A stretch of DNA of 64,000 nucleotides from Guillardia theta CCMP2712. Lineage: Eukaryota; Protista; Cryptophyta. Where the stretch lies: the NCBI RefSeq assembly GCF_000315625.1, contig NW_005434643.1:128212-192211 (forward strand), in the 5' to 3' direction. Positions 1-64,000 of this stretch are shown here, one piece after another; position 1 is the stretch's first letter, and each line of letters opens with the position of its first letter. The notes under the pieces are model-generated. The model saw only the letters and a program-made list of their open reading frames with translations, searched no databases and was not told the origin of the DNA. The position numbers and the translations under genes are program-made.

Positions 1-19
1 TGGCTACTAGACTGAACAT

Positions 20-146
20 TTAGCTGTTGGACTGACATGACTAGCTGCTGGACTGACATGACTAGCTGCTGGGCTGACATGACTAGCTGTTGGACTGACA
101 TGACTAGCTGCTGGGCTGACATGACTAGCTGCTGGACTGACATGAC
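20..146. repeat. 21-bp tandem repeat (CTAGCTGCTGGACTGACATGA), about 6 copies
   Basis: Direct head-to-tail copies without spacers; the minus strand reads SHVSPAA repeats. Confidence 0.9.
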
Positions 147-149
147 TGC

Positions 150-2640
150 CTTCTGCACCATACACGACTAGCTACTTCGCTGCCATCACTAGCTGCTTGA
201 CTGAGGCCACTAGCTACTTGCAGGAGGCACCTGAATGACTGGTCCATTGATGAAGTCGACGTGCTGCAACACGAGGAAGATCAATCGCGCATCTCCCAGC
301 CAAGTCCACTCACCGCCTGCTCCCCTGCAGTGTAGACCGAGCTGCGGGGCTTCCAGTGCTGGCGAAACTTCTTGTTGTACCGCGATCGCAGGACAGTGCA
401 ACCTTGCAGCGAGAGGGCAGATGTGAGCAACACAGACAAGCTCGTCTGACATGTCATGGAACCTGGCGTCTCGTACTGCACGTCTGAAAACATGTGCTCT
501 TGACGTCTCGACGAAGACTTCTGATGTTGAGATGCACTTGTTCCAGGTTTGAACACGGCCAGAGCTGAGGGTTGTCAGGATCAGAGAAGATGGAAGTCAG
601 CCTACCATGTTGGAAGGATTGCATGATAGAGGGCCGGTCATCCTGATCAGGGCAACGAGCAATCATGTCATGCAATCAACTACAGCAGACAGGTGGAGAG
701 AGGTCAAGGAGCAAGGGAGGCTGTAGGAGGGAGAGGTAGAATGGGATGGGGGAGAGTTGCAGGTAGCAAGCACGTACAGGTATCGGATAACCACACAGCT
801 TTCTGAAGTCCTGCCGTGCAATCCTCAGTGAAGAGAATTTCGCGCCCCTCCTGCTTACTTGCTTGATGACATCAAAGGGCTTGTCCCAGAGAGAGGTAGA
901 AAGCAGTCTGAGGAGTTTCTGCAAATTGTCACCTACGCACAACAAGATACAAGATCAAACCTCGTCGTGCTGAACATCATTGTCGTCCACGACAAGGACG
1001 TACGCTCGAAGACATCTGTGACGAAGCAAATCAATTCAACCATCACAGGTTCAAATTATATCAGACAAGTAATTCGAAACAGAAAACACGGCAGACGAAC
1101 AAGCAAACGGCAAGACAGACCAACAGGCAGCACATCTCCAGCGTGACCTTGAATCACAGTCTGCATGCCAGAAGTCCATGATCTGCTCGATGAGAGCGTC
1201 TTCTTCTACGAGCCTCGACTCCCTCACAACACACTGCAATGGCAGCTCAGTCTACATCTCGTGGGGTCACAACAAACATCACGTTGTCGCAGTTGAAGCG
1301 AAGCTGCTCTGTCCAGCGAAAGAAGTTCACTTGAACCTGCCCTGTTGTCAGCACTCACACGACGAACAGAGAATGTAAACCAAGCTGCGAGGAGTTGGAA
1401 GAAAAGCTCTCATGTATGCCTGCAAGGATCTTGTTGACACTCCTCCTACTCTCCTTTCCTCCTCCCCTTTCTCCCTCCCCCCCAGGCTTCCTCTTCCCCG
1501 CCATCACACCTGTACCATGGCGGACATCCGATTCCACTGCAACCAAGGTATCAGATGCTGAACATCAGAGCCGCTTCCCATCACATCACACAACATGACA
1601 GGCTACAACACAACATCCATCATCTGCAACTTGGACACAGCGTCACCTCGAAGTCCATCTCTCCGAACTTGTCCGTCATGCCCTATGAAGCTCTGTCAGG
1701 GTACTCCTCTTCGCCACCATTTGCTTACCAGCGACACCAGCTGGATAGTCCCCCTAGGCCCAGGAATGTTCAACACCCGGGGGGTTCGGAAGACACTAAG
1801 AGCAGCAAGTCAGGAAGCAGCGACAGGGCAGAGACCTCATGGCCGGAATGACACATCACCTCTTGAGCGCGACCTTGTGAGACTTCACAGAGTCGAAGGC
1901 TTCTTCGCTCCTGCGAATGCATCATCCCAGCCATTCCAAGAGCACCCCCTACCTGAATTGAAAGACCCAGGGCACGCTTTCGAGCGAACGGCAGCACGTC
2001 AGCTACAACGGGATCTGGCATGTGGAGCAAACCTGCACTCTGCCTCGTTGACCTGCTTGCCTCCGGCAATCTCACACAGCCATCTGTTGGCAGCCGTGAC
2101 ATCTGTTGCCGCAACAGCAAGCGTGTCATCATGGTCCTGCCAGGCCGTTAGCTCCATCGAGCCAACGGGAGCTCGATCTCACTTTCTTGATCATATCCCA
2201 GATCATCAGCGCAGCAGGAAGCGGAGCCCCAGCCTGTACGGGAGCGATGAGGACACCATGGAGCTCCACAGCACAGGGACAACGGCACCTCTGTAGCTGA
2301 GAAAAGTTTGACCTCCTGACCTCCTTTGTGCGGAGATTCGGTGTTTGCAGATTTCTCCCACACGCCGTCGGAATTCGTCATCAGACTGGTTCAACCATTG
2401 CTGCGTCACCATCTCGGCATAGAGCAACACAAGCGTGATACCTATTCCTTGATTCCATCTGACAAGCAGCAGGATCTAAAGCAATGCACAGCATGCACAA
2501 CCAAAAGTATCGCACTGGCAGTTTGTCAGGCTACAGGCAACGAGGAGTCCCCATAGACTTACTCATCATCGGGAAGTTGATTCAAGCAATGTCTTCAGTG
2601 TCTCGTAAAGGTAGCTGCAGACTCCAACTCTCCTAATTCA
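150..2640 (-). mobile_element. possible highly degenerate Ty1/copia gag-integrase remnant
   Basis: Broken minus-strand frames carry weak integrase-like words: FWHA (~1165), YVLVVDD (~990), GAKFSS (~840), VRDARFHD (~465). There are many stops and no intact ORF. Confidence 0.25.
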
Positions 2641-2753
2641 TCCTTGGCTGGTAGCTTGAGGACAAGTCTTCCCCAAAAAGATCTCGAATGCTACTTGGAG
2701 GATTCCGAATATCTGCTTCAAGGTTTTAAGAATCGCATCAAGAACGAGATGTA

Positions 2754-2755
<2 letters not shown>

Positions 2756-2821
<66 letters not shown>
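2756..2821. repeat. (CT)n microsatellite
   Basis: Pure dinucleotide run. Confidence 0.97.
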
Positions 2822-2823
<2 letters not shown>

Positions 2824-3499
2824 TCTCTCTCGCTCTCTCCTCTCTTAATCTCTTCTTCCATTCTGCACATTTTTGATCCTCCACGAATCTAGCATGTATC
2901 ATTCACCAACAATCGAGGATCCTCGTGATCGTCCTCTTTCATGTTCTTGTTCATGTTCTTGTTCATGTCTTGCTTCATCTTCTCCATCATCAAACAACTA
3001 TCAACATGATCCTCCTATCCTTCACATCCCTGACCTGACTGTTCTCTCCCAATCCCATGTCACCTTCAAATTTCCCCATCAAAATCAAACTCTCCCACCC
3101 GGACCCTCCCACCCCTCCATTTACCACATACTACCCTCATCTTTAGCACGCCCCCACACGCCCCACCCTTTTCTTACCTTACTACCTCACCCCCAAGAAA
3201 ATCACTACCCCTCCATATGATTTTATTACCCCCATCATCTTGAACAATCCTCCATGAAAAAGTACCCTGTCAGTGGTCAAATTCTGACCCCCCACCCCTC
3301 AATTCAGATCCACCCCACCTGCAGAGTGCACGGCGAGATGAGCCTCAAGTTCCTTGATGGCAGATAGGATGGACGGACGGACGGACGGACGGAGAGCAGC
3401 AGCAGCAGCAGCGAGAGGAGAAGAATACATGGCACTGAAGGTGTATTGATTTGTAACGTCACGGGCAACATCTCGAGAGAAAGGGTCAACCAACATCCC

Positions 3500-5562
3500 A
3501 TGGTTCTCAACTCCAGCTCCCCCAGTCGAAGTCAGGGCCTGAAAGCAGTCAAGCTAGTTCTGCTCTTCGTATTTGTGAACAACAGCGCACCAATTCAAAC
3601 ATGGGCCTCACATGCTCGCACTGGTTTGTATTCCCGCCACACGATCTGATAGACTGAACCCCACGTTCAGGTAATCCCACCAGGACCTCTCGAAGGAGTG
3701 TACAAACACTTCGCTTGAGAGGTTTCGGACCGCTTCTCTATGGTCCATTTCAATACTATCATGCTTTTTAGCAAGATCACTCTTCCAAATTTGCAGAGAA
3801 GCAGCAGAAGCAACATCATAATACAAAGAAGAGCAAGAAGGTGTTCCAATTTTACACTCAATGTGTTAAAAAGTTGCTGAAACCACCTCCAGATTGAAGA
3901 AGAATCTTCAAAACTTCAATGCACATATGAGAAGTTGAACATGTCAGATCCTAATATGTTTTCGTATGAGACGTATGATATCGATCCGGGGAAAGCTTTC
4001 CTCTTCGATGTACCTGCCCGGTTACTCGCTCATGTGGTGACGTTTTGGAAAATAGGATGGTCCCTTCAATGCCGAAAATTGCACAGAAGTAGCTTCCAAT
4101 GAGACAGCGTACGCAGTAAGACTGACCGAGGAAGCCTTGTAATGCTTGTCTGTCATTCCTTGAACCAGATCCTGACTGTCACGAAGTAATCCCACCCTTT
4201 TCGGCGACAACGAAAGTGAAGTTGGATGGAATGCATCGGTGAAGATCCGTGTTAATCTTCAATGGGGCAATGCTAATCACATGAAATTTAAGAATTTTTC
4301 GTTTCCTAGCCTCCCACAAGTCGTGAGGGGTAACGAGAACTACACAGACGACTCTGAAGACGACAGCAATGCCGAGATAGAGCGACAGGTAGGATGTCTG
4401 GACGATTGATCGCGAGATCTCACGAGATTTGGTGGAACAGTCAAGAGAGCTGCTGGATGCGTGTGGTGATGAAGACATGGAAAGAGTTTTTCGCGCAATA
4501 GACTCTGGGGCGGACGTTAACTTCGCAACGTGATACTTGTCACTTGTGGACGCTCTAGCCTGACAACGTGCGTTCACAACCAGGGATCATAACTCGGCTC
4601 TAAATTTGGCCACCAGAATGGGCAACTTCGAAATCATGGAAGTGTTGATCAAACATGGAGCCAACCTCTCATTGGGGTGATGAGTTTGGGGTGCGAGGAG
4701 TGGGAGGAGACTTTCTAACATGTGTTTTCAGAGTATCCTCGACCACACCATTACACACCGTCGTGCAGAAAGCTGACAGAAACATGGTTCCTTCAGAATG
4801 CTCTGCTCCCGTGTTCTGAAGTGAGCTGTGGGCAGATCGATTTCCTCTTGTACTGCGGGGCTGATGTCCGAGCTCGAGAACCATCCATAGGCGCTACACC
4901 GCTGCACATTGCTGCTCAAGAGGTAAAACTCTCTTCCGATCCTCCGAAGCCTCATGAATATTTCGGTCAGGACCACGTCTCCGTTATCACGAAGCTGCTC
5001 CAATGCGGAAGTAGGGTTGACGACCCAGATGATTGCGGTGCATGCATTGACTGCTGGCGCTCAAGTGCAGTCCGGGTGACAGGTGTCTCACTGCAGGACG
5101 TACAGCATTGCATTATGCCGCCATTTACGGGAAAGTTCGCGCCTGTCGTCGACTCATCGATCATGCGGCCAACGTACGTTTCTGCTTCACCTCTTGCATG
5201 CCTTGTCAACCAATATGCAGATTTATCTGAGGGACAACGAGGGAGACAATGCTATTCAAGTAGCACTCCAGGTGAATCTAACTCAGCATTGCCTCCTCAC
5301 TTCTCCGACCTTGACTTTCCGTACAGTCGCCGAAGCGGCGGAGCGCTGGTTTCGCAGAGGTCATCAGCACACTGATGCAGGCCTGTGGATCTCCAGCTAG
5401 CGTTGGTTTCACTAGCATGAGCATAGACGCAGGCAAGAAGATCCTCTCGCTCCGCATCGTCTGTTTGTGATACACTTGGCAGAAAGACAACGAGAACTGG
5501 ATGCAGAGCAGATCATCGAGGAATGCGACGACAACTTGGACACGGTGGAAGAGAATGTGTAG
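3500..5562 (+). CDS. multi-exon ankyrin-repeat protein (5' exons approximate)
   Basis: Exon translations RAIDSGADVNF, SALNLATRMGNFEIMEVLIKHGAN, FLLYCGADVRAREPSIGATPLHIAAQE and RTALHYAAIYGKVRACRRLIDHAAN are separated by ~50-nt introns. Stop TAG at 5560-5562. Confidence 0.8.
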
Positions 5563-5862
5563 CAGCCCTTGATCAGGAGGAGATGACTGGATGCTGAGAA
5601 ATCTGTCGACGCTCATGCTTGTTTCAACCACAAGGTCTCGCAGCCGAAGACAAGGGCAACAAAAGCGCCAGGGCCCAAGAAATCACGGCCATCCTGTGGT
5701 TGTCTCTTGATATTGCAAGGAGCCACAGGGCAGCCAGCACAACATTGAGGGGGTAGTTGAGGACGTGATAGACGGCATCGGGAGGTGTGTTGGGGTAGTA
5801 GAAGACGCCTCGAGCGCGCCCCCCGCTCCATTCTTCTCCCACCATCGACTTGACCGTGTCTT

Positions 5863-6600
5863 CTTTACTCAAAGTTAAAGATCAGTACGAGTCCGTCAGT
5901 AGTGTTTACTGAGCCCGACTGGCCCCGGCCGGGGAGTGACCGGTCGGACCGGACAGCCTGGCAGTGTGACTGCCCGGCCCGGGCCGCCGGCCGGGACTCG
6001 GGCGGCGCGCCGGCCGGGCCGGGCACGCCGGCGTCACGGTACGCCGTGACGGTCCGCGCAATCAGCCCGGGCCGAGTCGCCCGTGACCCCCCGGACCCGG
6101 CGTCACTCAGTGGTCAGTCGCCGCGCGGCCGGGGGGGCTTTCAAGTTGGACCGTCACCGGCGGCGGCGTGTCAGTGTGCTCGGCGCCGCTGAGCCGGGCC
6201 GGGGGCTGGGGCCCGGCCCGGATGCGGCGGCCGCACCGTGGCACCGGGCCGCCTTTGCCCGGGGCAGCCCGGACCCGGTCACGGCGGGCGCCCGGCCGCC
6301 GGGCCGCCGTGTGATTTTTGCCGCGCCGTCAAGTTGGTACTAGTTTCAAGTTTTGTCGGAATATAACGCTGGCGGCCCGGGGCCGGCTCGGAGCCGCCGC
6401 CGCCGCGAACTACTAGGCTACTAGTAGACTTGCCACGACGGTGAAATCATTAGTGCACTCACTGGCCGAGGCCCCTCTCGTCCGGCCCGATGACCGTACC
6501 GGCGTGCCAGCCGCGCGTCACGGCGAGCCATCCCTGCAGTGCGCCGGCCGGGCCCCCGACCTTCAAGTTGACTCGCCGGACAATGGCTTTTTAAGGCCCA
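5863..6600. other. GC-rich intergenic island edged by CTTTACTCAAAGTTAAAGATCAGTACGAG motif
   Basis: Very high GC with recurrent CCGG/GTCAC/TGACT words; AT-rich motif at 5863-5894. Confidence 0.7.
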
Positions 6601-6639
6601 AAGTTGACATGGGGCCCCAGGGTCGAAACTTGTGGCTGA

Positions 6640-7996
6640 GTCAATCAGGAATGAGAACAAGGTGATAGAGAATGATAACAAGAAGCCTACGTTTGCTCGT
6701 TGTAAATGAAACAGAAGGCATCCATGCTCGGCCCCGTACCGATCGGGCTCGCCTGATTGTTCTACGGGCGGGAACAAGGCCAAAAGAATGTTTCAGCGTT
6801 CCGATATGATTGTCATGCTTCACTCACCTCTACACTTGTCGTGGGAGAAATGTCCCCTTGCAACAGTGTTGTTTGATGCCACATTGTGCCTTGCGTGCAG
6901 GAATGATTGTACTGACATACCCAAACTTCTTCGAAGTTGGCAATCATCAGATCTCCAAGACCACCTGTGCTTGCCGACTTCAGAATGTTGTATGGCTTCA
7001 TTAGATTACCATCACAGAGTCTTGATATACACAGCATTTCAGCAGCGACATGTCTTACCGGAAACGAAAAAAAATGGCTGGGGATGAACAGAGTCCGCAG
7101 AGTGTCGAATGATTTCCTCCCACGTGGAATCCAAGCTACACTCATGTGGCAATGAAGGAATGCAAGCCGACCAGGAATAGTTCCTCAACAGGGTACGCTC
7201 CATGCCAACTGCACTCGTCACAGATGCAACACTCAGGGTTTCAACTCGGCAATCAGCTGAAACATGCATTACCTGGACATTCTCCACACGTCACAGCTCC
7301 GGTGACATTGGCAGCACTCGAATTCATCGCGCTTGTAGGGCATGAAGGGCAGCGCACAAGACCAGTCAGGTTGGATGCAGTTCCTGGAGGGCAGGGAGTG
7401 CAAGACGTAGCTCCCTCTTCGTTGGAATAGGTTCCTGCAGGACAAGGAGTGCACTCGGTCTGCCCTGAACCGCTGTACTTGCCTATTCCATGAGCATGAG
7501 CAAGTTCAGATTAAATATACACATCCGATATGATTGCTATCATCGCACCTGCTGAGCATTGCTGGCATCCAGGAGGAGCTTGTCCCATGATCAAGACACT
7601 GCCGTTCCCTCTTCCAGTGCTAGAGTACCATCCAGGATCGCACATGGGGGGGGCTCGTGTGTCACAAAACCAGCCCTCTTTGATGTCGAGGTAGCTGTAA
7701 TGACCGTATAGGTAACAGTTCCCCTTCCAGCCAAAGCAAATGTTGAAATTGCATGCATCGCAACCGCAATGGACGCAACCATTACAATCGCCTGATGGAT
7801 CCGTGCTAGGGTCCCAAGTTTCTCGGTAGTCACCGAAGGTTTTCCTCACATTGTTGTACTTGCAGTCAGCATGGCTGTTGCAGCTCTGATATGTCATCTT
7901 CCACCATGCATCGACATTGAGTGCAAGCGACGTCAGGATGACGAACATGAGCCATCCTCCTGCTGTTGACGTTGCTTTCCCAATCATTGCGGGCAT
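6640..7996 (-). CDS. secreted/surface Cys-rich protein with GCC2-GCC3/ephrin-receptor-like repeats (3' end uncertain)
   Basis: Signal-like MFVILTSLALNVDA is followed by CDPGWYSSTG..CQQCSAG, an intron, then GKYSGSGQTECTPCPAGTYSNEEGATSCTPCPPGTASNLTG. Confidence 0.7.
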
Positions 7997-8489
7997 TACA
8001 GGTTGCTTGGATGTGATGACACAACTACGTATCAGAGGAGGTTGAGTCAGCGAGCGAGAGGATGTAGAGGGCTGGCAGAGGTACAGCACAACTGTTTCTG
8101 AAGGGGTGGGTGGTATACCCCAGCTACCGGTCCACTTGCCAAGTCTCACGAAATCTCTCAGGCATCGTCCTGTAATGTTGGGATGTTATTTCAATATTTC
8201 AGAGATCTTTTCCAAGTTCGTTATGCAGGTTTCGGACTGTAAACGGACTAGCATACTAAAGTTTATACTGGTCAACGGTAGTACTAGTATTCTGGTCACT
8301 ACTAGCGGTGGAGCCTGATTTAACTCAACTTTGACTAAAGTCGAATCGAGTCAGGCTGTGCGGCCAACCCTGACCCGGCGTGATCGGTGATCGGACACTG
8401 GTGACCTGGAGTCCGGCTGGTCGCCGGCCGGGGGCCGAGGGCCGCTCGTCCGGTCACTACTAGTGACCCGGAGGCTATGGGCAGTAGTG

Positions 8490-9030
8490 ATGGCAGACTG
8501 TTAGCTCAGTGCTCCACGTTGTGGCCGTGGCAACCAGAGTTCGATTCTCAGACCCGACATGGCCGCGGGCCCGCCCCCTCACACCTTTAAGGTTGCAGCA
8601 GCGCATCAGCTTGGTGGCTGTCACTGACCGTAATAAGTTTCTTCATGGATTGCCGGTTGACCTCCTGCTGCACGGCGATAAATGCCACCATCTTCTCCGT
8701 CATCCTGGGGGACTACATACATGGCAACCTGCGCTGAGGCACCGCAGCCCGGTACTATGATGGACTGATGCGCATGAGAAGTGCAATGCCGTCTCAGTAC
8801 CCTCATCAGTGTCTCTCGGCCTCGCAGGACGTCTCAGGTGATCCGACTTGTAAACGCACGTGGTCCAGGATCTTTCGTCAACTCAAGGCCTCCCTGTCCT
8901 TCACTGCCATCATCGCAGGTGCGTTCCGGTATGCGTCTCATTCCTTCGGCGACGGCCACAGCGACTTCGCTGGCATGGCGCAGGGGAATGGTCCTGTGCG
9001 CAGTAGGTTAGAGCTATGGACAACTTGAAA
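8490..9030 (+). mobile_element. tRNA-His-headed dispersed repeat (SINE-like), copy 1
   Basis: Anticodon arm CCACG-TTGTGGC-CGTGG (GTG at 8521-8523) and a T-arm with TTCGATT. The body is shared with 26815-27280 and 44090-44375. Confidence 0.6.
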
Positions 9031-9235
9031 GGTTCAGTCACAGAGTCCGGTGATCTCAGTACGGTCGCGATGAGGCTGCCGCACCGTCCAATAGATATCA
9101 GTATAGTCCTCTGACTGATCGGAAATTCATAGTTTTTCTGCACTGAAGTGTACCGTAGGCAGTACTTATGGCGTGTTTGGATGACCGAGTGAGTGACGGA
9201 GTGATATCAGCCTGATATACTATAATCATTCAATG

Positions 9236-10420
9236 TTATGAGTCCACTACAAAGACGGACATCTGTACTGCAGTTCGCATGATGGTGTAAACTGTTTCAC
9301 AGCACAAGGAGCAAGTGCCATGGCGTTGCCGCAGACGTGCACTCATTTCTGAATGGTTTGGATCATCGAGACCACCATAAACGTGCACTCTATCTGAGAA
9401 ACATGGGATCAAGCTGTTCCTAGTTGCAATCACCAAAAGATGGTAAACCACAAGCATTCAGCGAATTACAAGACAAAAATGTACAAAGCCTCCTCGCTAA
9501 GCGATTCCAGGCTGAAATTCTCATACGGAGAGCACAGGATACACCAGGGACTATTCAGCCTATTGGTGATCGGGAAAAACGACATGAGACAATGGGAGGA
9601 TGCAGTTTCACGAGAGAGAGCCAGTCCAGAAATCACACTGTGTTGTCGAGCCGCCCGACTGACCAGCAGCCGATGACACTGGTGAATCTTCTGTTGCATC
9701 AATTTGATGGGGAGCGTAAAGAGGCAACTTTGGCTAACAAACAAGGGAGCAAACAAGAATGAATTCAGAATCTGCATTGTGAATCAAAATAAATTGTACC
9801 ACAGCAATGATCAGTAGATTTGCCAGGCTAACCAATCAATCGCCTTACATTCTCGGTACTCAGTGTGGCACAGGACCATGTGAGTTTCTTGCCGAATCCC
9901 AATCTCATAATCTCTGAAACTTGATAGTGATTTACAAGCCGAATGCAACCAGAGACACATTCTTTTTTCAGATCATGTCGACTTCTCAGATGTGCATGCG
10001 AAATTTTAATGGGTTGTCAGATGCCTGCAAAGGAGCTCGCTGGTCTGAGCTTAGAGATGGCGATAAGAAAAGGGGAAATGCACGTTCCTTGAAACATTTC
10101 TGATCAATTTCCTGGTTTTTGGTCCAGTTGGACTGGTCGTGATACTACGGGCCTTCCACTGACATCTTTTCGCTCAGCTGCTTTCCATCGTAACTTGGGC
10201 ATAACGACCTCGAAATGGAGCGGCAAGAGAATCGAGATGAAGGAACACATAGGAGAGGAACGCGGGCAGGGCCGGAGGCGGAGAGGGAGGCAGGGAGGAT
10301 CAGTTCGAACTAACAAAGTTGTAATGAAGGATTCTCTTGTCTCGAGTTTCAACAGCATTCTTCTAGGCTCACCAGGATCTTCCAAACGGCCCGTCTCAAG
10401 GTTCCGACAGTTGGGCATAC
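9236..10420 (-). CDS. hypothetical multi-exon protein
   Basis: Short minus-strand ORF pieces with intron-like gaps; no recognisable domain. Confidence 0.25.
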
Positions 10421-10908
10421 ATCCTTTGCCATGATCGCAAGCTTCGCTGGACGGTACTTCAGAGTATGCTCTCCACCGCAGTTACTTGAAAGTATCACAG
10501 TTGACTTTGATTCAAGTCTACTTGCTACTAGCTTCAGTACAGCTTTACTTTCCATACAGGTTTACTTTCATGCCAGTACAGGTTACTTTCAAGCCAGTAC
10601 TTGTTTACTTTTGAGTCTCAGCACCGTGACGGCGTGACCCAGTCAAATCAGTTTCAAAGTTGCAAGTTCTTGCTATAGCTTCGATGAAGTCGGAGCCTCA
10701 AGTTCTTTTGCTCTCTCAGGCCGACCGACAACTGGCGTCAGAACACCAGGAGGCGCAGCCAGCGCTAGATAGTGAGACTGTCTGAGCCTTTAGAGCGCAG
10801 CCGCTTTGGTCGAGACATTCGAACTTCTTCTGCCTCCAGGGAGTGTCCGAGATCGTTCATTCATGCTTCAAGGTGCGCAAGTCTCATCAAAGTGAATGTC
10901 GAATATCG

Positions 10909-11617
10909 TCACGGGAGGGAGCTCATGTCTGTTGAATCGTCAGAGCTGAGAAACCAGTCAAGCCACTCGTTGTTGACTAGAAGCTCCCGGTGCTCTTCGT
11001 CCCATTCTCCAAGAATTCTTAGCTCCTCTGGCGTTGCGCTGGCCGTCAAAGGAACGAGCATACCATTGGAGGAGGAGGCAGGGTCTGAGGTTTCCCCCAT
11101 CGGTTGGATTGGAAGGTTGTGAGCATGAAGTGCTTTTGACGACTGAGCCACTTCGAGGGAAGAAGACCAGAGAGTAGATGAATCATCGTGTGTCCTTTCA
11201 TCAGTCTTGCTATGGCCTTCACAAGTTCCCGTCAGCTCTACCGCCTGCTTCAATGTCGATGGCTGGATGCTTGAATGCGTTCTCGCAACACCCTCGAGCT
11301 TGAATCTTGTGTACGGCCATCGCTTCAGCCCCAGCTGCCGGCATGCGCTCTTGAGGCTTGTGAGAGAGATCCCCTGCACGAGCGAGTACGTGTCAGCGTT
11401 TTAGTACGGCATTGAGGTCAAGTCTTGAACGGCAAGAGAGGTTGAGGCAGACTACTGACAACATTGGGAGCAGAAATAGCAGTACCAGAAGGCTTGCGGC
11501 GTCTTCTTGACGGAAGTCGTAGAATGCCTCTAGCTTGTTCAGCGTGAGTTCTACGCGCCTTCCTGGGGTTCCCTTCCTTGAGCCAGCTCTTCCTCGTACA
11601 ATAATGGTTCGGGACAT
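10909..11617 (-). CDS. RWP-RK domain transcription factor (exons 11617-11486, 11373-10909)
   Basis: The spliced product reads ELTLNKLEAFYDFRQEDAASLL|GISLTSLKSACRQLGLKRWPYTR. GT-AG intron at 11485-11374. Confidence 0.9.
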
Positions 11618-11919
11618 GGTCGGTGCTGAGGCCAGGGATGTTTCAGAGAAGAAGGATGATGGACAAGGAAATGGGAGCAAGCTTTTTTGCGTGCGAGGAT
11701 ACAGCGTCTGACCTTGATGAAATAGCCGGACCGTGGGTTTATTCCATATCTGCACCGGCAGGCGGCATATCCCATGACAGGGCGTAAAGCGGGAGGAGTA
11801 AACGAAACAACTCAAAACACGACGCTTGGTCACGCGGGCCCCGGAAGGAGCTGCCGTTTGCACCGGTCTAAAATCAACAATGGGTCCCGTGCCGCTGATC
11901 ACGCGCTCCAAGTCACAGT

Positions 11920-12545
11920 CACTGAGTCCGACTCGGTCCCGGCCGCCGCGGCTGACCGGGCTCTTGATGAACCGCTTATTCTTTTCCTCAAAGTTAAGTT
12001 AAAAATCAGTATGAGGACCGTGACAATCAGGAGAGTAGCCGCTGAAAAGTTGCCAGAGAAACTTCAAGCCGGGCCCGGCGTCAAATGTCCGGGTCCGACA
12101 CCGCAGGGGCGCGCGGTATACAAGTTCAACTGAGGCTTCTGAACCTTTACACAAAGTGAAGTGAAAAATATGTACGAGGACAATCAGGAGACTCGTCGAG
12201 GAGGCTTGACCCTGCTGAACAATGATAACCCGGCGTAGTACTACTGTCACGAGTCCTAGGCTCACTGTACGGTCAGCGGCCGGGCTGCCAGTCAGGGGCC
12301 GCCCGGGCCCGGCCGGCACGCCGCCGTGACTCGGGCTCAGGGTCCGAGAGCCTCCGAGTCCGATCCGACATCGGATCGGACAGCGGCTTAGGCTCCGAGC
12401 CTGGCCGCCCAGCGAACGAGTCACGGCGCGGCAGACCGTTGGCACTGAGGCTCCGAGGCGGCGGCGGCGGCCCGGGGCCCGGCCCGGACTCCGGGTGCGG
12501 CCGGCGTGACTCCGAGTCACTGAGTCAGCCGTTCACTGCTGCTTC
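11920..12545. promoter_or_regulatory. GC-rich island between divergent genes with two copies of the AT-rich motif (11981-12038, 12144-12214)
   Basis: Composition, motif copies and head-to-head position; the regulatory role is inferred. Confidence 0.4.
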
Positions 12546-13238
12546 TTCAGGCAAACAAGTTGGTGGCCGGCCTCGTGAGGACGGGCAAATTTAAACTTAC
12601 AACCCCACCCTCCTCATGTTCTTTCCCGATCCCGGTATCTTGATCGATTTTACCTATTGCTCTACTTATAACTTCAGAGAGCCTTGCTACACCATATTCT
12701 GCATTACCTATTGACTACCCCTCCTCGGCCTCCCGTCCACCCCCTTTGTGTGTCTCCCCCCCTTTCAACGGTCTGAAATTTGAACCATCAACCAGCTCCT
12801 GCACCCCCTGCCGCAGACACAGCCGTACATGCATTCTATGCTGGCATGCCGAACATTCATCGTGCCAAGCCCTTTTCTCGTCCTCTCGTCCTCTCGTCCT
12901 CTCGTCCTCTCCCCCCTCTGTCATCAATCTTCTTCTTCTCAGTCGCTCTTTTCCTTTCTTTCAAATTTCATCTTATAGCTATGCTAGCACATGGTTGTAG
13001 TGCACTTCAGGAGCCCATGACATTCTGACATCTTTCTGCTTTCATTATCTGATGTTGGATTCCCCCTCTTATACTCACAGACCCCTTTCAGCCTCTCACC
13101 CTCCTTTCTTTATACGTTATATTTCCTACGTCATATTCCACTGCTCAAACACTCCCCACACCTTCTGAAATCCCTTCTCTTTTCAAGTCTCCATGCGATT
13201 CCTCGTTCCTCGGTGACTTCCACCTGACATTCTTCCAG

Positions 13239-14139
13239 ATGCTCAAGAGAACACCAAGGAAGAGAGTCCCTTTCGGCGATGTTGAGAGTGAGATCAACGC
13301 AACTGCTGATGAGACCAACATCATGAAATCAGGTAACACAATTGAAACCACTTGTAATGCCCTCCCTTCCTGCAGCAATGCTCATGCGCTCACCGTCTCC
13401 ATCGCCAGGAGGAAAGGGAAAGAGATTACTCTGCAGCCCGGGCAAGAACAACTATCCCTCTGCCAAGAACCCGGACCTCCTCCTCGAGGTCAAGGACGAC
13501 ACGCAGTGGGACGACGTGAGCAACGAGATCAATGCCTGCTCTCCTAAAGATCTCTCCTCCATCGAGCTGTCCCTGGGAGAAAGCAGGAAGACCCGTTCCT
13601 CCCGCAAGACTCCCTCCACGAAGAAGGCCGAGCAGGAGGACCAGGAGAACGTCGTTGATTCGCATCCTCAGCCCACCAAGACTCCAACTCGCTCCAGGGC
13701 AAAGGCTGCCGCTGCAGCTCCAGTAGATGTTCCAGCACCAGCTCCAGTCGCAGAAACAGCGCCAGCCCCTCCTCCTTCCGTCTCCTCCAAGAGCGACTCT
13801 CCAATCCTGGCCAGTCCTGGACCTGTGACCCGCTCCCGGAGCAGGAAGAGCGTGACGAAGCCCATGGAAATGAAGGCCGAGGAGAAGAAAGAAAAGGCCA
13901 CCGAGGAGAACCAGGTCGAGGAGAGGAGGGAGGAGAGTAAGGAGGAAGTGAAGTTGGAGGAGGAAGTTGCTGCTGTGACGGCGGGGGACCTCGATGTTGA
14001 AACAACGGTGTCTGCGCCGTTCCCGAAGATGTCCGAGAGGAATCTGCCTGTTGTGATGATTGGAGTCTTATTCTTTCTTGCCATGTCTGCGGCGATGTTC
14101 TTTTTCCTGAATTCTTCATCATCTCGCGTCGAGTTGTAA
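13239..14139 (+). CDS. hypothetical low-complexity tail-anchored membrane protein (one short intron ~13333-13375)
   Basis: S/T-P-rich and acidic ORF ending in a single hydrophobic helix VVMIGVLFFLAMSAAMFFFL. Confidence 0.7.
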
Positions 14140-14199
14140 CTCAGCTCTGCTTGAGAGCTTCCGCTGTTTTTGTCCTGCTACTGACAATTAATGAAGAGA

Positions 14200-17100
14200 T
14201 CGATTTTTGATCGTTTTCTCTTACTGAAAGAGCATTGAGATTTGTATTGTGACGAGACTTACGATGTTCACACCCGCACACCTTGAAACATCTCAGTGAA
14301 CGAAAACGACATAATTCCTCACATGATCATCAATAGCAAGACGTGGAGGTCAGGATATCGTTGTGGTGGCTTGATCTAGCACGTGTCATGCCCTTTGGTG
14401 TTGTCAAAGGTTTGCGAACCGAGAATTCCAAAGCATGCAGAACGAGGGTGACGCCAATGCTCCTGTCGGTCTTTTGATGAGATGGCAGTGATGAAGAAAA
14501 CGTCTCACCCTGCATAAACGACTATTGCACATGTTTTCATCAACCTTGACATCTGGCAAGCTTCCATCGGTGGGGAACAAGAGAAAGAGAGTTGAACCTG
14601 GAGAGGTTGCACTTGGTTGTGGATGTAGAAGATCAACATCCAGGAAAGCGCCAGCATTACAAGATATGGTTGGAGAAGGCCATCCCTGCACCGGAGCAGT
14701 CTTGATCAGCACGGTGAACGACTCTGCCCTCATGTCGGCTGGTTGATGCACCTGAGGAGTAGCGGAAACATTCCGACAATTGCAAAATGGGTGAAGAGAG
14801 GAGTGAGCAAGGCGAGAACTTGATCAGACATGGCGAGCTGTCAGCTGTCAAGCACTTGGCGTTGAGGTCGGATTGATGCGATACCAGATGGAGAGGGAGG
14901 AGAGGAAAGAGAATCGATTTCTCATGGACCTGTGGCGAGTTGTCAAGCGAGAAAATGGGAGGAAGGGAATGGCAGTTGAGATCAGGGTCGTGAGTGTACC
15001 TGGTACGCAAACAAGAAGAACGCAAGGGAGGAAGTCAGCAATCCCATCAGGAAGTTCTTTGACGTTGGTGATCTGAGGAGGACGATCGCTGTTTGATACA
15101 GTCACTACCTGACCTTCTGTTACCTTGCACTGATCGCTGCTGACCTGCAGGAATGAAACCCAAGATGGTAGCAAACATGCTGAGCGTCACGAGCTGGAGA
15201 AGAAGAGAATCACAGCGAGGAGAGGAGAGGGAGATCAGCTGGGGAGTGAGAAGGAGAGAGCAGAGAAGGGCAGGATAGATGGGAGGGAGATCTAGGTTCA
15301 TGTGCGGAGGAGGGGCGAGAGGAGGGTCGACGAACTTGATTGGAGGAGAATCTCGTTTTCCAGCGGAGCAGAGGGGCGGAGGCACACCTGCTCAATGAGA
15401 TCAGGAGAAGAAGAAAAGGAGGGAGGGAGGGAGGGAGGGAGGGAGGGAGGGAGGGAGGGAGGGAGGGAAAGTGGAGGGAGGAGTGATCGGAATGGAGTGT
15501 TTCAAGCACCAAAAATTGGCAACTTTGTCTTCGAACAGCCCTCTCTTGATGGGGAAGATCCTGTGTATGACCTGAAGTCGCTCAGAGCCTCGTGCCTTCT
15601 CCCTGGCTGTCTGACTGGACTCACTTGTAAGGTGCTCTCGACCGACAAGACCCACGGGAAGAAGCAGATAGCAAAGGTGACGATGACCGTAGCTCCTGCG
15701 GGTAGAAACCAAGAAATCATACAGGGGGGCAGGTAGATGAGAGGGCGTTGAGGTGATTTCATGTTGTTCTCACCAAGTTTTGCGATGTCAAAGGCAATAG
15801 TGTGCAGCCTCTTTGACTGGAGACACCTTCCGAGAAGGTAGAAGAACATGGCCTGCCATGCTGCGTGTCAAAAAGCTCCTTGTGCCGTCACTTTGAAGCT
15901 TCACGGGTGAGTAGTAGAGGGCGATCTGCTTGAAGCAAAGTGAGCAACAGAACCTGCAAAAGTCAAGGTCAACGTCAAACGTCAAAGTTAAAATCAGACG
16001 TGAATGTCCAATGTTAAAGCCATCACAAGGCAGAATCGCCGCAAAATTCTCATCGACAGAACCATCGGGCTGACGTTTTTCAGCTCGATCTCGAGATCGA
16101 GAGTTGTGGCACTCACAGGGCACTTCCGAGCATGTCGTCGGAGGTGATCTGCGATCCCGACTTGCTCCTCCTCTTCTTCTCCTCCCCGCTCACTAGGAAG
16201 GCGATCGACCAGGCGGTCAGCCCAAGACCTGAACGAGCGCATGTTACTGTCAGTCCACACGGTAGGGAGCGTGCCGACAGATGCTGTTGAACTGGAAGTG
16301 CCCATGGTCGATGAGAATAAGCCCGGGAGAAAGCAAACCCAGCAGGAGACAAACTCTTTTGGAGCTGCTTGAATGCTTGTACAGCGATCTTGCAACGGAA
16401 AACATGCCGGTGTAGAACACGAGAAGGTCAAACAACAAGACAATCGTCTGACCACCTTTGTCATTGCATCCCTTACAAGAGAATCTTCTAACCCTCATTC
16501 TGATCTTGGAAGCTGCTGTTTCATATCCTCGAGATTTATCTGCACATCACAATCATCAGCAATCTTGATCATCATGGCTGTGTTACGAGCCATTCCTCTC
16601 CCTCTCCTCCAAATGTTCCCGCCNNNNNNNNNNNNNNNNNNNNNNNNNNNNNNNNNNNNNNNNNNNNNNNNNNNNNNNNNNNNNNNNNNNNNNNNNNNNN
16701 NNNNNNNNNNNNNNNNNNNNNNNGGAGGGAGGGGAGGGGAGGGGAGGGAGGGAGGGAGGGAGGGAGGAGAGGAGGGAAGGAAAGAGGGAGGGGAGGAGGT
16801 AGCGACGGGACCGACATGAGATCGTTGTCTCTGGTTTCTCTGTACCAATCTTGAGCCGGAAGATGCAGCGTGATCTCCATCCAGTGTCTGCAGTCAACCA
16901 AGGATGTCAACCATCGTTCTATCCCCACTCCTCTCCCTTTCCCCTCCTCATTTTCTGTCCGTATCCTTCCTCCCACTTTCCTCCGCCTTCTGCTCTCTCT
17001 GACTGGTCGCACTCAGCACCCTCTGCCGCTCCCTCAATCTGCTGCATTCATCATCTCTTCAGCACATCCCGTCGTTTCTCTCTCATGACGGTCTCCTCCT

Positions 17101-17450
17101 CCTCCTCCTCCTCCTCCTCCCGACCCCTCCACCCTTCCTCCATGTCGCTCACTGCTCCCCCCTGGTTCGCTCTATGCGTTGCACGCCCAGGCCTACCAAC
17201 CTTTGAGCCTCGTAATCGCCGTACATCTTCGTCCCGTCTTCTCTCACTCGCCCTGAGCGGAAAATTTTCATCGTCATCGTAACAAGTCAGGTACTCACCG
17301 TCTTTGTTTCCCTGGCCGCTGTATGGGAACATCGATACAAGACATCTGCAGAGGATACTTCATCTCTCATAAGACGAAGGAGAACTTTTATAATCGAGAA
17401 CCGGTCATACGAGCACCGTGATGTCAACAACGACGTTCGGATCTTCTTCA
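14200..17450 (-). CDS. ALG6: Dol-P-Glc:Man9GlcNAc2-PP-Dol alpha-1,3-glucosyltransferase (multi-exon, spans N gap, ends approximate)
   Basis: Ordered motifs PYSGQG, RHWMEITLHLP..WY...NDL, PGLILIDHGHFQFNSI, FKQIALYY, HRIFPIKRGLFEDKVANFWC, QVHEKSILFPLLP, RDGLLQPY, PPQRYPDL. Confidence 0.92.
16624..16723. other. assembly gap (100 N)
   Basis: Run of N next to a GGGA repeat. Confidence 1.
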
Positions 17451-17544
17451 TCTATCTCCCTTCGGTATGCTACATTTCTCTATGAACTCGTACATTTTGG
17501 ACTCACAAATCCTGTTGTCTAACTTGCCCTCCCTTGCCCTCCTC

Positions 17545-17640
17545 TGCTCTCCTGCTCTCCTGCTCTCCTGCTCTCCTGCTCTCCTGCTCTCCTGCTCTCC
17601 TGCTCTCCTGCTCTCCTGCTCTCCTGCTCTCCTGCTCTCC
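17545..17640. repeat. 8-bp tandem repeat (CTCCTGCT)n
   Basis: About 12 direct copies. Confidence 0.95.
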
Positions 17641-18401
17641 TCCCTCCTCTTCTCTCACCTGAGAATCACGGAGAGCAATAACAGGGAGCGCATCGTGATC
17701 CAACAATCCCCGGGCTTGGGGGTAGCAAATAGCTCTAAGGATAGGGGGTAGGGGTATTTTGTATGTCTTCAGAGTACCGGTAGGCTTGAAATACACTTTC
17801 CATTACAGGAATATTGGTGGGTAGTTACTGGTCAATGTTTGGGTACTGAGCTCCGTGTTACTGAGATAAGGGGGTAGGCTCATGGAGAATTGAGCGAAGT
17901 CTTAGCGGCCTAAGGACATGAAGGTGACTCAGATATGGAGGGGGGGGAGGAGGAGAGGGAGAGGAAGTGAGGGAGAGGAGGAGAGGGAGGAGGAGAGGAG
18001 GAGGAGGAGAGGAGGAGAAATAAGAGGATGAAGATATCAGACTCAATATGATTCGAGCAAGAGGAGATGCAGACGAATCATGAATGTTTTCAACAATCCA
18101 GAAGGACAGAACATGATCACTTTGTTGGAGATGGAAGATTAGGGAATGAAACGATGGTGTTGTAGATGAAGAATGTGCTGTAGGAATCAGCTCCGGACAA
18201 GAGGAAGGATGGTAGCAATTCAAACCACCATCACTTGAAATCTCTCCCCATGAGCTTGTTCTTACTCTCTCACGTCTACCAGAACGTCTACCACATGTTC
18301 AAAGAACGTCTGCATGAGTCGTGGAGGTTCAGCGTCTGATCCAAGGTGCTCGAGACCTCTTCATCCCCATACCTCCACAGAGGGTCTCCACCGACGTCAG
18401 C

Positions 18402-21400
18402 ATGAGGTTCGGGAAGAACCTCCTGAGGAAGGTGGAGGTCGAGCAAGAGGATTTCTTGTCGGATGCCCCCACACCCGGTATGCTCGTCATGTTGAGGAAA
18501 CGACCTCTGGTTGCTGATGCTCGTTCCTCCTTGTCACGACAGACCACTCGTCGTCCTCGTCCTCTAGAGGTGACTTGACTTTCTCCCTTTGAGGTCTCTG
18601 ACCTCCTCCTCCTCCCTGCAGGGTCCAACGCCATCCCCGTGCTTGTCCGGATCAGGCCGCTGCTGCCCCACGAAGAGGTGAAGACTCGTCCTCATGGTGC
18701 TGCTGCTCAAACGTGACGGGGCAGGAGAGCGGCGAGGAGAGCGTATTGAGCGTTTGCAAGTCCGACCAAGATCGTATCTGCGACGTCAAACAGACAGGTC
18801 GTCCCCCTCGTCCTCCTTGCTCAACCTCGTTAGTGACCGCGCAGGAGCAGGAGCAGGAGGGCGGTCAGTCTTCCGAGGGCACGTGTACGGGCCGCAAGAG
18901 ACGTGATACCATCACTTGTCTTCACTGCCCCCCTCCCTCCCCCCCTCCCTCCCTCCCTCCCTCCCTCCCTCCCTCCCTCTCTCCCTCCCTCCCTCCCTCC
19001 CTCGTCCGTGAACGTCCGGAGTTTGTCACTCAATGTTGTTTAACGAAGTCTTGCAGGACGAGGAAGATGTACGAAGAGCATGTCAGCCCGCTCCTGAGCT
19101 CCTTCTTGGGAGGGACCAGGTGCGTTGGCTGCTGCCTGCTGCTCGTTGTCAACGTTGAGCAGTTGTGCGCTCTTGTTCTATGGCGGAGCTTCGAGCGGGA
19201 AAACTTTCACCGCATGTGGGGATCTGTCGGCAAGGAAAGTGGGAGGGAGGGAGGAGGAGGGGCAGGACGCGGGAGGGCTCCTGTTCCACCTGCTCAGCCA
19301 CCTCTTCGACGAGCTGGGAAGGAGGGGAGAGGAGGAGGAGGCGGCGTGCTCTTCAGTTTCTTTGTCCTACTTCGAGATATACAACGAGCTGGTGCTGTGC
19401 TGGCCTGCTGCGAGGCAGTTGAAGACTTACAAAGATGAATCAGATCAACGATCTCTTTGATTCAAAAAACGTGAAACTCAGTCTAGGGGGGATTCAAACT
19501 TCGGCATGAAAGTGAGGAGGAGGAGGGAGGGGGGGGAAGAGGGAGGGGGAGGGAGAGGGATGGGGAGGAGGAGGAGGGGCAAGGAGGAGGAGGAGGAGGG
19601 AGGGGGGAGGGGGAAGGGGGGAGGGGAGGAGGAGGAGGGAGGGGGAATGGGGGGGAATGGGGGTTTAAGATGATGGTTGTGCACAGGTACGAGGTTTGAA
19701 GGAAAAGGAGGTATCAGGAGTGGAGGAATGCTTTGTGCTGCTTCAGAATGCGGAGAGGAGAAGGAGATTTGTGGATGTAAGAAGGAGGAGAAGAAGAGAG
19801 GAGAGCGGGAGGGGAAGGAGGGGAAAAGGGAAGTGTAGAGGAGGAGTAAGCTGTGCTGAATGCCTGACGCCGTTTGTTTTCTCTTGTCTTGTTTGTCTCC
19901 TCGTTCCTTTGGTGTGTTGGCTTCAGATGAGGACGAATTTCAGCCGGAGACCGCTCTCCACTTCCATCGTTCAACTCACCGTCAGGGTCTCCTCGTCCTC
20001 CAGTCGAGCTGCTTCCCATCCCGAGGCCGCTGACGTCTGCTCCTCCTTCTTCCTTGTCGACCTCGCATCCTTCTCCACCAGTGCCGAGCTGGAGGCGCAG
20101 GGCTCCAACATGTACAAGTCGCTCTACACCCTCCGTCTCATCCTCCAGAGGCTATCCGACAGTCAGAAGTCACAGGGCGGGAACTTGGTGCTTCCATTCC
20201 GAGAGAGTAAGCTGACTAGGCTGCTGAAGCCTTGTCTGGACGGGACCTCTAGGTGACTGAGAGGAGGAGGAAGGGTGAAGAGCGAATGATGCTCTTACTG
20301 CCTTGCAGGCTGTGCCTTGTCTGCACCCTCTCTCCTGCTACTGAGTCGGAGGACGCATCCCTTCAGACCCTCGCGTTCGCAGCTGCTGTGTCTAGCATCC
20401 ACCAAGACGCTTGCTCGGTGTCTTCAAAGGCGTCCAAGATAGCAAACCAGTGCGAATGCGACAAGTGCAGCATTCCAAAAGTGAGGAAGAGACAAGGGAG
20501 AGATGATGAGATGATGTGATGTGAAGCATGGTCTTTGGTGAGAGAGAGTACATCGTTCTCATCAGAGCTGATGCAGATGATGATAGAAATGATGGAGATG
20601 CTGCTGATAGAGAGGAGGAGGAGGAAGGGGAGGAGGAGGAGGAGGAGGAGGAGGAGGAGGAGGAGGAGGAGGAGGAGGAAGGAGGGGGGGCGAGGAGGGG
20701 GTGGAGGTAGTGGTGGTGATGATGAAGAAGGATGATAGAGGATGATGTACAGATCATTCTCGGTTCCACTTTATCTCGCGTTTCGCTTCTGACATGTCAA
20801 TCTCTGTCCATCAGCATTACTCAGCCGCTCGAGATGTCTTCAGAGATCTCTTTTCCTTCTTCAGGTGACAGCAGCCCACAACACCTCCAACCCCAGCTGA
20901 CTCTGACCCCACAGGGTCTTCAAGTCCCAGCAGAAATTCCAGCTGCCCAAGGTAGTGGTAGACGAGTGCCTGTCAACTTTTGGGAACGAAGTCGAGAGGA
21001 TCCGGGTGAGATTCTTGTTTCCTTCCTCCTTCTCCCTTTCCGACGTTGTTCCACCAGACGGCATGTGGAGAGGTCAAGAGCAATATGAACTTCAAGCTCG
21101 TCAAGTCGCTGTCCCTGGACGAGAGCGAGCTGGCTCGAGCCTCCTCCTCCTCCTCCTCCTTCCCGCCCCCGCCGTCCTCCTCCTTGCCTCGGTCCTCGTC
21201 GTTCCTTCCTGACATCCGCAAGAGCTTGCAGAGCAGGCAGAAGAGTCGCAGAAGTGATGAGATTGGAGTTGTTTGGTGCTGTTTGACTTCCTCCCAGCTA
21301 TCACGATGGACAAGAGAAGGTCAATGCCCTCGTCGTCGATCATATCAGAGACTATGAAGATTGCTGCTGGTACAGCTCGCAAGTCGTGCGATGGGGCGAT

Positions 21401-22437
21401 AAATCCTGGTAAAGATCCTTCCTTCGTTGCATTGTTGATGTTGCTGTTACTACTTCTGGTTATCTCGGTGATATCGATGTTGATTGTGTTCGTATCATAC
21501 TCATCTCATGTGAATTCTCACTCAGCTTACTTGGACATGATCGCCTCGGTGCTGGACAAGGTCAAACTTCGTTTGTGATGGTTGGCGGTATCTGAAGACA
21601 TTGTACAGTGCGAACTGATGCTGAAAGAATGCCAAGAATATTCTCAACAGCAGCGTGACAGCCATCAAGGTGACAGTCAATCTGAACTTATCTCCTGTCA
21701 TACCCTTCTTCCTCTTTGCTTCCGCTCCACCTGTTTCTTCCTCCCCTACTTTGTCTTCCTCTTACTTATTTTCACCTCCTCCATCCCCCCCGTTCCACTC
21801 CTCTGCTTCTTGTTCATCCTCCCTTGTTTTTCTCGTCAGTCTATCTCTTCTGAAGTTTTCGATCAGCCTCTAAGGCGATTGACTTGAAGCTTGAGGCCCT
21901 GAAGAGTGTAAGACTACATATCATTGTGACGATGATTGAAAAAGGATGATGATGATAATGATAATGATGATGATGGTGATGGTGATGGTGATGGTGATGG
22001 TGATGGTGATGGTGATGGTGATGGTGATGGTGATGGTGATGGTGATGGTGATGGTGATGGTGATGGTGATGGTGATGGTGATGGTGATGGTGATGGTGAT
22101 GGTGATGATGGACACGTGGCAGGATCTTCGTGGACTCAACGACATTCTCGAGCGACTGGCCAGGATGAGAAGAAGCAGAACAGCACAACTAGCGACGACT
22201 ACTGAACAAGATGGCGAGAGTTTGTTGGCTGAACATCTTGAACAAATTCTTCCTTCCTCTTCCTCCTCCTCCTCCTCCCCCCTCTCCATATCATCAATGA
22301 TGAAGAGAACTCCGTCTTCCTCGTCAGAGGACATCGAAAGAATCGCACAAGACATGAACTACCGGATGAATTGGATTGAGAGTGTTTACTCGAACATCGA
22401 ACAACGACGACGGTAAGACTGCAACAGAGCAACTGAT

Positions 22438-22478
<41 letters not shown>

Positions 22479-25330
22479 CTCCTTCCCCCCCCCCGCCCCC
22501 CCAACTCCTCTCTTTCTCTCTTTCTCGTTCTCTCGTCTTCCAACATCTTCTCATCCAAGTTGATCCTCTAACTTGTTTTTGTTGCAGTGAGATCTCAACC
22601 CTCGTCGCCGCTGAGCAGAAATCTCTCGAGTCGATCCTCGCAGCGCAAGGCGATGACGACGAAGTGGACGAAGGGAGCATGGGGATGGAGGGAGAGTTTT
22701 CTCTGCCCCCTGCTGCCCTGGAGGGGGCGGGAACGGCTGTGCTGGAAGGCAAAGTCGTCAAGAAGGAGGCAGAGAGGAGGATCAGATTCTATCAGAATCA
22801 TCAGGAGAGCAGCAGCAGGCAGGCGGAGAAAGGCAGCAAGTTGAGCCTTCGAGCTAGACTCAAGTCCTTCTCGTCCCTTCCAAATCTGAGCATGCAGGCG
22901 GGACAGGAGGAGGTGGCGCCTGCCAGGCTGCTCAAGACGGCAAGCGGGACGAGGGCGAGGAGATCTCTTGACATGTCGCCCCATCTTCGCGTGCAGCGAT
23001 CAGCAAGCTCGAGCTTGGACTCGCTGGCGATGCAGCAGACAGCGAGGGGGAAGGGAGAGAATCAAGGAAGGCAACGAGGAGAGGCGAGAAGAGATGGGGG
23101 AGGAGGAAGAAAGGAGGAAGAGGATGTAGAAGGAAGGGAAACGGCCCAACAAGAGGAAGGTGGTGGGTCATGGGAAGAAAAGAGCGGGGGATCGAGCGGC
23201 AAAGGCGCAGGAGGAGCAGACGTAGGGTCCTCCGCGTCCTTGGTTGCTGCTTCCGGCCCTTCGGATGTACGCAAGGCTGAGGAGGAGCGCGAGAAATACA
23301 GCAGCGGAGGCGAAGGCAGAGGCAGAGAGGCAGGAGAATGGGCGGAAGAAGATGAGGCAAGGAGATGGGATAGCGAGAAAGGAGGAGGGGGAGGAGGAGA
23401 GAAAACTTCCATCCTCTCCTTCATGAAGAACCTGTGGTCCTCCCCCGTGGAGCAGATGGAGGCGCAATGTCTTGAGATGTTCAACGCGATGGAGATGCTG
23501 GAGGAGGAGAGCATCTGCCAGCAGCGAGGAGGAGCACTGGACGTCAAACTCAACATCCCCTCCCTTAATCTCCACCCCCTCGACAACCTGCTGCTCGTCT
23601 CCATGGGTTCGAACCGCTTCCTGCAGCAAGGACACGAGTCGATTAGCGTGGAGGGCAATGGCCCTCGTTGCGTCCGGCTCCCCCATGTGAGCGATGAAGA
23701 TGACTATTGCCCGCTCCCTAGCTACTCTGCTACTTACTCGTCTTTGTTCTTGCATGTCGACGCTTTTTTGCTTACATGCTCTGCTTCTGTCTCTGCCTCA
23801 TTCTATATTCCTTGATGATTCAATCTCTCCTGTTTCTTCCGCCTCTTGCTCTCTGTCTCTCTCCTCTTCTCCTTGCTACCCTCGCCTCTTGCCCTCCTCT
23901 CTCATCGGCATGCAGGGACGACCGATCGCGCTCGCTGCATCCTGGAGGAACTCCTCGCTCGTCCTCGAGGCAGGCAGCATCTTCCAGCTCGGCATCAAGG
24001 ATCTCGGCGGCTCTGTCAAGCCCAGCAAAGGCTCACCTGCCGTAAGCAGGACCGCGAGGAAGGTTGAAGAGAGCAGGAGCAGGAGCAGGGGCAGGAGGGC
24101 GGCAGAGGAGGGTCAGCAGCAGCAGCAGCAGCAAGAGTGCGGCGCGCTCCTCCTGGGGGCTCCGCATCTCGACCGGCACCAGGCGAGGCAGATCGCGTGC
24201 GGATGGCAGCATTGCCTCGTGCTCACTCACGTCGGCGCTGTCTTCAGCTGGGGGTTCGGGGGATACGGAGCTCTCGGGCATGGCGTCAAGTACAGCAGGA
24301 AGGAGCCGCAGGTCGTCGATGCTCTTCTTGGACGCCTCGTCCTCTCCGTCGCTTGCGGCTCTTACGCAAGCTCTGCCGTCACGACGGAGGGCAGGCTGTA
24401 CACGTGGGGATGGGGAAGGTAAGCGAGTGCCGCGTGCTGCTAGCAGTGAGTCACAACGAGCGGCAGGAGCGGGATACTCGGGCAAGGGAGCACCAGGAAC
24501 GAGATGAGTCCGCGAGAGGTAAGGATGTGCTTTGCCGAGGAGCCGCTCCCTCCTGCTGTCAAGTGCGCGATGGGACACGAGCACATGCTCGTCCTGACCC
24601 GCAAGGGCGACCTGTTCTCCTGCGGCAACGGAAGCAGCGGCAGGCTGGGATACGTGGGGGCGAGGGAGGAGTGGCTGCTGAGGAGAGTGAAGACCGCAGC
24701 TAACGGGGAGGAGCTGTCTTGGATCAACGATGTCGCCTGCGGCTACGCTCACTCTGCCATCATCGATTCGCACGGTCGCCTCCTCACGTGCGGGCAGGGG
24801 GCCCATGGGGCACTGGGGCACGAGAACTTTGAGGATCAGTTCTACTTTGTCTGCGTGCTGGGGCTGCCGCGGCAGGTCAAGAAGGTCGCGTGCGGGGGCT
24901 TCTTCACTGCCTGTATACTCGCGGCAGGGGGTACAGGAGAGGACGGGACGGTTGTGACCTGCAACGAGGTCTGGACGTTTGGGAGGAACGAATATCAGCA
25001 GCTAGGAAGGAAGTGCGTGAGGAAAGAGCGTTTTAGGAACGACCCCGAGCTCCTCGAAGCAGCCACGTCGCATCCTAACTTTGTCAGGCTGGTGGCGGAG
25101 GAGCCCGAGGAGAAGGAGAAGGAGAAGGAGAAGGAGAAGGAGAAGAAGGAAGTTGAGTGGTTCCAGTGCTATCTCTGGGCAGGTGAACGAGCCTCCTGAT
25201 CTTTATTCAGTCTTCCCCCCCCTATTGTCCTGCTCCTTTGTTAACTCTGCTCATCCCCAGAACCGCATGACATGGAGGACGCCGTCCCTTACCCTGTCAA
25301 ACTCTTCAGGTGATTCCTCCTCCCGATGCT
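18402..25330 (+). CDS. divergent kinesin motor domain + coiled/low-complexity region + C-terminal RCC1 repeats (single-gene model inferred)
   Basis: Kinesin words: VLVRIRPL, YGGASSGKTFT, VSLSYFEIYNE, FFLVDLA, PFRESKLTRLLKPCLDG, TLSP..SLQTLAFA. RCC1 words at 24160-25100: IACGWQHCLVLT..VFSWGFGGYGALGHG, VACGYAHSA..GQGAHGALG, VWTFGRNEYQQLG. Confidence 0.75.
21945..22110. repeat. (GATGGT)n hexamer repeat, probably intronic
   Basis: Pure run followed by an AG acceptor. Confidence 0.95.
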
Positions 25331-26149
25331 TTTCCCTTCCTCGTTCAAACTTCCTACAGCGCCAAGCATGGAACTCTCTCTGCGCTTGACCTTGCTGCTG
25401 GTCAAGCTCATCTTGTCGTCGTAGCGAAGGCCATGCTGTAGGGTAAGACAAACAAGGGAGGGAGGGAGGGAGGGAGGGAGGGAGGGAGGGAGGGAGGGAG
25501 GGAGGGAGGGAGTGGGAGGGGTGGAGGGGTAGGGGCAATTGCACGATCCAGAAGAGGATTGTTCTCACATTGCAGCAGGTATAGAATGTTGTAGCAACAT
25601 GTGAATAGTGTAGAGTAGCAATCGTTTATTGTTGCGATGTTGTGAATATGTACAATTATGATTCGTGCCTGCCAACCAAGAAATGGTTGTAGCTTCTTGT
25701 TTTCACCTGCCATCATGCGCAGTTACAACCTGAGATCAGACTGAACCCCCAAGGGTTGAAAGTTTGGTCCCTCTCGTGGTACTTGAAGCAGATAGCATTC
25801 ACATGGTTCGGCGAGCACGCGATTGCCTTGTCGCAGACCCACACCTTCTCCTGACTAATAATTATCTCTGTTCGCAGACCGCCAGTAGAGGACGTCTCCT
25901 CCTCCTCCACGATCGTTTCCTACGGCTCCTCCCGAGCCAACATTTGCATGTGGAACGAGAAATCTCTAGCTCGCCGGCACATCACGCTCTTCCTCCCGGT
26001 CGACCGATGGGCCAGCTCTATTTTTCGGAGCAGCTCTGCACGCTATCATCGTACGGGATAAGAGAGGTGTCTGCAGTTGGAGAAAACCAACACTGCATGT
26101 GGGATGATTGAAGAAGAACGTTCCGGAACGGGTATGAGCTCTGTCGAGC

Positions 26150-26560
26150 ACATCGTCAACTCCAGCGAGACGACACCCTATCTCCTTCAGAGCTGCTGCG
26201 AAGCTCTGGAGGCAACATGTAAATCTCTTCGTCGATGTCGGCATTCAAGAAAGCCGTAGAGATATCTCGCATCGACAGTTCCGGGCCAGTTGTTGCCTGC
26301 AGCAATCGCACGCATCAGCCTGATATTTTGAAAATCTGATGTTGGAGCATAGACTGGGCCATCTGTTAGGACCAGGTTTCCGGATCTGGTTTCCCGCAGG
26401 CAAATATTACCTGCCTCCAGTTAAATTTTTCAAGTCGACCATTTCAGTATCGTGCCGCTCAGAGTGTACACCCACTGAAATGGGACGATCTTGGAATTTC
26501 GATCTTTCGGGGAATCCACTGCTTCCCATACACGTTTGGTTTCCATACTGTCGAGTTCTT
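26150..26560 (-). mobile_element. Ty1/copia reverse-transcriptase remnant (frameshifted, internally deleted)
   Basis: The minus strand reads PVYAPTSDFQNIRLMRAIAAGNNW then, in another frame, ELSMRDISTAFLNADIDEEIYMLPP (26207-26266). These are the typical RVT_2 motifs. Confidence 0.8.
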
Positions 26561-26814
26561 TACGTTCAACCTCCAACCATTGTTGTTACCCCCGCTCAAC
26601 AGCATTTTTTTTACTTGTTCTCGGGGCTTTGATAGTGCCGTCCCTGCTGTTGTCAGATTCAGCTTCATAAGTTGTCTGCAACAGGAGTCAGGGAGCTGTA
26701 TTTCGTTGTCCTGCCCACTGGACATTCATGTAAGCGAACAGCAATGGCTTTGAGACGTTTGCCCCGGTACAACGTCCACCTGGTTACTACCGCTCGCTGA
26801 TGCACTTGGTTGAG

Positions 26815-27280
26815 CTGTCATGGCTCGTGCACAGAAGAAGTTGTCATTTGCTGTAGGAGCTGGAACCGTTCGCGTCTACATTGACCTTGGGACATTCCTG
26901 TTACGGTCGCTTGCTCGCCTGACGGACCTTGAGACAAGGTGTACCCTAAAGGCTCTGATGTCCGAGGCCGATGGCACGTACCGGACCTGGGCTCGCGAGG
27001 AGCTAACTGCAAGCAGCAGCAACACCAGCACTGATGGGCTCTTGCAGGATGATGCGTTTTTTGCGCTTTCTGTGCTGGCTGGAGGATTGCTCGGCGAACA
27101 AGGAAACGGCAGCGCTGGATGGTCTCTCGGCCTCGCAAGACGTCTCAGGTGATCCGACTTGTAAACGCACGTGGTCCAGGATCTTTCGTCAACTCAAGGC
27201 CTTCCTGTCCTTCGCTGCCATCATCGCAGGTGCTCGCTGGCCGCATGATGGTGCGGGGATCTGGTCCTGCGCGCAACGGA
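26815..27280 (+). mobile_element. dispersed repeat family, copy 2
   Basis: Shares GTCTCTCGGCCTCGCA.GACGTCTCAGGTGATCCGACTTGTAAACGCACGTGGTCCAGGATCTTTCGTCAACTCAAGGCC with 8810-8890. Confidence 0.8.
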
Positions 27281-27770
27281 CACCATATCTACATGAGATT
27301 GCAAAGAACGAAAGTTTTACTCAAGCGTGTCATCCCTGCAGCCCCACTAACTCCTGTCAAGTAAGCCCAGCACGAGACCGAGTCGGAGAAAGGTCGAGAC
27401 CCACGCTGATTCGCAGTGACCCCACCCTAACGGCTCCGAGACTCAGCCGCATGTAAGCCATTCTGAATTCATGGCTCGGAGCGGCCTCAATTCCAAAACC
27501 ATGCTAAAAATACTGCAGCTTCTAGTGTAAAGAAACACTCATACGCACCGTTCCGTCCTCGGAGTTCTCATTGCTGACATTGCTGACAGCCTCTTCCCTC
27601 CCTCCTCTCATCAAATAGCTTCCAGGCAGTAAACGCTCTCACCTCCTTCCCCCCTGCTCCCCTTGCCAGTCCCTGGGGCACTGCCGCAGCCACCCCCCCC
27701 CCCCCCCCTCCACCCTCCTCCGTGCCTCTTACGGCCTCACGTCTCCTCTTCCACAACGTCTTCTCGTATC

Positions 27771-28460
27771 ATGTGCAATCCCTTCTGCTTCTCACCGGCC
27801 CCTTCTGTGGACGATGCGGTCGCCGACCTGGCGATGTCTGACAACAGCCTCCTGGACTCGTTTCGAGCATACCTGCAGGACGAGGAGGCATGGGAGCTAT
27901 CCATCAAGAGCGCTGACAGCCTGGATCAGGTTGACTCCTCTCACACTAGCCCCAACCAAGACTCTCACCTCTTCTTTCCAACCTGCCCCGATCGCAGTTG
28001 GACGGAGGCGACCTGCATGGCTCCGGAGGTTGAGGGCCCTGTATCGTACGCACAGTCGCTGCTGGACTCAAGTGCAGCGTCTCCGTCTGTGTACAACAGT
28101 GCTTCTCAGTCAGGCTCCTCCCATTATGCTTCCTCCGAGTCCCAGGCGAGCCATCACCCAGCTGATGTGCTCGGCCAGCCGAGTCAATCACGGAACGAGC
28201 TGAAAACGTACTGCCATCGGCTTGAGAAAGCGATCTTCAACTCCAGCCAGTGGTCTCCCGACGAGGAGGCCAGGTTCCTCGAGGCCCTCGCCATGTTCTC
28301 CGACGCCGACCGCCGGGTGCGGCCGGATGGGAGGAGGTCTGTGGGTCTGGGTCTGGGGGTAGCGAGGAAGATCTCGGAGTATATAGGGACGCGGTCGGAG
28401 GGGCAAGTGCGGTCACACGCGCAGAAGCACTTCCTGCGGCAGGAGAGAAAGAATCAGTGA
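27771..28460 (+). CDS. single-repeat MYB (SHAQKY-class, SHAQKHF) transcription factor
   Basis: QWSPDEEARFLEAL...IGTRSEGQVRSHAQKHF; intronless; ATG at 27771. Confidence 0.92.
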   Translation: MCNPFCFSPAPSVDDAVADLAMSDNSLLDSFRAYLQDEEAWELSIKSADSLDQVDSSHTSPNQDSHLFFPTCPDRSWTEATCMAPEVEGPVSYAQSLLDSSAASPSVYNSASQSGSSHYASSESQASHHPADVLGQPSQSRNELKTYCHRLEKAIFNSSQWSPDEEARFLEALAMFSDADRRVRPDGRRSVGLGLGVARKISEYIGTRSEGQVRSHAQKHFLRQERKNQ

Positions 28461-28567
28461 AGCGAGGGATGTTTTGATGTGTCGATTGTTTAATGTACAG
28501 CATAGAGAGTAAAGACAATACTATTCATGTTAACGAGAAATCTCTTCTGTGCCGTTCAGCTGATGAT

Positions 28568-28660
28568 ATGGGATATCATCAACAAATATGGGATAACTTC
28601 AACAAATACTACATGGGATAACGTCAACAAATATTACATGGGATAACGTCAACGAATATT
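28568..28660. repeat. short tandem repeat (ATGGGATAACGTCAACAAATATTAC-like, ~4 imperfect copies)
   Basis: Direct copies in the spacer of the inverted duplication. Confidence 0.8.
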
Positions 28661-28789
28661 GAAGTGTATTTCTGGTTCTCAAAGTTATCAATCAGACTTC
28701 ATCAAAATGGGATGAAAGGTAGTTGCGGAAAATTGACAGTACAAGTAACCAGATCATCATTTTAATCAACAACAATCAAAAAGTAACCA

Positions 28790-29494
28790 TCACATCCTAG
28801 CTGAACTGCGATTCTTTCTCTCCTGCCGCAGGAAGTGCTTCTGCGCGTGTGACCGCACTTGCCCCTCCGACCGCGTCCCTATATACTCCGAGATCTTCCT
28901 CGCTACCCCCAGACCCAGACCCACAGACCTCCTCCCATCCGGCCGCACCCGGCGGTCGGCGTCGGAGAACATGGCGAGGGCCTCGAGGAACCTGGCCTCC
29001 TCGTCGGGAGACCACTGGCTGGAGTTGAAGATCGCTTTCTCAAGCCGATGGCAGTACGTTTTCAGCTCGTTCCGTGACTGACTCGGCTGGCCGAGCACAT
29101 CAGCTGGGTGATGGCTCGCCTGGGACTCGGAGGAAGCATAATGGGAGGAGCCTGACTGAGAAGCACTGTTGTACACAGACGGAGACGCTGCACTTGAGTC
29201 CAGCAGCGACTGTGCGTACGATACAGGGCCCTCAACCTCCGGAGCCATGCAGGTCGCCTCCGTCCAACTGCGATCGGGGCAGGTTGGAAAGAAGAGGTGA
29301 GAGTCTTGGTTGGGGCTAGTGTGAGAGGAGTCAACCTGATCCAGGCTGTCAGCGCTCTTGATGGATAGCTCCCATGCCTCCTCGTCCTGCAGGTATGCTC
29401 GAAACGAGTCCAGGAGGCTGTTGTCAGACATCGCCAGGTCGGCGACCGCATCGTCCACAGAAGGGGCCGGTGAGAAGCAGAAGGGATTACACAT
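28790..29494 (-). CDS. single-repeat MYB transcription factor, inverted copy
   Basis: Protein is identical to 27771-28460 except the last few residues (KNRSSARM vs KNQ). Confidence 0.92.
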   Translation of the reverse strand: MCNPFCFSPAPSVDDAVADLAMSDNSLLDSFRAYLQDEEAWELSIKSADSLDQVDSSHTSPNQDSHLFFPTCPDRSWTEATCMAPEVEGPVSYAQSLLDSSAASPSVYNSASQSGSSHYASSESQASHHPADVLGQPSQSRNELKTYCHRLEKAIFNSSQWSPDEEARFLEALAMFSDADRRVRPDGRRSVGLGLGVARKISEYIGTRSEGQVRSHAQKHFLRQERKNRSSARM

Positions 29495-29824
29495 GATACG
29501 AGAAGACGTTGTGGAAGAGGAGACGTGAGGCCGTAAGAGGCACGGAGGAGGGTGGAGGGGGGGGGGGGGGGTTGGCTGCGGCAGTGCGCCAGGGACTGGC
29601 AAGGGGAGCAGGGGGGAAGGAGGTGAGAGCGTTTACTGCCTGGAAGCTATTTGATGAGAGGAGGGAGGGAAGAGGCTGTCAGCAATGTCAGCAATGAGAA
29701 CTCCGAGGACGGAACGGTGCGTATGAGTGTTTCTTTACACTAGAAGCTGCAGTATTTTTAGCATGGTTTTGGAATTGAGGCCGCTCCGAGCCATGAATTC
29801 AGAATGGCTTACATACGGCTGAGG

Positions 29825-30370
29825 GCGGAGCCGTTGGCGGCTGGGGTCACTGTGACTCGAGTGACTTAACTTTGAGTAAAGAGACTTGAATCCGGCGACA
29901 TGCACACTGTGAGTAAAGGCACACTGTCCGACAGTGACTTTCAGCACTGAACTTGTATGAGGATGACTCAGCTAATGGGCCAGGATTTGCTACCGGCGGG
30001 GCCGGCGGCGGGCCCCAGTGGGCCCGGTGACCGCCGGCAGCGCGCCGGGGCCCGGGGGGGCCTCAGTACGCCGGTCACCGGCAGGCCGGGCTCCCGGATC
30101 TGAGTTGCGGCCGGGCCCGGGCGGCCGCACCGCCGGGCCGGGCCGCGCGCCCCTGCACGGTCAACGTACCGTACTACTGCCGGAGGCTCCGAGAAGCCTG
30201 CCAGCGTCAGGTCCGGCCGTCGGCGCGGCCGCGCCCGGCGCCGGCGGCGCCGGCCCCCGCGGCTCGGTACCGTGTACGGTACGGTCCGACCGTCCGACCG
30301 TCCGACGACGGCCCGGCCGGCCCGCCGGGCCGCCCGGCCGCCGGCCCCCGGAGTGACTCGGCCGAAACAA
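29825..30370. promoter_or_regulatory. GC-rich island between divergent MYB genes, motif copy at 29864-29881 (minus)
   Basis: Composition and motif; function inferred. Confidence 0.4.
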
Positions 30371-30811
30371 CGTTTCACATGGAAGAGTCAGAGTTATCAT
30401 TACCGCCCAGGAATGGAGGCCATGCTGACATACAGGAAATGTCCAAAGACTTCTACGACCTCTCTAATTCCCCTGCTGACAACTCTTTCCCTGCGATATA
30501 AGGCCGTTCGTTTGCTGTCCACGCCCAGGGATACTGCCCAGGGATACGCTGGCAACCTCTTCAATCTCCACAGCAACCTTGCCCACCCTACCTTGACTCT
30601 TCTCGTCCTTCTACTTTCTATCGTCTGAACCATCTATCTGTGGTTTGTTCTCGTCGTCGCAGTGAACCCCCCCTTGCCCCTCACGTCTCGCTCTACCAAG
30701 ATGCCCACTTGCTCCATCGTGTTCCGAAAGTGATCCAGCTGACAAAAGCAAACCATCATCTACACCATCACATCCGAGGGACATTTTTTGTAGGAAGCAA
30801 TCGTTTCTTCT

Positions 30812-31459
30812 ATGCAGAACAACGTGAGCCGTGAAATGCTCTCTGTTTCACTCACTTCAGCCATCAGTGTGGACGACGCTGTAGCCGAACTGTTCCTCTC
30901 AGACGGAGCCTCATCGCATTCTTTCGAAACTTTCCTCAAAGCTGAGCAGGAATGGTTTCTTCATGAGGCTTTTCTTGGTTGCACTTGCACAACAAGACAT
31001 TGCCAGGTGGCAGATCCTTTATTATGCCCATGGGCGGAGCAACCGTGCTCGGAGACTGGCGCCCAGCTATGCATGGAGGGCAGAACTGGAGTCTCTTACG
31101 CCCGATCACTCTTGCAGTCAGATAGTCAAATCTACTCACTACAAAATCACCATCAGAGCAGCAGCAGCATGCCTGTTTCATCTCTTGCAATGTACAACCG
31201 ACAGCTTGAGAAAGCGATCTTCAACTCCAGCCAGTGGTCTCCCGACGAGGAGGCCAGGTTCCTCGAGGCCCTCGCCATGTTCTCCGACGCCGACCGCCGG
31301 GTGCGGCCGGATGGGAGGAGGTCTGTGGGTCTGGGTCTGGGGGTAGCGAGGAAGATCTCGGAGTATATAGGGACGCGGTCGGAGGAGCAAGTGCGGTCAC
31401 ACGCGCAGAAGCACTTCCTGCGGCAGGAGAGGATGATTCAGAGTCATGCGTCAGACTAG
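30812..31459 (+). CDS. single-repeat MYB transcription factor, third paralog
   Basis: Same MYB domain (SHAQKHF) with a divergent N-terminal half. Confidence 0.9.
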   Translation: MQNNVSREMLSVSLTSAISVDDAVAELFLSDGASSHSFETFLKAEQEWFLHEAFLGCTCTTRHCQVADPLLCPWAEQPCSETGAQLCMEGRTGVSYARSLLQSDSQIYSLQNHHQSSSSMPVSSLAMYNRQLEKAIFNSSQWSPDEEARFLEALAMFSDADRRVRPDGRRSVGLGLGVARKISEYIGTRSEEQVRSHAQKHFLRQERMIQSHASD

Positions 31460-32310
31460 TATCCTGTACATGTTGCTGAATGAATTCATGAATTTACTTC
31501 TTACTGCCTGTAGTCACAGGATACTGCTGTAGTATTGATAACATTACATTGATCAACGTGGCCAATTAGTGGAGTCTGACAAACGCACCCTAAATTTGTC
31601 GGTGTTAGCCAAATGCGAAGCATACCAACAGGGCGTTCACGCGGTGTGGAACATGCTCGTCCGACCTCCTTCTCGTGTACCTTGGCCTCTCCATCTGACT
31701 GACAACAGGATGTCAACTCACATCCTTCCAGAATAGACTCCTACCAGCATGCACGCCGCGCCAAGAGCGTACCCCTCTTTATTATTGGTTCGTGTCGCTC
31801 GTTGAACATCACTGAAACAGCAATATTTTGATGATGAGTGCTTCCCTGTTGTGTGCTCAATGATGACAATGGATCTGAGATTCTATGTGACATCATTTAC
31901 TTGAACACATGGTTACATACAGCACCTTTTCGCAGTAACATACATAGGTTAGAGAACTAGCAGAGGAAAAGCGGAAATTCCAACGGGCAAACGTCGCTGC
32001 ATTCTGAGAATCAGTGTGTCAATTGCTCTTTGGAAAAGGTGCATTGGAGCTGCAAATCCTGAATGGAAGATCCAGACATCGCGGGCATTCGCTTCAAGTG
32101 AGGAAGTTCGAGGAAGTTCATGCAATAAAAGACTTCATTTTTTACCGTTTCATGTTGTTGATGTTCTCCATGACAGCATCAGGCATACTACATGAGAGAA
32201 CCATGCAATAAACGTGATGCTGGAATCTCATACAAGTGCAGCATGACCTCTGCCTGCCCCAGGACTAGGATGAAGTGCTGAGGGGGGCTCGATCCGGTCG
32301 CCATGATGTG

Positions 32311-35300
32311 ATGAAGCGCTGGCTATGGCTGCTGTTGCTCCTCTGCTCTCAGCATGCTCACTCGACGGCGCACGAGGAGGGAGAGGAGGCATGGAACTGT
32401 CTGTTCGTCAACCTAGTGTCTCAGACCAATGTCTACTCCGTCGACAGAGCCATCTCTGTCCATGTGGACATGCTTGAAGTCGGGGATGAGGCGGCGGTCG
32501 ACATCCTCAGTGCAGCCTGGGCGGTTGTGAGGTCGGAGGAGGAGACAAGTGATGCTGGAGACGCATACTTGTCGTCTCCCAGCGATCCTGTCCCTGTCGG
32601 TCATGGAAGTTTCTTGTTTCATTTCCTACCCGACGAGCTAGTCTCTGTGTTGGAGGTCGACAGAGAGTGGGGATGGCGAAGGCTGACGATCGAGAGGAGG
32701 TGGGAAGGAGGAGAGCTGAGATGTCAAGACGACGTGGTCGTGCGACTTCACAGTCACGGAGAGACAGCGGCAACATACACCTTCGAGTCACCTTCCCCGC
32801 TGCACACGCCACGGATTGTACATTTCATTCACCTGCAACTGGAACCTCGACCCCGCAACACCGCCCGGTGCGACGAGCTGCTCTCGCTCTCGGTTCGATC
32901 GACTGTCAATCACATCCAACCAGAGCGAATCTACCTGCACACCAACGACATGGACTTGTTGCGAGGATGTGTGGACATCCAGCACCACGTCACTGTCGTG
33001 AAGGCAGCGATCCCAAGGCGAGTGTTTGGAAACCGCGTCGACTGGTACCAACACCAGGCAGACATCATCAGACTCCATGCTCTTCGCAAGTGGGGGGGAG
33101 TGTACCTTGACACGGACGTGCTCGTCCTGCGGGACCTCGGGTTCTTGCTGTCCTCCAACATGTTCGTGGTAGGGGAGCAGTCAGGAGGAGGGATCTGTAA
33201 CGGGCTCATCGTCAGCCCCCGGCTGCATCCTTTCCTGCTGAGGTGGATCGCACAGTACATCTCCTTCGAGGAGGGGACGATGGGGCTGCACGCCTCGTAC
33301 CTCCCGATGATGATGGCGCGGCAAGCTCTGTCTCCCGCCGTCATGGTGATCTCCCCAGCCCATATGCACTGGCCCTCTTACCACCCACACGCTATCACCA
33401 CAGTGTGGCTCGGGAACTGGTTCTGTGCCCAGGAAAACCTGGTCTTACATATCTGGGGCTCTCGGTCGAGCCATGTGAGGAGGAGCGTCTTGGCCGGGCG
33501 GGGAGACGGAGGGAACGAGACGAGAAGGTCAGTGGACGGTGCGATGAAGACTGCTCTTGCTCCATCCTCTCAGCTGGAGGAATGCGATCATCTCATGCAT
33601 CCTCTGAGCCCGCAGCCCGGCTCAGACGAGGTACTGGCGTTCTGGCCTCTCACGGGAGGAGGGAGGTTTCTCCGAGAAGCATCGAGTGAGAAGCTCGAGG
33701 GAAGGGTTTACTCGCTTGAGGAGGAGGAGGAAGGAAAGGAGGAAGACAAGTCTCTGTTCTCGCGAGGTACATCCGGTGACAACTCGTTGGGGCTAGCGCT
33801 GGACAAGTCAAGGTTCGCCTTCCTTCCGTTCGCCGGCATCTTCAACACGAACCAGGCAAGTGCGATTTGCCGTTGCTGCTGTTGCTGCTACTGCTGCTTC
33901 TGCTGCTGCTTCTGCTGCTGCTGCTTTTGTGATCACTTCCTATCCAGCTCACCATCACGTGGAGCTGCAAGATCGATTGTCTATCGCGAGGCTCGTCCTG
34001 TGAGGAGCAGGTCGTCTGGTCGATGCACACGCTCAAGGATCGCAAACTCTACATGATGATCTCCTCCGATGGGAGCGGGCGGGTGGTGGCTGAACTGTTC
34101 CTCACCTCCGAAAGATTCTCCCACATCCTCGCTCAGGCGTTTCTCCCCGCTTCCCACCATGGCTGGCTGAGATTCACCGTCTCCCTCTCAGACAGCGAAC
34201 CCTGCAGGTTCCGCATCGAGAACACTACACATCACCTGCAGGCAGATGCCTCGGCCGGACATGCTATGTGCTCCTACAGCTCGCCGATCGCAGGCGTCTT
34301 CCTGTTCCACTGCGACAACGACGACGAGGGCTTGCTGTCCTCGTCGAACTGCTCTCACGTCTACAGCACCCTAGCAGAGGCAGTCACGATCTGCAACCGT
34401 CGGCCATCGTGCCATGGGGTCACCCTTGTCAAGGGGAAGGGGTTCGAGTTGAGGTCTAGCAGCAGCAGGGGGGTCTCAACTTCCGAGATCTCCTGGGTCA
34501 AGGAGTCCTGCCCTCCCCACCTCGCTGTCACCGACCCCAGCAGGTGCAGCAGCTTCTTCATGGTCGAGGATCAGCTCCTGTGCATGAGGAACGGCTCCTA
34601 CCAGCCCCTCCGTTGGACCTCGGGGTGCCGGCGGCGGAAGCTGGTGATTCCGAACAAGGTGTCGAGCGCTAAGGAGATGAACTATGCCGAGCACGGCGAG
34701 CTGCTGCTGAACATGCAGGGGTGCAGCCACGACGGGTGGATCTTCTCCAAGGATGCGGCCAACGGCATCTGGCTGGGATCGTTGGACGGAAGGGGAGGAA
34801 GGTCGTTGGAGGGTGTTATCCGAGATTTTACGATCATGAACAAGTTCTGGGAAGGAGAGGAGAGGCTGCAGCCGCATCGTCTGCAGGAGAAGCGAGCAGA
34901 GAGGGTCCGGCAGTTGTCGAGGACCATGAACCTCTGCATCAGCGAAGCTCTGTCTTGCTCTGAGGGGACGAGGAGGATGCTCCAGCGTGCTGATGGTGAC
35001 AGAGTCACAGACGAGGATAAGGATGCCTTTCCTTGCAGCGAGGCATGCGCGCAGTCGCTGTCCTCCAACGCTCAGCTGATGTGGTCTGTCTTGCAGCTCA
35101 ACTTCTGTCGCGAGCAGTGGAAGGGAGATGTCAAGCGCTGGGCGTTCGGGCAAGTGAGAGAGGTTCTCAGCGGTCTCACAAGTTGGTGCAAGATGATGGC
35201 AAGGAGAGAGTTTTCCATCTTTCATCTTGCCACAGTCAAGCAGAAACAAGCAGAGCACAGAGGTCTTCATCGCAAGGCCTTTCCACGTGCCAGAGAAGGT

Positions 35301-36663
35301 AAGACGGACACATCTCGACTTGACGGTTTGCAGCATCTGATCTGATCCAATCTTGTAGTACACGTCAAGATCAAGTGGCCGTTGCAGTTCAGCCAACATT
35401 TCAAAGATGACTTCTTCAAAGGCGACTTGCTGTTCTCTCTCCGTCGAGTTAGAGATGAAGACATCGAGGTCGAGGTCTTGTTCGACAACATGATCGTGGG
35501 ATATGCCGAGCCGACGTTCTCCCTGTACGGCAACGATGTCTTCGTGCACTGGCCCTTGTCGAAGCTGCTTGAGTTTGACGTGATAACTTGGGTTGGCTGG
35601 CACTCGCTCGAGGTTCGTGTGAGGTCGCCGCAGGAGGAGTTCCAGTCTCGGTATGACCTCGTGTGGGTCTGCATCGAAGAGAAGACCTCAACGCTGTTCA
35701 CGGTACCTGACGCCATGAAGCACAACCGAGACTTCTTCTCTCTCCCCCGCAACTTGATCCCAACATCCCCTGAGGCCTCTCAGGTCGAGCTGAACATGAT
35801 GCTCTTCTGCTTCGAGGTGAATCCGTTGTACCGGCTGCAAGCAGCTTCTGACTTTTCTCCTCCTCTCAGGAGCTGGGCATCGGCTCAGTCATCGATCTTG
35901 GGTCAGGCAGGTCGGAATGGATGGCGCCGATCGTGACGGCGATGAGGAGGAGCGATCGCTACAGCACGTTCACGCGTCCTACATGGCGCTCAGTAGACTT
36001 TGCGGAGGGTTCGTTTACTCACGGCCCTCCTGCCCTCATCGAGGTGTTCGACTGGACTTCTCAACACGCGGACGTCACCGACGACAGGTGGGCTGGAGCG
36101 ATGGAGTGGCTGAAATCTGATCGGCCCCTCCCTCCAGCTTCGCCTTGCGATGTGCATCAGAGCAGTCAATGATCATTGCAAGATGTCTCTTGGAGGTGCT
36201 ATCCTGCTGTCGTCCCCTCCTTCTCAACCTTGTTGCAGTACTTGTCCATATCGCACGTTCAGGCGGTTCTCTCCAAGATTGCGGCAAGTGGCTGCGGGTG
36301 CCTCTACCTTGTTCTCCCTTGACGCTCCTCTCACCCCCATGGGACATGTTGCAGATATCTCCTGATCACCAGTCATGAGACAAAATCCAACGCTGACTTG
36401 TGAGTTGACATGTCATCTCAAACTACTCACCATCTCCTCACCCTTCCCCCTTGCAGTTTCCTCTCGGACCACCCCTTCTACCGCCCCCTAAACTTCATGC
36501 TCGACCCCTTCCGTCTTCCTCCTCCTCAACGGTACTGCAATCAACTAGCGCGTGTTCCCCTGACTCGAGCACCAGCTCCTTCAAGATTCCCTTGAGTCTT
36601 CTGCCTGATGGGAGCAAGTGGTTCGGGCATCACCCCGTCACCTATCACTTGTTCCGCCTGTGA
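32311..36663 (+). CDS. secreted/luminal GT32 (DXD) glycosyltransferase + LamG-like + class I SAM methyltransferase-like fusion (multi-exon)
   Basis: Signal peptide MKRWLWLLLLLC. GT32 words PRIVHFI and HQADIIRLHALRKWGGVYLDTDV. LamG-like words VLAFWPL and IWLGS...LEGVIRDFTIMNK. After an intron near 35817-35869: ELGIGSVIDLGSG..WM, later MIIARCLLEVL and RPLNFMLDPFRLPPP. Confidence 0.75.
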
Positions 36664-36863
36664 TGTCTGTTGAAGAAGAAGCAATGATTCTTCACCGGAA
36701 GAGTCAGCCAGGAACCTTCAGTCTCCTCCGAGTCTCTGAGAGGCTGCTTTGGATCGCCGCAGGTTCGGCCCGAGTTTGCATGCCTTTACCGTAGTACTCC
36801 TTGATCAGCTGTCTCAGTTTCTCTCCTTGCCGTTTGGCTGTGACGGAGTCACTGCCTGAGTGT

Positions 36864-37180
36864 CAGGGTCAAGCCTCCACTACTCTCCTGATTGTCCTCG
36901 TACTGAACTTTAACTTACCTTTGAGTAAAGGCCCCCGTGGGTGTGCCACGGTGACTGCACTGCAGTGGCACGCCCGCCCGGCGCGCCGCGGCCGGCGGGG
37001 GCCCTGACTAGAGTAACTTGTGACTTACGAAGTAAAGGGCAGCCCCCTGCCCTTCCAGCGGCGTCGGCCCGGGCTGGAGTCTCGGACGCCAGAACTCAGT
37101 GAAGCTTCGGTCGCCGCCGTTCAACGCCGTGCCGGGGCCCGGGGTCAGCCTCCGAGTACGGTCTCAGTGCCGCTCAGTCA
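36864..37180. other. longest copy of the AT-rich motif (36864-36931, minus) plus GC-rich island
   Basis: The reverse complement matches 12144-12214 over about 65 bp. Confidence 0.75.
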
Positions 37181-37293
37181 GCCACCGTGACAGCTACTAT
37201 GATAGGACAGTATCTGAACTTAGGGCAAATCATCTATTACAGCAGGGCAGTGGAGGAAGAAACGAGGGGGGCTCGTTCCCCTAGTCCAAGGAA

Positions 37294-39148
37294 ATGCGGG
37301 TTATGTCAGGGCCGAATGTTGAAGTGAGGACAACGATGAAGACGAGGAGGCGTGTTGTGCGGTCACCATGCTCAGTGTTGAGACTGCTGCTGCTGGCTTG
37401 TATCGCCGACCTTTCCATCGGGTTCTTCTCTTCCTCCTTAGTCATCCTCCCCACGGGAGAGACGCAGAGACTTGGCGGCAGAGGGGAGGAGAGGGTCACT
37501 AGGACCCTCGGAGTTGGCAGGCTAAGCTGCAAGGAGAAAGACTTTATCGATCCCTCGGAGATGGTGAGACAGATGAAGCAATTCCTTGTTGTTGATCCAT
37601 CGCCATCAGGGAAAAGTAGCAACAGGTTTGTGTATTGTGTACAGAAGTCATGTCATCATACCTGAATGCCATGGCAGTGGGAGGAGACAAATCACAGCCC
37701 AACCTCGTTCGACTCCGCCTGGTCGCTCAGCACCTATCTCCAAGATCCAATACTGTGAGAGCGTCGGCTCGATACGGATCCTCTCACCTGATACGGCAGG
37801 TACCGCGACCAGAGGGCGTGCTGCGTCGAATCTTGGATCTGTGGACATCCTTGCCGAGGACCTTGACATTGACGTTAGCACCAGCACCATCATCTCTTTT
37901 CTTCTTCGATCCACCATGATATTCTTGTTGTTCTCCTGTAGCCTCTCGTTGCCACATCAGTTGCATCCTCAACCCACGACCACATCTCCTTGGAGGGCAG
38001 GCAGGGCTGTCTTTGGTGCTCTGAATGGGGTTCACACAGATGGTTGATCTTGCGACCGTGCTCGTAGATGCGCAGGAGCTTTTGATGAAGCTCTTGACTC
38101 TGCAGCGATACCAAACATTGTTTCTGCGGGTAATGTCAATCTTTGATGCCAATCTTTGTGTCCACAACAAAAGCTTACTCCCTGCAACCAGAAAAGCAAG
38201 ACATGCTCTCTCTCTCTCGTTCTTTGCTCCCACTCGTACATCTCGGACATGGTCGTCTTGAAATCGTACACCTTGACGTTTCAACTGAGACACTCTTTCA
38301 GAACAAGGAGTGGAAGGGAGAGGACATAAGTGCGGACGACCTTCGCTATCTTTGCTTCCCGCAGGTGTCCTCGCAATTTGTGTGTTTGGCTGCAGCGAGT
38401 GAAAAGATGGCATCAGAGCATAGGAGGGACCTTAGGAGATCTCATCCTCTCCTACGATAGTGCTTCGTGGATAGCACAGTGATACCCCTCACGATCCCAC
38501 CCTTGACGCCAACTGACGTTTGTGAAGGAAAGAAAACACGGATTTGAATTATCAGTTACGTTGCTCTCTGGTGGATGGAGTCCTTGCGCTGATTGGTGTG
38601 CCATGCCCAGCGCTCGGCTCAGCCCTTGACCTTGTGCGGCAGGAATCTCCGATGAGCATGCTTTCGACGAGGTAAGGAACAAGGTCATGAGGGACATGGG
38701 TTGGAAGAACAGTCAGAAGAAAGATCAGAACCGTTCGGCAGCGCTATCCGAGGACAGATTTGACTTCTCAAGGATGTCGTTTTCGTATGACTGGGATGAA
38801 AACTCTTCTCCTTCAGAAGAGATTGAGAGCCGAAGGTCCAGCAGGTCTGTTCGCGGGTCCAACAGGCAGCAGGCAAGCATGTCGCGGACCTCGTCCTTGC
38901 GAAGGTCAATCGCGGATGACGAAGAGCAAGATGAATCAGAACAAGTGAACTTCTCAGTATTGAAGCAACAGATTGACGATCTTGCTGGTCGACTGAAGAA
39001 GGTGGAAAATCGGGTACGTCGTATATTTGTCATCAAAAAAGATTCCGCTGATGCCGATTTTGTTTTCAAGATGGTCAGGTTAGAAGAAGAAAACAAATTT
39101 CTTAGGAGCAAACTTCTAAGATCAAGTGGAAATGAATCATCGAGATGA
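37294..39148 (+). CDS. hypothetical multi-exon protein with C-terminal coiled coil
   Basis: Chain of exon-sized ORFs ending LKQQIDDLAGRLKKVENR..VRLEEENKFLRSKLL. Confidence 0.45.
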
Positions 39149-39173
39149 GAACGAATAAAATAGCCACAGAAAT

Positions 39174-40876
39174 TTAGTTGATAGGAAGGACTGCGCACGA
39201 GCAAAGATACGGGTTCCCCGGAAACTCCGCAATCTCTCCTTCCTTCAACCCTCGCATCTGTGAAGCATCAAGTGTGACCACAATTTCTTACACCAGAATG
39301 CTAAAGAGGAAAAGGCATCTCTCACCGGAAGAATTCTGCATGACAGAGGTTTGCCCAATCGGTGGGCCATAGAGGCGATGTCCAGATAAAGGTTTCTGAT
39401 CTCCTCTGTGCTGCTCTTCCCCTCCACCGGAACAGTATCCAACCCTACCCCGCAGACAGAAGACCATGCCAGCAGCCCTTGCACCGAAACCCGTCCTTGA
39501 TTCGTCCTCTCTGCTAGACTGCAAGAGAAACGGTGAGCAAGACTGAAGGAAAGACAGTCTGAGGCTTGCCCGAGGTCCTCAAGAATGGGAAGCATTAACC
39601 CGCAGTATCCAACCCGTTTGACGGGGATGTCTTTCACCACTGAAGTGAGAGCACGAGCTATTCCGAGGGTTCCAGCCCCTCCAAATCGGAACTCCTTCCT
39701 CAGCAGGCTCTCGAAGGCATACGCAACGCTGCCTTCGCGCGACTGAAACGCATCTCGTCAACTTGAGGGAACAAGAGGCAATGACATTACAAGAGCAGGG
39801 TTGATCGAGGTGTCGATGCCGAGATAGTTGAAGCCATTCTTTTGCTCAACCTCCAACGCTGCTTCCTCCACGCGCTTACAGATCTTTACGTGGAGCATCA
39901 AATGTTCACATCATGCCATGATGTCACGCTCACAAGGTTACCAGTTCAAGCTCGTGTTTGAGCGATTGCATGCACGTTTGAACTCGCGTGGCTTCATCGT
40001 GCGGTTCATTGGAAAAAACTTCACGTACAAGCTCTGGTTAACTTCCTCAGTAACCATAAACACATTCGACCAAATTCACACACCCGCATTTTCAAGAGCG
40101 ATGGAAAATGATGGCGGCGAGCCACTTTTATGGTATGAAACAGGAAAAAAAGGAATGCCGTGTGGAGCCTAGACATGCAGGAATCGTACAAGTATTGTCA
40201 GGGGGGCTGCAAAGCAAGAGGAAACAAACGAAGAGGATCATGGGAAATACTGTTCAAGAAAGCTACTGCTGCAAAGGAATGCAGTCTGACTTACATTTGC
40301 AAACGCACAAAAACGAAAATTGTTTGATCCTCCCTGCAGGCATTTCATGTTCTGGACATAATAGAGGAGTCTATGTACATCGGCCAGTGTCGAGCAACAA
40401 TCTGCAACCTTACCCATCCATGCAAGATCTATCTCGTCGAGAGACTGGGATGGTAGAAGATCACAACTCGCAAAAGCCAACTCCATGGATTCGAGCAGAC
40501 TAGGCACGCGGGAGAGACCTTCCAAACGATGTCACATTTCCCGCATAAAACCGTCAGCATACAAACCTATCGCTGATCTGGCAGGCCCAAAGTTGAAAAA
40601 ATTCGCACCATGACGAGAAAGTGTGTTTCGGATGAGCTCAAGCTCTTGTGCAAACTTGTGATCGTCATCGATGGACAAGTAATCTTCGAAAGAGTTTGTC
40701 GAGATGCGTAGTGACTGTACTTCGAACCCCCTAGCGACAAGCTCCGACTCCATTGTCTTGTTGTTCTTCACCCCTTGCTCAATGATTCTATCAAGCTCCC
40801 CGTCGTCGCGCATGACCTCTCTGGTCAAGCACATCAACGACGTCACCGTCCTGACCTTGACCCGAGTCACCACCAT
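39174..40876 (-). CDS. DUF711/UPF0210 family protein (multi-exon)
   Basis: VRTVT..GFEVQSLRISTN, VGYCGLMLPILED, LLAWSSVCGVGLDTVPV, LGKPLSCRILPV, FPGNPYL; stop at 39174-39176. Confidence 0.8.
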
Positions 40877-41835
40877 TCCAGCAAAATCCTGCTCGTTACA
40901 CTCCGTTTCGTCCTGCACGTTCCGTTTTGTTTCTCTCACAAGCGGTTCGAAAGCAGAAACCGAAGAATAACGGATATGTCACGTATGGGCTTCCAAGGGG
41001 GTAGTCAAGTTTGGAGGAGGTTGCGTATGTAGGACCGGGTCCTTCATATGAAACTTCCCAAAGGGTGGGTAGGGGGTCAGAAAGGGGTGGTGGTGTGATA
41101 GGGTAGAAAAGGGGGTGTTGTCACAAGGCGGCCTCCGCTTACGATGCGACCCCCCGTGAGGGGCTCATACCGCATTCAGACCACCCTACCAAATTAGCGT
41201 CTACTCTGTACCCTACCATACTACATTGTCGACCAGATGTACTGTGGGGTAGGGTTCACATGAGAACCTACCCCATCTTCGCAACTCAATACGCCCCTCA
41301 CAGGCAGTTGCAACCCTCTCTCCGCCCACCTTGAGATGCTGACCAGACTTTTTGGATAATACCCCGAAATGATTTTCAATATTCATGGTAGTATGCCATA
41401 GTCTGGTGCTTTATATGATAGAGCAATAATTGAAAATGATCAACATTGCACCATGCGCTTCATTTTAGAAATAAGTATTGAAATCAACCATACAATGTAG
41501 GCGACCCTACCCTGGTAGGCTATGAACCCCGACCAATTACAATGGGGGCTGGACAACGAACCGGTGGTATCTAAGGAGTACCAGTCATTTGTAGCATTTG
41601 CAATAGGAAAAGTACCGGTCCTTTTGGACAACTAGTAATGACACAGGGGTAGTAGTATACCGAAAGAGAAATCAGGTTGGGTTGTTATAAAAAGAGGAGC
41701 TGTTGTTCTGATCTCTGCTGATCTGTGTTTAAACGTGTTGGGTTAACTCTTCAAGCAACAAGAAAATCTTGGCAAAACTCGACTGACAAGAGAGTTCGTA
41801 CACTGCAATTCCATCTATCTTACAGCTTGCACAAC

Positions 41836-43040
41836 ATGACCGGAAAAGCTGTTTTCCTGGCAGCATTACTGCTTACCACTTTGCTCGTCTCTGCCGTCCA
41901 ATGCGTGAAACCACCAGTGACAACAACCCCGCCAACCCCGCCGGCCCCACCTTCGGAAAACTTGCCTCCTGAGGAATTCTTCCTTCTGGAGAGCCTCACT
42001 TTCTGCGCGCCCCCAAGCAAGTTCGTATCACCCACTCTTCGCAATGGTGGAAAGCGTGTTTGTGCAGTGTCCATGAGCTCGGTTCAGAACAATGATAACC
42101 CATTGGTTACAGCATTCAAGAAAGCTTACATCTCGTTAGAGGAAATCCTTGTTGGCATCACCCAAGGACCCTCCATGGCAAGTGCAGCACACCTGCTTGA
42201 AGAAGACAGGCTCTTGGGGTCGCGCAGGTTGGCAAGAGCCAAGAAATCAATCATGAACCGCATTGCCACCTTGAAGAACAATGAAGAAGATACAGCCAGC
42301 ATGGCTGATATGTACGGTGGATTTTACTCCCCAAAAATCAAACCTGAGAAGCACGTACCCTGGGAAGAGAATGTGTTTGAGAGTGGAACAAGGCTAATGA
42401 AGACCGCAAAGCTTGGCGATTGTTATGGACCTACATTCTCTGAGGACACGTCGCAACTCGAGCTCTCTGGAGGATATTTTGAGGGTGACGGAGAAGCGGA
42501 GTCAATCGTTGCGAAACACCATCAAAACAAGGAATCGAAGGTAAGAAATCGAGCTGAATATTTTCCTACACTGACAATATTTGTGTACTCAGTATAGCGC
42601 TTCGAAATTGCGTGAAAAGTATGGAACCAAGATTGTTGAGTAGCTTGTATACAAACTAAAGTGTGATTCGGCTCATTGTGTGAAAACATGAATTTCAAGG
42701 GCCGATTCATCTGCTGACTGTCCGAACTAAACTCGAGAGTGTCTGCTCCACTCAATTTCGGGTCTATTTCAACGCTGTCCTTTCACGTTACCCGTCTATT
42801 ACCCAAACACACACCGCAACATGAATGTGAATGCCCATGATAATCCTGCTGCTGTCCCCAGGCTGATCTGTACCATAGCTCTGTGGACGGCTACACAGCA
42901 AGGTGCATATATTGAGCAGAATGTCTCCGCAAGATTATCTCAAGCTAAAAAAAAACTATAATGGAGAAGATAAGTTAGTCGATGTGTTCAGGACTAGATC
43001 CCGGTCCAGGTTGAAAGACAAAGATGGAAAGGTGTAAAGA
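41836..43040 (+). CDS. hypothetical secreted protein with Pro/Thr-rich N-terminus (3' exons uncertain)
   Basis: Signal peptide MTGKAVFLAALLLTTLLVSAVQC; long first exon up to a GTAAGA donor at 42541. Confidence 0.6.
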
Positions 43041-43899
43041 AAAAGCGCATTTATTCGATGCGCAGCTGGACGACAAGTATGTGTCAGTGCGTGGTTCGAG
43101 CTAGTCGAGTCTCATAGAGTTGACAGATGCAGACATTTCTAGTACTGTTCGTGTGTTTGTAACTCATTTGGCATTACATGCAGTCAGTCTTGAAAGATTG
43201 ATCCAAGCATGTTATTCAAACTCAGTAGATGGCGATTCACCATCGCCTCAAAATATGTGAATGAGAATATCATTTGGAAATGAATTTTCGATGGTCAAAC
43301 AATTCCTCCGAGTGAGAAGAGCTACGCGAAGAGTTTCTACTCTCCAGTAGCTTCACAAACTCAATGAAGCTCCGCCAAGGAGGTTTACGCCATGATTCCC
43401 TGTTCCATCAAGTGCCTGTGAGTGTCCAAGAATGCAGCCAGCATGGGGCAACATTTTCAGCATCTGCTGCTCAAAGTTCCCAAGTTTGTACTTTCCATAA
43501 TTGAGTGCCAGATCCTGCGCTGAGGGGTAAACTGAGACAGAAGTTCATTAACCGGGTGGCCTGATACTCGAGATGGAGTAGAGAAGCTGGAGTGGTGCGC
43601 CAACAAAGATTGCTGGCGCTCAGAAAGGTTAGCCCAAATACTGCAGAACACAGGAAATTGCAGTAGGGATTGAGCCGTGGGCAAGTGCTTTGACGTTGCG
43701 AATCTCCGACTTCTTGCGTCTCTTGAAGGTGTTTCAGTGCCAGCCACAGCAAACGTTCAACCGGCACAGTAGGGTTTTTCCAACCTGAAACCCGTCGGAC
43801 CCTGTGGCCTACACAGCATTGTAGCGATTGCCAAGTTTCTCCAATGAGCCGGGGAAACTGCCATCTTCCAGCATTGGATGTTACCTACACAGCAGCCAC

Positions 43900-44375
43900 T
43901 CTTCCAGCGGGTCAATATTGGCGCCGGATTTCACATTCGCCGACCACACCAAGCGGATCCTGGACTTCAGCGTGTGACATGTTTTTGACAATGATGGGAT
44001 ACCACACTTGACTCGGAGCAAACTGCAAGCAGCAGCACAGAGGAAGATCCGAGGGCATCGTAATGCATATGCTCAGCACATCCCGCCAAAGTCCTTTCTT
44101 CCCATCATCGCCATCACTGATGGGCTCTTGCAGGATGATGCGTTGCGCTTTCTGTGGTGGCTGGCGGATCACTCGGCGAACAAGAAACGGCAGCGCTGGG
44201 TTGTCTCTCGACCTACCTGTAAACGCATGTGGTACAGGATCTTTCGTCAGCTCAAGACATCCCTGTCCTTCGCTGCCATCATCCCGGGTACGTTTCCGTA
44301 TGCGTCTCGCTACTTCAGCGGCGGCCACAGCGACATCGCTGGCATGGCGCGGGGGAATTCCTTCGCGCAGTTAAG
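43900..44375 (+). mobile_element. dispersed repeat family, copy 3 (more diverged)
   Basis: Shares ACTGATGGGCTCTTGCAGGATGATGCG and GGATCTTTCGTCA.CTCAAG..CCCTGTCCTTCGCTGCCATCATC with copies 1 and 2. Confidence 0.75.
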
Positions 44376-45400
44376 TGAAGATATCAGTCAATATTTGGGG
44401 ACAGAAGTGGGCCGTACAAAGAGTTTGCTCTGACTGTCTTTTCTGCTTTGGTCCTTCTCTACCGATTTTTTAACTTAACTTTGAGTAAAGTCCGAAGGGC
44501 AGGAGCCCCTGTTGCTACGGGAACCCCTTTTGCTTTACTCAAAGTTAAGTTACTTTTGCTATGGAACAGAAAACTACCTGCCACTACCACCAGGTTTTTT
44601 TTACTGGAATTTCATGAGGGTGATGATGAGGGGTATGAGGCTGGGTATGAGGACGATGATGCTTGTGTCAGAGGGCAATGAGATCACGCATTTTTGTTAA
44701 CCTCATATAATAATAAAAATAAAACTTAAAAACTGCTACCGTTCTGCCTGTTTCGGCACAGGATGTTCAGCATCCGAGGCTCCGAATCAGCGGTTTACTC
44801 CGATGAGATCCGGAAGCGGGACAAGAGCTCTAAAACAGGTTTTAGAGCTCTAAAAATTGTTTTAGTGAGTTTTGTTCGGTTCGGAGAGAACTGCATCCGC
44901 AGTCAAAAACTATTTCTGTAGGCAACTTCGGGCGCCATGCAGTTTGAAAAAGCGTTGTTTCGATCCCGAAACAATTTCTTTTTGTTGGCAGTGATAGATC
45001 GAAAGTATTTCATTTCAACTCGGCATCGGGAGAAGATGCCCGGATACCACGGTACAGACCAGAAATCTCTAACTTTGAAATAGTCTAGATGATTCTATTG
45101 TCAGCATGAGCATTTCAATCACAGACTATCATCGACCAGGAGAGAAGACGCAAGGCAACAGTTGCGTATTTCAGCTACCAACCCCCGTCAACCCTTGAAA
45201 CCGCCTCCCTTCCATCTTCCGCAGCCCCTGTCACATTGGCTGCCCGACGTGCTCATACTACCCCTACCCCTGTGTCTCCCCTGCTTGACCCCTGTGATCG
45301 ACCTGGCTTTCCCTGCCCTTTCTTTACGGTGGATTCCCCCAGTGCAGCGCAACTTAAACCCGTAGAGGGCATCTCCAGCCGCACAGCCCACACCCCCAGC

Positions 45401-45970
45401 ATGAGCTGCCACGCCTGCGATCAGATTAGCCTAGAGGACGCCATCGCCAGCCTCTACCCTCAGGACCTCTACTACTCTCCTGTCACTGCTGACCCTCTCG
45501 ACCTCATGCACTCGTGGATCGCTGAGAACCCCATTCCGCATGCCCACTGCGACTTGTCGGACGCGAACGAGGCCGATGTCGCGAGGAGCAGGCGCTGGGC
45601 GGAGGCAACGCTGGAAAGGTCCAACTCCAACACCTCCCTGAGCAGCGCTGCAACAGCAAGCTTGTCCGATGCGGAGTGGGGAGAAGCGGGAAATGCTGAG
45701 CCGGAGAAGAAAGTCAAGGCGAAGCGAAGCTACAAGCCCAAGACCAGCAGGACGCAGTGGACGAAGGAGGAGCACGCGAGCTTCGTGGCAGCGGTAGAGG
45801 CACACTGTCCCATGGAGACAAGGAGCGGGGCGAATGGGAAGGTGTTCGTGGGACTTGGAGCAGGAGTGGCCGAGCTTATAGCAACAGCGGTGCCGACGAG
45901 GACTGTATCGCAGATCAGGTCGCATGCGCAGAAATACTTCCTGAGGGAGAGCAAGAAGGGCGATTGGTAA
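45401..45970 (+). CDS. SHAQKYF-class MYB transcription factor, tandem copy 1
   Basis: RTQWTKEEHASFVAAV...VPTRTVSQIRSHAQKYF. Confidence 0.93.
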   Translation: MSCHACDQISLEDAIASLYPQDLYYSPVTADPLDLMHSWIAENPIPHAHCDLSDANEADVARSRRWAEATLERSNSNTSLSSAATASLSDAEWGEAGNAEPEKKVKAKRSYKPKTSRTQWTKEEHASFVAAVEAHCPMETRSGANGKVFVGLGAGVAELIATAVPTRTVSQIRSHAQKYFLRESKKGDW

Positions 45971-45989
45971 CTGTGCATGACTAGGTATG

Positions 45990-47832
45990 AAATGAGCTAA
46001 TAAACTTGAACTGCCAAACCGTTTGTATGTCCTGCGTAGAATACGAGGTGGCTGCTGTTTCTTCTCGCGGAGGCATGTACTTTTTTACCGAGGCTTGCCT
46101 CAAGGTTCTTTCCTCAGAGATACAACAAGAGCATGTCGGGTCCAGTGATATCAACACCTGGTCGCGTTCAGCATGTGCGAGCTCTAGCTGGGCCATTGGG
46201 TTCGTGTCGATTCTCAGTGTCGAGCTTGCCTGTCGACGAACTTGATTGAAATTCATTGGTGGTAGAGCATCTGATGTGATTGCGTGTATTTGCTAGAATG
46301 ATGAAAGCAGCCACGTCTGTGTCGCATCTCTTACCCTGGACTTCTTGTTCTAGTAATAATGTATGACAATAGGTAACAATGTATAGGTAACAATGACAAG
46401 TATCCAGTCTGTTTCTTCGCGATTTTCTTGTTGCATGCATCAATCACACAAATTGGCTTGGAAGACTTTTCGTATGACGTGTCCGAGAATCTTCAGGTAG
46501 ATCAGTCAACCTTCTTGTCATGCCAACCTTCAACTCTTCTCGCAGCGTGTCTGTTTGTTCTCTCAGAATCCTAGTCTCGGCCATGAGACTCATGCAAGGA
46601 GGAATCCCAGAATATGTTATGTCGCATTCCTCACATCGCTTCCTCACAGTCTCTTCATGCTTGCGCAAGGATCTCAAAAATAAACCTCGATTGCGTTCCC
46701 TTGATACAGAACAGTTCAGTGCTCCCCTTAATACGCGATTACTGCCATTCCACTTCTCAAGTCTATGTATATTGATGAACCACATTTGCAATGAAGAATG
46801 TAACATATCTTTGAAAACCGTTTGAAAGAAAAAGTATCCTTATCATGAGTAAAATCGTTGGAACTATTGCCCTCGATACTCTCAAGGCCTTGCTTGTTGA
46901 AGTAACACAGAATCAAGTAAAGGTCATCCGATTCCGTATAGTTTGCCTGCTAATCTATCGGGCACTTGGGCCCTTTGGAATTGAAATGAGATGTGTCACA
47001 CTGTCATTCAAGAAACTATGCGCTCCAACAATGAGGTGCAAGTTATGTTCATTGTCAGTCCGACGGAAAATGTACCGATATCCATCCATTGCACACCACA
47101 CATCCACGACATCCTCCTTTGCAGTAGTTGTCCAAACCATAGTCTCCGATCGCTTCCCAGGAAGGAATTGCTTCTCAATCGTATTCTTGTGGTTGTATCA
47201 TGCTGTTGAATGCAAGAGCCAGTAGCGGGCATGTTTGCAGGTGGCTTTAAGCATCAAGCTCATGTCTTGATTGCTTCCAAACCCTTTTGGCATCGAGCCC
47301 TGCATGATCTTTCTTACCTCACAATAAGGTGAGTTTAAAATGATCAATATTCAAATCGAAATGCTGCAAATGCAGAGCATCGTGAACTTTCTATCCTGCG
47401 ACAACAGTCTCATATGTGCATGGCTGCAGCTTGACCTGAAAGACATGTTGTTCAGTACTCATGCTGCTCTCGATTCTTCCACTTGGATGTGCATGCGATG
47501 AACTGCTTGAAGAACTCCGTGTTCCAGGTATCCTTGCACTGTCAACAAGTGTTTGCCAATTCATCTCCACTGGTCTTTTTTCTCTTTTACATGTTTCACG
47601 TATGCCTGAATGATTTCATTTAAATTCGGTTCTAAACCCATCCCAATTATTTTGCCATCGCTGTGAATTCTTGACATTGCTCGAAGTAAAAGTTCTTCCA
47701 TGGGCTGCTGTATCCTTGCAGTGCGCCAACTCTCGACATCGTGTGTTTTACCTTGTCAGAACCCGAAGCGTCCTCTCTCAAATTCGTGCCGTCACCGGAG
47801 TCGCTCGCGTCGCTACTACTATCATCGCCCAC
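45990..47832 (-). CDS. hypothetical multi-exon protein, copy 1 (convergent with MYB)
   Basis: Minus-strand exon-like ORFs (MGDDSSSD.., VWTTTAKEDVVDVWC.., LRSLRKHEETVRKRCEEC) that are conserved in the duplicate. Confidence 0.4.
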
Positions 47833-48909
47833 ATCGTCCGAACATTGCAGCGATACACCTGCTGTGTGCTTTCATGGATTTGTTCATTATCGCATTACAC
47901 GTGTGGATATCGCGTTCCTCATCGCAACATACGCATGAATATCTAGGTCTGTCGTGTCATGCAGACACTTCCCTCCTCTCGCTCGCGCCTATCCTGCATG
48001 CTGTGCCCCATGTTCCGGGCGCAAATCCCCCATTTTTTGTTTGGGTGCTCTTGCCCTGCTTGCCCTGCTCCTGCGGGCGGGCCTGACTTCTGTTTGTCCT
48101 CGTACTGACATTTAACTTAACTTCGAGTAAAAGATTTGAGCACCCGGCGGGCCCTCTGAGCCCGTTCCGGCCGACAGGCAGCGATCGGATCGTTTTTTAC
48201 TCAAAGTTAGTTGGCCGACCGTTAGTTAAGACCGTTGTTGGTTCTGCCTGTTTCGGCACAGGTCAGCGTCCGAAGCTCCGATTTTACTACATATTGAGCA
48301 TCGGAAGCCGGGCAAGAAAACCAGTTTTAGCAAAACAGTCTTTTGCTCCTGCACATTTCTGATTCCTTGATTGGATGGAAATCAAGAGAAAAGGAAGGAA
48401 ACTTGTCCTGACCTTGTCCTTCACCGAGACTATCACACGCAAGGCAGCAAAGGTTTACTCGAGTGAAATAGGACATTGTCTAATGGAAGTGCGAGGGCAG
48501 AGGAAAGGCTTGCGGGGCTTGCCGTCGGCTGCATCCGAAGCAAAAAAACTACTTTTAAAAGGCAATCTCGGGCTTTAAAGAGACAGGGACACGAGGTAGA
48601 TGAGTGCCCCATACAAGTGGTACCATTTATGGGTGCGCATGAAGGTCAGAACATGACCTGGCGCCATGCAGCTTGAAAACAATCTGTTTCGATCCCGAAA
48701 CAATACTGTTGAATTCCCGAAACAATGCTTTTAAATTCACGAAAACTCTCTCTATCATGAACATCATATCGGTCACAAACTATCCACTCATGTCAACCCT
48801 TGAAAACGCATCCCTTCCTCCCTGCCCCTTCTTTACGGTGGATACCCCCAGTGGCGCAGCTTAAAACCCAGAAGAGGGCACATCCAGCCACACAGCCCAC
48901 ACCCCCAGC

Positions 48910-49479
48910 ATGAGCTGCCACGCCTGCGATCAGATCAGCCTAGAGGACGCCATCGCCAGCCTCTACCCTCAGGACCTCTACTACTCTCCTGTCACTTCCG
49001 ACCCTCTCGACCTCATGCACTCGTGGATCGCTGAGAACCCCATTCCGCATGCCCACTGCGACTTGTCGGACGCGAACGAGACCGATGTCGCGAGGAGCAG
49101 GCGCTGGGCGGAGGCAACGCTGGAAAGGTCCAACTCCAACACCTCCCTGAGCAGCGCTGCAACAGCAAGCTTGTCCGATGCGGAGTGGGGAGAAGCGGGA
49201 AATGCTGAGCCGGAGAAGAAAGTCAAGGCGAAGCGAAGCTACAAGCCCAAGACCAGCAGGACGCAGTGGACGAAGGAGGAGCACGCGAGCTTCGTGGCAG
49301 CGGTAGAGGCACACTGTCCCATGGAGACAAGGAGCGGGGCGAATGGGAAGGTGTTCGTGGGACTTGGAGCAGGAGTGGCCGAGCTTATAGCAACAGCGGT
49401 GCCGACGAGGACTGTAGCGCAGATCAGGTCGCATGCGCAGAAATACTTCCTGAGGGAGAGCAAGAAGGGCGACTGGTAA
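48910..49479 (+). CDS. SHAQKYF-class MYB transcription factor, tandem copy 2
   Basis: Near-identical to copy 1. Confidence 0.93.
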   Translation: MSCHACDQISLEDAIASLYPQDLYYSPVTSDPLDLMHSWIAENPIPHAHCDLSDANETDVARSRRWAEATLERSNSNTSLSSAATASLSDAEWGEAGNAEPEKKVKAKRSYKPKTSRTQWTKEEHASFVAAVEAHCPMETRSGANGKVFVGLGAGVAELIATAVPTRTVAQIRSHAQKYFLRESKKGDW

Positions 49480-49505
49480 CTGTGCATGACTAGGTATGAA
49501 ATGAG

Positions 49506-51290
49506 CTAATAAAACTTGAACTGCCAAACCGTTTGTATGTCCTGCGTAGAATACGAGGTGGCTGCTGTTTCTTCTCGCGGAGGCATGCACTTTTTTACCG
49601 AGGCTTGCCTCAAGGTTCTTTCCTCAGAGATACAACAAGAGGGTGTCGGGTCAAATGATATCAACACCTGGTCGCGTTCATCATGTGCGAGCTTCTGGCC
49701 ATTGGGTTCGTGTCGATTCTCAGTGTTGAGCTTGCCTGTCGACGAACTTGATTGAAATTCATTGGTGGTAGAGCATCTGATGTGATTGCGTGTATTTGCT
49801 AGAATGATGAAAGCAGCCACGTCTGTGTCGCATCTCTTACCCTGGACTTCTTGTTCTAGTAATAATGTATGACAATCGTGTATAGGTAACAACGACAAGT
49901 ATCCAGTCTGTTTTTTCTCGATTTTCTTGTTGCATGCATCAATCACACAAATTGACTTGGAAGACTTTTCGTATGACGTGTCCGAGAATCTTCAGGTAGA
50001 TCTGTACTATGAATCTCGCTTCTTCAGTCAACCTTCTTGTCATGCCAACCTTCAACTCTTCTCGCAGCGTGTCTGTTTGTTCTCTCAGAATCCTAGTCTC
50101 GGCCATGAGACTCATGCAAGGAGGCATCCCTGTATATGTTATGTCGCATTCCTCACATCGCTTCCTCACAGTCTCTTCATGCTTGCGCAAGGATCTCAAA
50201 AATAAACCTCGATTGCGTTCCCTTGATACAGAACAGTTCAGTGCTCCCCTTAATATGCGATTACTGCCATTCCACTTCTCAAGTCTATGTATATTGATGA
50301 ACCACATTTGCAATGAAGAATGTAACATTTCTTTGAAAACCGTTTGAAAGAAAAAGTATCCTTATCATGAGTAAAATCGTTGGAACTATTGCCCTCGATA
50401 CTCTCAAGGCCTTGCTTGTTGAAATAACACAGAATCAAGTAAAGGTCATCCGATTCCGTATAGTTTGCCTGCTAATCTAACGGGCACTTGGGCCCTTTGG
50501 AATTGAAATGAGATGTGTCACACTGTCATTCAAGAAACTATGCGCTCCAACAATGAGGTGCAAGTTATGTTCATTGTCAGTCCGACGGAAATTGTACCGA
50601 TATCCATCCATTGCACACCACACATCCACGATATTCTCCTTTGCAGTAGTTGTCCAAACCATAGTCTCCGATCGCTTCCGAGGAAGGAATTGCTTCTCAA
50701 TCGTATCCTTGTGGTTGTATCATGCTGTTGAATGCCAGAGCCAGAATCGGGCATGTTTGCAGCTGGCTTTAACCATCAAGCACATGTTTTGTTCGCTTCC
50801 AAAACATCGGGCCCTGCATGATCTTTCTTACTGAGTTTCAAATGATCAATATCCAAACCGATTTGCTGCAAATGCAGAACATCATGAACTTTCTATCCTG
50901 CGACAACATTCTCATGTGCATGGCTGCAGCTTGACCTGAAAGACATGTTGTTCATTATTCATGCTGCTCTCGATTCTTCCACCTGGATGTGCATGTGATG
51001 AACTGCTTGAAGAACTCCGTGTTCCAGGTATCCTTGCACTGTCAACAAGTGTTTGCCAATTCATCTCCACTGGTCTTTTTTCTCTTTTACATGTTTCACG
51101 TATGCCTGAATGATTTCATTTAAATTCGGTTCTAAACCCATCCCAATTATTTTGCCATCGCTATGAATTCCTGACATTGCTCGAAGTAAAAGTTCTTCCA
51201 TGGGCTGCTGTATCCTTTCATATTCTTGCCGTCATCGGAGTCACTCGTTTCGTTGCCACTATCATCGTCCACATCGTCCGAACATTGCAG
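49506..51290 (-). CDS. hypothetical multi-exon protein, copy 2 (indels relative to copy 1; possibly pseudogene)
   Basis: Paralogous to 45990-47832, with a deletion near 51220. Confidence 0.35.
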
Positions 51291-52321
51291 CGATACACCT
51301 GTGTGCTTGCATGGATTTGTGCATTATCGCATTACACGTGTGGATGTCTCGCTCCTGATCGCAACATATGAATGTATATCTAGGTCTTTTCTACAAACAG
51401 ATACTTCCCTCCTCTCGCTCGCGCCTATCCTGCATGCTCTGCTCCCTGTGTTCACTTTCCGGGCGGAAATCCCCCATTTTCTGGGGTGCTCTTGCCCTCC
51501 TTGCCCTGCTCTTTGTTGCGGCTTGAGCAGCCGGCGGGCCCTCTCAGCCGCTCCGCTCCGGCCGACAGGCATTACTCAAAGATAGTTGGCCGACCGTTGA
51601 TTTTAAAAGACTGTTTTTGGTTCTGCCTGTTTCGGAACATTGTCAGAGTCCGATGCTCCGATTTTACTACATATTGAGCAACAGAAGCGGGACAAGAGCT
51701 CTAAAACCAGTTTTAGCAAAACAGTCATTTGCTTTACTCCTGCGCATTGCTGACTGCATGAGTGGATGGACTCAAGACAAAAAGAAGGAGACCTGTCCTG
51801 ACATTGTCCTTCTCCGTACCTATCACATGAAAGGCAGCAAAGGTTTAATAGGGCATTGTCCGATCATCCGAGGCACAAAAACTACTACTAAAAGGCAATC
51901 TCGGGCTTAAAAGAGACAGGGACACGAGGTAGATGAGTACCCCATACAAGTGGTACCATTTATATGGGTGCGCAAGAAAGGCAAAACATGACCTGGCGCC
52001 ATGCAGCTTGAAAACAATCTGTTTCGTTGCCGAAACCATCTTTTTTTTTGTTTTCGAAAACATATAGTTTCAACCAATGTCAACAGGGCAACAGTTGCGT
52101 ATTTGAGTTGTCCATGGCTACCACCTTGAAACCGCCTCCCTTCCATCTTCCGCAGCACCTGCCCGACGTGCTCTCACTACCCCCACCCCTGTGTCTCCCC
52201 TGCTTGACCCCTGTGATCGACCTGGCTTTCCCTGCCCCTTCTTTACGGTGGATTCCCCCAGTGCAGCGCAACTTTTCAACCCGTAGAGGGCATCTCCAGC
52301 CGCACAGCCCACACCCCCAGC

Positions 52322-52891
52322 ATGAGCTGCCACGCCTGCGATCAGATCAGCCTAGAGGACGCCATCGCCAGCCTCTACCCTCAGGACCTCTACTACTCTC
52401 CTGTCACTTCCGACCCTCTCGACCTCATGCACTCGTGGATCGCTGAGAACCCCATTCCGCATGCCCACTGCAACTTTTCGGACGCGAACGAGGCCGATGT
52501 CGCGAGGAGCAGGCGCTGGGCGGAGGCAACGCTGGAAAGGTCCAACTCCAACACCTCCCTGAGCAGCGCTGCAACTGCAAGCTTGTCCGATGCGGAGTGG
52601 GGAGAAGCGGGAAATCCTGAGCCGGAGAAGAAAGTCAAGGCGAAGCGAAGCTACAAGCCCAAGACCAGCCGGACGCAGTGGACGAAGGAGGAGCACGCGA
52701 GCTTCGTGGCAGCGGTAGAGGCACACTGTCCCATGGAGACAAGGAGCGGGGCGAATGGGAAGGTGTTCGTGGGACTTGGAGCAGGAGTGGCCGAGCTTAT
52801 AGCAACAGCGGTGCCGACGAGGACTGTAGCGCAGATCAGGTCGCATGCGCAGAAATACTTCCTGAGGGAGAGCAAGAAGGGCGATTGGTAA
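52322..52891 (+). CDS. SHAQKYF-class MYB transcription factor, tandem copy 3
   Basis: Near-identical to copies 1 and 2. Confidence 0.93.
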   Translation: MSCHACDQISLEDAIASLYPQDLYYSPVTSDPLDLMHSWIAENPIPHAHCNFSDANEADVARSRRWAEATLERSNSNTSLSSAATASLSDAEWGEAGNPEPEKKVKAKRSYKPKTSRTQWTKEEHASFVAAVEAHCPMETRSGANGKVFVGLGAGVAELIATAVPTRTVAQIRSHAQKYFLRESKKGDW

Positions 52892-53289
52892 CTGTGCATG
52901 ACTAGGTATGAAATGAGCTAATAAACTTGAACTGCCAAACCATTTGCATGTCCGGCCTTCACTGCGTAGAAGACGTGGTGGCTGCTGTATCTTCTCGCGG
53001 AGGCATGCACGTTTGTACGATGGGATGATGGTCGTCTTTGGTATCTCTGTCATTGGATGATTGAGCGCGAGAATATGTATACGGCGACAACCCTAGACTT
53101 TTTGTTTGTTTGAAGGATTGAAAATGAGCCAGGTCAGAAGATTTCATTTCAAACGCTATCAAACACAGGTGGATTTCTTCAGTACCGAACTATTCCTTTG
53201 TATCAGTTTTGCTTCATTTGATAAATTCCGCAACATCTCGAGGACCCACTTTGCGTCGCTATGACCCACTGCTTCCGATTGACTCTGTG

Positions 53290-54200
53290 AATCGGGTGCC
53301 AAAGCCGCAGCGGCGGCCCCGGCGGCGACTCGTGAGTCCCGGGCCACTGATCGGACAGTACGGTCGGCCGGGCCCGCCGGGGCCCGCCCGTCCGGAGTCC
53401 GGTCCGGTCACCGGGTCGACTCGCCCACCGTGACATGACTCTGTGATCAGGCCCCCGCCGGGCGGCCGGGCGGTCACCGGGTTCGGATCACGGTGGCACC
53501 GCCCCCCGGGGGCCGCCGCCGCCGGCCCGCCGCCGGGGCCCCGAGTCCGGCGCGGCGGGCGCGGCCGCGAGTCCGGAGTCCGGGCGCCGGATCAGCGGGA
53601 GCAGCTGAACAGTGGCGTGGCCGTGAGCCGGTCACTCAGGCGCAGTGACTTCCAGTCCCGGTCCGATCCCGGATAACCGCCAGCCTGCCAGTGAGGGTAG
53701 CCTCCTGGTCCTTTTTCAGGCTGGCAAAGTTAAGTTAAAAATCAGTACCTTCACTTAACTGCGCACAGGCAGGACAATTCTCCGAGGCTCCCGGGCCCGG
53801 CCGCGCCGGCGCCGCCACTGCCATGCCAGCGACCTCCGAGGCTCCGAGGCTCGCTGTGGTCACGGTCACGGTGGTGACAGCGGCGGCTCCCGGAGTACGG
53901 TCCGGGACTCCCCCGCGGGCAATCATCAATTTCCAATTCAATGATTGATGATGGAAATTGATGATCATTGCCCCTCCCCCGCCCCCGGGTGGGCACAGCC
54001 CGGCCAGGCTTCCGGCCGCCGGCCCCGGGCCTCCGAGGCTCCGGCGGCGGCCCCGCCTCCAAATATAGATGCTCAATAGTGTATCATCATATGCCGGCGG
54101 AAGTCACCTCAGTGGTGGATCGGTCATCGGGACCCGGTCACCGTCGTCACATACGGTACTGTTGGGTACAGTACGGTACGGTAGTAAACTACGGTGCTCC
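53290..54200. promoter_or_regulatory. GC-rich island upstream of the giant gene, motif copy at 53725-53749
   Basis: Composition and the motif CAAAGTTAAGTTAAAAATCAGTAC; function inferred. Confidence 0.4.
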
Positions 54201-54612
54201 CCGGCTCATCTGAGAGAGGCGTAGACGGCACAAACCTGCCTCAGGACTTATTTCACAGGGCAGAAAATGGACTGGATAGCTCATACTTTGCTGCCTTCTT
54301 TAAATCTGTCCCTTCGCGCCATGAGACACGCTCCTGTTCCCTCTGTTGCCATCAGAATCAACGAAAAGACTCCTTTTCAGACAAAGGGGTTCTTTGTTCC
54401 TCAAGGCAACAGGGGCAGCATATCTCACCTTGAATCACGCGCTCCCTCTCCCCTATCCTCAGCATCCCTCTTCTCTCCTGCCATCCTCTCTCGCCCTCTA
54501 CTCCTGTTCTCATCCCTCTCCTCTCCCCCCTCTCCTCTGTCACCCTCTACTCCTGTTCTCTCCTCTCTCCCTCTCCTCTCTCCTTTCCTTCGTCAACCGC
54601 CTCTCCTTCAAC

Positions 54613-57600
54613 ATGAACCTACGTTTCACTCTCCGAGCACGCAATGTGCGAAGCTCATTGTTTTTAACCTGCCTCATCCTGGAGTTCTCTGCCATACAGG
54701 CTCAGAATGTTGCAGAGCTATCTGCATGCTCCTCCGCATGCACGGCCAAACCCCTCTCCGGGTTTGTAAAGTTCGCGAGTGCAAATGATTCAATTGCAGC
54801 TCACCTGGTGGAAATCAATGGGACAGAGACGAACGTGTTCAGGTTTGTAAGCGTTGCTGTTCCAAACTTGATTAGACTGGAAACAAGCTCGTCGAACTCA
54901 TCTTCCATTGGGCTTCCTACTGACGGAGAGATCTGGGACGCCCTCTGCTCGGTACAGCAACTGGGAGGAAGGGTTGCAAGGCTGTACGTGTTCTCTTTCT
55001 GCAACGACTCCTCCCGCTGCCATTTTTATTGGAACGTCACTACGTCAAGGCTTGATCACAGCGAAGCGTTTTTTGAGCGCCTGGACGCAGCACTAGAGAT
55101 TGCAAACTCGCTTGGGGTCAGGCTACAGATCCCTTTCATGAACATGGCGCAGCTAGAGTCCTGGGGAGGGGCGGCAACCCTGTGCTCCTGGGCTAAAGTT
55201 GATCCTCGGAACTTTTTCGATGATGCGACAGTGCAAGAGATGTACCGGTATGTGGTGCAGACAGTCGTGACGAGGAAGAATACGAGGACCGGCATCCTCT
55301 ACCGAGACGACCCGGCGATCTTCGGATGGGAGCTCGGTAACCTTGTTTTGCACTGCGGATCCTTTCCCTTACTTACCGTTGTGGGCACAGGCAACGAGCT
55401 CTTCACTCCGACGTGTAGCGACCTGGTCAACTGTGTCAGGAACAAGCAGCTCTCAGACTTTCCCGGTGTTCCGGTCAGTTGGACCAACGAGACCTCCAGG
55501 TGGCTGCGGTCCATGGACGCCGACCATCTCATCATCGATGGCGGGTTTCCCAAGGATTCGGCGATTCTCGACCTTCCGGACTTGAACGTCATCGGCGCAA
55601 CGTACTACTACAGCACAACAGACCAGCTGCAGTCCGATCTTGACTTCAACGGGGGCAAGAAAGCGTTCCTTATCAAGGAGTTCGGCACGTCGGGGAACTC
55701 TGAATTAACTACCGTGCAAGGTGTCTTCGGCCTTATCCAGGGCAACAGCGACGTGAGCGGAGCTTTCTATTGGAGTTTGCGCAGCCATCATCGGTCTGGG
55801 GGGTTCTACTGGCACTATGAGAGCCTCGTCAATGCCTCTTCAGGTCAAACGGTCTACCCGCGCTCCCTCAATTGGCCAGGTTTCTCTAACTCGACGCCGT
55901 CGTACGAGAAAGAGATCTTCTCTCAGATCCTCACGACCGGGGAGCTCATAGGAGTGCCTCAGCCTGATGATTCGTATGTCCCGTGCCCTCCTACCATCGT
56001 CCAAGTCTCAAACTCGTTCCCTCCCTGCTACACCTTCATCGGCAGCACAGGGGCAAAGAGATACGAGATATGGCTGAGTCCCAACAATGGCAAGGAAGAC
56101 GACTGGTTTCGCATTCAAGCAGATGCAAGCGATGATGTCGTCGAGAAGATTTCTGCAATGAATTTTCTCGATGACAATACGGTTCGAACGATGATGTCGT
56201 GGACGGGCAACGAATGGCTCGTATGCTTCCAAGCGTGCAGTTACTACGACATCTGCTCCTCCTGCTCTGCTTCTCTGGTGATTGTCTTCAATGCAACCGG
56301 ATCTGCGGATCCATTTTGCTCTGCTACTGCGGCACAAGTCGCTCCCAGGGTTGAGGATAGCAGCCGATTGGGGTTGTGGATCCTGCAGCAAGACAGCACG
56401 CAACAGTTCAAAGATGCTTACCTCGTGTTCCTGACTGTGTCGTGCTGCTTCACTGGCATTGTTGTCATCATCTACTCGAAAGTTGTATATCAGGTCATTG
56501 CACGTATTCTTGGATTTCTCGTTCGTTCGCAAAAAGAAGAAGATGAAGCTCAGCCGTATCACCTTGCGAGGTTGTCGGACAACGAGAGGAACGCGAAGCT
56601 TGCTTCAGCGTCTGTCTTGTTTCAAATTGCTTGCGTCGTGTTGATACTGTTGTTCCAACGAAGAACAAGTCTAGAGCAGCATCGAGTCACAGAAGTCATG
56701 ATAGACGCGGGTCGAAGCAGCTTCTCTCTTCTCTTCTTGATCTGGGGGTTTGAGATCACGAGGATTCATTCTGCCTTTGGAAACGCAGAAAAGATGACAG
56801 CTCTCAAGTTTCTCGGGATGAAGTTTGCGTCTTCGTTTCCTTCTCTTCTTCTTGCATGCATCGTCAGCTTCATCATGCTCGGCTCCGAGCTCTGGGGCGA
56901 GTTCTTTCTCCTCCCCCTGGGGCTCAGCGCATGGATGCCTTCACTCTGGTTCAACGACGTCAACGGCCTCGCCTGGCTCCAGGGGGCACTGGGGTTCAAC
57001 GCACTCATCTTCCTCCCCGTCTTCGACTTTCTGCAGACGAGGGTGACGAGCTTGCGGTCTAAGTTGACGATGATGTTAGTCATGTGGGTCCTGTCAGCCT
57101 GGCAGGCCATCGACTTCATCGGCCTCCGCGTCTTCCTCCTCGATCGCCTCATCGCTGCCGTCTTCCTTCGCGCCTTCTCTCCCGCCTTCTTCTTCGGTGT
57201 GGCACTCGCAACCGTCGACCCCAGCAGGGTGTCATGGACGTTGAGCACTTGCCTCGGTCTGCTCTCGCTCGCTGGCTGCTTGGTTGTGCTTGCGTTCTAT
57301 CAAACAGCTTTTGGCAATTTCTCGTACATGATCGCCTGGTTGAACACGGGTCTTCTGCTTCCTCTGCAGGCACTCGTCTTCCTGTTGTTCTACAAGGCAT
57401 CTTCTGCCGTCCTGCCCAACTCTTTGCATCATGTAGCTGCAATCTTACATCCTCATCTATCGGGGGTGCTCATCAGTGCGTTGCTCATGGACTCTATGAT
57501 GTGGACGATTGTGACCAGAGTGAGTCACCAAGTGAACGATGTAGTTTGGCTGTGCTACCCCCTCTCGCTCCTCACCATCGCAGCTGTCAACTACTTCTTG

Positions 57601-60600
57601 TCAAGAAATTTTGCCGACAACCTCCGTCGCCTCTTCTACCAAATGTCGACAACGAAAGCTCAGGAGGAGGAGGAGGAGATTACAACAGAAAGCAAACTCT
57701 TCTACTACTACCTCAGCTTCTTCATTATCGTAGCCACCTTCTGTCTAGCTCAGCTGGTGAACCCGTGGGTCAATCTCGTTCAATTCAGCGGAGCAGCTGC
57801 AGACGCTCTGTGCGGCATTTCCTGGATTCTCCTTCTCCCTGCTCCTGCTCTTCTCCAGGGTCTTGCCGGCCTCCTCTTCTACCCTGCTGTCATCCCTGAC
57901 CATGCGCCTCCCATTGAAGATCAGCTGGAGAAGGAGAAGAACGAGAGGCCGGCCGTTCTCAGCTCTCGCGCTCCCTTTATCCTCTTCTTCCGCATTGTCA
58001 CCCGAGGCAACAACCCGAAGCTCGTCCTCGCAAACTGCAAAACGGCCATCGCCGTACTCGAGCGCAGTGGGCTGGCGGCTAGCCGGTGGAAGGTGGAGGT
58101 GGTCACGGACAACAAGATCGACCTCTCGGAAGCACCCTCGGTTGACCAGCTCGTCGTTCCTAGTGACTACAACCCTCCTGGTGGCTGCAAGTACAAGGCT
58201 AGAGCCCTCAACTATGCAGCCGCTGCCAGCAGAGCTCGAGCTCACGACTGGATAGTCCACCTGGACGAGGAGACGAGGTTCGAGGAAGAGACAGTGCGGC
58301 ATATCTTTGCGCACTGCATGCAGCAGGAGATCTTGTTGGCATCCGGAAAGACTTCGTTCCCGAGCATTGGGCAGGGGGTCATCTACTACAACAAGGGGGG
58401 TATAGAGAACTACCTGACTGCTCTTGCTGATACCATCCGAGTCGCTGACGACTACGCCAAGTTCAGACTGCAGTACAAGCTCTTCCGCCTTCCCCTCATC
58501 GGCATGCACGGCTCCTTCGTGGTCTGCTGCAACAAGCTGGAGCAGCAGGTGGGATGGGACTGGGGGATGGTAGGAAGCATCACTGAGGACACTTACTTTG
58601 CGATGAAGCTGGCGGGGCAAGGCGTCAGGTTTGACTGGGTGGGAGGAAAGATGTTCGAGCAAAGCCCTTTCTCCGTCAACGACTTTGGGAAGCAGCGAGC
58701 GAGATGGTTCTCAGGCCTCTGGCTCTGCGTCCTCACAGACTCGCTGCCTCTCTGGCAACGAGCTTACCTCGGCAGCCACCTTGTGTCCTGGACCGTCTGC
58801 CCTCTCCTGACCTTCGTGACTTGGCTGAACTTGCTCACCATCTTCCCGAGGTCCTCGACGTTCGTCTACCTCATGTCCTTCATCTTCTCCATCCCCTTCT
58901 GGAGCTACAGCCTTGGCTTCGTTCTTGGCTTCGATCCCAGCCAGTTCAAGCACGGAAGGCTCGAGTGGGTACTCATGTTTCTTGCACACATCAGCCTGAT
59001 CCCTGTCTACACTCTGATGGAGAGCTACGGGGTCATGCGAGGGCTCTGCGACAGGAAGACCTACACTGGATTCCACATCGTCAAGAAGGAGAAGACGGAC
59101 GAGGAGGAGAAGGCGAGCAAGGGTGACAGGGGCGAGTCGATGATCATGCTGACGAGGCTGGACGGGAAGGAGAGCTGCAGCAGCTCGGACTCTTCGTCAC
59201 ATGACAACGTCAGCATTTCTCCACCCTGCTCTGCCGGTGATGCTCGAGGGGAGGAGGACAGGAAGCTGTGGGAGACGAGGCTGACGCTTGACTTCGAAAA
59301 CTTGTTCTTTGTCAACCCCTCAGTCGACGGACCCGGGCAGCTCTTCTCGAAAGAGCAGCAGCTGGGCTGCAGCTGGACTGAGTTCCTCTCCTTCTGCCAG
59401 GATTGCAAGGTCAACCAACAAGTCGCCTTGTCCATCGCCGTCGGAACAACCCTCCGAAGGTATAGCAACTTTGCCAACACCATCTGCCTCGGGATCAGGG
59501 AGAAGAGCAGGTTTGTTCCTTTGACGAGCAACTTTGACGAGCTCGAATCTCTGTCGGGTCTCATGGCAAGCATGCAGCAGCTCTACGATGAGCACGCGAG
59601 CAAGCTCGGGGAGTGGGCGGACGTGGAGGTGCTGAGAGGGTTTGCAAGGAGAGAACAAGTGTTTCATGCGCTCCTGTCAACTGAAGAAAACAAGAGGGAG
59701 GCTGACCTGCTGTACCTTTCCAAGCTTCTCGGCGGGAAGGAGCGATGTGCAGATCTCTCCATCAGTCTGAGGGTGGAGCAGGAGAAAGTTGTTCTTCTCG
59801 GAGCTGCTGACGATGCCGTGATGTGGCCTGAGCTGATGGGTAATATGCTCTGCCACGTCAGCGTCTTCCTCTCCCATGCTGTGCGATGCCCGAGGGATAT
59901 GGCGATCGGTGACATGGAGTATCTCGATCCTGATGAGAGAAAGAGAATCCTGAGCGACTTTGCTTGGTCTGCTCGAGAGCGCCAGCAGCGACTCGGGATG
60001 GAGACGATGCAGGACCTGCTGGAAGACGCCTTCGTCCAGGCCAGCCGCAGCAGGACAGCCATCGAGTGCCCGAGAGAGGGAGTGAAGATGTCGTACGAGC
60101 AGCTCGACCGTAGCTGCCGGCGGTTGTCCCAGATGCTGTTGAGGTCAGGGGTGAAGCAAGGAGACGTCATAGCGATCGCAGCGGAGAAGACCGCAGAAAC
60201 CATCGCCTCGCTCCTCTCTGTCGTCCGATGTGGCGCTGCTTACATGCCAGTCGACATCTCGTACCCTCCCGACCGCCTTCGTTTCATGCTCTCCGACACC
60301 AACTGCCGTCTCCTCCTCTGCTCTCCCGAGCAGCAGGAGCAGTGGAGTGCTGTCTTTGCCGATGAGAGCAGGAAGAGCAAGCAGACTCTCGTCTCCTCTC
60401 GCGTCGAGGTGCTCGTCGTCAAGCCCGAGGACTTGAGCCACGCGGAGGTCAACATGGAGGAGGCTAGACGGGTACACAAGGCTCGTCCGGAGGATCCAGC
60501 TGCCATCATCTTCACCTCAGGGTCAACTGGAGTGCCCAAGGGTGTCGAGATCTCTCAGGGAGCTCTTCTTGCTCAGAACCTCGCCATGAACCAGTCTCGC

Positions 60601-63096
60601 CCTCTCTCTTCCTCCGACCGCATCGTCCAGCAGACCATGTTGACCTTCGACGTGGCGGGCAACGAGATCTGGTCGAGCTTCTTCTTCCGCTCTACCCTCG
60701 TCATCGTCGACGACGCCACTCGCTTGCTCGGCTTCGAGAACTTCCTTCTCCGCAACGCCATCTCAGTGCTCTTCATCACCCCTAGCCACCTCGCGCTCCT
60801 CTCTCCTCCTGCCTGCGGCAAGTCTCTCAAGACCCTCGTGCTCGCCGGCGAGGCTCTTCCTCCCTCCCTCAGCGATCGCTGGGCCTCGCAGGGAAGAGCT
60901 CTGCTCAACGAGTACGGCCCGACCGAGACCAACGTCGTCACCTCCTGCAAGGACTACCCCTGCAGCAAGTTCCCTTCCTCCGCGACCTCCATCGGACGTC
61001 CCCTGCCCGGCGTCGTCGCCCTCGTCCTCGATCGCCACATGCGCTTATCGCCTGTCGGGGTGCCGGGAGAGCTCTGCATCGGAGGAGATCAGCTTGCTTC
61101 CTCCTACTGGAACAGGCCAGACCTCACCTCCTCCAAGTTCGCCGACTGCAAGCTCCTGGGAGAGGGCGGGGCAGGGCAGCAGAGCAGGAGAGTCTACAGG
61201 ACAGGCGACCTCTGCCGTTGGCTGCCGGATGGAAAGATCGAGTACCTGGGGAGGATGGACAATCAGATCAAGATCCGCGGGATGAGAGTGGAGATTGGAG
61301 AGATCGAGTCAAAGATTTCGGAGGAGGAGGACGTCAGCCAGACTGCCGTCGTGCTCCTGCAAGACAAGGGCGTCAGCACTCTGGCCGCTGCTGTGGTGCT
61401 GCGGGGGAAGACGTGGGAGGAGGAGAAGGTGGTCGAGCGGCTATCCGCCTCCCTCCCCCAGCACATGATCCCTTCCTTGTTCGTGTGCCTCGAGGCTCTG
61501 CCGACCACAACCAGCGGGAAGATTGATCGCAAGAAGCTGGGAGAAATGCTTCGAGAGCACAGAGCTCACAACAAGACACTCCAGCCTCCTCCTCCTCCCT
61601 CCTCCCTTCCCCTCCCAGCTGACCTCACCAACTTGCAAGCCTTCCTCCAGTCGGCTGACGTCAAGCTCCTCCAGCGCCTCGGCATCGACTCGCTAGGCAT
61701 TGCCAGGAGATATCGCTCGCTGCAGCAGGACGAGGAGACGGCAAGAGCAGAGCTGAAGGTCTCCAATGGCGTTCGAGCCATCTGCATGTACGGGGTCATC
61801 ATCGACCACCTCGCCTCCTGCATGCCGTCCTCCTACTGCGCTGCCGTCGCTCGCGTCCTCATCCCTCGATCGCGTGCGGGGCTGCCAGTCAACGAGAGCA
61901 TGCTGACCTTGGAGGTGTTCCTGCGCTCCATCGGCAACTACAAGACAGTCGCTGGTTTTGCAACCATCTCAGGCTACATGGACGCGGGGACAGACTCATC
62001 CTTGCGCTTCTCCTTCACTGACATCGTCATCCTCCTCTCCTACCTCGAGATGGCCTGGGTCTTCGACCCCATCGTCACCGCCTTCTACGGAGCAGCAGGC
62101 AACGACACCTCCTCTCCCTGGTGGCTCGCGCAGCAGCGCTGGTACCTCCTTGCCATGCTTCTCTGCCGCTTCGCCGTCGTCGTCTTCCGCGGCCTCCACG
62201 TCCCCCCCCTCCTGCAGCTGCTCGTCGTGAGCATGGCGCTCTTTATCTCCCCGCCCAACATTGTCTGCGTCTCTCAGGCTTGCGCCAGTGACGTCATCCC
62301 CGCCTGGATGAGCTGGGAAAGTGCCCCTCAGCCCGTGGAAGGCTTTTTCCACTTCTTCATCCGCGGCATTGAGCCTCAGGCCTCCTCCTACGCCTATGCA
62401 GCCTTCCGGTACGTGATCACGCGCAAGTACCTCCTCACCGTCTTCTTCTACATCCTCAGCTTCAACTACGGGCGATGGTTCGTTCGCGTCATCACCGAGA
62501 GGATGAAAGAGGTCGCAGGGAGCATGAGCAGGAGGATAAGAAGCTTCCGCGTGCTGATGCGAGTGATCCTCGGCATCCTCTCGTCGTCGCTCCTCGTGCT
62601 GATTAGCTTGACCGAAAGCGACAGATTCAACGCGCAGGAGGACAACTGGGTGCAGGAGGACGGGACCTTCTACGACCAGCCTCACCTTACTCGCCTGGGC
62701 CTCCTCGTCGTCGTCCTCTTCTTCTCCGTCCTCTGCGAGTGCGTTCTCACCTGGTCTCTTCCTCTTGAGCTACAGACCGCGGGCTCGACGACTCTGGGAT
62801 CGTTCGCAGCTCACAGCTACGTCAACCTTGCCTTCTCCTCCCTCTTCCTGCAGAACATGCGAGGAAACATGATCGGCTACATCTTGCTGGTCCTGACGAT
62901 CCCGATTATGACCATGTTGGTGTTTGGCCCTCTTCTGCAGTACTTCATGGTATGGCACATCAAGATGATCGCAAGTGCCCTGCAACGTCTGTGTACAAGT
63001 GTCTTCCCTTCTTGGAGGAAGGACGACACGCAACATTTGGAGAGAACGGAGAGCGCTGGATCGCTCGTCATGGTCCAGCAAGTGTCTTGCAACTGA
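54613..63096 (+). CDS. giant multidomain membrane enzyme (~2809 aa after removing intron 55337-55390): signal peptide - GH5 mannanase-like - FN3/Ig-like - degenerate AT3 - egghead-type GT2 - partial C - NRPS A - minimal T - AT3
   Basis: GH5: GGRVARLY, YRDDPAIFGWELG|NE, IKEFG, GAFYWSLR..GGFYWH. GT2: RIVTRG, EVVTD, KARALNYA, WIVHLDEET, HGSF, SITED, EQSPF..QRARW. A domain: FTSGSTGVPKG, FDV, NEYGPTE, GELCIGG, YRTGD, GRMDNQIKIRG, SGKIDR. T: LGIDSL. AT3: NGVRAICMYGVIIDH, FATISGY, WYL. Confidence 0.93.
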   Translation: MNLRFTLRARNVRSSLFLTCLILEFSAIQAQNVAELSACSSACTAKPLSGFVKFASANDSIAAHLVEINGTETNVFRFVSVAVPNLIRLETSSSNSSSIGLPTDGEIWDALCSVQQLGGRVARLYVFSFCNDSSRCHFYWNVTTSRLDHSEAFFERLDAALEIANSLGVRLQIPFMNMAQLESWGGAATLCSWAKVDPRNFFDDATVQEMYRYVVQTVVTRKNTRTGILYRDDPAIFGWELGNLVLHCGSFPLLTVVGTGNELFTPTCSDLVNCVRNKQLSDFPGVPVSWTNETSRWLRSMDADHLIIDGGFPKDSAILDLPDLNVIGATYYYSTTDQLQSDLDFNGGKKAFLIKEFGTSGNSELTTVQGVFGLIQGNSDVSGAFYWSLRSHHRSGGFYWHYESLVNASSGQTVYPRSLNWPGFSNSTPSYEKEIFSQILTTGELIGVPQPDDSYVPCPPTIVQVSNSFPPCYTFIGSTGAKRYEIWLSPNNGKEDDWFRIQADASDDVVEKISAMNFLDDNTVRTMMSWTGNEWLVCFQACSYYDICSSCSASLVIVFNATGSADPFCSATAAQVAPRVEDSSRLGLWILQQDSTQQFKDAYLVFLTVSCCFTGIVVIIYSKVVYQVIARILGFLVRSQKEEDEAQPYHLARLSDNERNAKLASASVLFQIACVVLILLFQRRTSLEQHRVTEVMIDAGRSSFSLLFLIWGFEITRIHSAFGNAEKMTALKFLGMKFASSFPSLLLACIVSFIMLGSELWGEFFLLPLGLSAWMPSLWFNDVNGLAWLQGALGFNALIFLPVFDFLQTRVTSLRSKLTMMLVMWVLSAWQAIDFIGLRVFLLDRLIAAVFLRAFSPAFFFGVALATVDPSRVSWTLSTCLGLLSLAGCLVVLAFYQTAFGNFSYMIAWLNTGLLLPLQALVFLLFYKASSAVLPNSLHHVAAILHPHLSGVLISALLMDSMMWTIVTRVSHQVNDVVWLCYPLSLLTIAAVNYFLSRNFADNLRRLFYQMSTTKAQEEEEEITTESKLFYYYLSFFIIVATFCLAQLVNPWVNLVQFSGAAADALCGISWILLLPAPALLQGLAGLLFYPAVIPDHAPPIEDQLEKEKNERPAVLSSRAPFILFFRIVTRGNNPKLVLANCKTAIAVLERSGLAASRWKVEVVTDNKIDLSEAPSVDQLVVPSDYNPPGGCKYKARALNYAAAASRARAHDWIVHLDEETRFEEETVRHIFAHCMQQEILLASGKTSFPSIGQGVIYYNKGGIENYLTALADTIRVADDYAKFRLQYKLFRLPLIGMHGSFVVCCNKLEQQVGWDWGMVGSITEDTYFAMKLAGQGVRFDWVGGKMFEQSPFSVNDFGKQRARWFSGLWLCVLTDSLPLWQRAYLGSHLVSWTVCPLLTFVTWLNLLTIFPRSSTFVYLMSFIFSIPFWSYSLGFVLGFDPSQFKHGRLEWVLMFLAHISLIPVYTLMESYGVMRGLCDRKTYTGFHIVKKEKTDEEEKASKGDRGESMIMLTRLDGKESCSSSDSSSHDNVSISPPCSAGDARGEEDRKLWETRLTLDFENLFFVNPSVDGPGQLFSKEQQLGCSWTEFLSFCQDCKVNQQVALSIAVGTTLRRYSNFANTICLGIREKSRFVPLTSNFDELESLSGLMASMQQLYDEHASKLGEWADVEVLRGFARREQVFHALLSTEENKREADLLYLSKLLGGKERCADLSISLRVEQEKVVLLGAADDAVMWPELMGNMLCHVSVFLSHAVRCPRDMAIGDMEYLDPDERKRILSDFAWSARERQQRLGMETMQDLLEDAFVQASRSRTAIECPREGVKMSYEQLDRSCRRLSQMLLRSGVKQGDVIAIAAEKTAETIASLLSVVRCGAAYMPVDISYPPDRLRFMLSDTNCRLLLCSPEQQEQWSAVFADESRKSKQTLVSSRVEVLVVKPEDLSHAEVNMEEARRVHKARPEDPAAIIFTSGSTGVPKGVEISQGALLAQNLAMNQSRPLSSSDRIVQQTMLTFDVAGNEIWSSFFFRSTLVIVDDATRLLGFENFLLRNAISVLFITPSHLALLSPPACGKSLKTLVLAGEALPPSLSDRWASQGRALLNEYGPTETNVVTSCKDYPCSKFPSSATSIGRPLPGVVALVLDRHMRLSPVGVPGELCIGGDQLASSYWNRPDLTSSKFADCKLLGEGGAGQQSRRVYRTGDLCRWLPDGKIEYLGRMDNQIKIRGMRVEIGEIESKISEEEDVSQTAVVLLQDKGVSTLAAAVVLRGKTWEEEKVVERLSASLPQHMIPSLFVCLEALPTTTSGKIDRKKLGEMLREHRAHNKTLQPPPPPSSLPLPADLTNLQAFLQSADVKLLQRLGIDSLGIARRYRSLQQDEETARAELKVSNGVRAICMYGVIIDHLASCMPSSYCAAVARVLIPRSRAGLPVNESMLTLEVFLRSIGNYKTVAGFATISGYMDAGTDSSLRFSFTDIVILLSYLEMAWVFDPIVTAFYGAAGNDTSSPWWLAQQRWYLLAMLLCRFAVVVFRGLHVPPLLQLLVVSMALFISPPNIVCVSQACASDVIPAWMSWESAPQPVEGFFHFFIRGIEPQASSYAYAAFRYVITRKYLLTVFFYILSFNYGRWFVRVITERMKEVAGSMSRRIRSFRVLMRVILGILSSSLLVLISLTESDRFNAQEDNWVQEDGTFYDQPHLTRLGLLVVVLFFSVLCECVLTWSLPLELQTAGSTTLGSFAAHSYVNLAFSSLFLQNMRGNMIGYILLVLTIPIMTMLVFGPLLQYFMVWHIKMIASALQRLCTSVFPSWRKDDTQHLERTESAGSLVMVQQVSCN

Positions 63097-64000
63097 CCTC
63101 GTCGTTTTAAACTTGATTATCAATGAACGAATCGAACTACATCCTACAGCATTGCCTATATTGTCATTTCAAAGATCAAAGATGCGTTCAAAACCACCTT
63201 ATTTATTCATTGAGAAGAACATCCCAACTTTCTCCACTTCCCCACGAGATGCTCCCATCCTGCTCACTTCTCGCCAACATTGACAGATGTCGATCTTGTC
63301 ACTCAGACGAGATAGGTCTCCATCTCTTCCTGTTTACTTCAACGCTTCTGCTATGCATCTCCGTATTCAGCGTGCAAACACTATTAGCTTCTATCAGTAT
63401 TTGTACCATCAAGTGAGCAGATCAGAACATGCTCCAGTAGTTCTAGTCACTACTCCTTCCTGGGTTGTTAGCTGCAGCACCTCTCAACGATCCGCAAATA
63501 GTTTCCTTCCTTATTCTTATGATTGATGGCAAAACTCCAGAACTAGAAGGGAGAAGAGAAGAATCAAGTCAAGTGAGGAAGGGAGAGGGGGGCAACAGAT
63601 CCAGGAGAACGATGTCAACGAGATTGTGTTGAACAATACTGAAAGGGAAGTAGTGTTTCAGTGTAGACAAGGACGTAAGGATATAGAGGTTGGTACTGCT
63701 ACTTTCTCCTGTGAGATTGTTCCAAGATATCATGATCCGAGCAAACAAGAATAGGTCAGGATGCAGATGAGTTGGGCAATTTCTGCATTCGTGCAGTACT
63801 AAATACCAACAAGAGGGGTTATAGAACTCGACTCGCAGGGTGAACTTTGAAGATAGAGCGCCATGTGTGAAACGTTTATCAGCAGAAGACAGGCTCAGAG
63901 GAAACGCTGGTGAGCAACACTGATTTTACACAGAGCAGCAAGTTACTTTCAACTCTTCTCACTCAATGATGACCTTCAGCGTTCATTCTCACCGAAACCC

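What the first reader, a model, noticed from the sequence alone, without database searches (positions are those of the whole stretch)
54613..63096. One-polypeptide glycan synthase-NRPS hybrid: GH5 + AT3 + egghead GT2 + C*-A-T + AT3
Seen: one open frame carries, in order, a signal peptide (54613-54705), GH5 hydrolase (~54760-55950), beta-sandwich-like segment, TM helix, multi-TM AT3-like domain (~56580-57630), egghead/BRE-3-like GT2 (~57690-59090), half condensation domain (~59270-59970), complete adenylation domain (~59995-61550), GIDSL carrier motif (Ser codon 61690-61692) and a second multi-TM AT3 (~61750-63000). There is no TE or reductase domain. Known: Egh/BRE-3 are GDP-Man beta-1,4-mannosyltransferases; AT3/OafA proteins move acyl groups from cytosolic thioesters onto extracytoplasmic glycans; A domain + carrier + membrane acyltransferase is the logic of Dlt D-alanylation; GH-GT-TM fusions exist (fungal Ags1). 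Inference: a self-contained assembly line that builds a beta-mannosyl glycan or glycolipid, activates an amino acid, transfers it through AT3 onto the sugar, and trims or transglycosylates it luminally. I know of no characterised enzyme with this architecture.
Basis: partly seen in the sequence, partly recalled or inferred. Interest (0 to 1): 0.96.

Follow-up and report, generated by a model that had tools for sequence, protein, structure and literature searches.

The report
Mannan synthase fused to amino-acid acylation module
A cryptophyte alga has one giant membrane-protein gene that joins a sugar-chain-cutting enzyme, a sugar-chain-building enzyme, an antibiotic-synthetase-type amino-acid activator and two membrane acyl-transfer domains; relatives occur in several other protist groups, none has been studied, and it may be a new way to make and esterify a surface glycan.

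Summary
Window 54613-63096 (+) is one 2827-codon frame, single-copy in an 87-Mb nuclear genome.

- **GH5:** it has a signal peptide and a GH5 domain of endo-beta-1,4-mannanase type (profile against PDB, E 1e-38; both catalytic Glu present).
- **Middle part:** a Cys-rich domain and a membrane anchor follow, then an AT3/HGSNAT-fold domain.
- **GT2:** this domain is egghead/BRE-3-like (35-38% identity to named egh/bre-3, E 1e-57 to 1e-61).
- **NRPS part:** only the C-terminal half of a condensation domain is present. A full adenylation domain follows (TIGR01733 above cut-off).
- **Carrier motif:** an invariant LG(I/V)DSLG motif comes next.
- **Second AT3:** a second AT3/HGSNAT-fold domain keeps the Arg...His signature.

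- The frame hides one in-frame 54-nt GT-AG intron (55337-55390) that splits the GH5 acid/base motif.
- The "T domain" is a roughly 45-residue stub, not a Pfam carrier domain.
- Neither membrane domain reaches Pfam AT3; the support is structural.

The same architecture occurs in other cryptophytes, a haptophyte, a dinoflagellate and a diplonemid. In the last two it lies on a single transcript. The A-stub-AT3 unit is a rare, self-standing protist module.

Function is inferred only: a beta-mannoside or mannan synthase whose product is aminoacylated across the membrane. I found no paper on it. RNA evidence in this alga is thin.

The parts
54613..63096 (+). Whole coding region, 2827 codons as read through (2809 after removal of the 54-nt intron), stop at 63094-63096
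   Evidence: single copy in the genome
54613..54705 (+). Signal-peptide-like N-terminus (MNLRFTLRARNVRSSLFLTCLILEFSAIQAQ)
   Evidence: Read from the translation. Homolog P0014 aligns from residue 34 on. No signal-peptide predictor was available.
54706..55947 (+). GH5 domain, endo-beta-1,4-mannanase type. Acid/base Glu codon at 55396-55398 (motif WELGNE after splicing); nucleophile Glu codon at 55678-55680 (KEFG).
   Evidence: Profile A2 against PDB: 9m20 at E 1.4e-38, 1rh9 at 3.2e-34. PF26410 GH5_mannosidase is recorded on the relatives' products. Motifs seen.
55337..55390 (+). In-frame 54-nt intron candidate (GTAACC...GCACAG, pyrimidine-rich 3' part) inside the GH5 acid/base motif
   Evidence: It is the only insert of 8 or more residues absent from all homologs. 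The DNA was read. The closest relatives read an uninterrupted PAIFGWELGNELF. No RNA read covers it.
55948..56412 (+). Cys-rich extracytoplasmic domain of unknown fold (conserved PC.P, PPC..F.GS.GA..YE.W, C..AC and CS.CS)
   Evidence: Alignment A9. Fold not tested. One N-glycosylation sequon lies in this domain; the other eight of residues 1-600 lie in the GH5 part. Residues 1-600 hold 17 Cys.
56410..56517 (+). Single membrane anchor helix
   Evidence: Hydropathy peak of 2.44; helix 2-41 of model m2897d6efc90b
56578..57642 (+). First AT3/HGSNAT-fold (TmAT) membrane domain, about 10 helices. In this alga it lacks the Arg...His signature of helix 1.
57691..57885 (+). Two membrane helices that lead into the GT2 domain
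57910..59112 (+). Egghead/BRE-3-like GT2 domain (HLDEET, SITEDT and QRARW motifs) with its C-terminal membrane helices. The Pfam core is 58249-58884.
59266..59982 (+). C-terminal half of an NRPS condensation domain. The half that carries HHxxxDG is missing.
   Evidence: Profile A5 against PDB aligns only to C-domain residues about 190-460, E 1.5e-16. PF00668 model positions 187-453 are hit weakly in P0001 and P0003.
59983..61551 (+). NRPS-type adenylation domain with its C-terminal subdomain. Pocket code read as D V N F V A E V V K.
61615..61752 (+). Carrier-like stub with the invariant LG(I/V)DSLG motif. Ser2360 codon at 61690-61692.
61753..63012 (+). Second AT3/HGSNAT-fold (TmAT) domain. Arg2388 codon at 61774-61776 and His2399 codon at 61807-61809, spaced as in the AT3 signature. 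Two invariant Cys follow directly after the His.

Best explanation
This is a real nuclear gene, single-copy in this genome, with one small intron. Earlier notes of this scan name the organism as the cryptophyte Guillardia theta. The gene encodes a roughly 2800-residue multi-pass membrane protein that combines two units.

Unit 1 is a glycan unit. An egghead-type GT2 on the cytosolic face uses a nucleotide sugar, most likely GDP-mannose, to make a beta-1,4-mannoside or a short beta-mannan that ends up on the extracytoplasmic face. There the N-terminal GH5 mannanase-type domain can cut or transglycosylate it. The Cys-rich domain plus the first TmAT-fold domain form an HGSNAT-like holder or channel.

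Unit 2 is an acylation unit. The adenylation domain is braced by a catalytically dead half C domain. It activates an alpha-amino acid with ATP and probably loads it on a phosphopantetheine arm on Ser2360, which sits at the cytosolic mouth of the second TmAT-fold domain. That domain uses the conserved Arg2388 and His2399 to pass the aminoacyl group through the membrane onto a hydroxyl of the glycan. [quoted passage not shown]

Shown here: the domain identities, their order, the conservation of catalytic residues, and the presence of the architecture in several protist groups. Inferred: the donor sugar, the polymer length, the membrane topology, phosphopantetheinylation of the stub, the amino acid, and the acceptor.
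For: - **One frame:** 2916 open codons. The gene is single-copy on a 687-kb scaffold of an 87-Mb genome.
- **GH5:** the profile hits solved mannanases at E 1e-38, and both catalytic Glu are invariant.
- **GT2:** 35-38% identical over more than 92% of its length to proteins named beta-1,4-mannosyltransferase egh or bre-3. The DxD, ED and QxxRW motifs are invariant.
- **A domain:** above the curated TIGR01733 cut-off. Asp at the position that aligns with the FD motif of solved amino-acid A domains.
- **Half C domain:**
- **DSLG serine:** invariant in 32 homologs from very different lineages. It lies at the N-terminus of a helix in a model of pLDDT 74-82. The only near-matches in PDB are acyl carrier proteins at their attachment site.
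- **Second membrane domain:** HGSNAT is the best structural match at Z 13.5, well above background. The R...H motif aligns in register with a canonical AT3 of the same genome.
- **A linked to the membrane domain:** of 171 relatives of this membrane domain among 1.84 billion proteins, nearly all those long enough to judge have an A domain directly upstream.
- **Same gene order elsewhere:** three related metagenome contigs, a Biecheleria cincta transcript, a Namystynia karyoxenos transcript and a Prymnesium parvum gene.
- **Topology:** the helix count of 1 + 10 + 2 before the GT2 domain places GH5 outside and GT2 inside.
Against: - No activity of any domain has been measured.
- The carrier is a stub. 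It has no PF00550 hit, no room for helices 3-4, and the profile E-value is 0.14 at best. A phosphopantetheinyl transferase may not accept it.
- Neither membrane domain reaches Pfam AT3. hhalign against canonical AT3 is not significant, and Foldseek against PDB found nothing.
- The characterised egghead enzyme adds a single mannose to a glycolipid, so a polymer is not implied.
- Outside cryptophytes the A domain lacks Asp235, so the group transferred is not an amino acid in most of the family.
- RNA evidence in this alga is three short low-depth contigs in a run only guessed to be RNA, plus one read in a true RNA run.
- The genome's own 483-aa gene model (held without a source name, so its origin was not seen) covers only residues 1011-1493.
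Confidence: 0.5

Rival explanations
1. Glycolipid rather than polymer. The GT2 domain does what egghead does and adds one beta-1,4-mannose to a glucosyl-lipid. The A-stub-TmAT unit aminoacylates that glycolipid or another membrane lipid head group on the outer leaflet. The GH5 domain remodels the head group or acts on an unrelated exogenous mannan.
For: The closest named relatives of the GT2 domain are the single-sugar glycolipid transferases egh and bre-3. There are only about 2 + 4 membrane helices around the GT2 domain, fewer than processive synthases usually have (my own knowledge).
Against: The GH5 profile matches endo-mannanases, which need several mannose units. No endoglycoceramidase appears among the 22 PDB hits. 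The strict co-occurrence of GH5 and GT2 across phyla fits a synthase with its own trimming enzyme.
Confidence: 0.25
2. No carrier chemistry. The DSLG serine is structural or is itself O-acylated. The second membrane domain takes the acyl group directly from the acyl-adenylate or from a free CoA thioester made by the A domain acting as a CoA ligase, or it works as an exporter for the activated acid.
For: The stub fails the PF00550 test and is too short for a four-helix carrier. Known TmAT enzymes such as HGSNAT use free acetyl-CoA (PMC11357348). The A domain also scores well against acyl-CoA ligase models.
Against: The Ser and the Gly two residues after it are invariant, and the Asp and Leu beside the Ser nearly so, in all 32 homologs. 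The motif reads like an ACP attachment site. The A domain scores above the NRPS-specific TIGR01733 cut-off and well below the cut-offs of the CoA-ligase models.
Confidence: 0.15
3. One or both TmAT-fold domains are not acyltransferases. Instead they form the conduit that moves the nascent glycan or a lipid-linked intermediate across the membrane, and the A domain has a regulatory or priming role.
For: The first membrane domain of this alga lacks the Arg/His signature. The two membrane domains are not detectably similar to each other. A shared fold shows no function (note).
Against: The second domain keeps Arg and His at AT3 spacing, with invariant Cys just outside. It is almost never found without an A domain, which argues for handing over an activated acyl group.
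Confidence: 0.07
4. Artefact. The long frame is a misassembly, a pseudogene or several genes run together, and no such polypeptide is made in this alga.
For: The genome's own 483-aa gene model covers only residues 1011-1493. RNA support is minimal.
Against: A frame of 2900 codons without a stop cannot persist without selection. Logan contigs of four 2011 runs are collinear across 54400-60399, although they may be the genome's own data. The same gene order is found in three related contigs and in single transcripts of two other phyla. Catalytic residues are intact throughout.
Confidence: 0.03

Closest known systems
Egghead (Drosophila) / BRE-3 (C. elegans) beta-1,4-mannosyltransferases, GT2, Pfam PF13632
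   Same: The GT2 domain is 35-38% identical over more than 92% of its length to proteins so named. It has the same Pfam family and conserved DxD, ED and QxxRW motifs.
   Different: Egh and BRE-3 are stand-alone proteins of about 460 aa. Here the domain is embedded in a 2800-aa protein between a TmAT-fold domain and an NRPS module. The acceptor and processivity are unknown.
Dlt D-alanylation system of Gram-positive bacteria (DltA adenylation enzyme, DltC carrier, DltB MBOAT, DltD)
   Same: The logic matches: an adenylation enzyme, a Ser-linked carrier arm, and a polytopic membrane acyltransferase that esterifies an extracytoplasmic glycopolymer. The A domain scores 203 bits against the DltA model NF003417, below its cut-off of 476.
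   Different: The membrane enzyme here has the AT3/HGSNAT (TmAT) fold, not MBOAT. All parts are fused in one chain. The carrier is a stub. There is no DltD-like partner. The host is a eukaryote. This is an analogy, not membership.
HGSNAT (human lysosomal heparan-alpha-glucosaminide N-acetyltransferase) and the TmAT superfamily (AT3 and YeiB families)
   Same: HGSNAT is the best structural match of both membrane domains (Z 13.5 and 11.6). It has a catalytic His at the luminal mouth and a cytosolic donor (PMC11357348). The layout of a luminal domain, one helix and a 10-helix core resembles residues 446-1010 here.
   Different: HGSNAT takes free acetyl-CoA. Here a fused A domain should supply the acyl group. 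Sequence similarity is not detectable.
Bacterial AT3 O-acyltransferases (OafA, OatA, Oac, NodX; Pfam PF01757)
   Same: The language-model nearest neighbours of both domains are PF01757 clusters. The best shape match of domain 1 is a PF01757 cluster. Domain 2 has the R...H motif of helix 1 and a GF motif in helix 2.
   Different: There is no PF01757 hit at E 10 or below, apart from one relative at 0.44. There is no SGNH partner domain. The donor is presumably not acetyl-CoA.
Glycan synthases paired or fused with a hydrolase of the same polymer (fungal Ags1; BcsA with BcsZ; plant CesA with KORRIGAN), from my own knowledge
   Same: An extracytoplasmic glycoside hydrolase or transglycosylase domain is combined with a cytosolic synthase domain and membrane helices.
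   Different: The families differ (GH5 and an egghead-type GT2), and none of those systems carries an acyl-activating module.
GH5 endo-beta-1,4-mannanases (e.g. tomato LeMAN4a, PDB 1rh9; 9m20)
   Same: The profile matches at E 1e-34 to 1e-38 over about 270 positions, with both catalytic Glu in place.
   Different: The domain is N-terminally fused to a membrane protein. PF00150 does not detect the domain in this sequence.

Membership tests
GH5 (clan GH-A) mannanase | Sequence match to family members of solved structure | tested here: met
   Profile A2 against PDB: 16 GH5 mannanase or mannosidase sequences between E 1.4e-38 and 3.7e-13. PF00150 is weak in homologs (8.4e-5 and 4.5e-3) and absent in the query.
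GH5 (clan GH-A) mannanase | Acid/base Glu in an N-E motif and a nucleophile Glu | tested here: met
   WELGNE (after intron removal) and KEFG; both Glu are invariant in alignment A2.
GT2, egghead/BRE-3 group (PF13632) | Pfam PF13632 above the gathering score | tested here: met
   82.3 bits against a cut-off of 27
GT2, egghead/BRE-3 group (PF13632) | Full-length similarity to proteins named egh or bre-3 | tested here: met
   35-38% identity, 92-97% coverage, E 1e-57 to 1e-61. EGH clusters are among the top three by language-model features.
GT2, egghead/BRE-3 group (PF13632) | GDP-mannose-dependent beta-1,4-mannosyl transfer | not testable with these tools
   Needs an enzyme assay.
NRPS adenylation domain | TIGR01733 above the curated cut-off, and AMP-binding plus AMP-binding_C | tested here: met
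   369.9 bits against 317.4. PF00501 at 4e-72 and PF13193 at 1.4e-7.
NRPS adenylation domain | Asp235 and Lys517 (GrsA numbering) that hold the alpha-amino and carboxyl groups | tested here: met
   FDVAGNE aligns with the FD motif of LgrA A domains. The Lys lies in SGKIDR. Positions relative to GrsA were placed from memory of the motif layout. Relatives outside cryptophytes have G, A or S at position 235.
NRPS condensation domain | Complete two-lobed domain with the HHxxxDG catalytic motif | tested here: not met
   Only the C-terminal lobe aligns, to chain residues about 190-460 of solved C domains. Residues 1493-1552 upstream are low-complexity.
Carrier (T/PCP/ACP) domain, PF00550 | Pfam PP-binding match | tested here: not met
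   No hit at E 10 or below for residues 2297-2396 or for any of 8 homologs.
Carrier (T/PCP/ACP) domain, PF00550 | Conserved Ser in a (L)GxDS(L) motif at the start of a helix | tested here: met
   Ser and the Gly two residues after it are invariant, and the Asp and Leu beside the Ser nearly so, in 32 sequences. The Ser lies at the N-terminus of helix 45-56 of the model. The best PDB near-hit is the ACP NodF at its LGIDSLG site, E 0.14.
Carrier (T/PCP/ACP) domain, PF00550 | Four-helix bundle of about 75-80 residues | tested here: not met
   Only three short helices (model residues 21-56) come before the first membrane helix. In some relatives only 35-68 residues separate the A domain from the membrane domain.
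Carrier (T/PCP/ACP) domain, PF00550 | Phosphopantetheinylation of the Ser | not testable with these tools
   Needs mass spectrometry or an Sfp labelling assay.
AT3 (PF01757) / TmAT superfamily, second membrane domain | Pfam PF01757 match | tested here: not met
   None in the query; one homolog at E 0.44. A six-frame genome search with PF01757 finds three other loci but not this one.
AT3 (PF01757) / TmAT superfamily, second membrane domain | TmAT fold | tested here: met
   Model pLDDT 82. HGSNAT at Z 13.5 (276 residues aligned, rmsd 4.6) and Z 11.5, GWT1 at 7.9, next hit 5.1. Atlas shape match to a DUF418/YeiB cluster at TM 0.61.
AT3 (PF01757) / TmAT superfamily, second membrane domain | Arg and His in the first helix | tested here: met
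   His2399 is nearly invariant. Arg2388 is invariant in the eight closest homologs (A3) but falls below 90% in the 32-sequence set. They align in register with the R...H of a canonical AT3 of the same genome, although the alignment itself is not significant.
AT3 (PF01757) / TmAT superfamily, first membrane domain | TmAT fold | tested here: met
   Model pLDDT is only 64. HGSNAT at Z 11.6 and 9.9, GWT1 at 8.1, next hit 6.2. Atlas shape match to a PF01757 cluster at TM 0.67, 319 residues aligned.
AT3 (PF01757) / TmAT superfamily, first membrane domain | Arg and His in the first helix | tested here: not met
   This alga reads SASVLFQIACVVLILLFQ. Haptophyte, dinoflagellate and diplonemid relatives keep LD.LR..A.LH.

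The most novel reading that the evidence does not exclude
Protists have a previously unrecognised way to esterify extracytoplasmic glycans. An NRPS-type adenylation domain loads an acyl or aminoacyl group on a minimal carrier arm built into the cytosolic mouth of an AT3/HGSNAT-fold acyltransferase, which passes it through the membrane. This would be a eukaryotic, single-chain counterpart of bacterial Dlt chemistry on a different membrane fold. In cryptophytes it is fused to its own beta-mannan or mannoside synthase and trimming hydrolase and has switched to an amino-acid substrate.
Probability: 0.35. Interest if true: 0.9.

Novelty: new variant of a known kind. Interest (0 to 1): 0.78.

Why it matters
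Every domain belongs to a known superfamily. Six full-text literature searches found no description of the combination, and no homolog carried a functional name beyond generic labels.

If the mechanism holds, three things follow:
- It would be the first case of a TmAT/AT3-fold acyltransferase fed by a fused adenylation domain rather than by a free CoA thioester.
- It would be the first Dlt-like glycan aminoacylation in a eukaryote.
- It would be a self-contained unit that makes, decorates and trims a glycan in one polypeptide.

It would also point to an unknown surface polymer or glycolipid in ecologically important algae (cryptophytes, haptophytes, dinoflagellates) and in diplonemids. The A-stub-TmAT unit of about 1100 residues is small enough to test biochemically. 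The change of pocket residue 235 between lineages offers a natural experiment on substrate choice.

Tried and rejected
- **Pfam, whole protein and seven pieces:** found only GT2 and the A domain.
- **Pfam, every member of the two membrane-domain alignments:** nothing useful.
- **Profile-to-PDB sequence searches, both membrane domains:** nothing.
- **Foldseek against PDB, second membrane domain:** no match at E 0.001 or below. Only the exhaustive aligner found HGSNAT.
- **hhalign of the two membrane domains against each other:** no similarity, so they are not a recent duplication.
- **hhalign of each membrane domain against two canonical AT3 genes of the same genome:** not significant, E 0.25 and 0.053.
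- **Single-sequence GT2 search against PDB:** no glycosyltransferase hit.
- **RNA evidence:** inconclusive. No run on record as RNA holds the stretch. Runs X2 and X3 look like low-coverage DNA that is collinear with the window, so they say nothing about splicing. Run X1 gave three exact contigs of 160-175 nt inside the frame, and run X6 gave one read.
- **The 54-nt intron:** could not be confirmed by reads.
- **Substrate:** I considered assigning the A-domain substrate from its ten-residue code. From memory the nearest codes are proline-type (6 of 10) and tyrosine-type (5 of 10). I do not commit to either.
- **Contamination or recent bacterial transfer:** rejected. The gene lies on a 687-kb scaffold, has a spliceosomal-type intron, and all close homologs come from eukaryotic or metagenome sources.
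- **No complex prediction was run:** no binding claim between separate proteins is made.


Full report
**1. The observation**

The + strand is open from 54346 to 63096, 2916 codons. The first ATG is at 54613 and gives 2827 residues, starting with a signal-peptide-like sequence.

The rest of the 64-kb window has only a handful of frames over 250 codons, as expected of an intron-rich eukaryote. The window is part of contig C31 of an 87.1-Mb assembly of 669 contigs. Earlier notes of this scan name the organism as the cryptophyte Guillardia theta; I did not verify the name myself. Both the GT2 part and the last membrane domain occur only once in the genome.

**2. Domain by domain**

Pfam and NCBIfam recognise only three things directly:
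- GT2 PF13632 at residues 1213-1424, E 5e-23.
- AMP-binding plus AMP-binding_C.
- The NRPS-specific TIGR01733, 369.9 bits against a cut-off of 317.4.

The other assignments needed homologs.

*GH5.* A five-sequence profile of residues 32-445 hits solved GH5 endo-beta-1,4-mannanases. These include 9m20 at E 1.4e-38 and tomato 1rh9 at 3.2e-34. The acid/base and nucleophile glutamates (WELGNE, KEFG) are invariant. On contigs of close relatives the corresponding products carry PF26410 GH5_mannosidase.

*Half C domain.* A nine-sequence profile of residues 1540-1790 hits solved condensation domains, but only their C-terminal half, E 1.5e-16. The lobe with HHxxxDG is absent.

*GT2.* This domain is 35-38% identical over more than 92% of its length to insect and nematode proteins named beta-1,4-mannosyltransferase egh or bre-3, E 1e-57 to 1e-61. 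The DxD, ED and QxxRW motifs are invariant in the family.

**3. The two membrane domains**

Neither gives a Pfam or PDB sequence hit. They are not detectably similar to each other.

Language-model features place both next to PF01757 (AT3) clusters, with scores of 0.95 and 0.96 and all 100 neighbours in one family set.

I modelled both with AlphaFold on family alignments:
- **Second domain plus stub.** pLDDT 81.9, pTM 0.85. Foldseek found nothing. The exhaustive aligner ranks HGSNAT first and second (8jkv Z 13.5, 276 residues; 8tu9 Z 11.5) and the acyltransferase GWT1 third (Z 7.9), with the next hit at 5.1. The best ESM-Atlas shape match is a DUF418/YeiB cluster, TM 0.61.
- **First domain.** The model is poorer, pLDDT 64.1. 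It gives the same three top hits (Z 11.6, 9.9, 8.1; next 6.2) and a PF01757 cluster as best shape match (TM 0.67, 319 residues).

The HGSNAT paper places the AT3 and YeiB/HGSNAT families in one TmAT superfamily whose members cannot be aligned by sequence. It puts the catalytic His at the luminal mouth of a pore that holds acetyl-CoA (PMC11357348).

I therefore call both domains TmAT (AT3/HGSNAT) fold, not members of PF01757.

The second domain keeps Arg2388 and His2399. These align in register with the R...H of a canonical AT3 of the same genome, though that alignment is not significant. Two invariant cysteines follow directly after the His. They suggest that this end of the helix faces an oxidising compartment.

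The first domain of this alga has lost that signature, while haptophyte, dinoflagellate and diplonemid relatives keep LD.LR..A.LH.

**4. The carrier**

PF00550 does not match. The model shows only three short helices (model residues 21-56) before the first membrane helix, with Ser2360 at the start of the third.

Ser2360 and the Gly two residues after it are invariant, and the flanking Asp and Leu nearly so, in 32 homologs that otherwise share about 20% identity. The only near-hits of a profile of this stretch in PDB are two acyl carrier proteins. NodF is the better one and aligns at its attachment site LGIDSLG, but at E 0.14.

This is a carrier-like stub. Whether it is phosphopantetheinylated is the weakest link of the mechanism.

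**5. A hidden intron**

Against ten homologs the query has exactly one private insert of 8 or more residues. It is 18 codons long and lies inside WELG-NE. The DNA is GTAACC...pyrimidine-rich...GCACAG, 54 nt, at 55337-55390. Removing it restores PAIFGWELGNELF, which the three closest relatives read without interruption.

The frame is therefore not strictly intron-free. As read through, the GH5 acid/base motif would be split. No RNA read covers the site.

**6. Is it one gene?**

The evidence for one gene is as follows:
- In close relatives on metagenome contigs (67-72% identical in the GT2 part), the same order of GH5, Cys-rich domain, first membrane domain and GT2-to-end is found. There it is broken into four or five frames by gaps that look like introns.
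- Full-length collinear proteins exist in several lineages:
  - Prymnesium parvum (KAL1508416.1, 2642 aa).
  - A Biecheleria cincta transcript (2846 aa).
  - A Namystynia karyoxenos transcript (2605 aa).
  - Unnamed assemblies of 2904 and 3225 aa.
- Two of these are single assembled mRNAs.
- In this alga the support is the unbroken frame itself and collinear Logan contigs, which may be the genome's own data.

Transcription evidence is weak. There are three exact contigs of 160-175 nt at depth 2-4.5 in a run only guessed to be RNA, and one read in a true RNA run of which only 6% was read.

The genome's own 483-aa gene model, held in the protein collection without a source name, equals residues 1011-1493 only.

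**7. The A-stub-TmAT module**

A profile of the stub plus second membrane domain finds only 171 proteins among 1.84 billion. My local domain scan shows that nearly all hits long enough to judge have an A domain directly upstream. Many are proteins of about 1100 residues made of just A plus the membrane domain, among them one from the dinoflagellate Ansanella granifera. The acylation unit is thus an evolutionary module of its own, and some lineages fuse it to the glycan unit.

The ten pocket positions read DVNFVAEVVK in all six cryptophyte-type sequences. Every other lineage has Gly, Ala or Ser in place of Asp235, for example GIWFVCLMTK and AVWMVVFCTK. I placed the positions relative to GrsA from memory of the motif layout. 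The FD alignment itself is confirmed against LgrA.

By established knowledge of A domains, Asp235 binds the alpha-amino group. This predicts an amino acid for the cryptophyte enzyme and a non-amino carboxylic acid for the others.

**8. Topology**

Hydropathy and the model helices give one anchor helix, about ten helices in the first TmAT domain and two more before the GT2 domain. That is an odd total after a cleaved signal peptide.

This places the GH5 and Cys-rich domains outside. Residues 1-600 hold nine N-glycosylation sequons and 17 cysteines. It places GT2 inside. About four helices after GT2 would return the chain to the cytosol for the C half, the A domain and the stub. No dedicated predictor was available, so this is inference.

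**9. Mechanism and rivals**

Best reading (confidence 0.5): a cytosolic egghead-type GT2 makes a beta-1,4-mannoside or short mannan that reaches the outer face. The GH5 domain trims or transglycosylates it. The A domain activates an amino acid, loads the arm on Ser2360, and the second TmAT domain passes the aminoacyl group across the membrane to the glycan.

Rivals:
- A glycolipid rather than a polymer (0.25).
- No carrier chemistry (0.15).
- Membrane domains acting as conduits (0.07).
- Artefact (0.03).

**10. Comparison and novelty**

It works like Dlt (adenylation, carrier, membrane acyltransferase) but on a different membrane fold. It works like HGSNAT or AT3 but with a built-in donor supply. 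It resembles synthase-hydrolase pairs such as Ags1, from my own knowledge.

Six literature searches found no description, and no homolog carries an informative name.

I rate it a new variant of known kinds, with a fair chance (0.35) that the acylation unit is a new mechanism.

**Neighbourhood**

Nothing nearby looks functionally linked. There is a GT32-like DXD frame at 32275-34056 and several Myb-like frames.

Noticed in passing
window 57643-59091: The genome's own protein for this locus is a 483-aa model (P0318; held without a source name, so its origin was not seen). It equals residues 1011-1493 of the long frame, that is, only the egghead-like part. It starts at an internal Met and ends where no stop codon exists. 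The fused architecture is therefore not visible in that model.
   Followed up: partly
homologs P0014, P0121, P0116, P0140, P0195 and about 30 others (alignment in /scratch): The A-domain pocket residue 235 is Asp only in the cryptophyte clade. All haptophyte, dinoflagellate, diplonemid and unassigned relatives have Gly, Ala or Ser. This predicts a switch from a non-amino acid to an amino acid substrate within one family.
   Followed up: partly
proteins P0126, P0133, P0145, P0182, P0187, P0189, P0195, P0222: There is a family of proteins of about 1100 residues that consist of just an A domain, the DSLG stub and the TmAT-fold domain. Most come from 3.5-kb metatranscriptome-like contigs and one from the dinoflagellate Ansanella granifera. 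They are uncharacterised and small enough for biochemistry.
   Followed up: partly
window 446-1010 in protein residues = 55948-57642: The layout of an outer Cys-rich domain, one membrane helix and a 10-helix TmAT core resembles the layout described for HGSNAT (a luminal beta-sandwich, TM1 and the core; PMC11357348). The fold of the Cys-rich domain was not tested.
   Followed up: no
window 27663-28460 (+), 28790-29602 (-), 52322-52891 (+), perhaps 13342-14139 (+): Several frames of about 190-270 codons each end in a Myb-like DNA-binding repeat (PF00249, E 1e-5 to 7e-7). Two of them face each other 330 nt apart. They may be copies of one repeated element or a small gene family.
   Followed up: no
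window 32275-34056 (+): A 593-codon frame with a glycosyltransferase DXD sugar-binding region (PF04488, E 4e-8) lies about 20 kb upstream. No link to the finding was shown.
   Followed up: no
window 57659-57679: A short GAG/GAA-rich stretch coding for the EEEEE run attracts pieces of many unrelated, highly expressed contigs in the read-laying. The apparent depth of 320-360 in run X1 there is not expression of this gene.
   Followed up: yes
Prymnesium parvum KAL1508417.1 (P0309): The same Prymnesium locus also has a 5268-aa 'partial' protein model in the same 90% cluster. UniRef names the 2642-aa form '1,3-beta-glucan synthase', a name that none of my domain tests supports.
   Followed up: no
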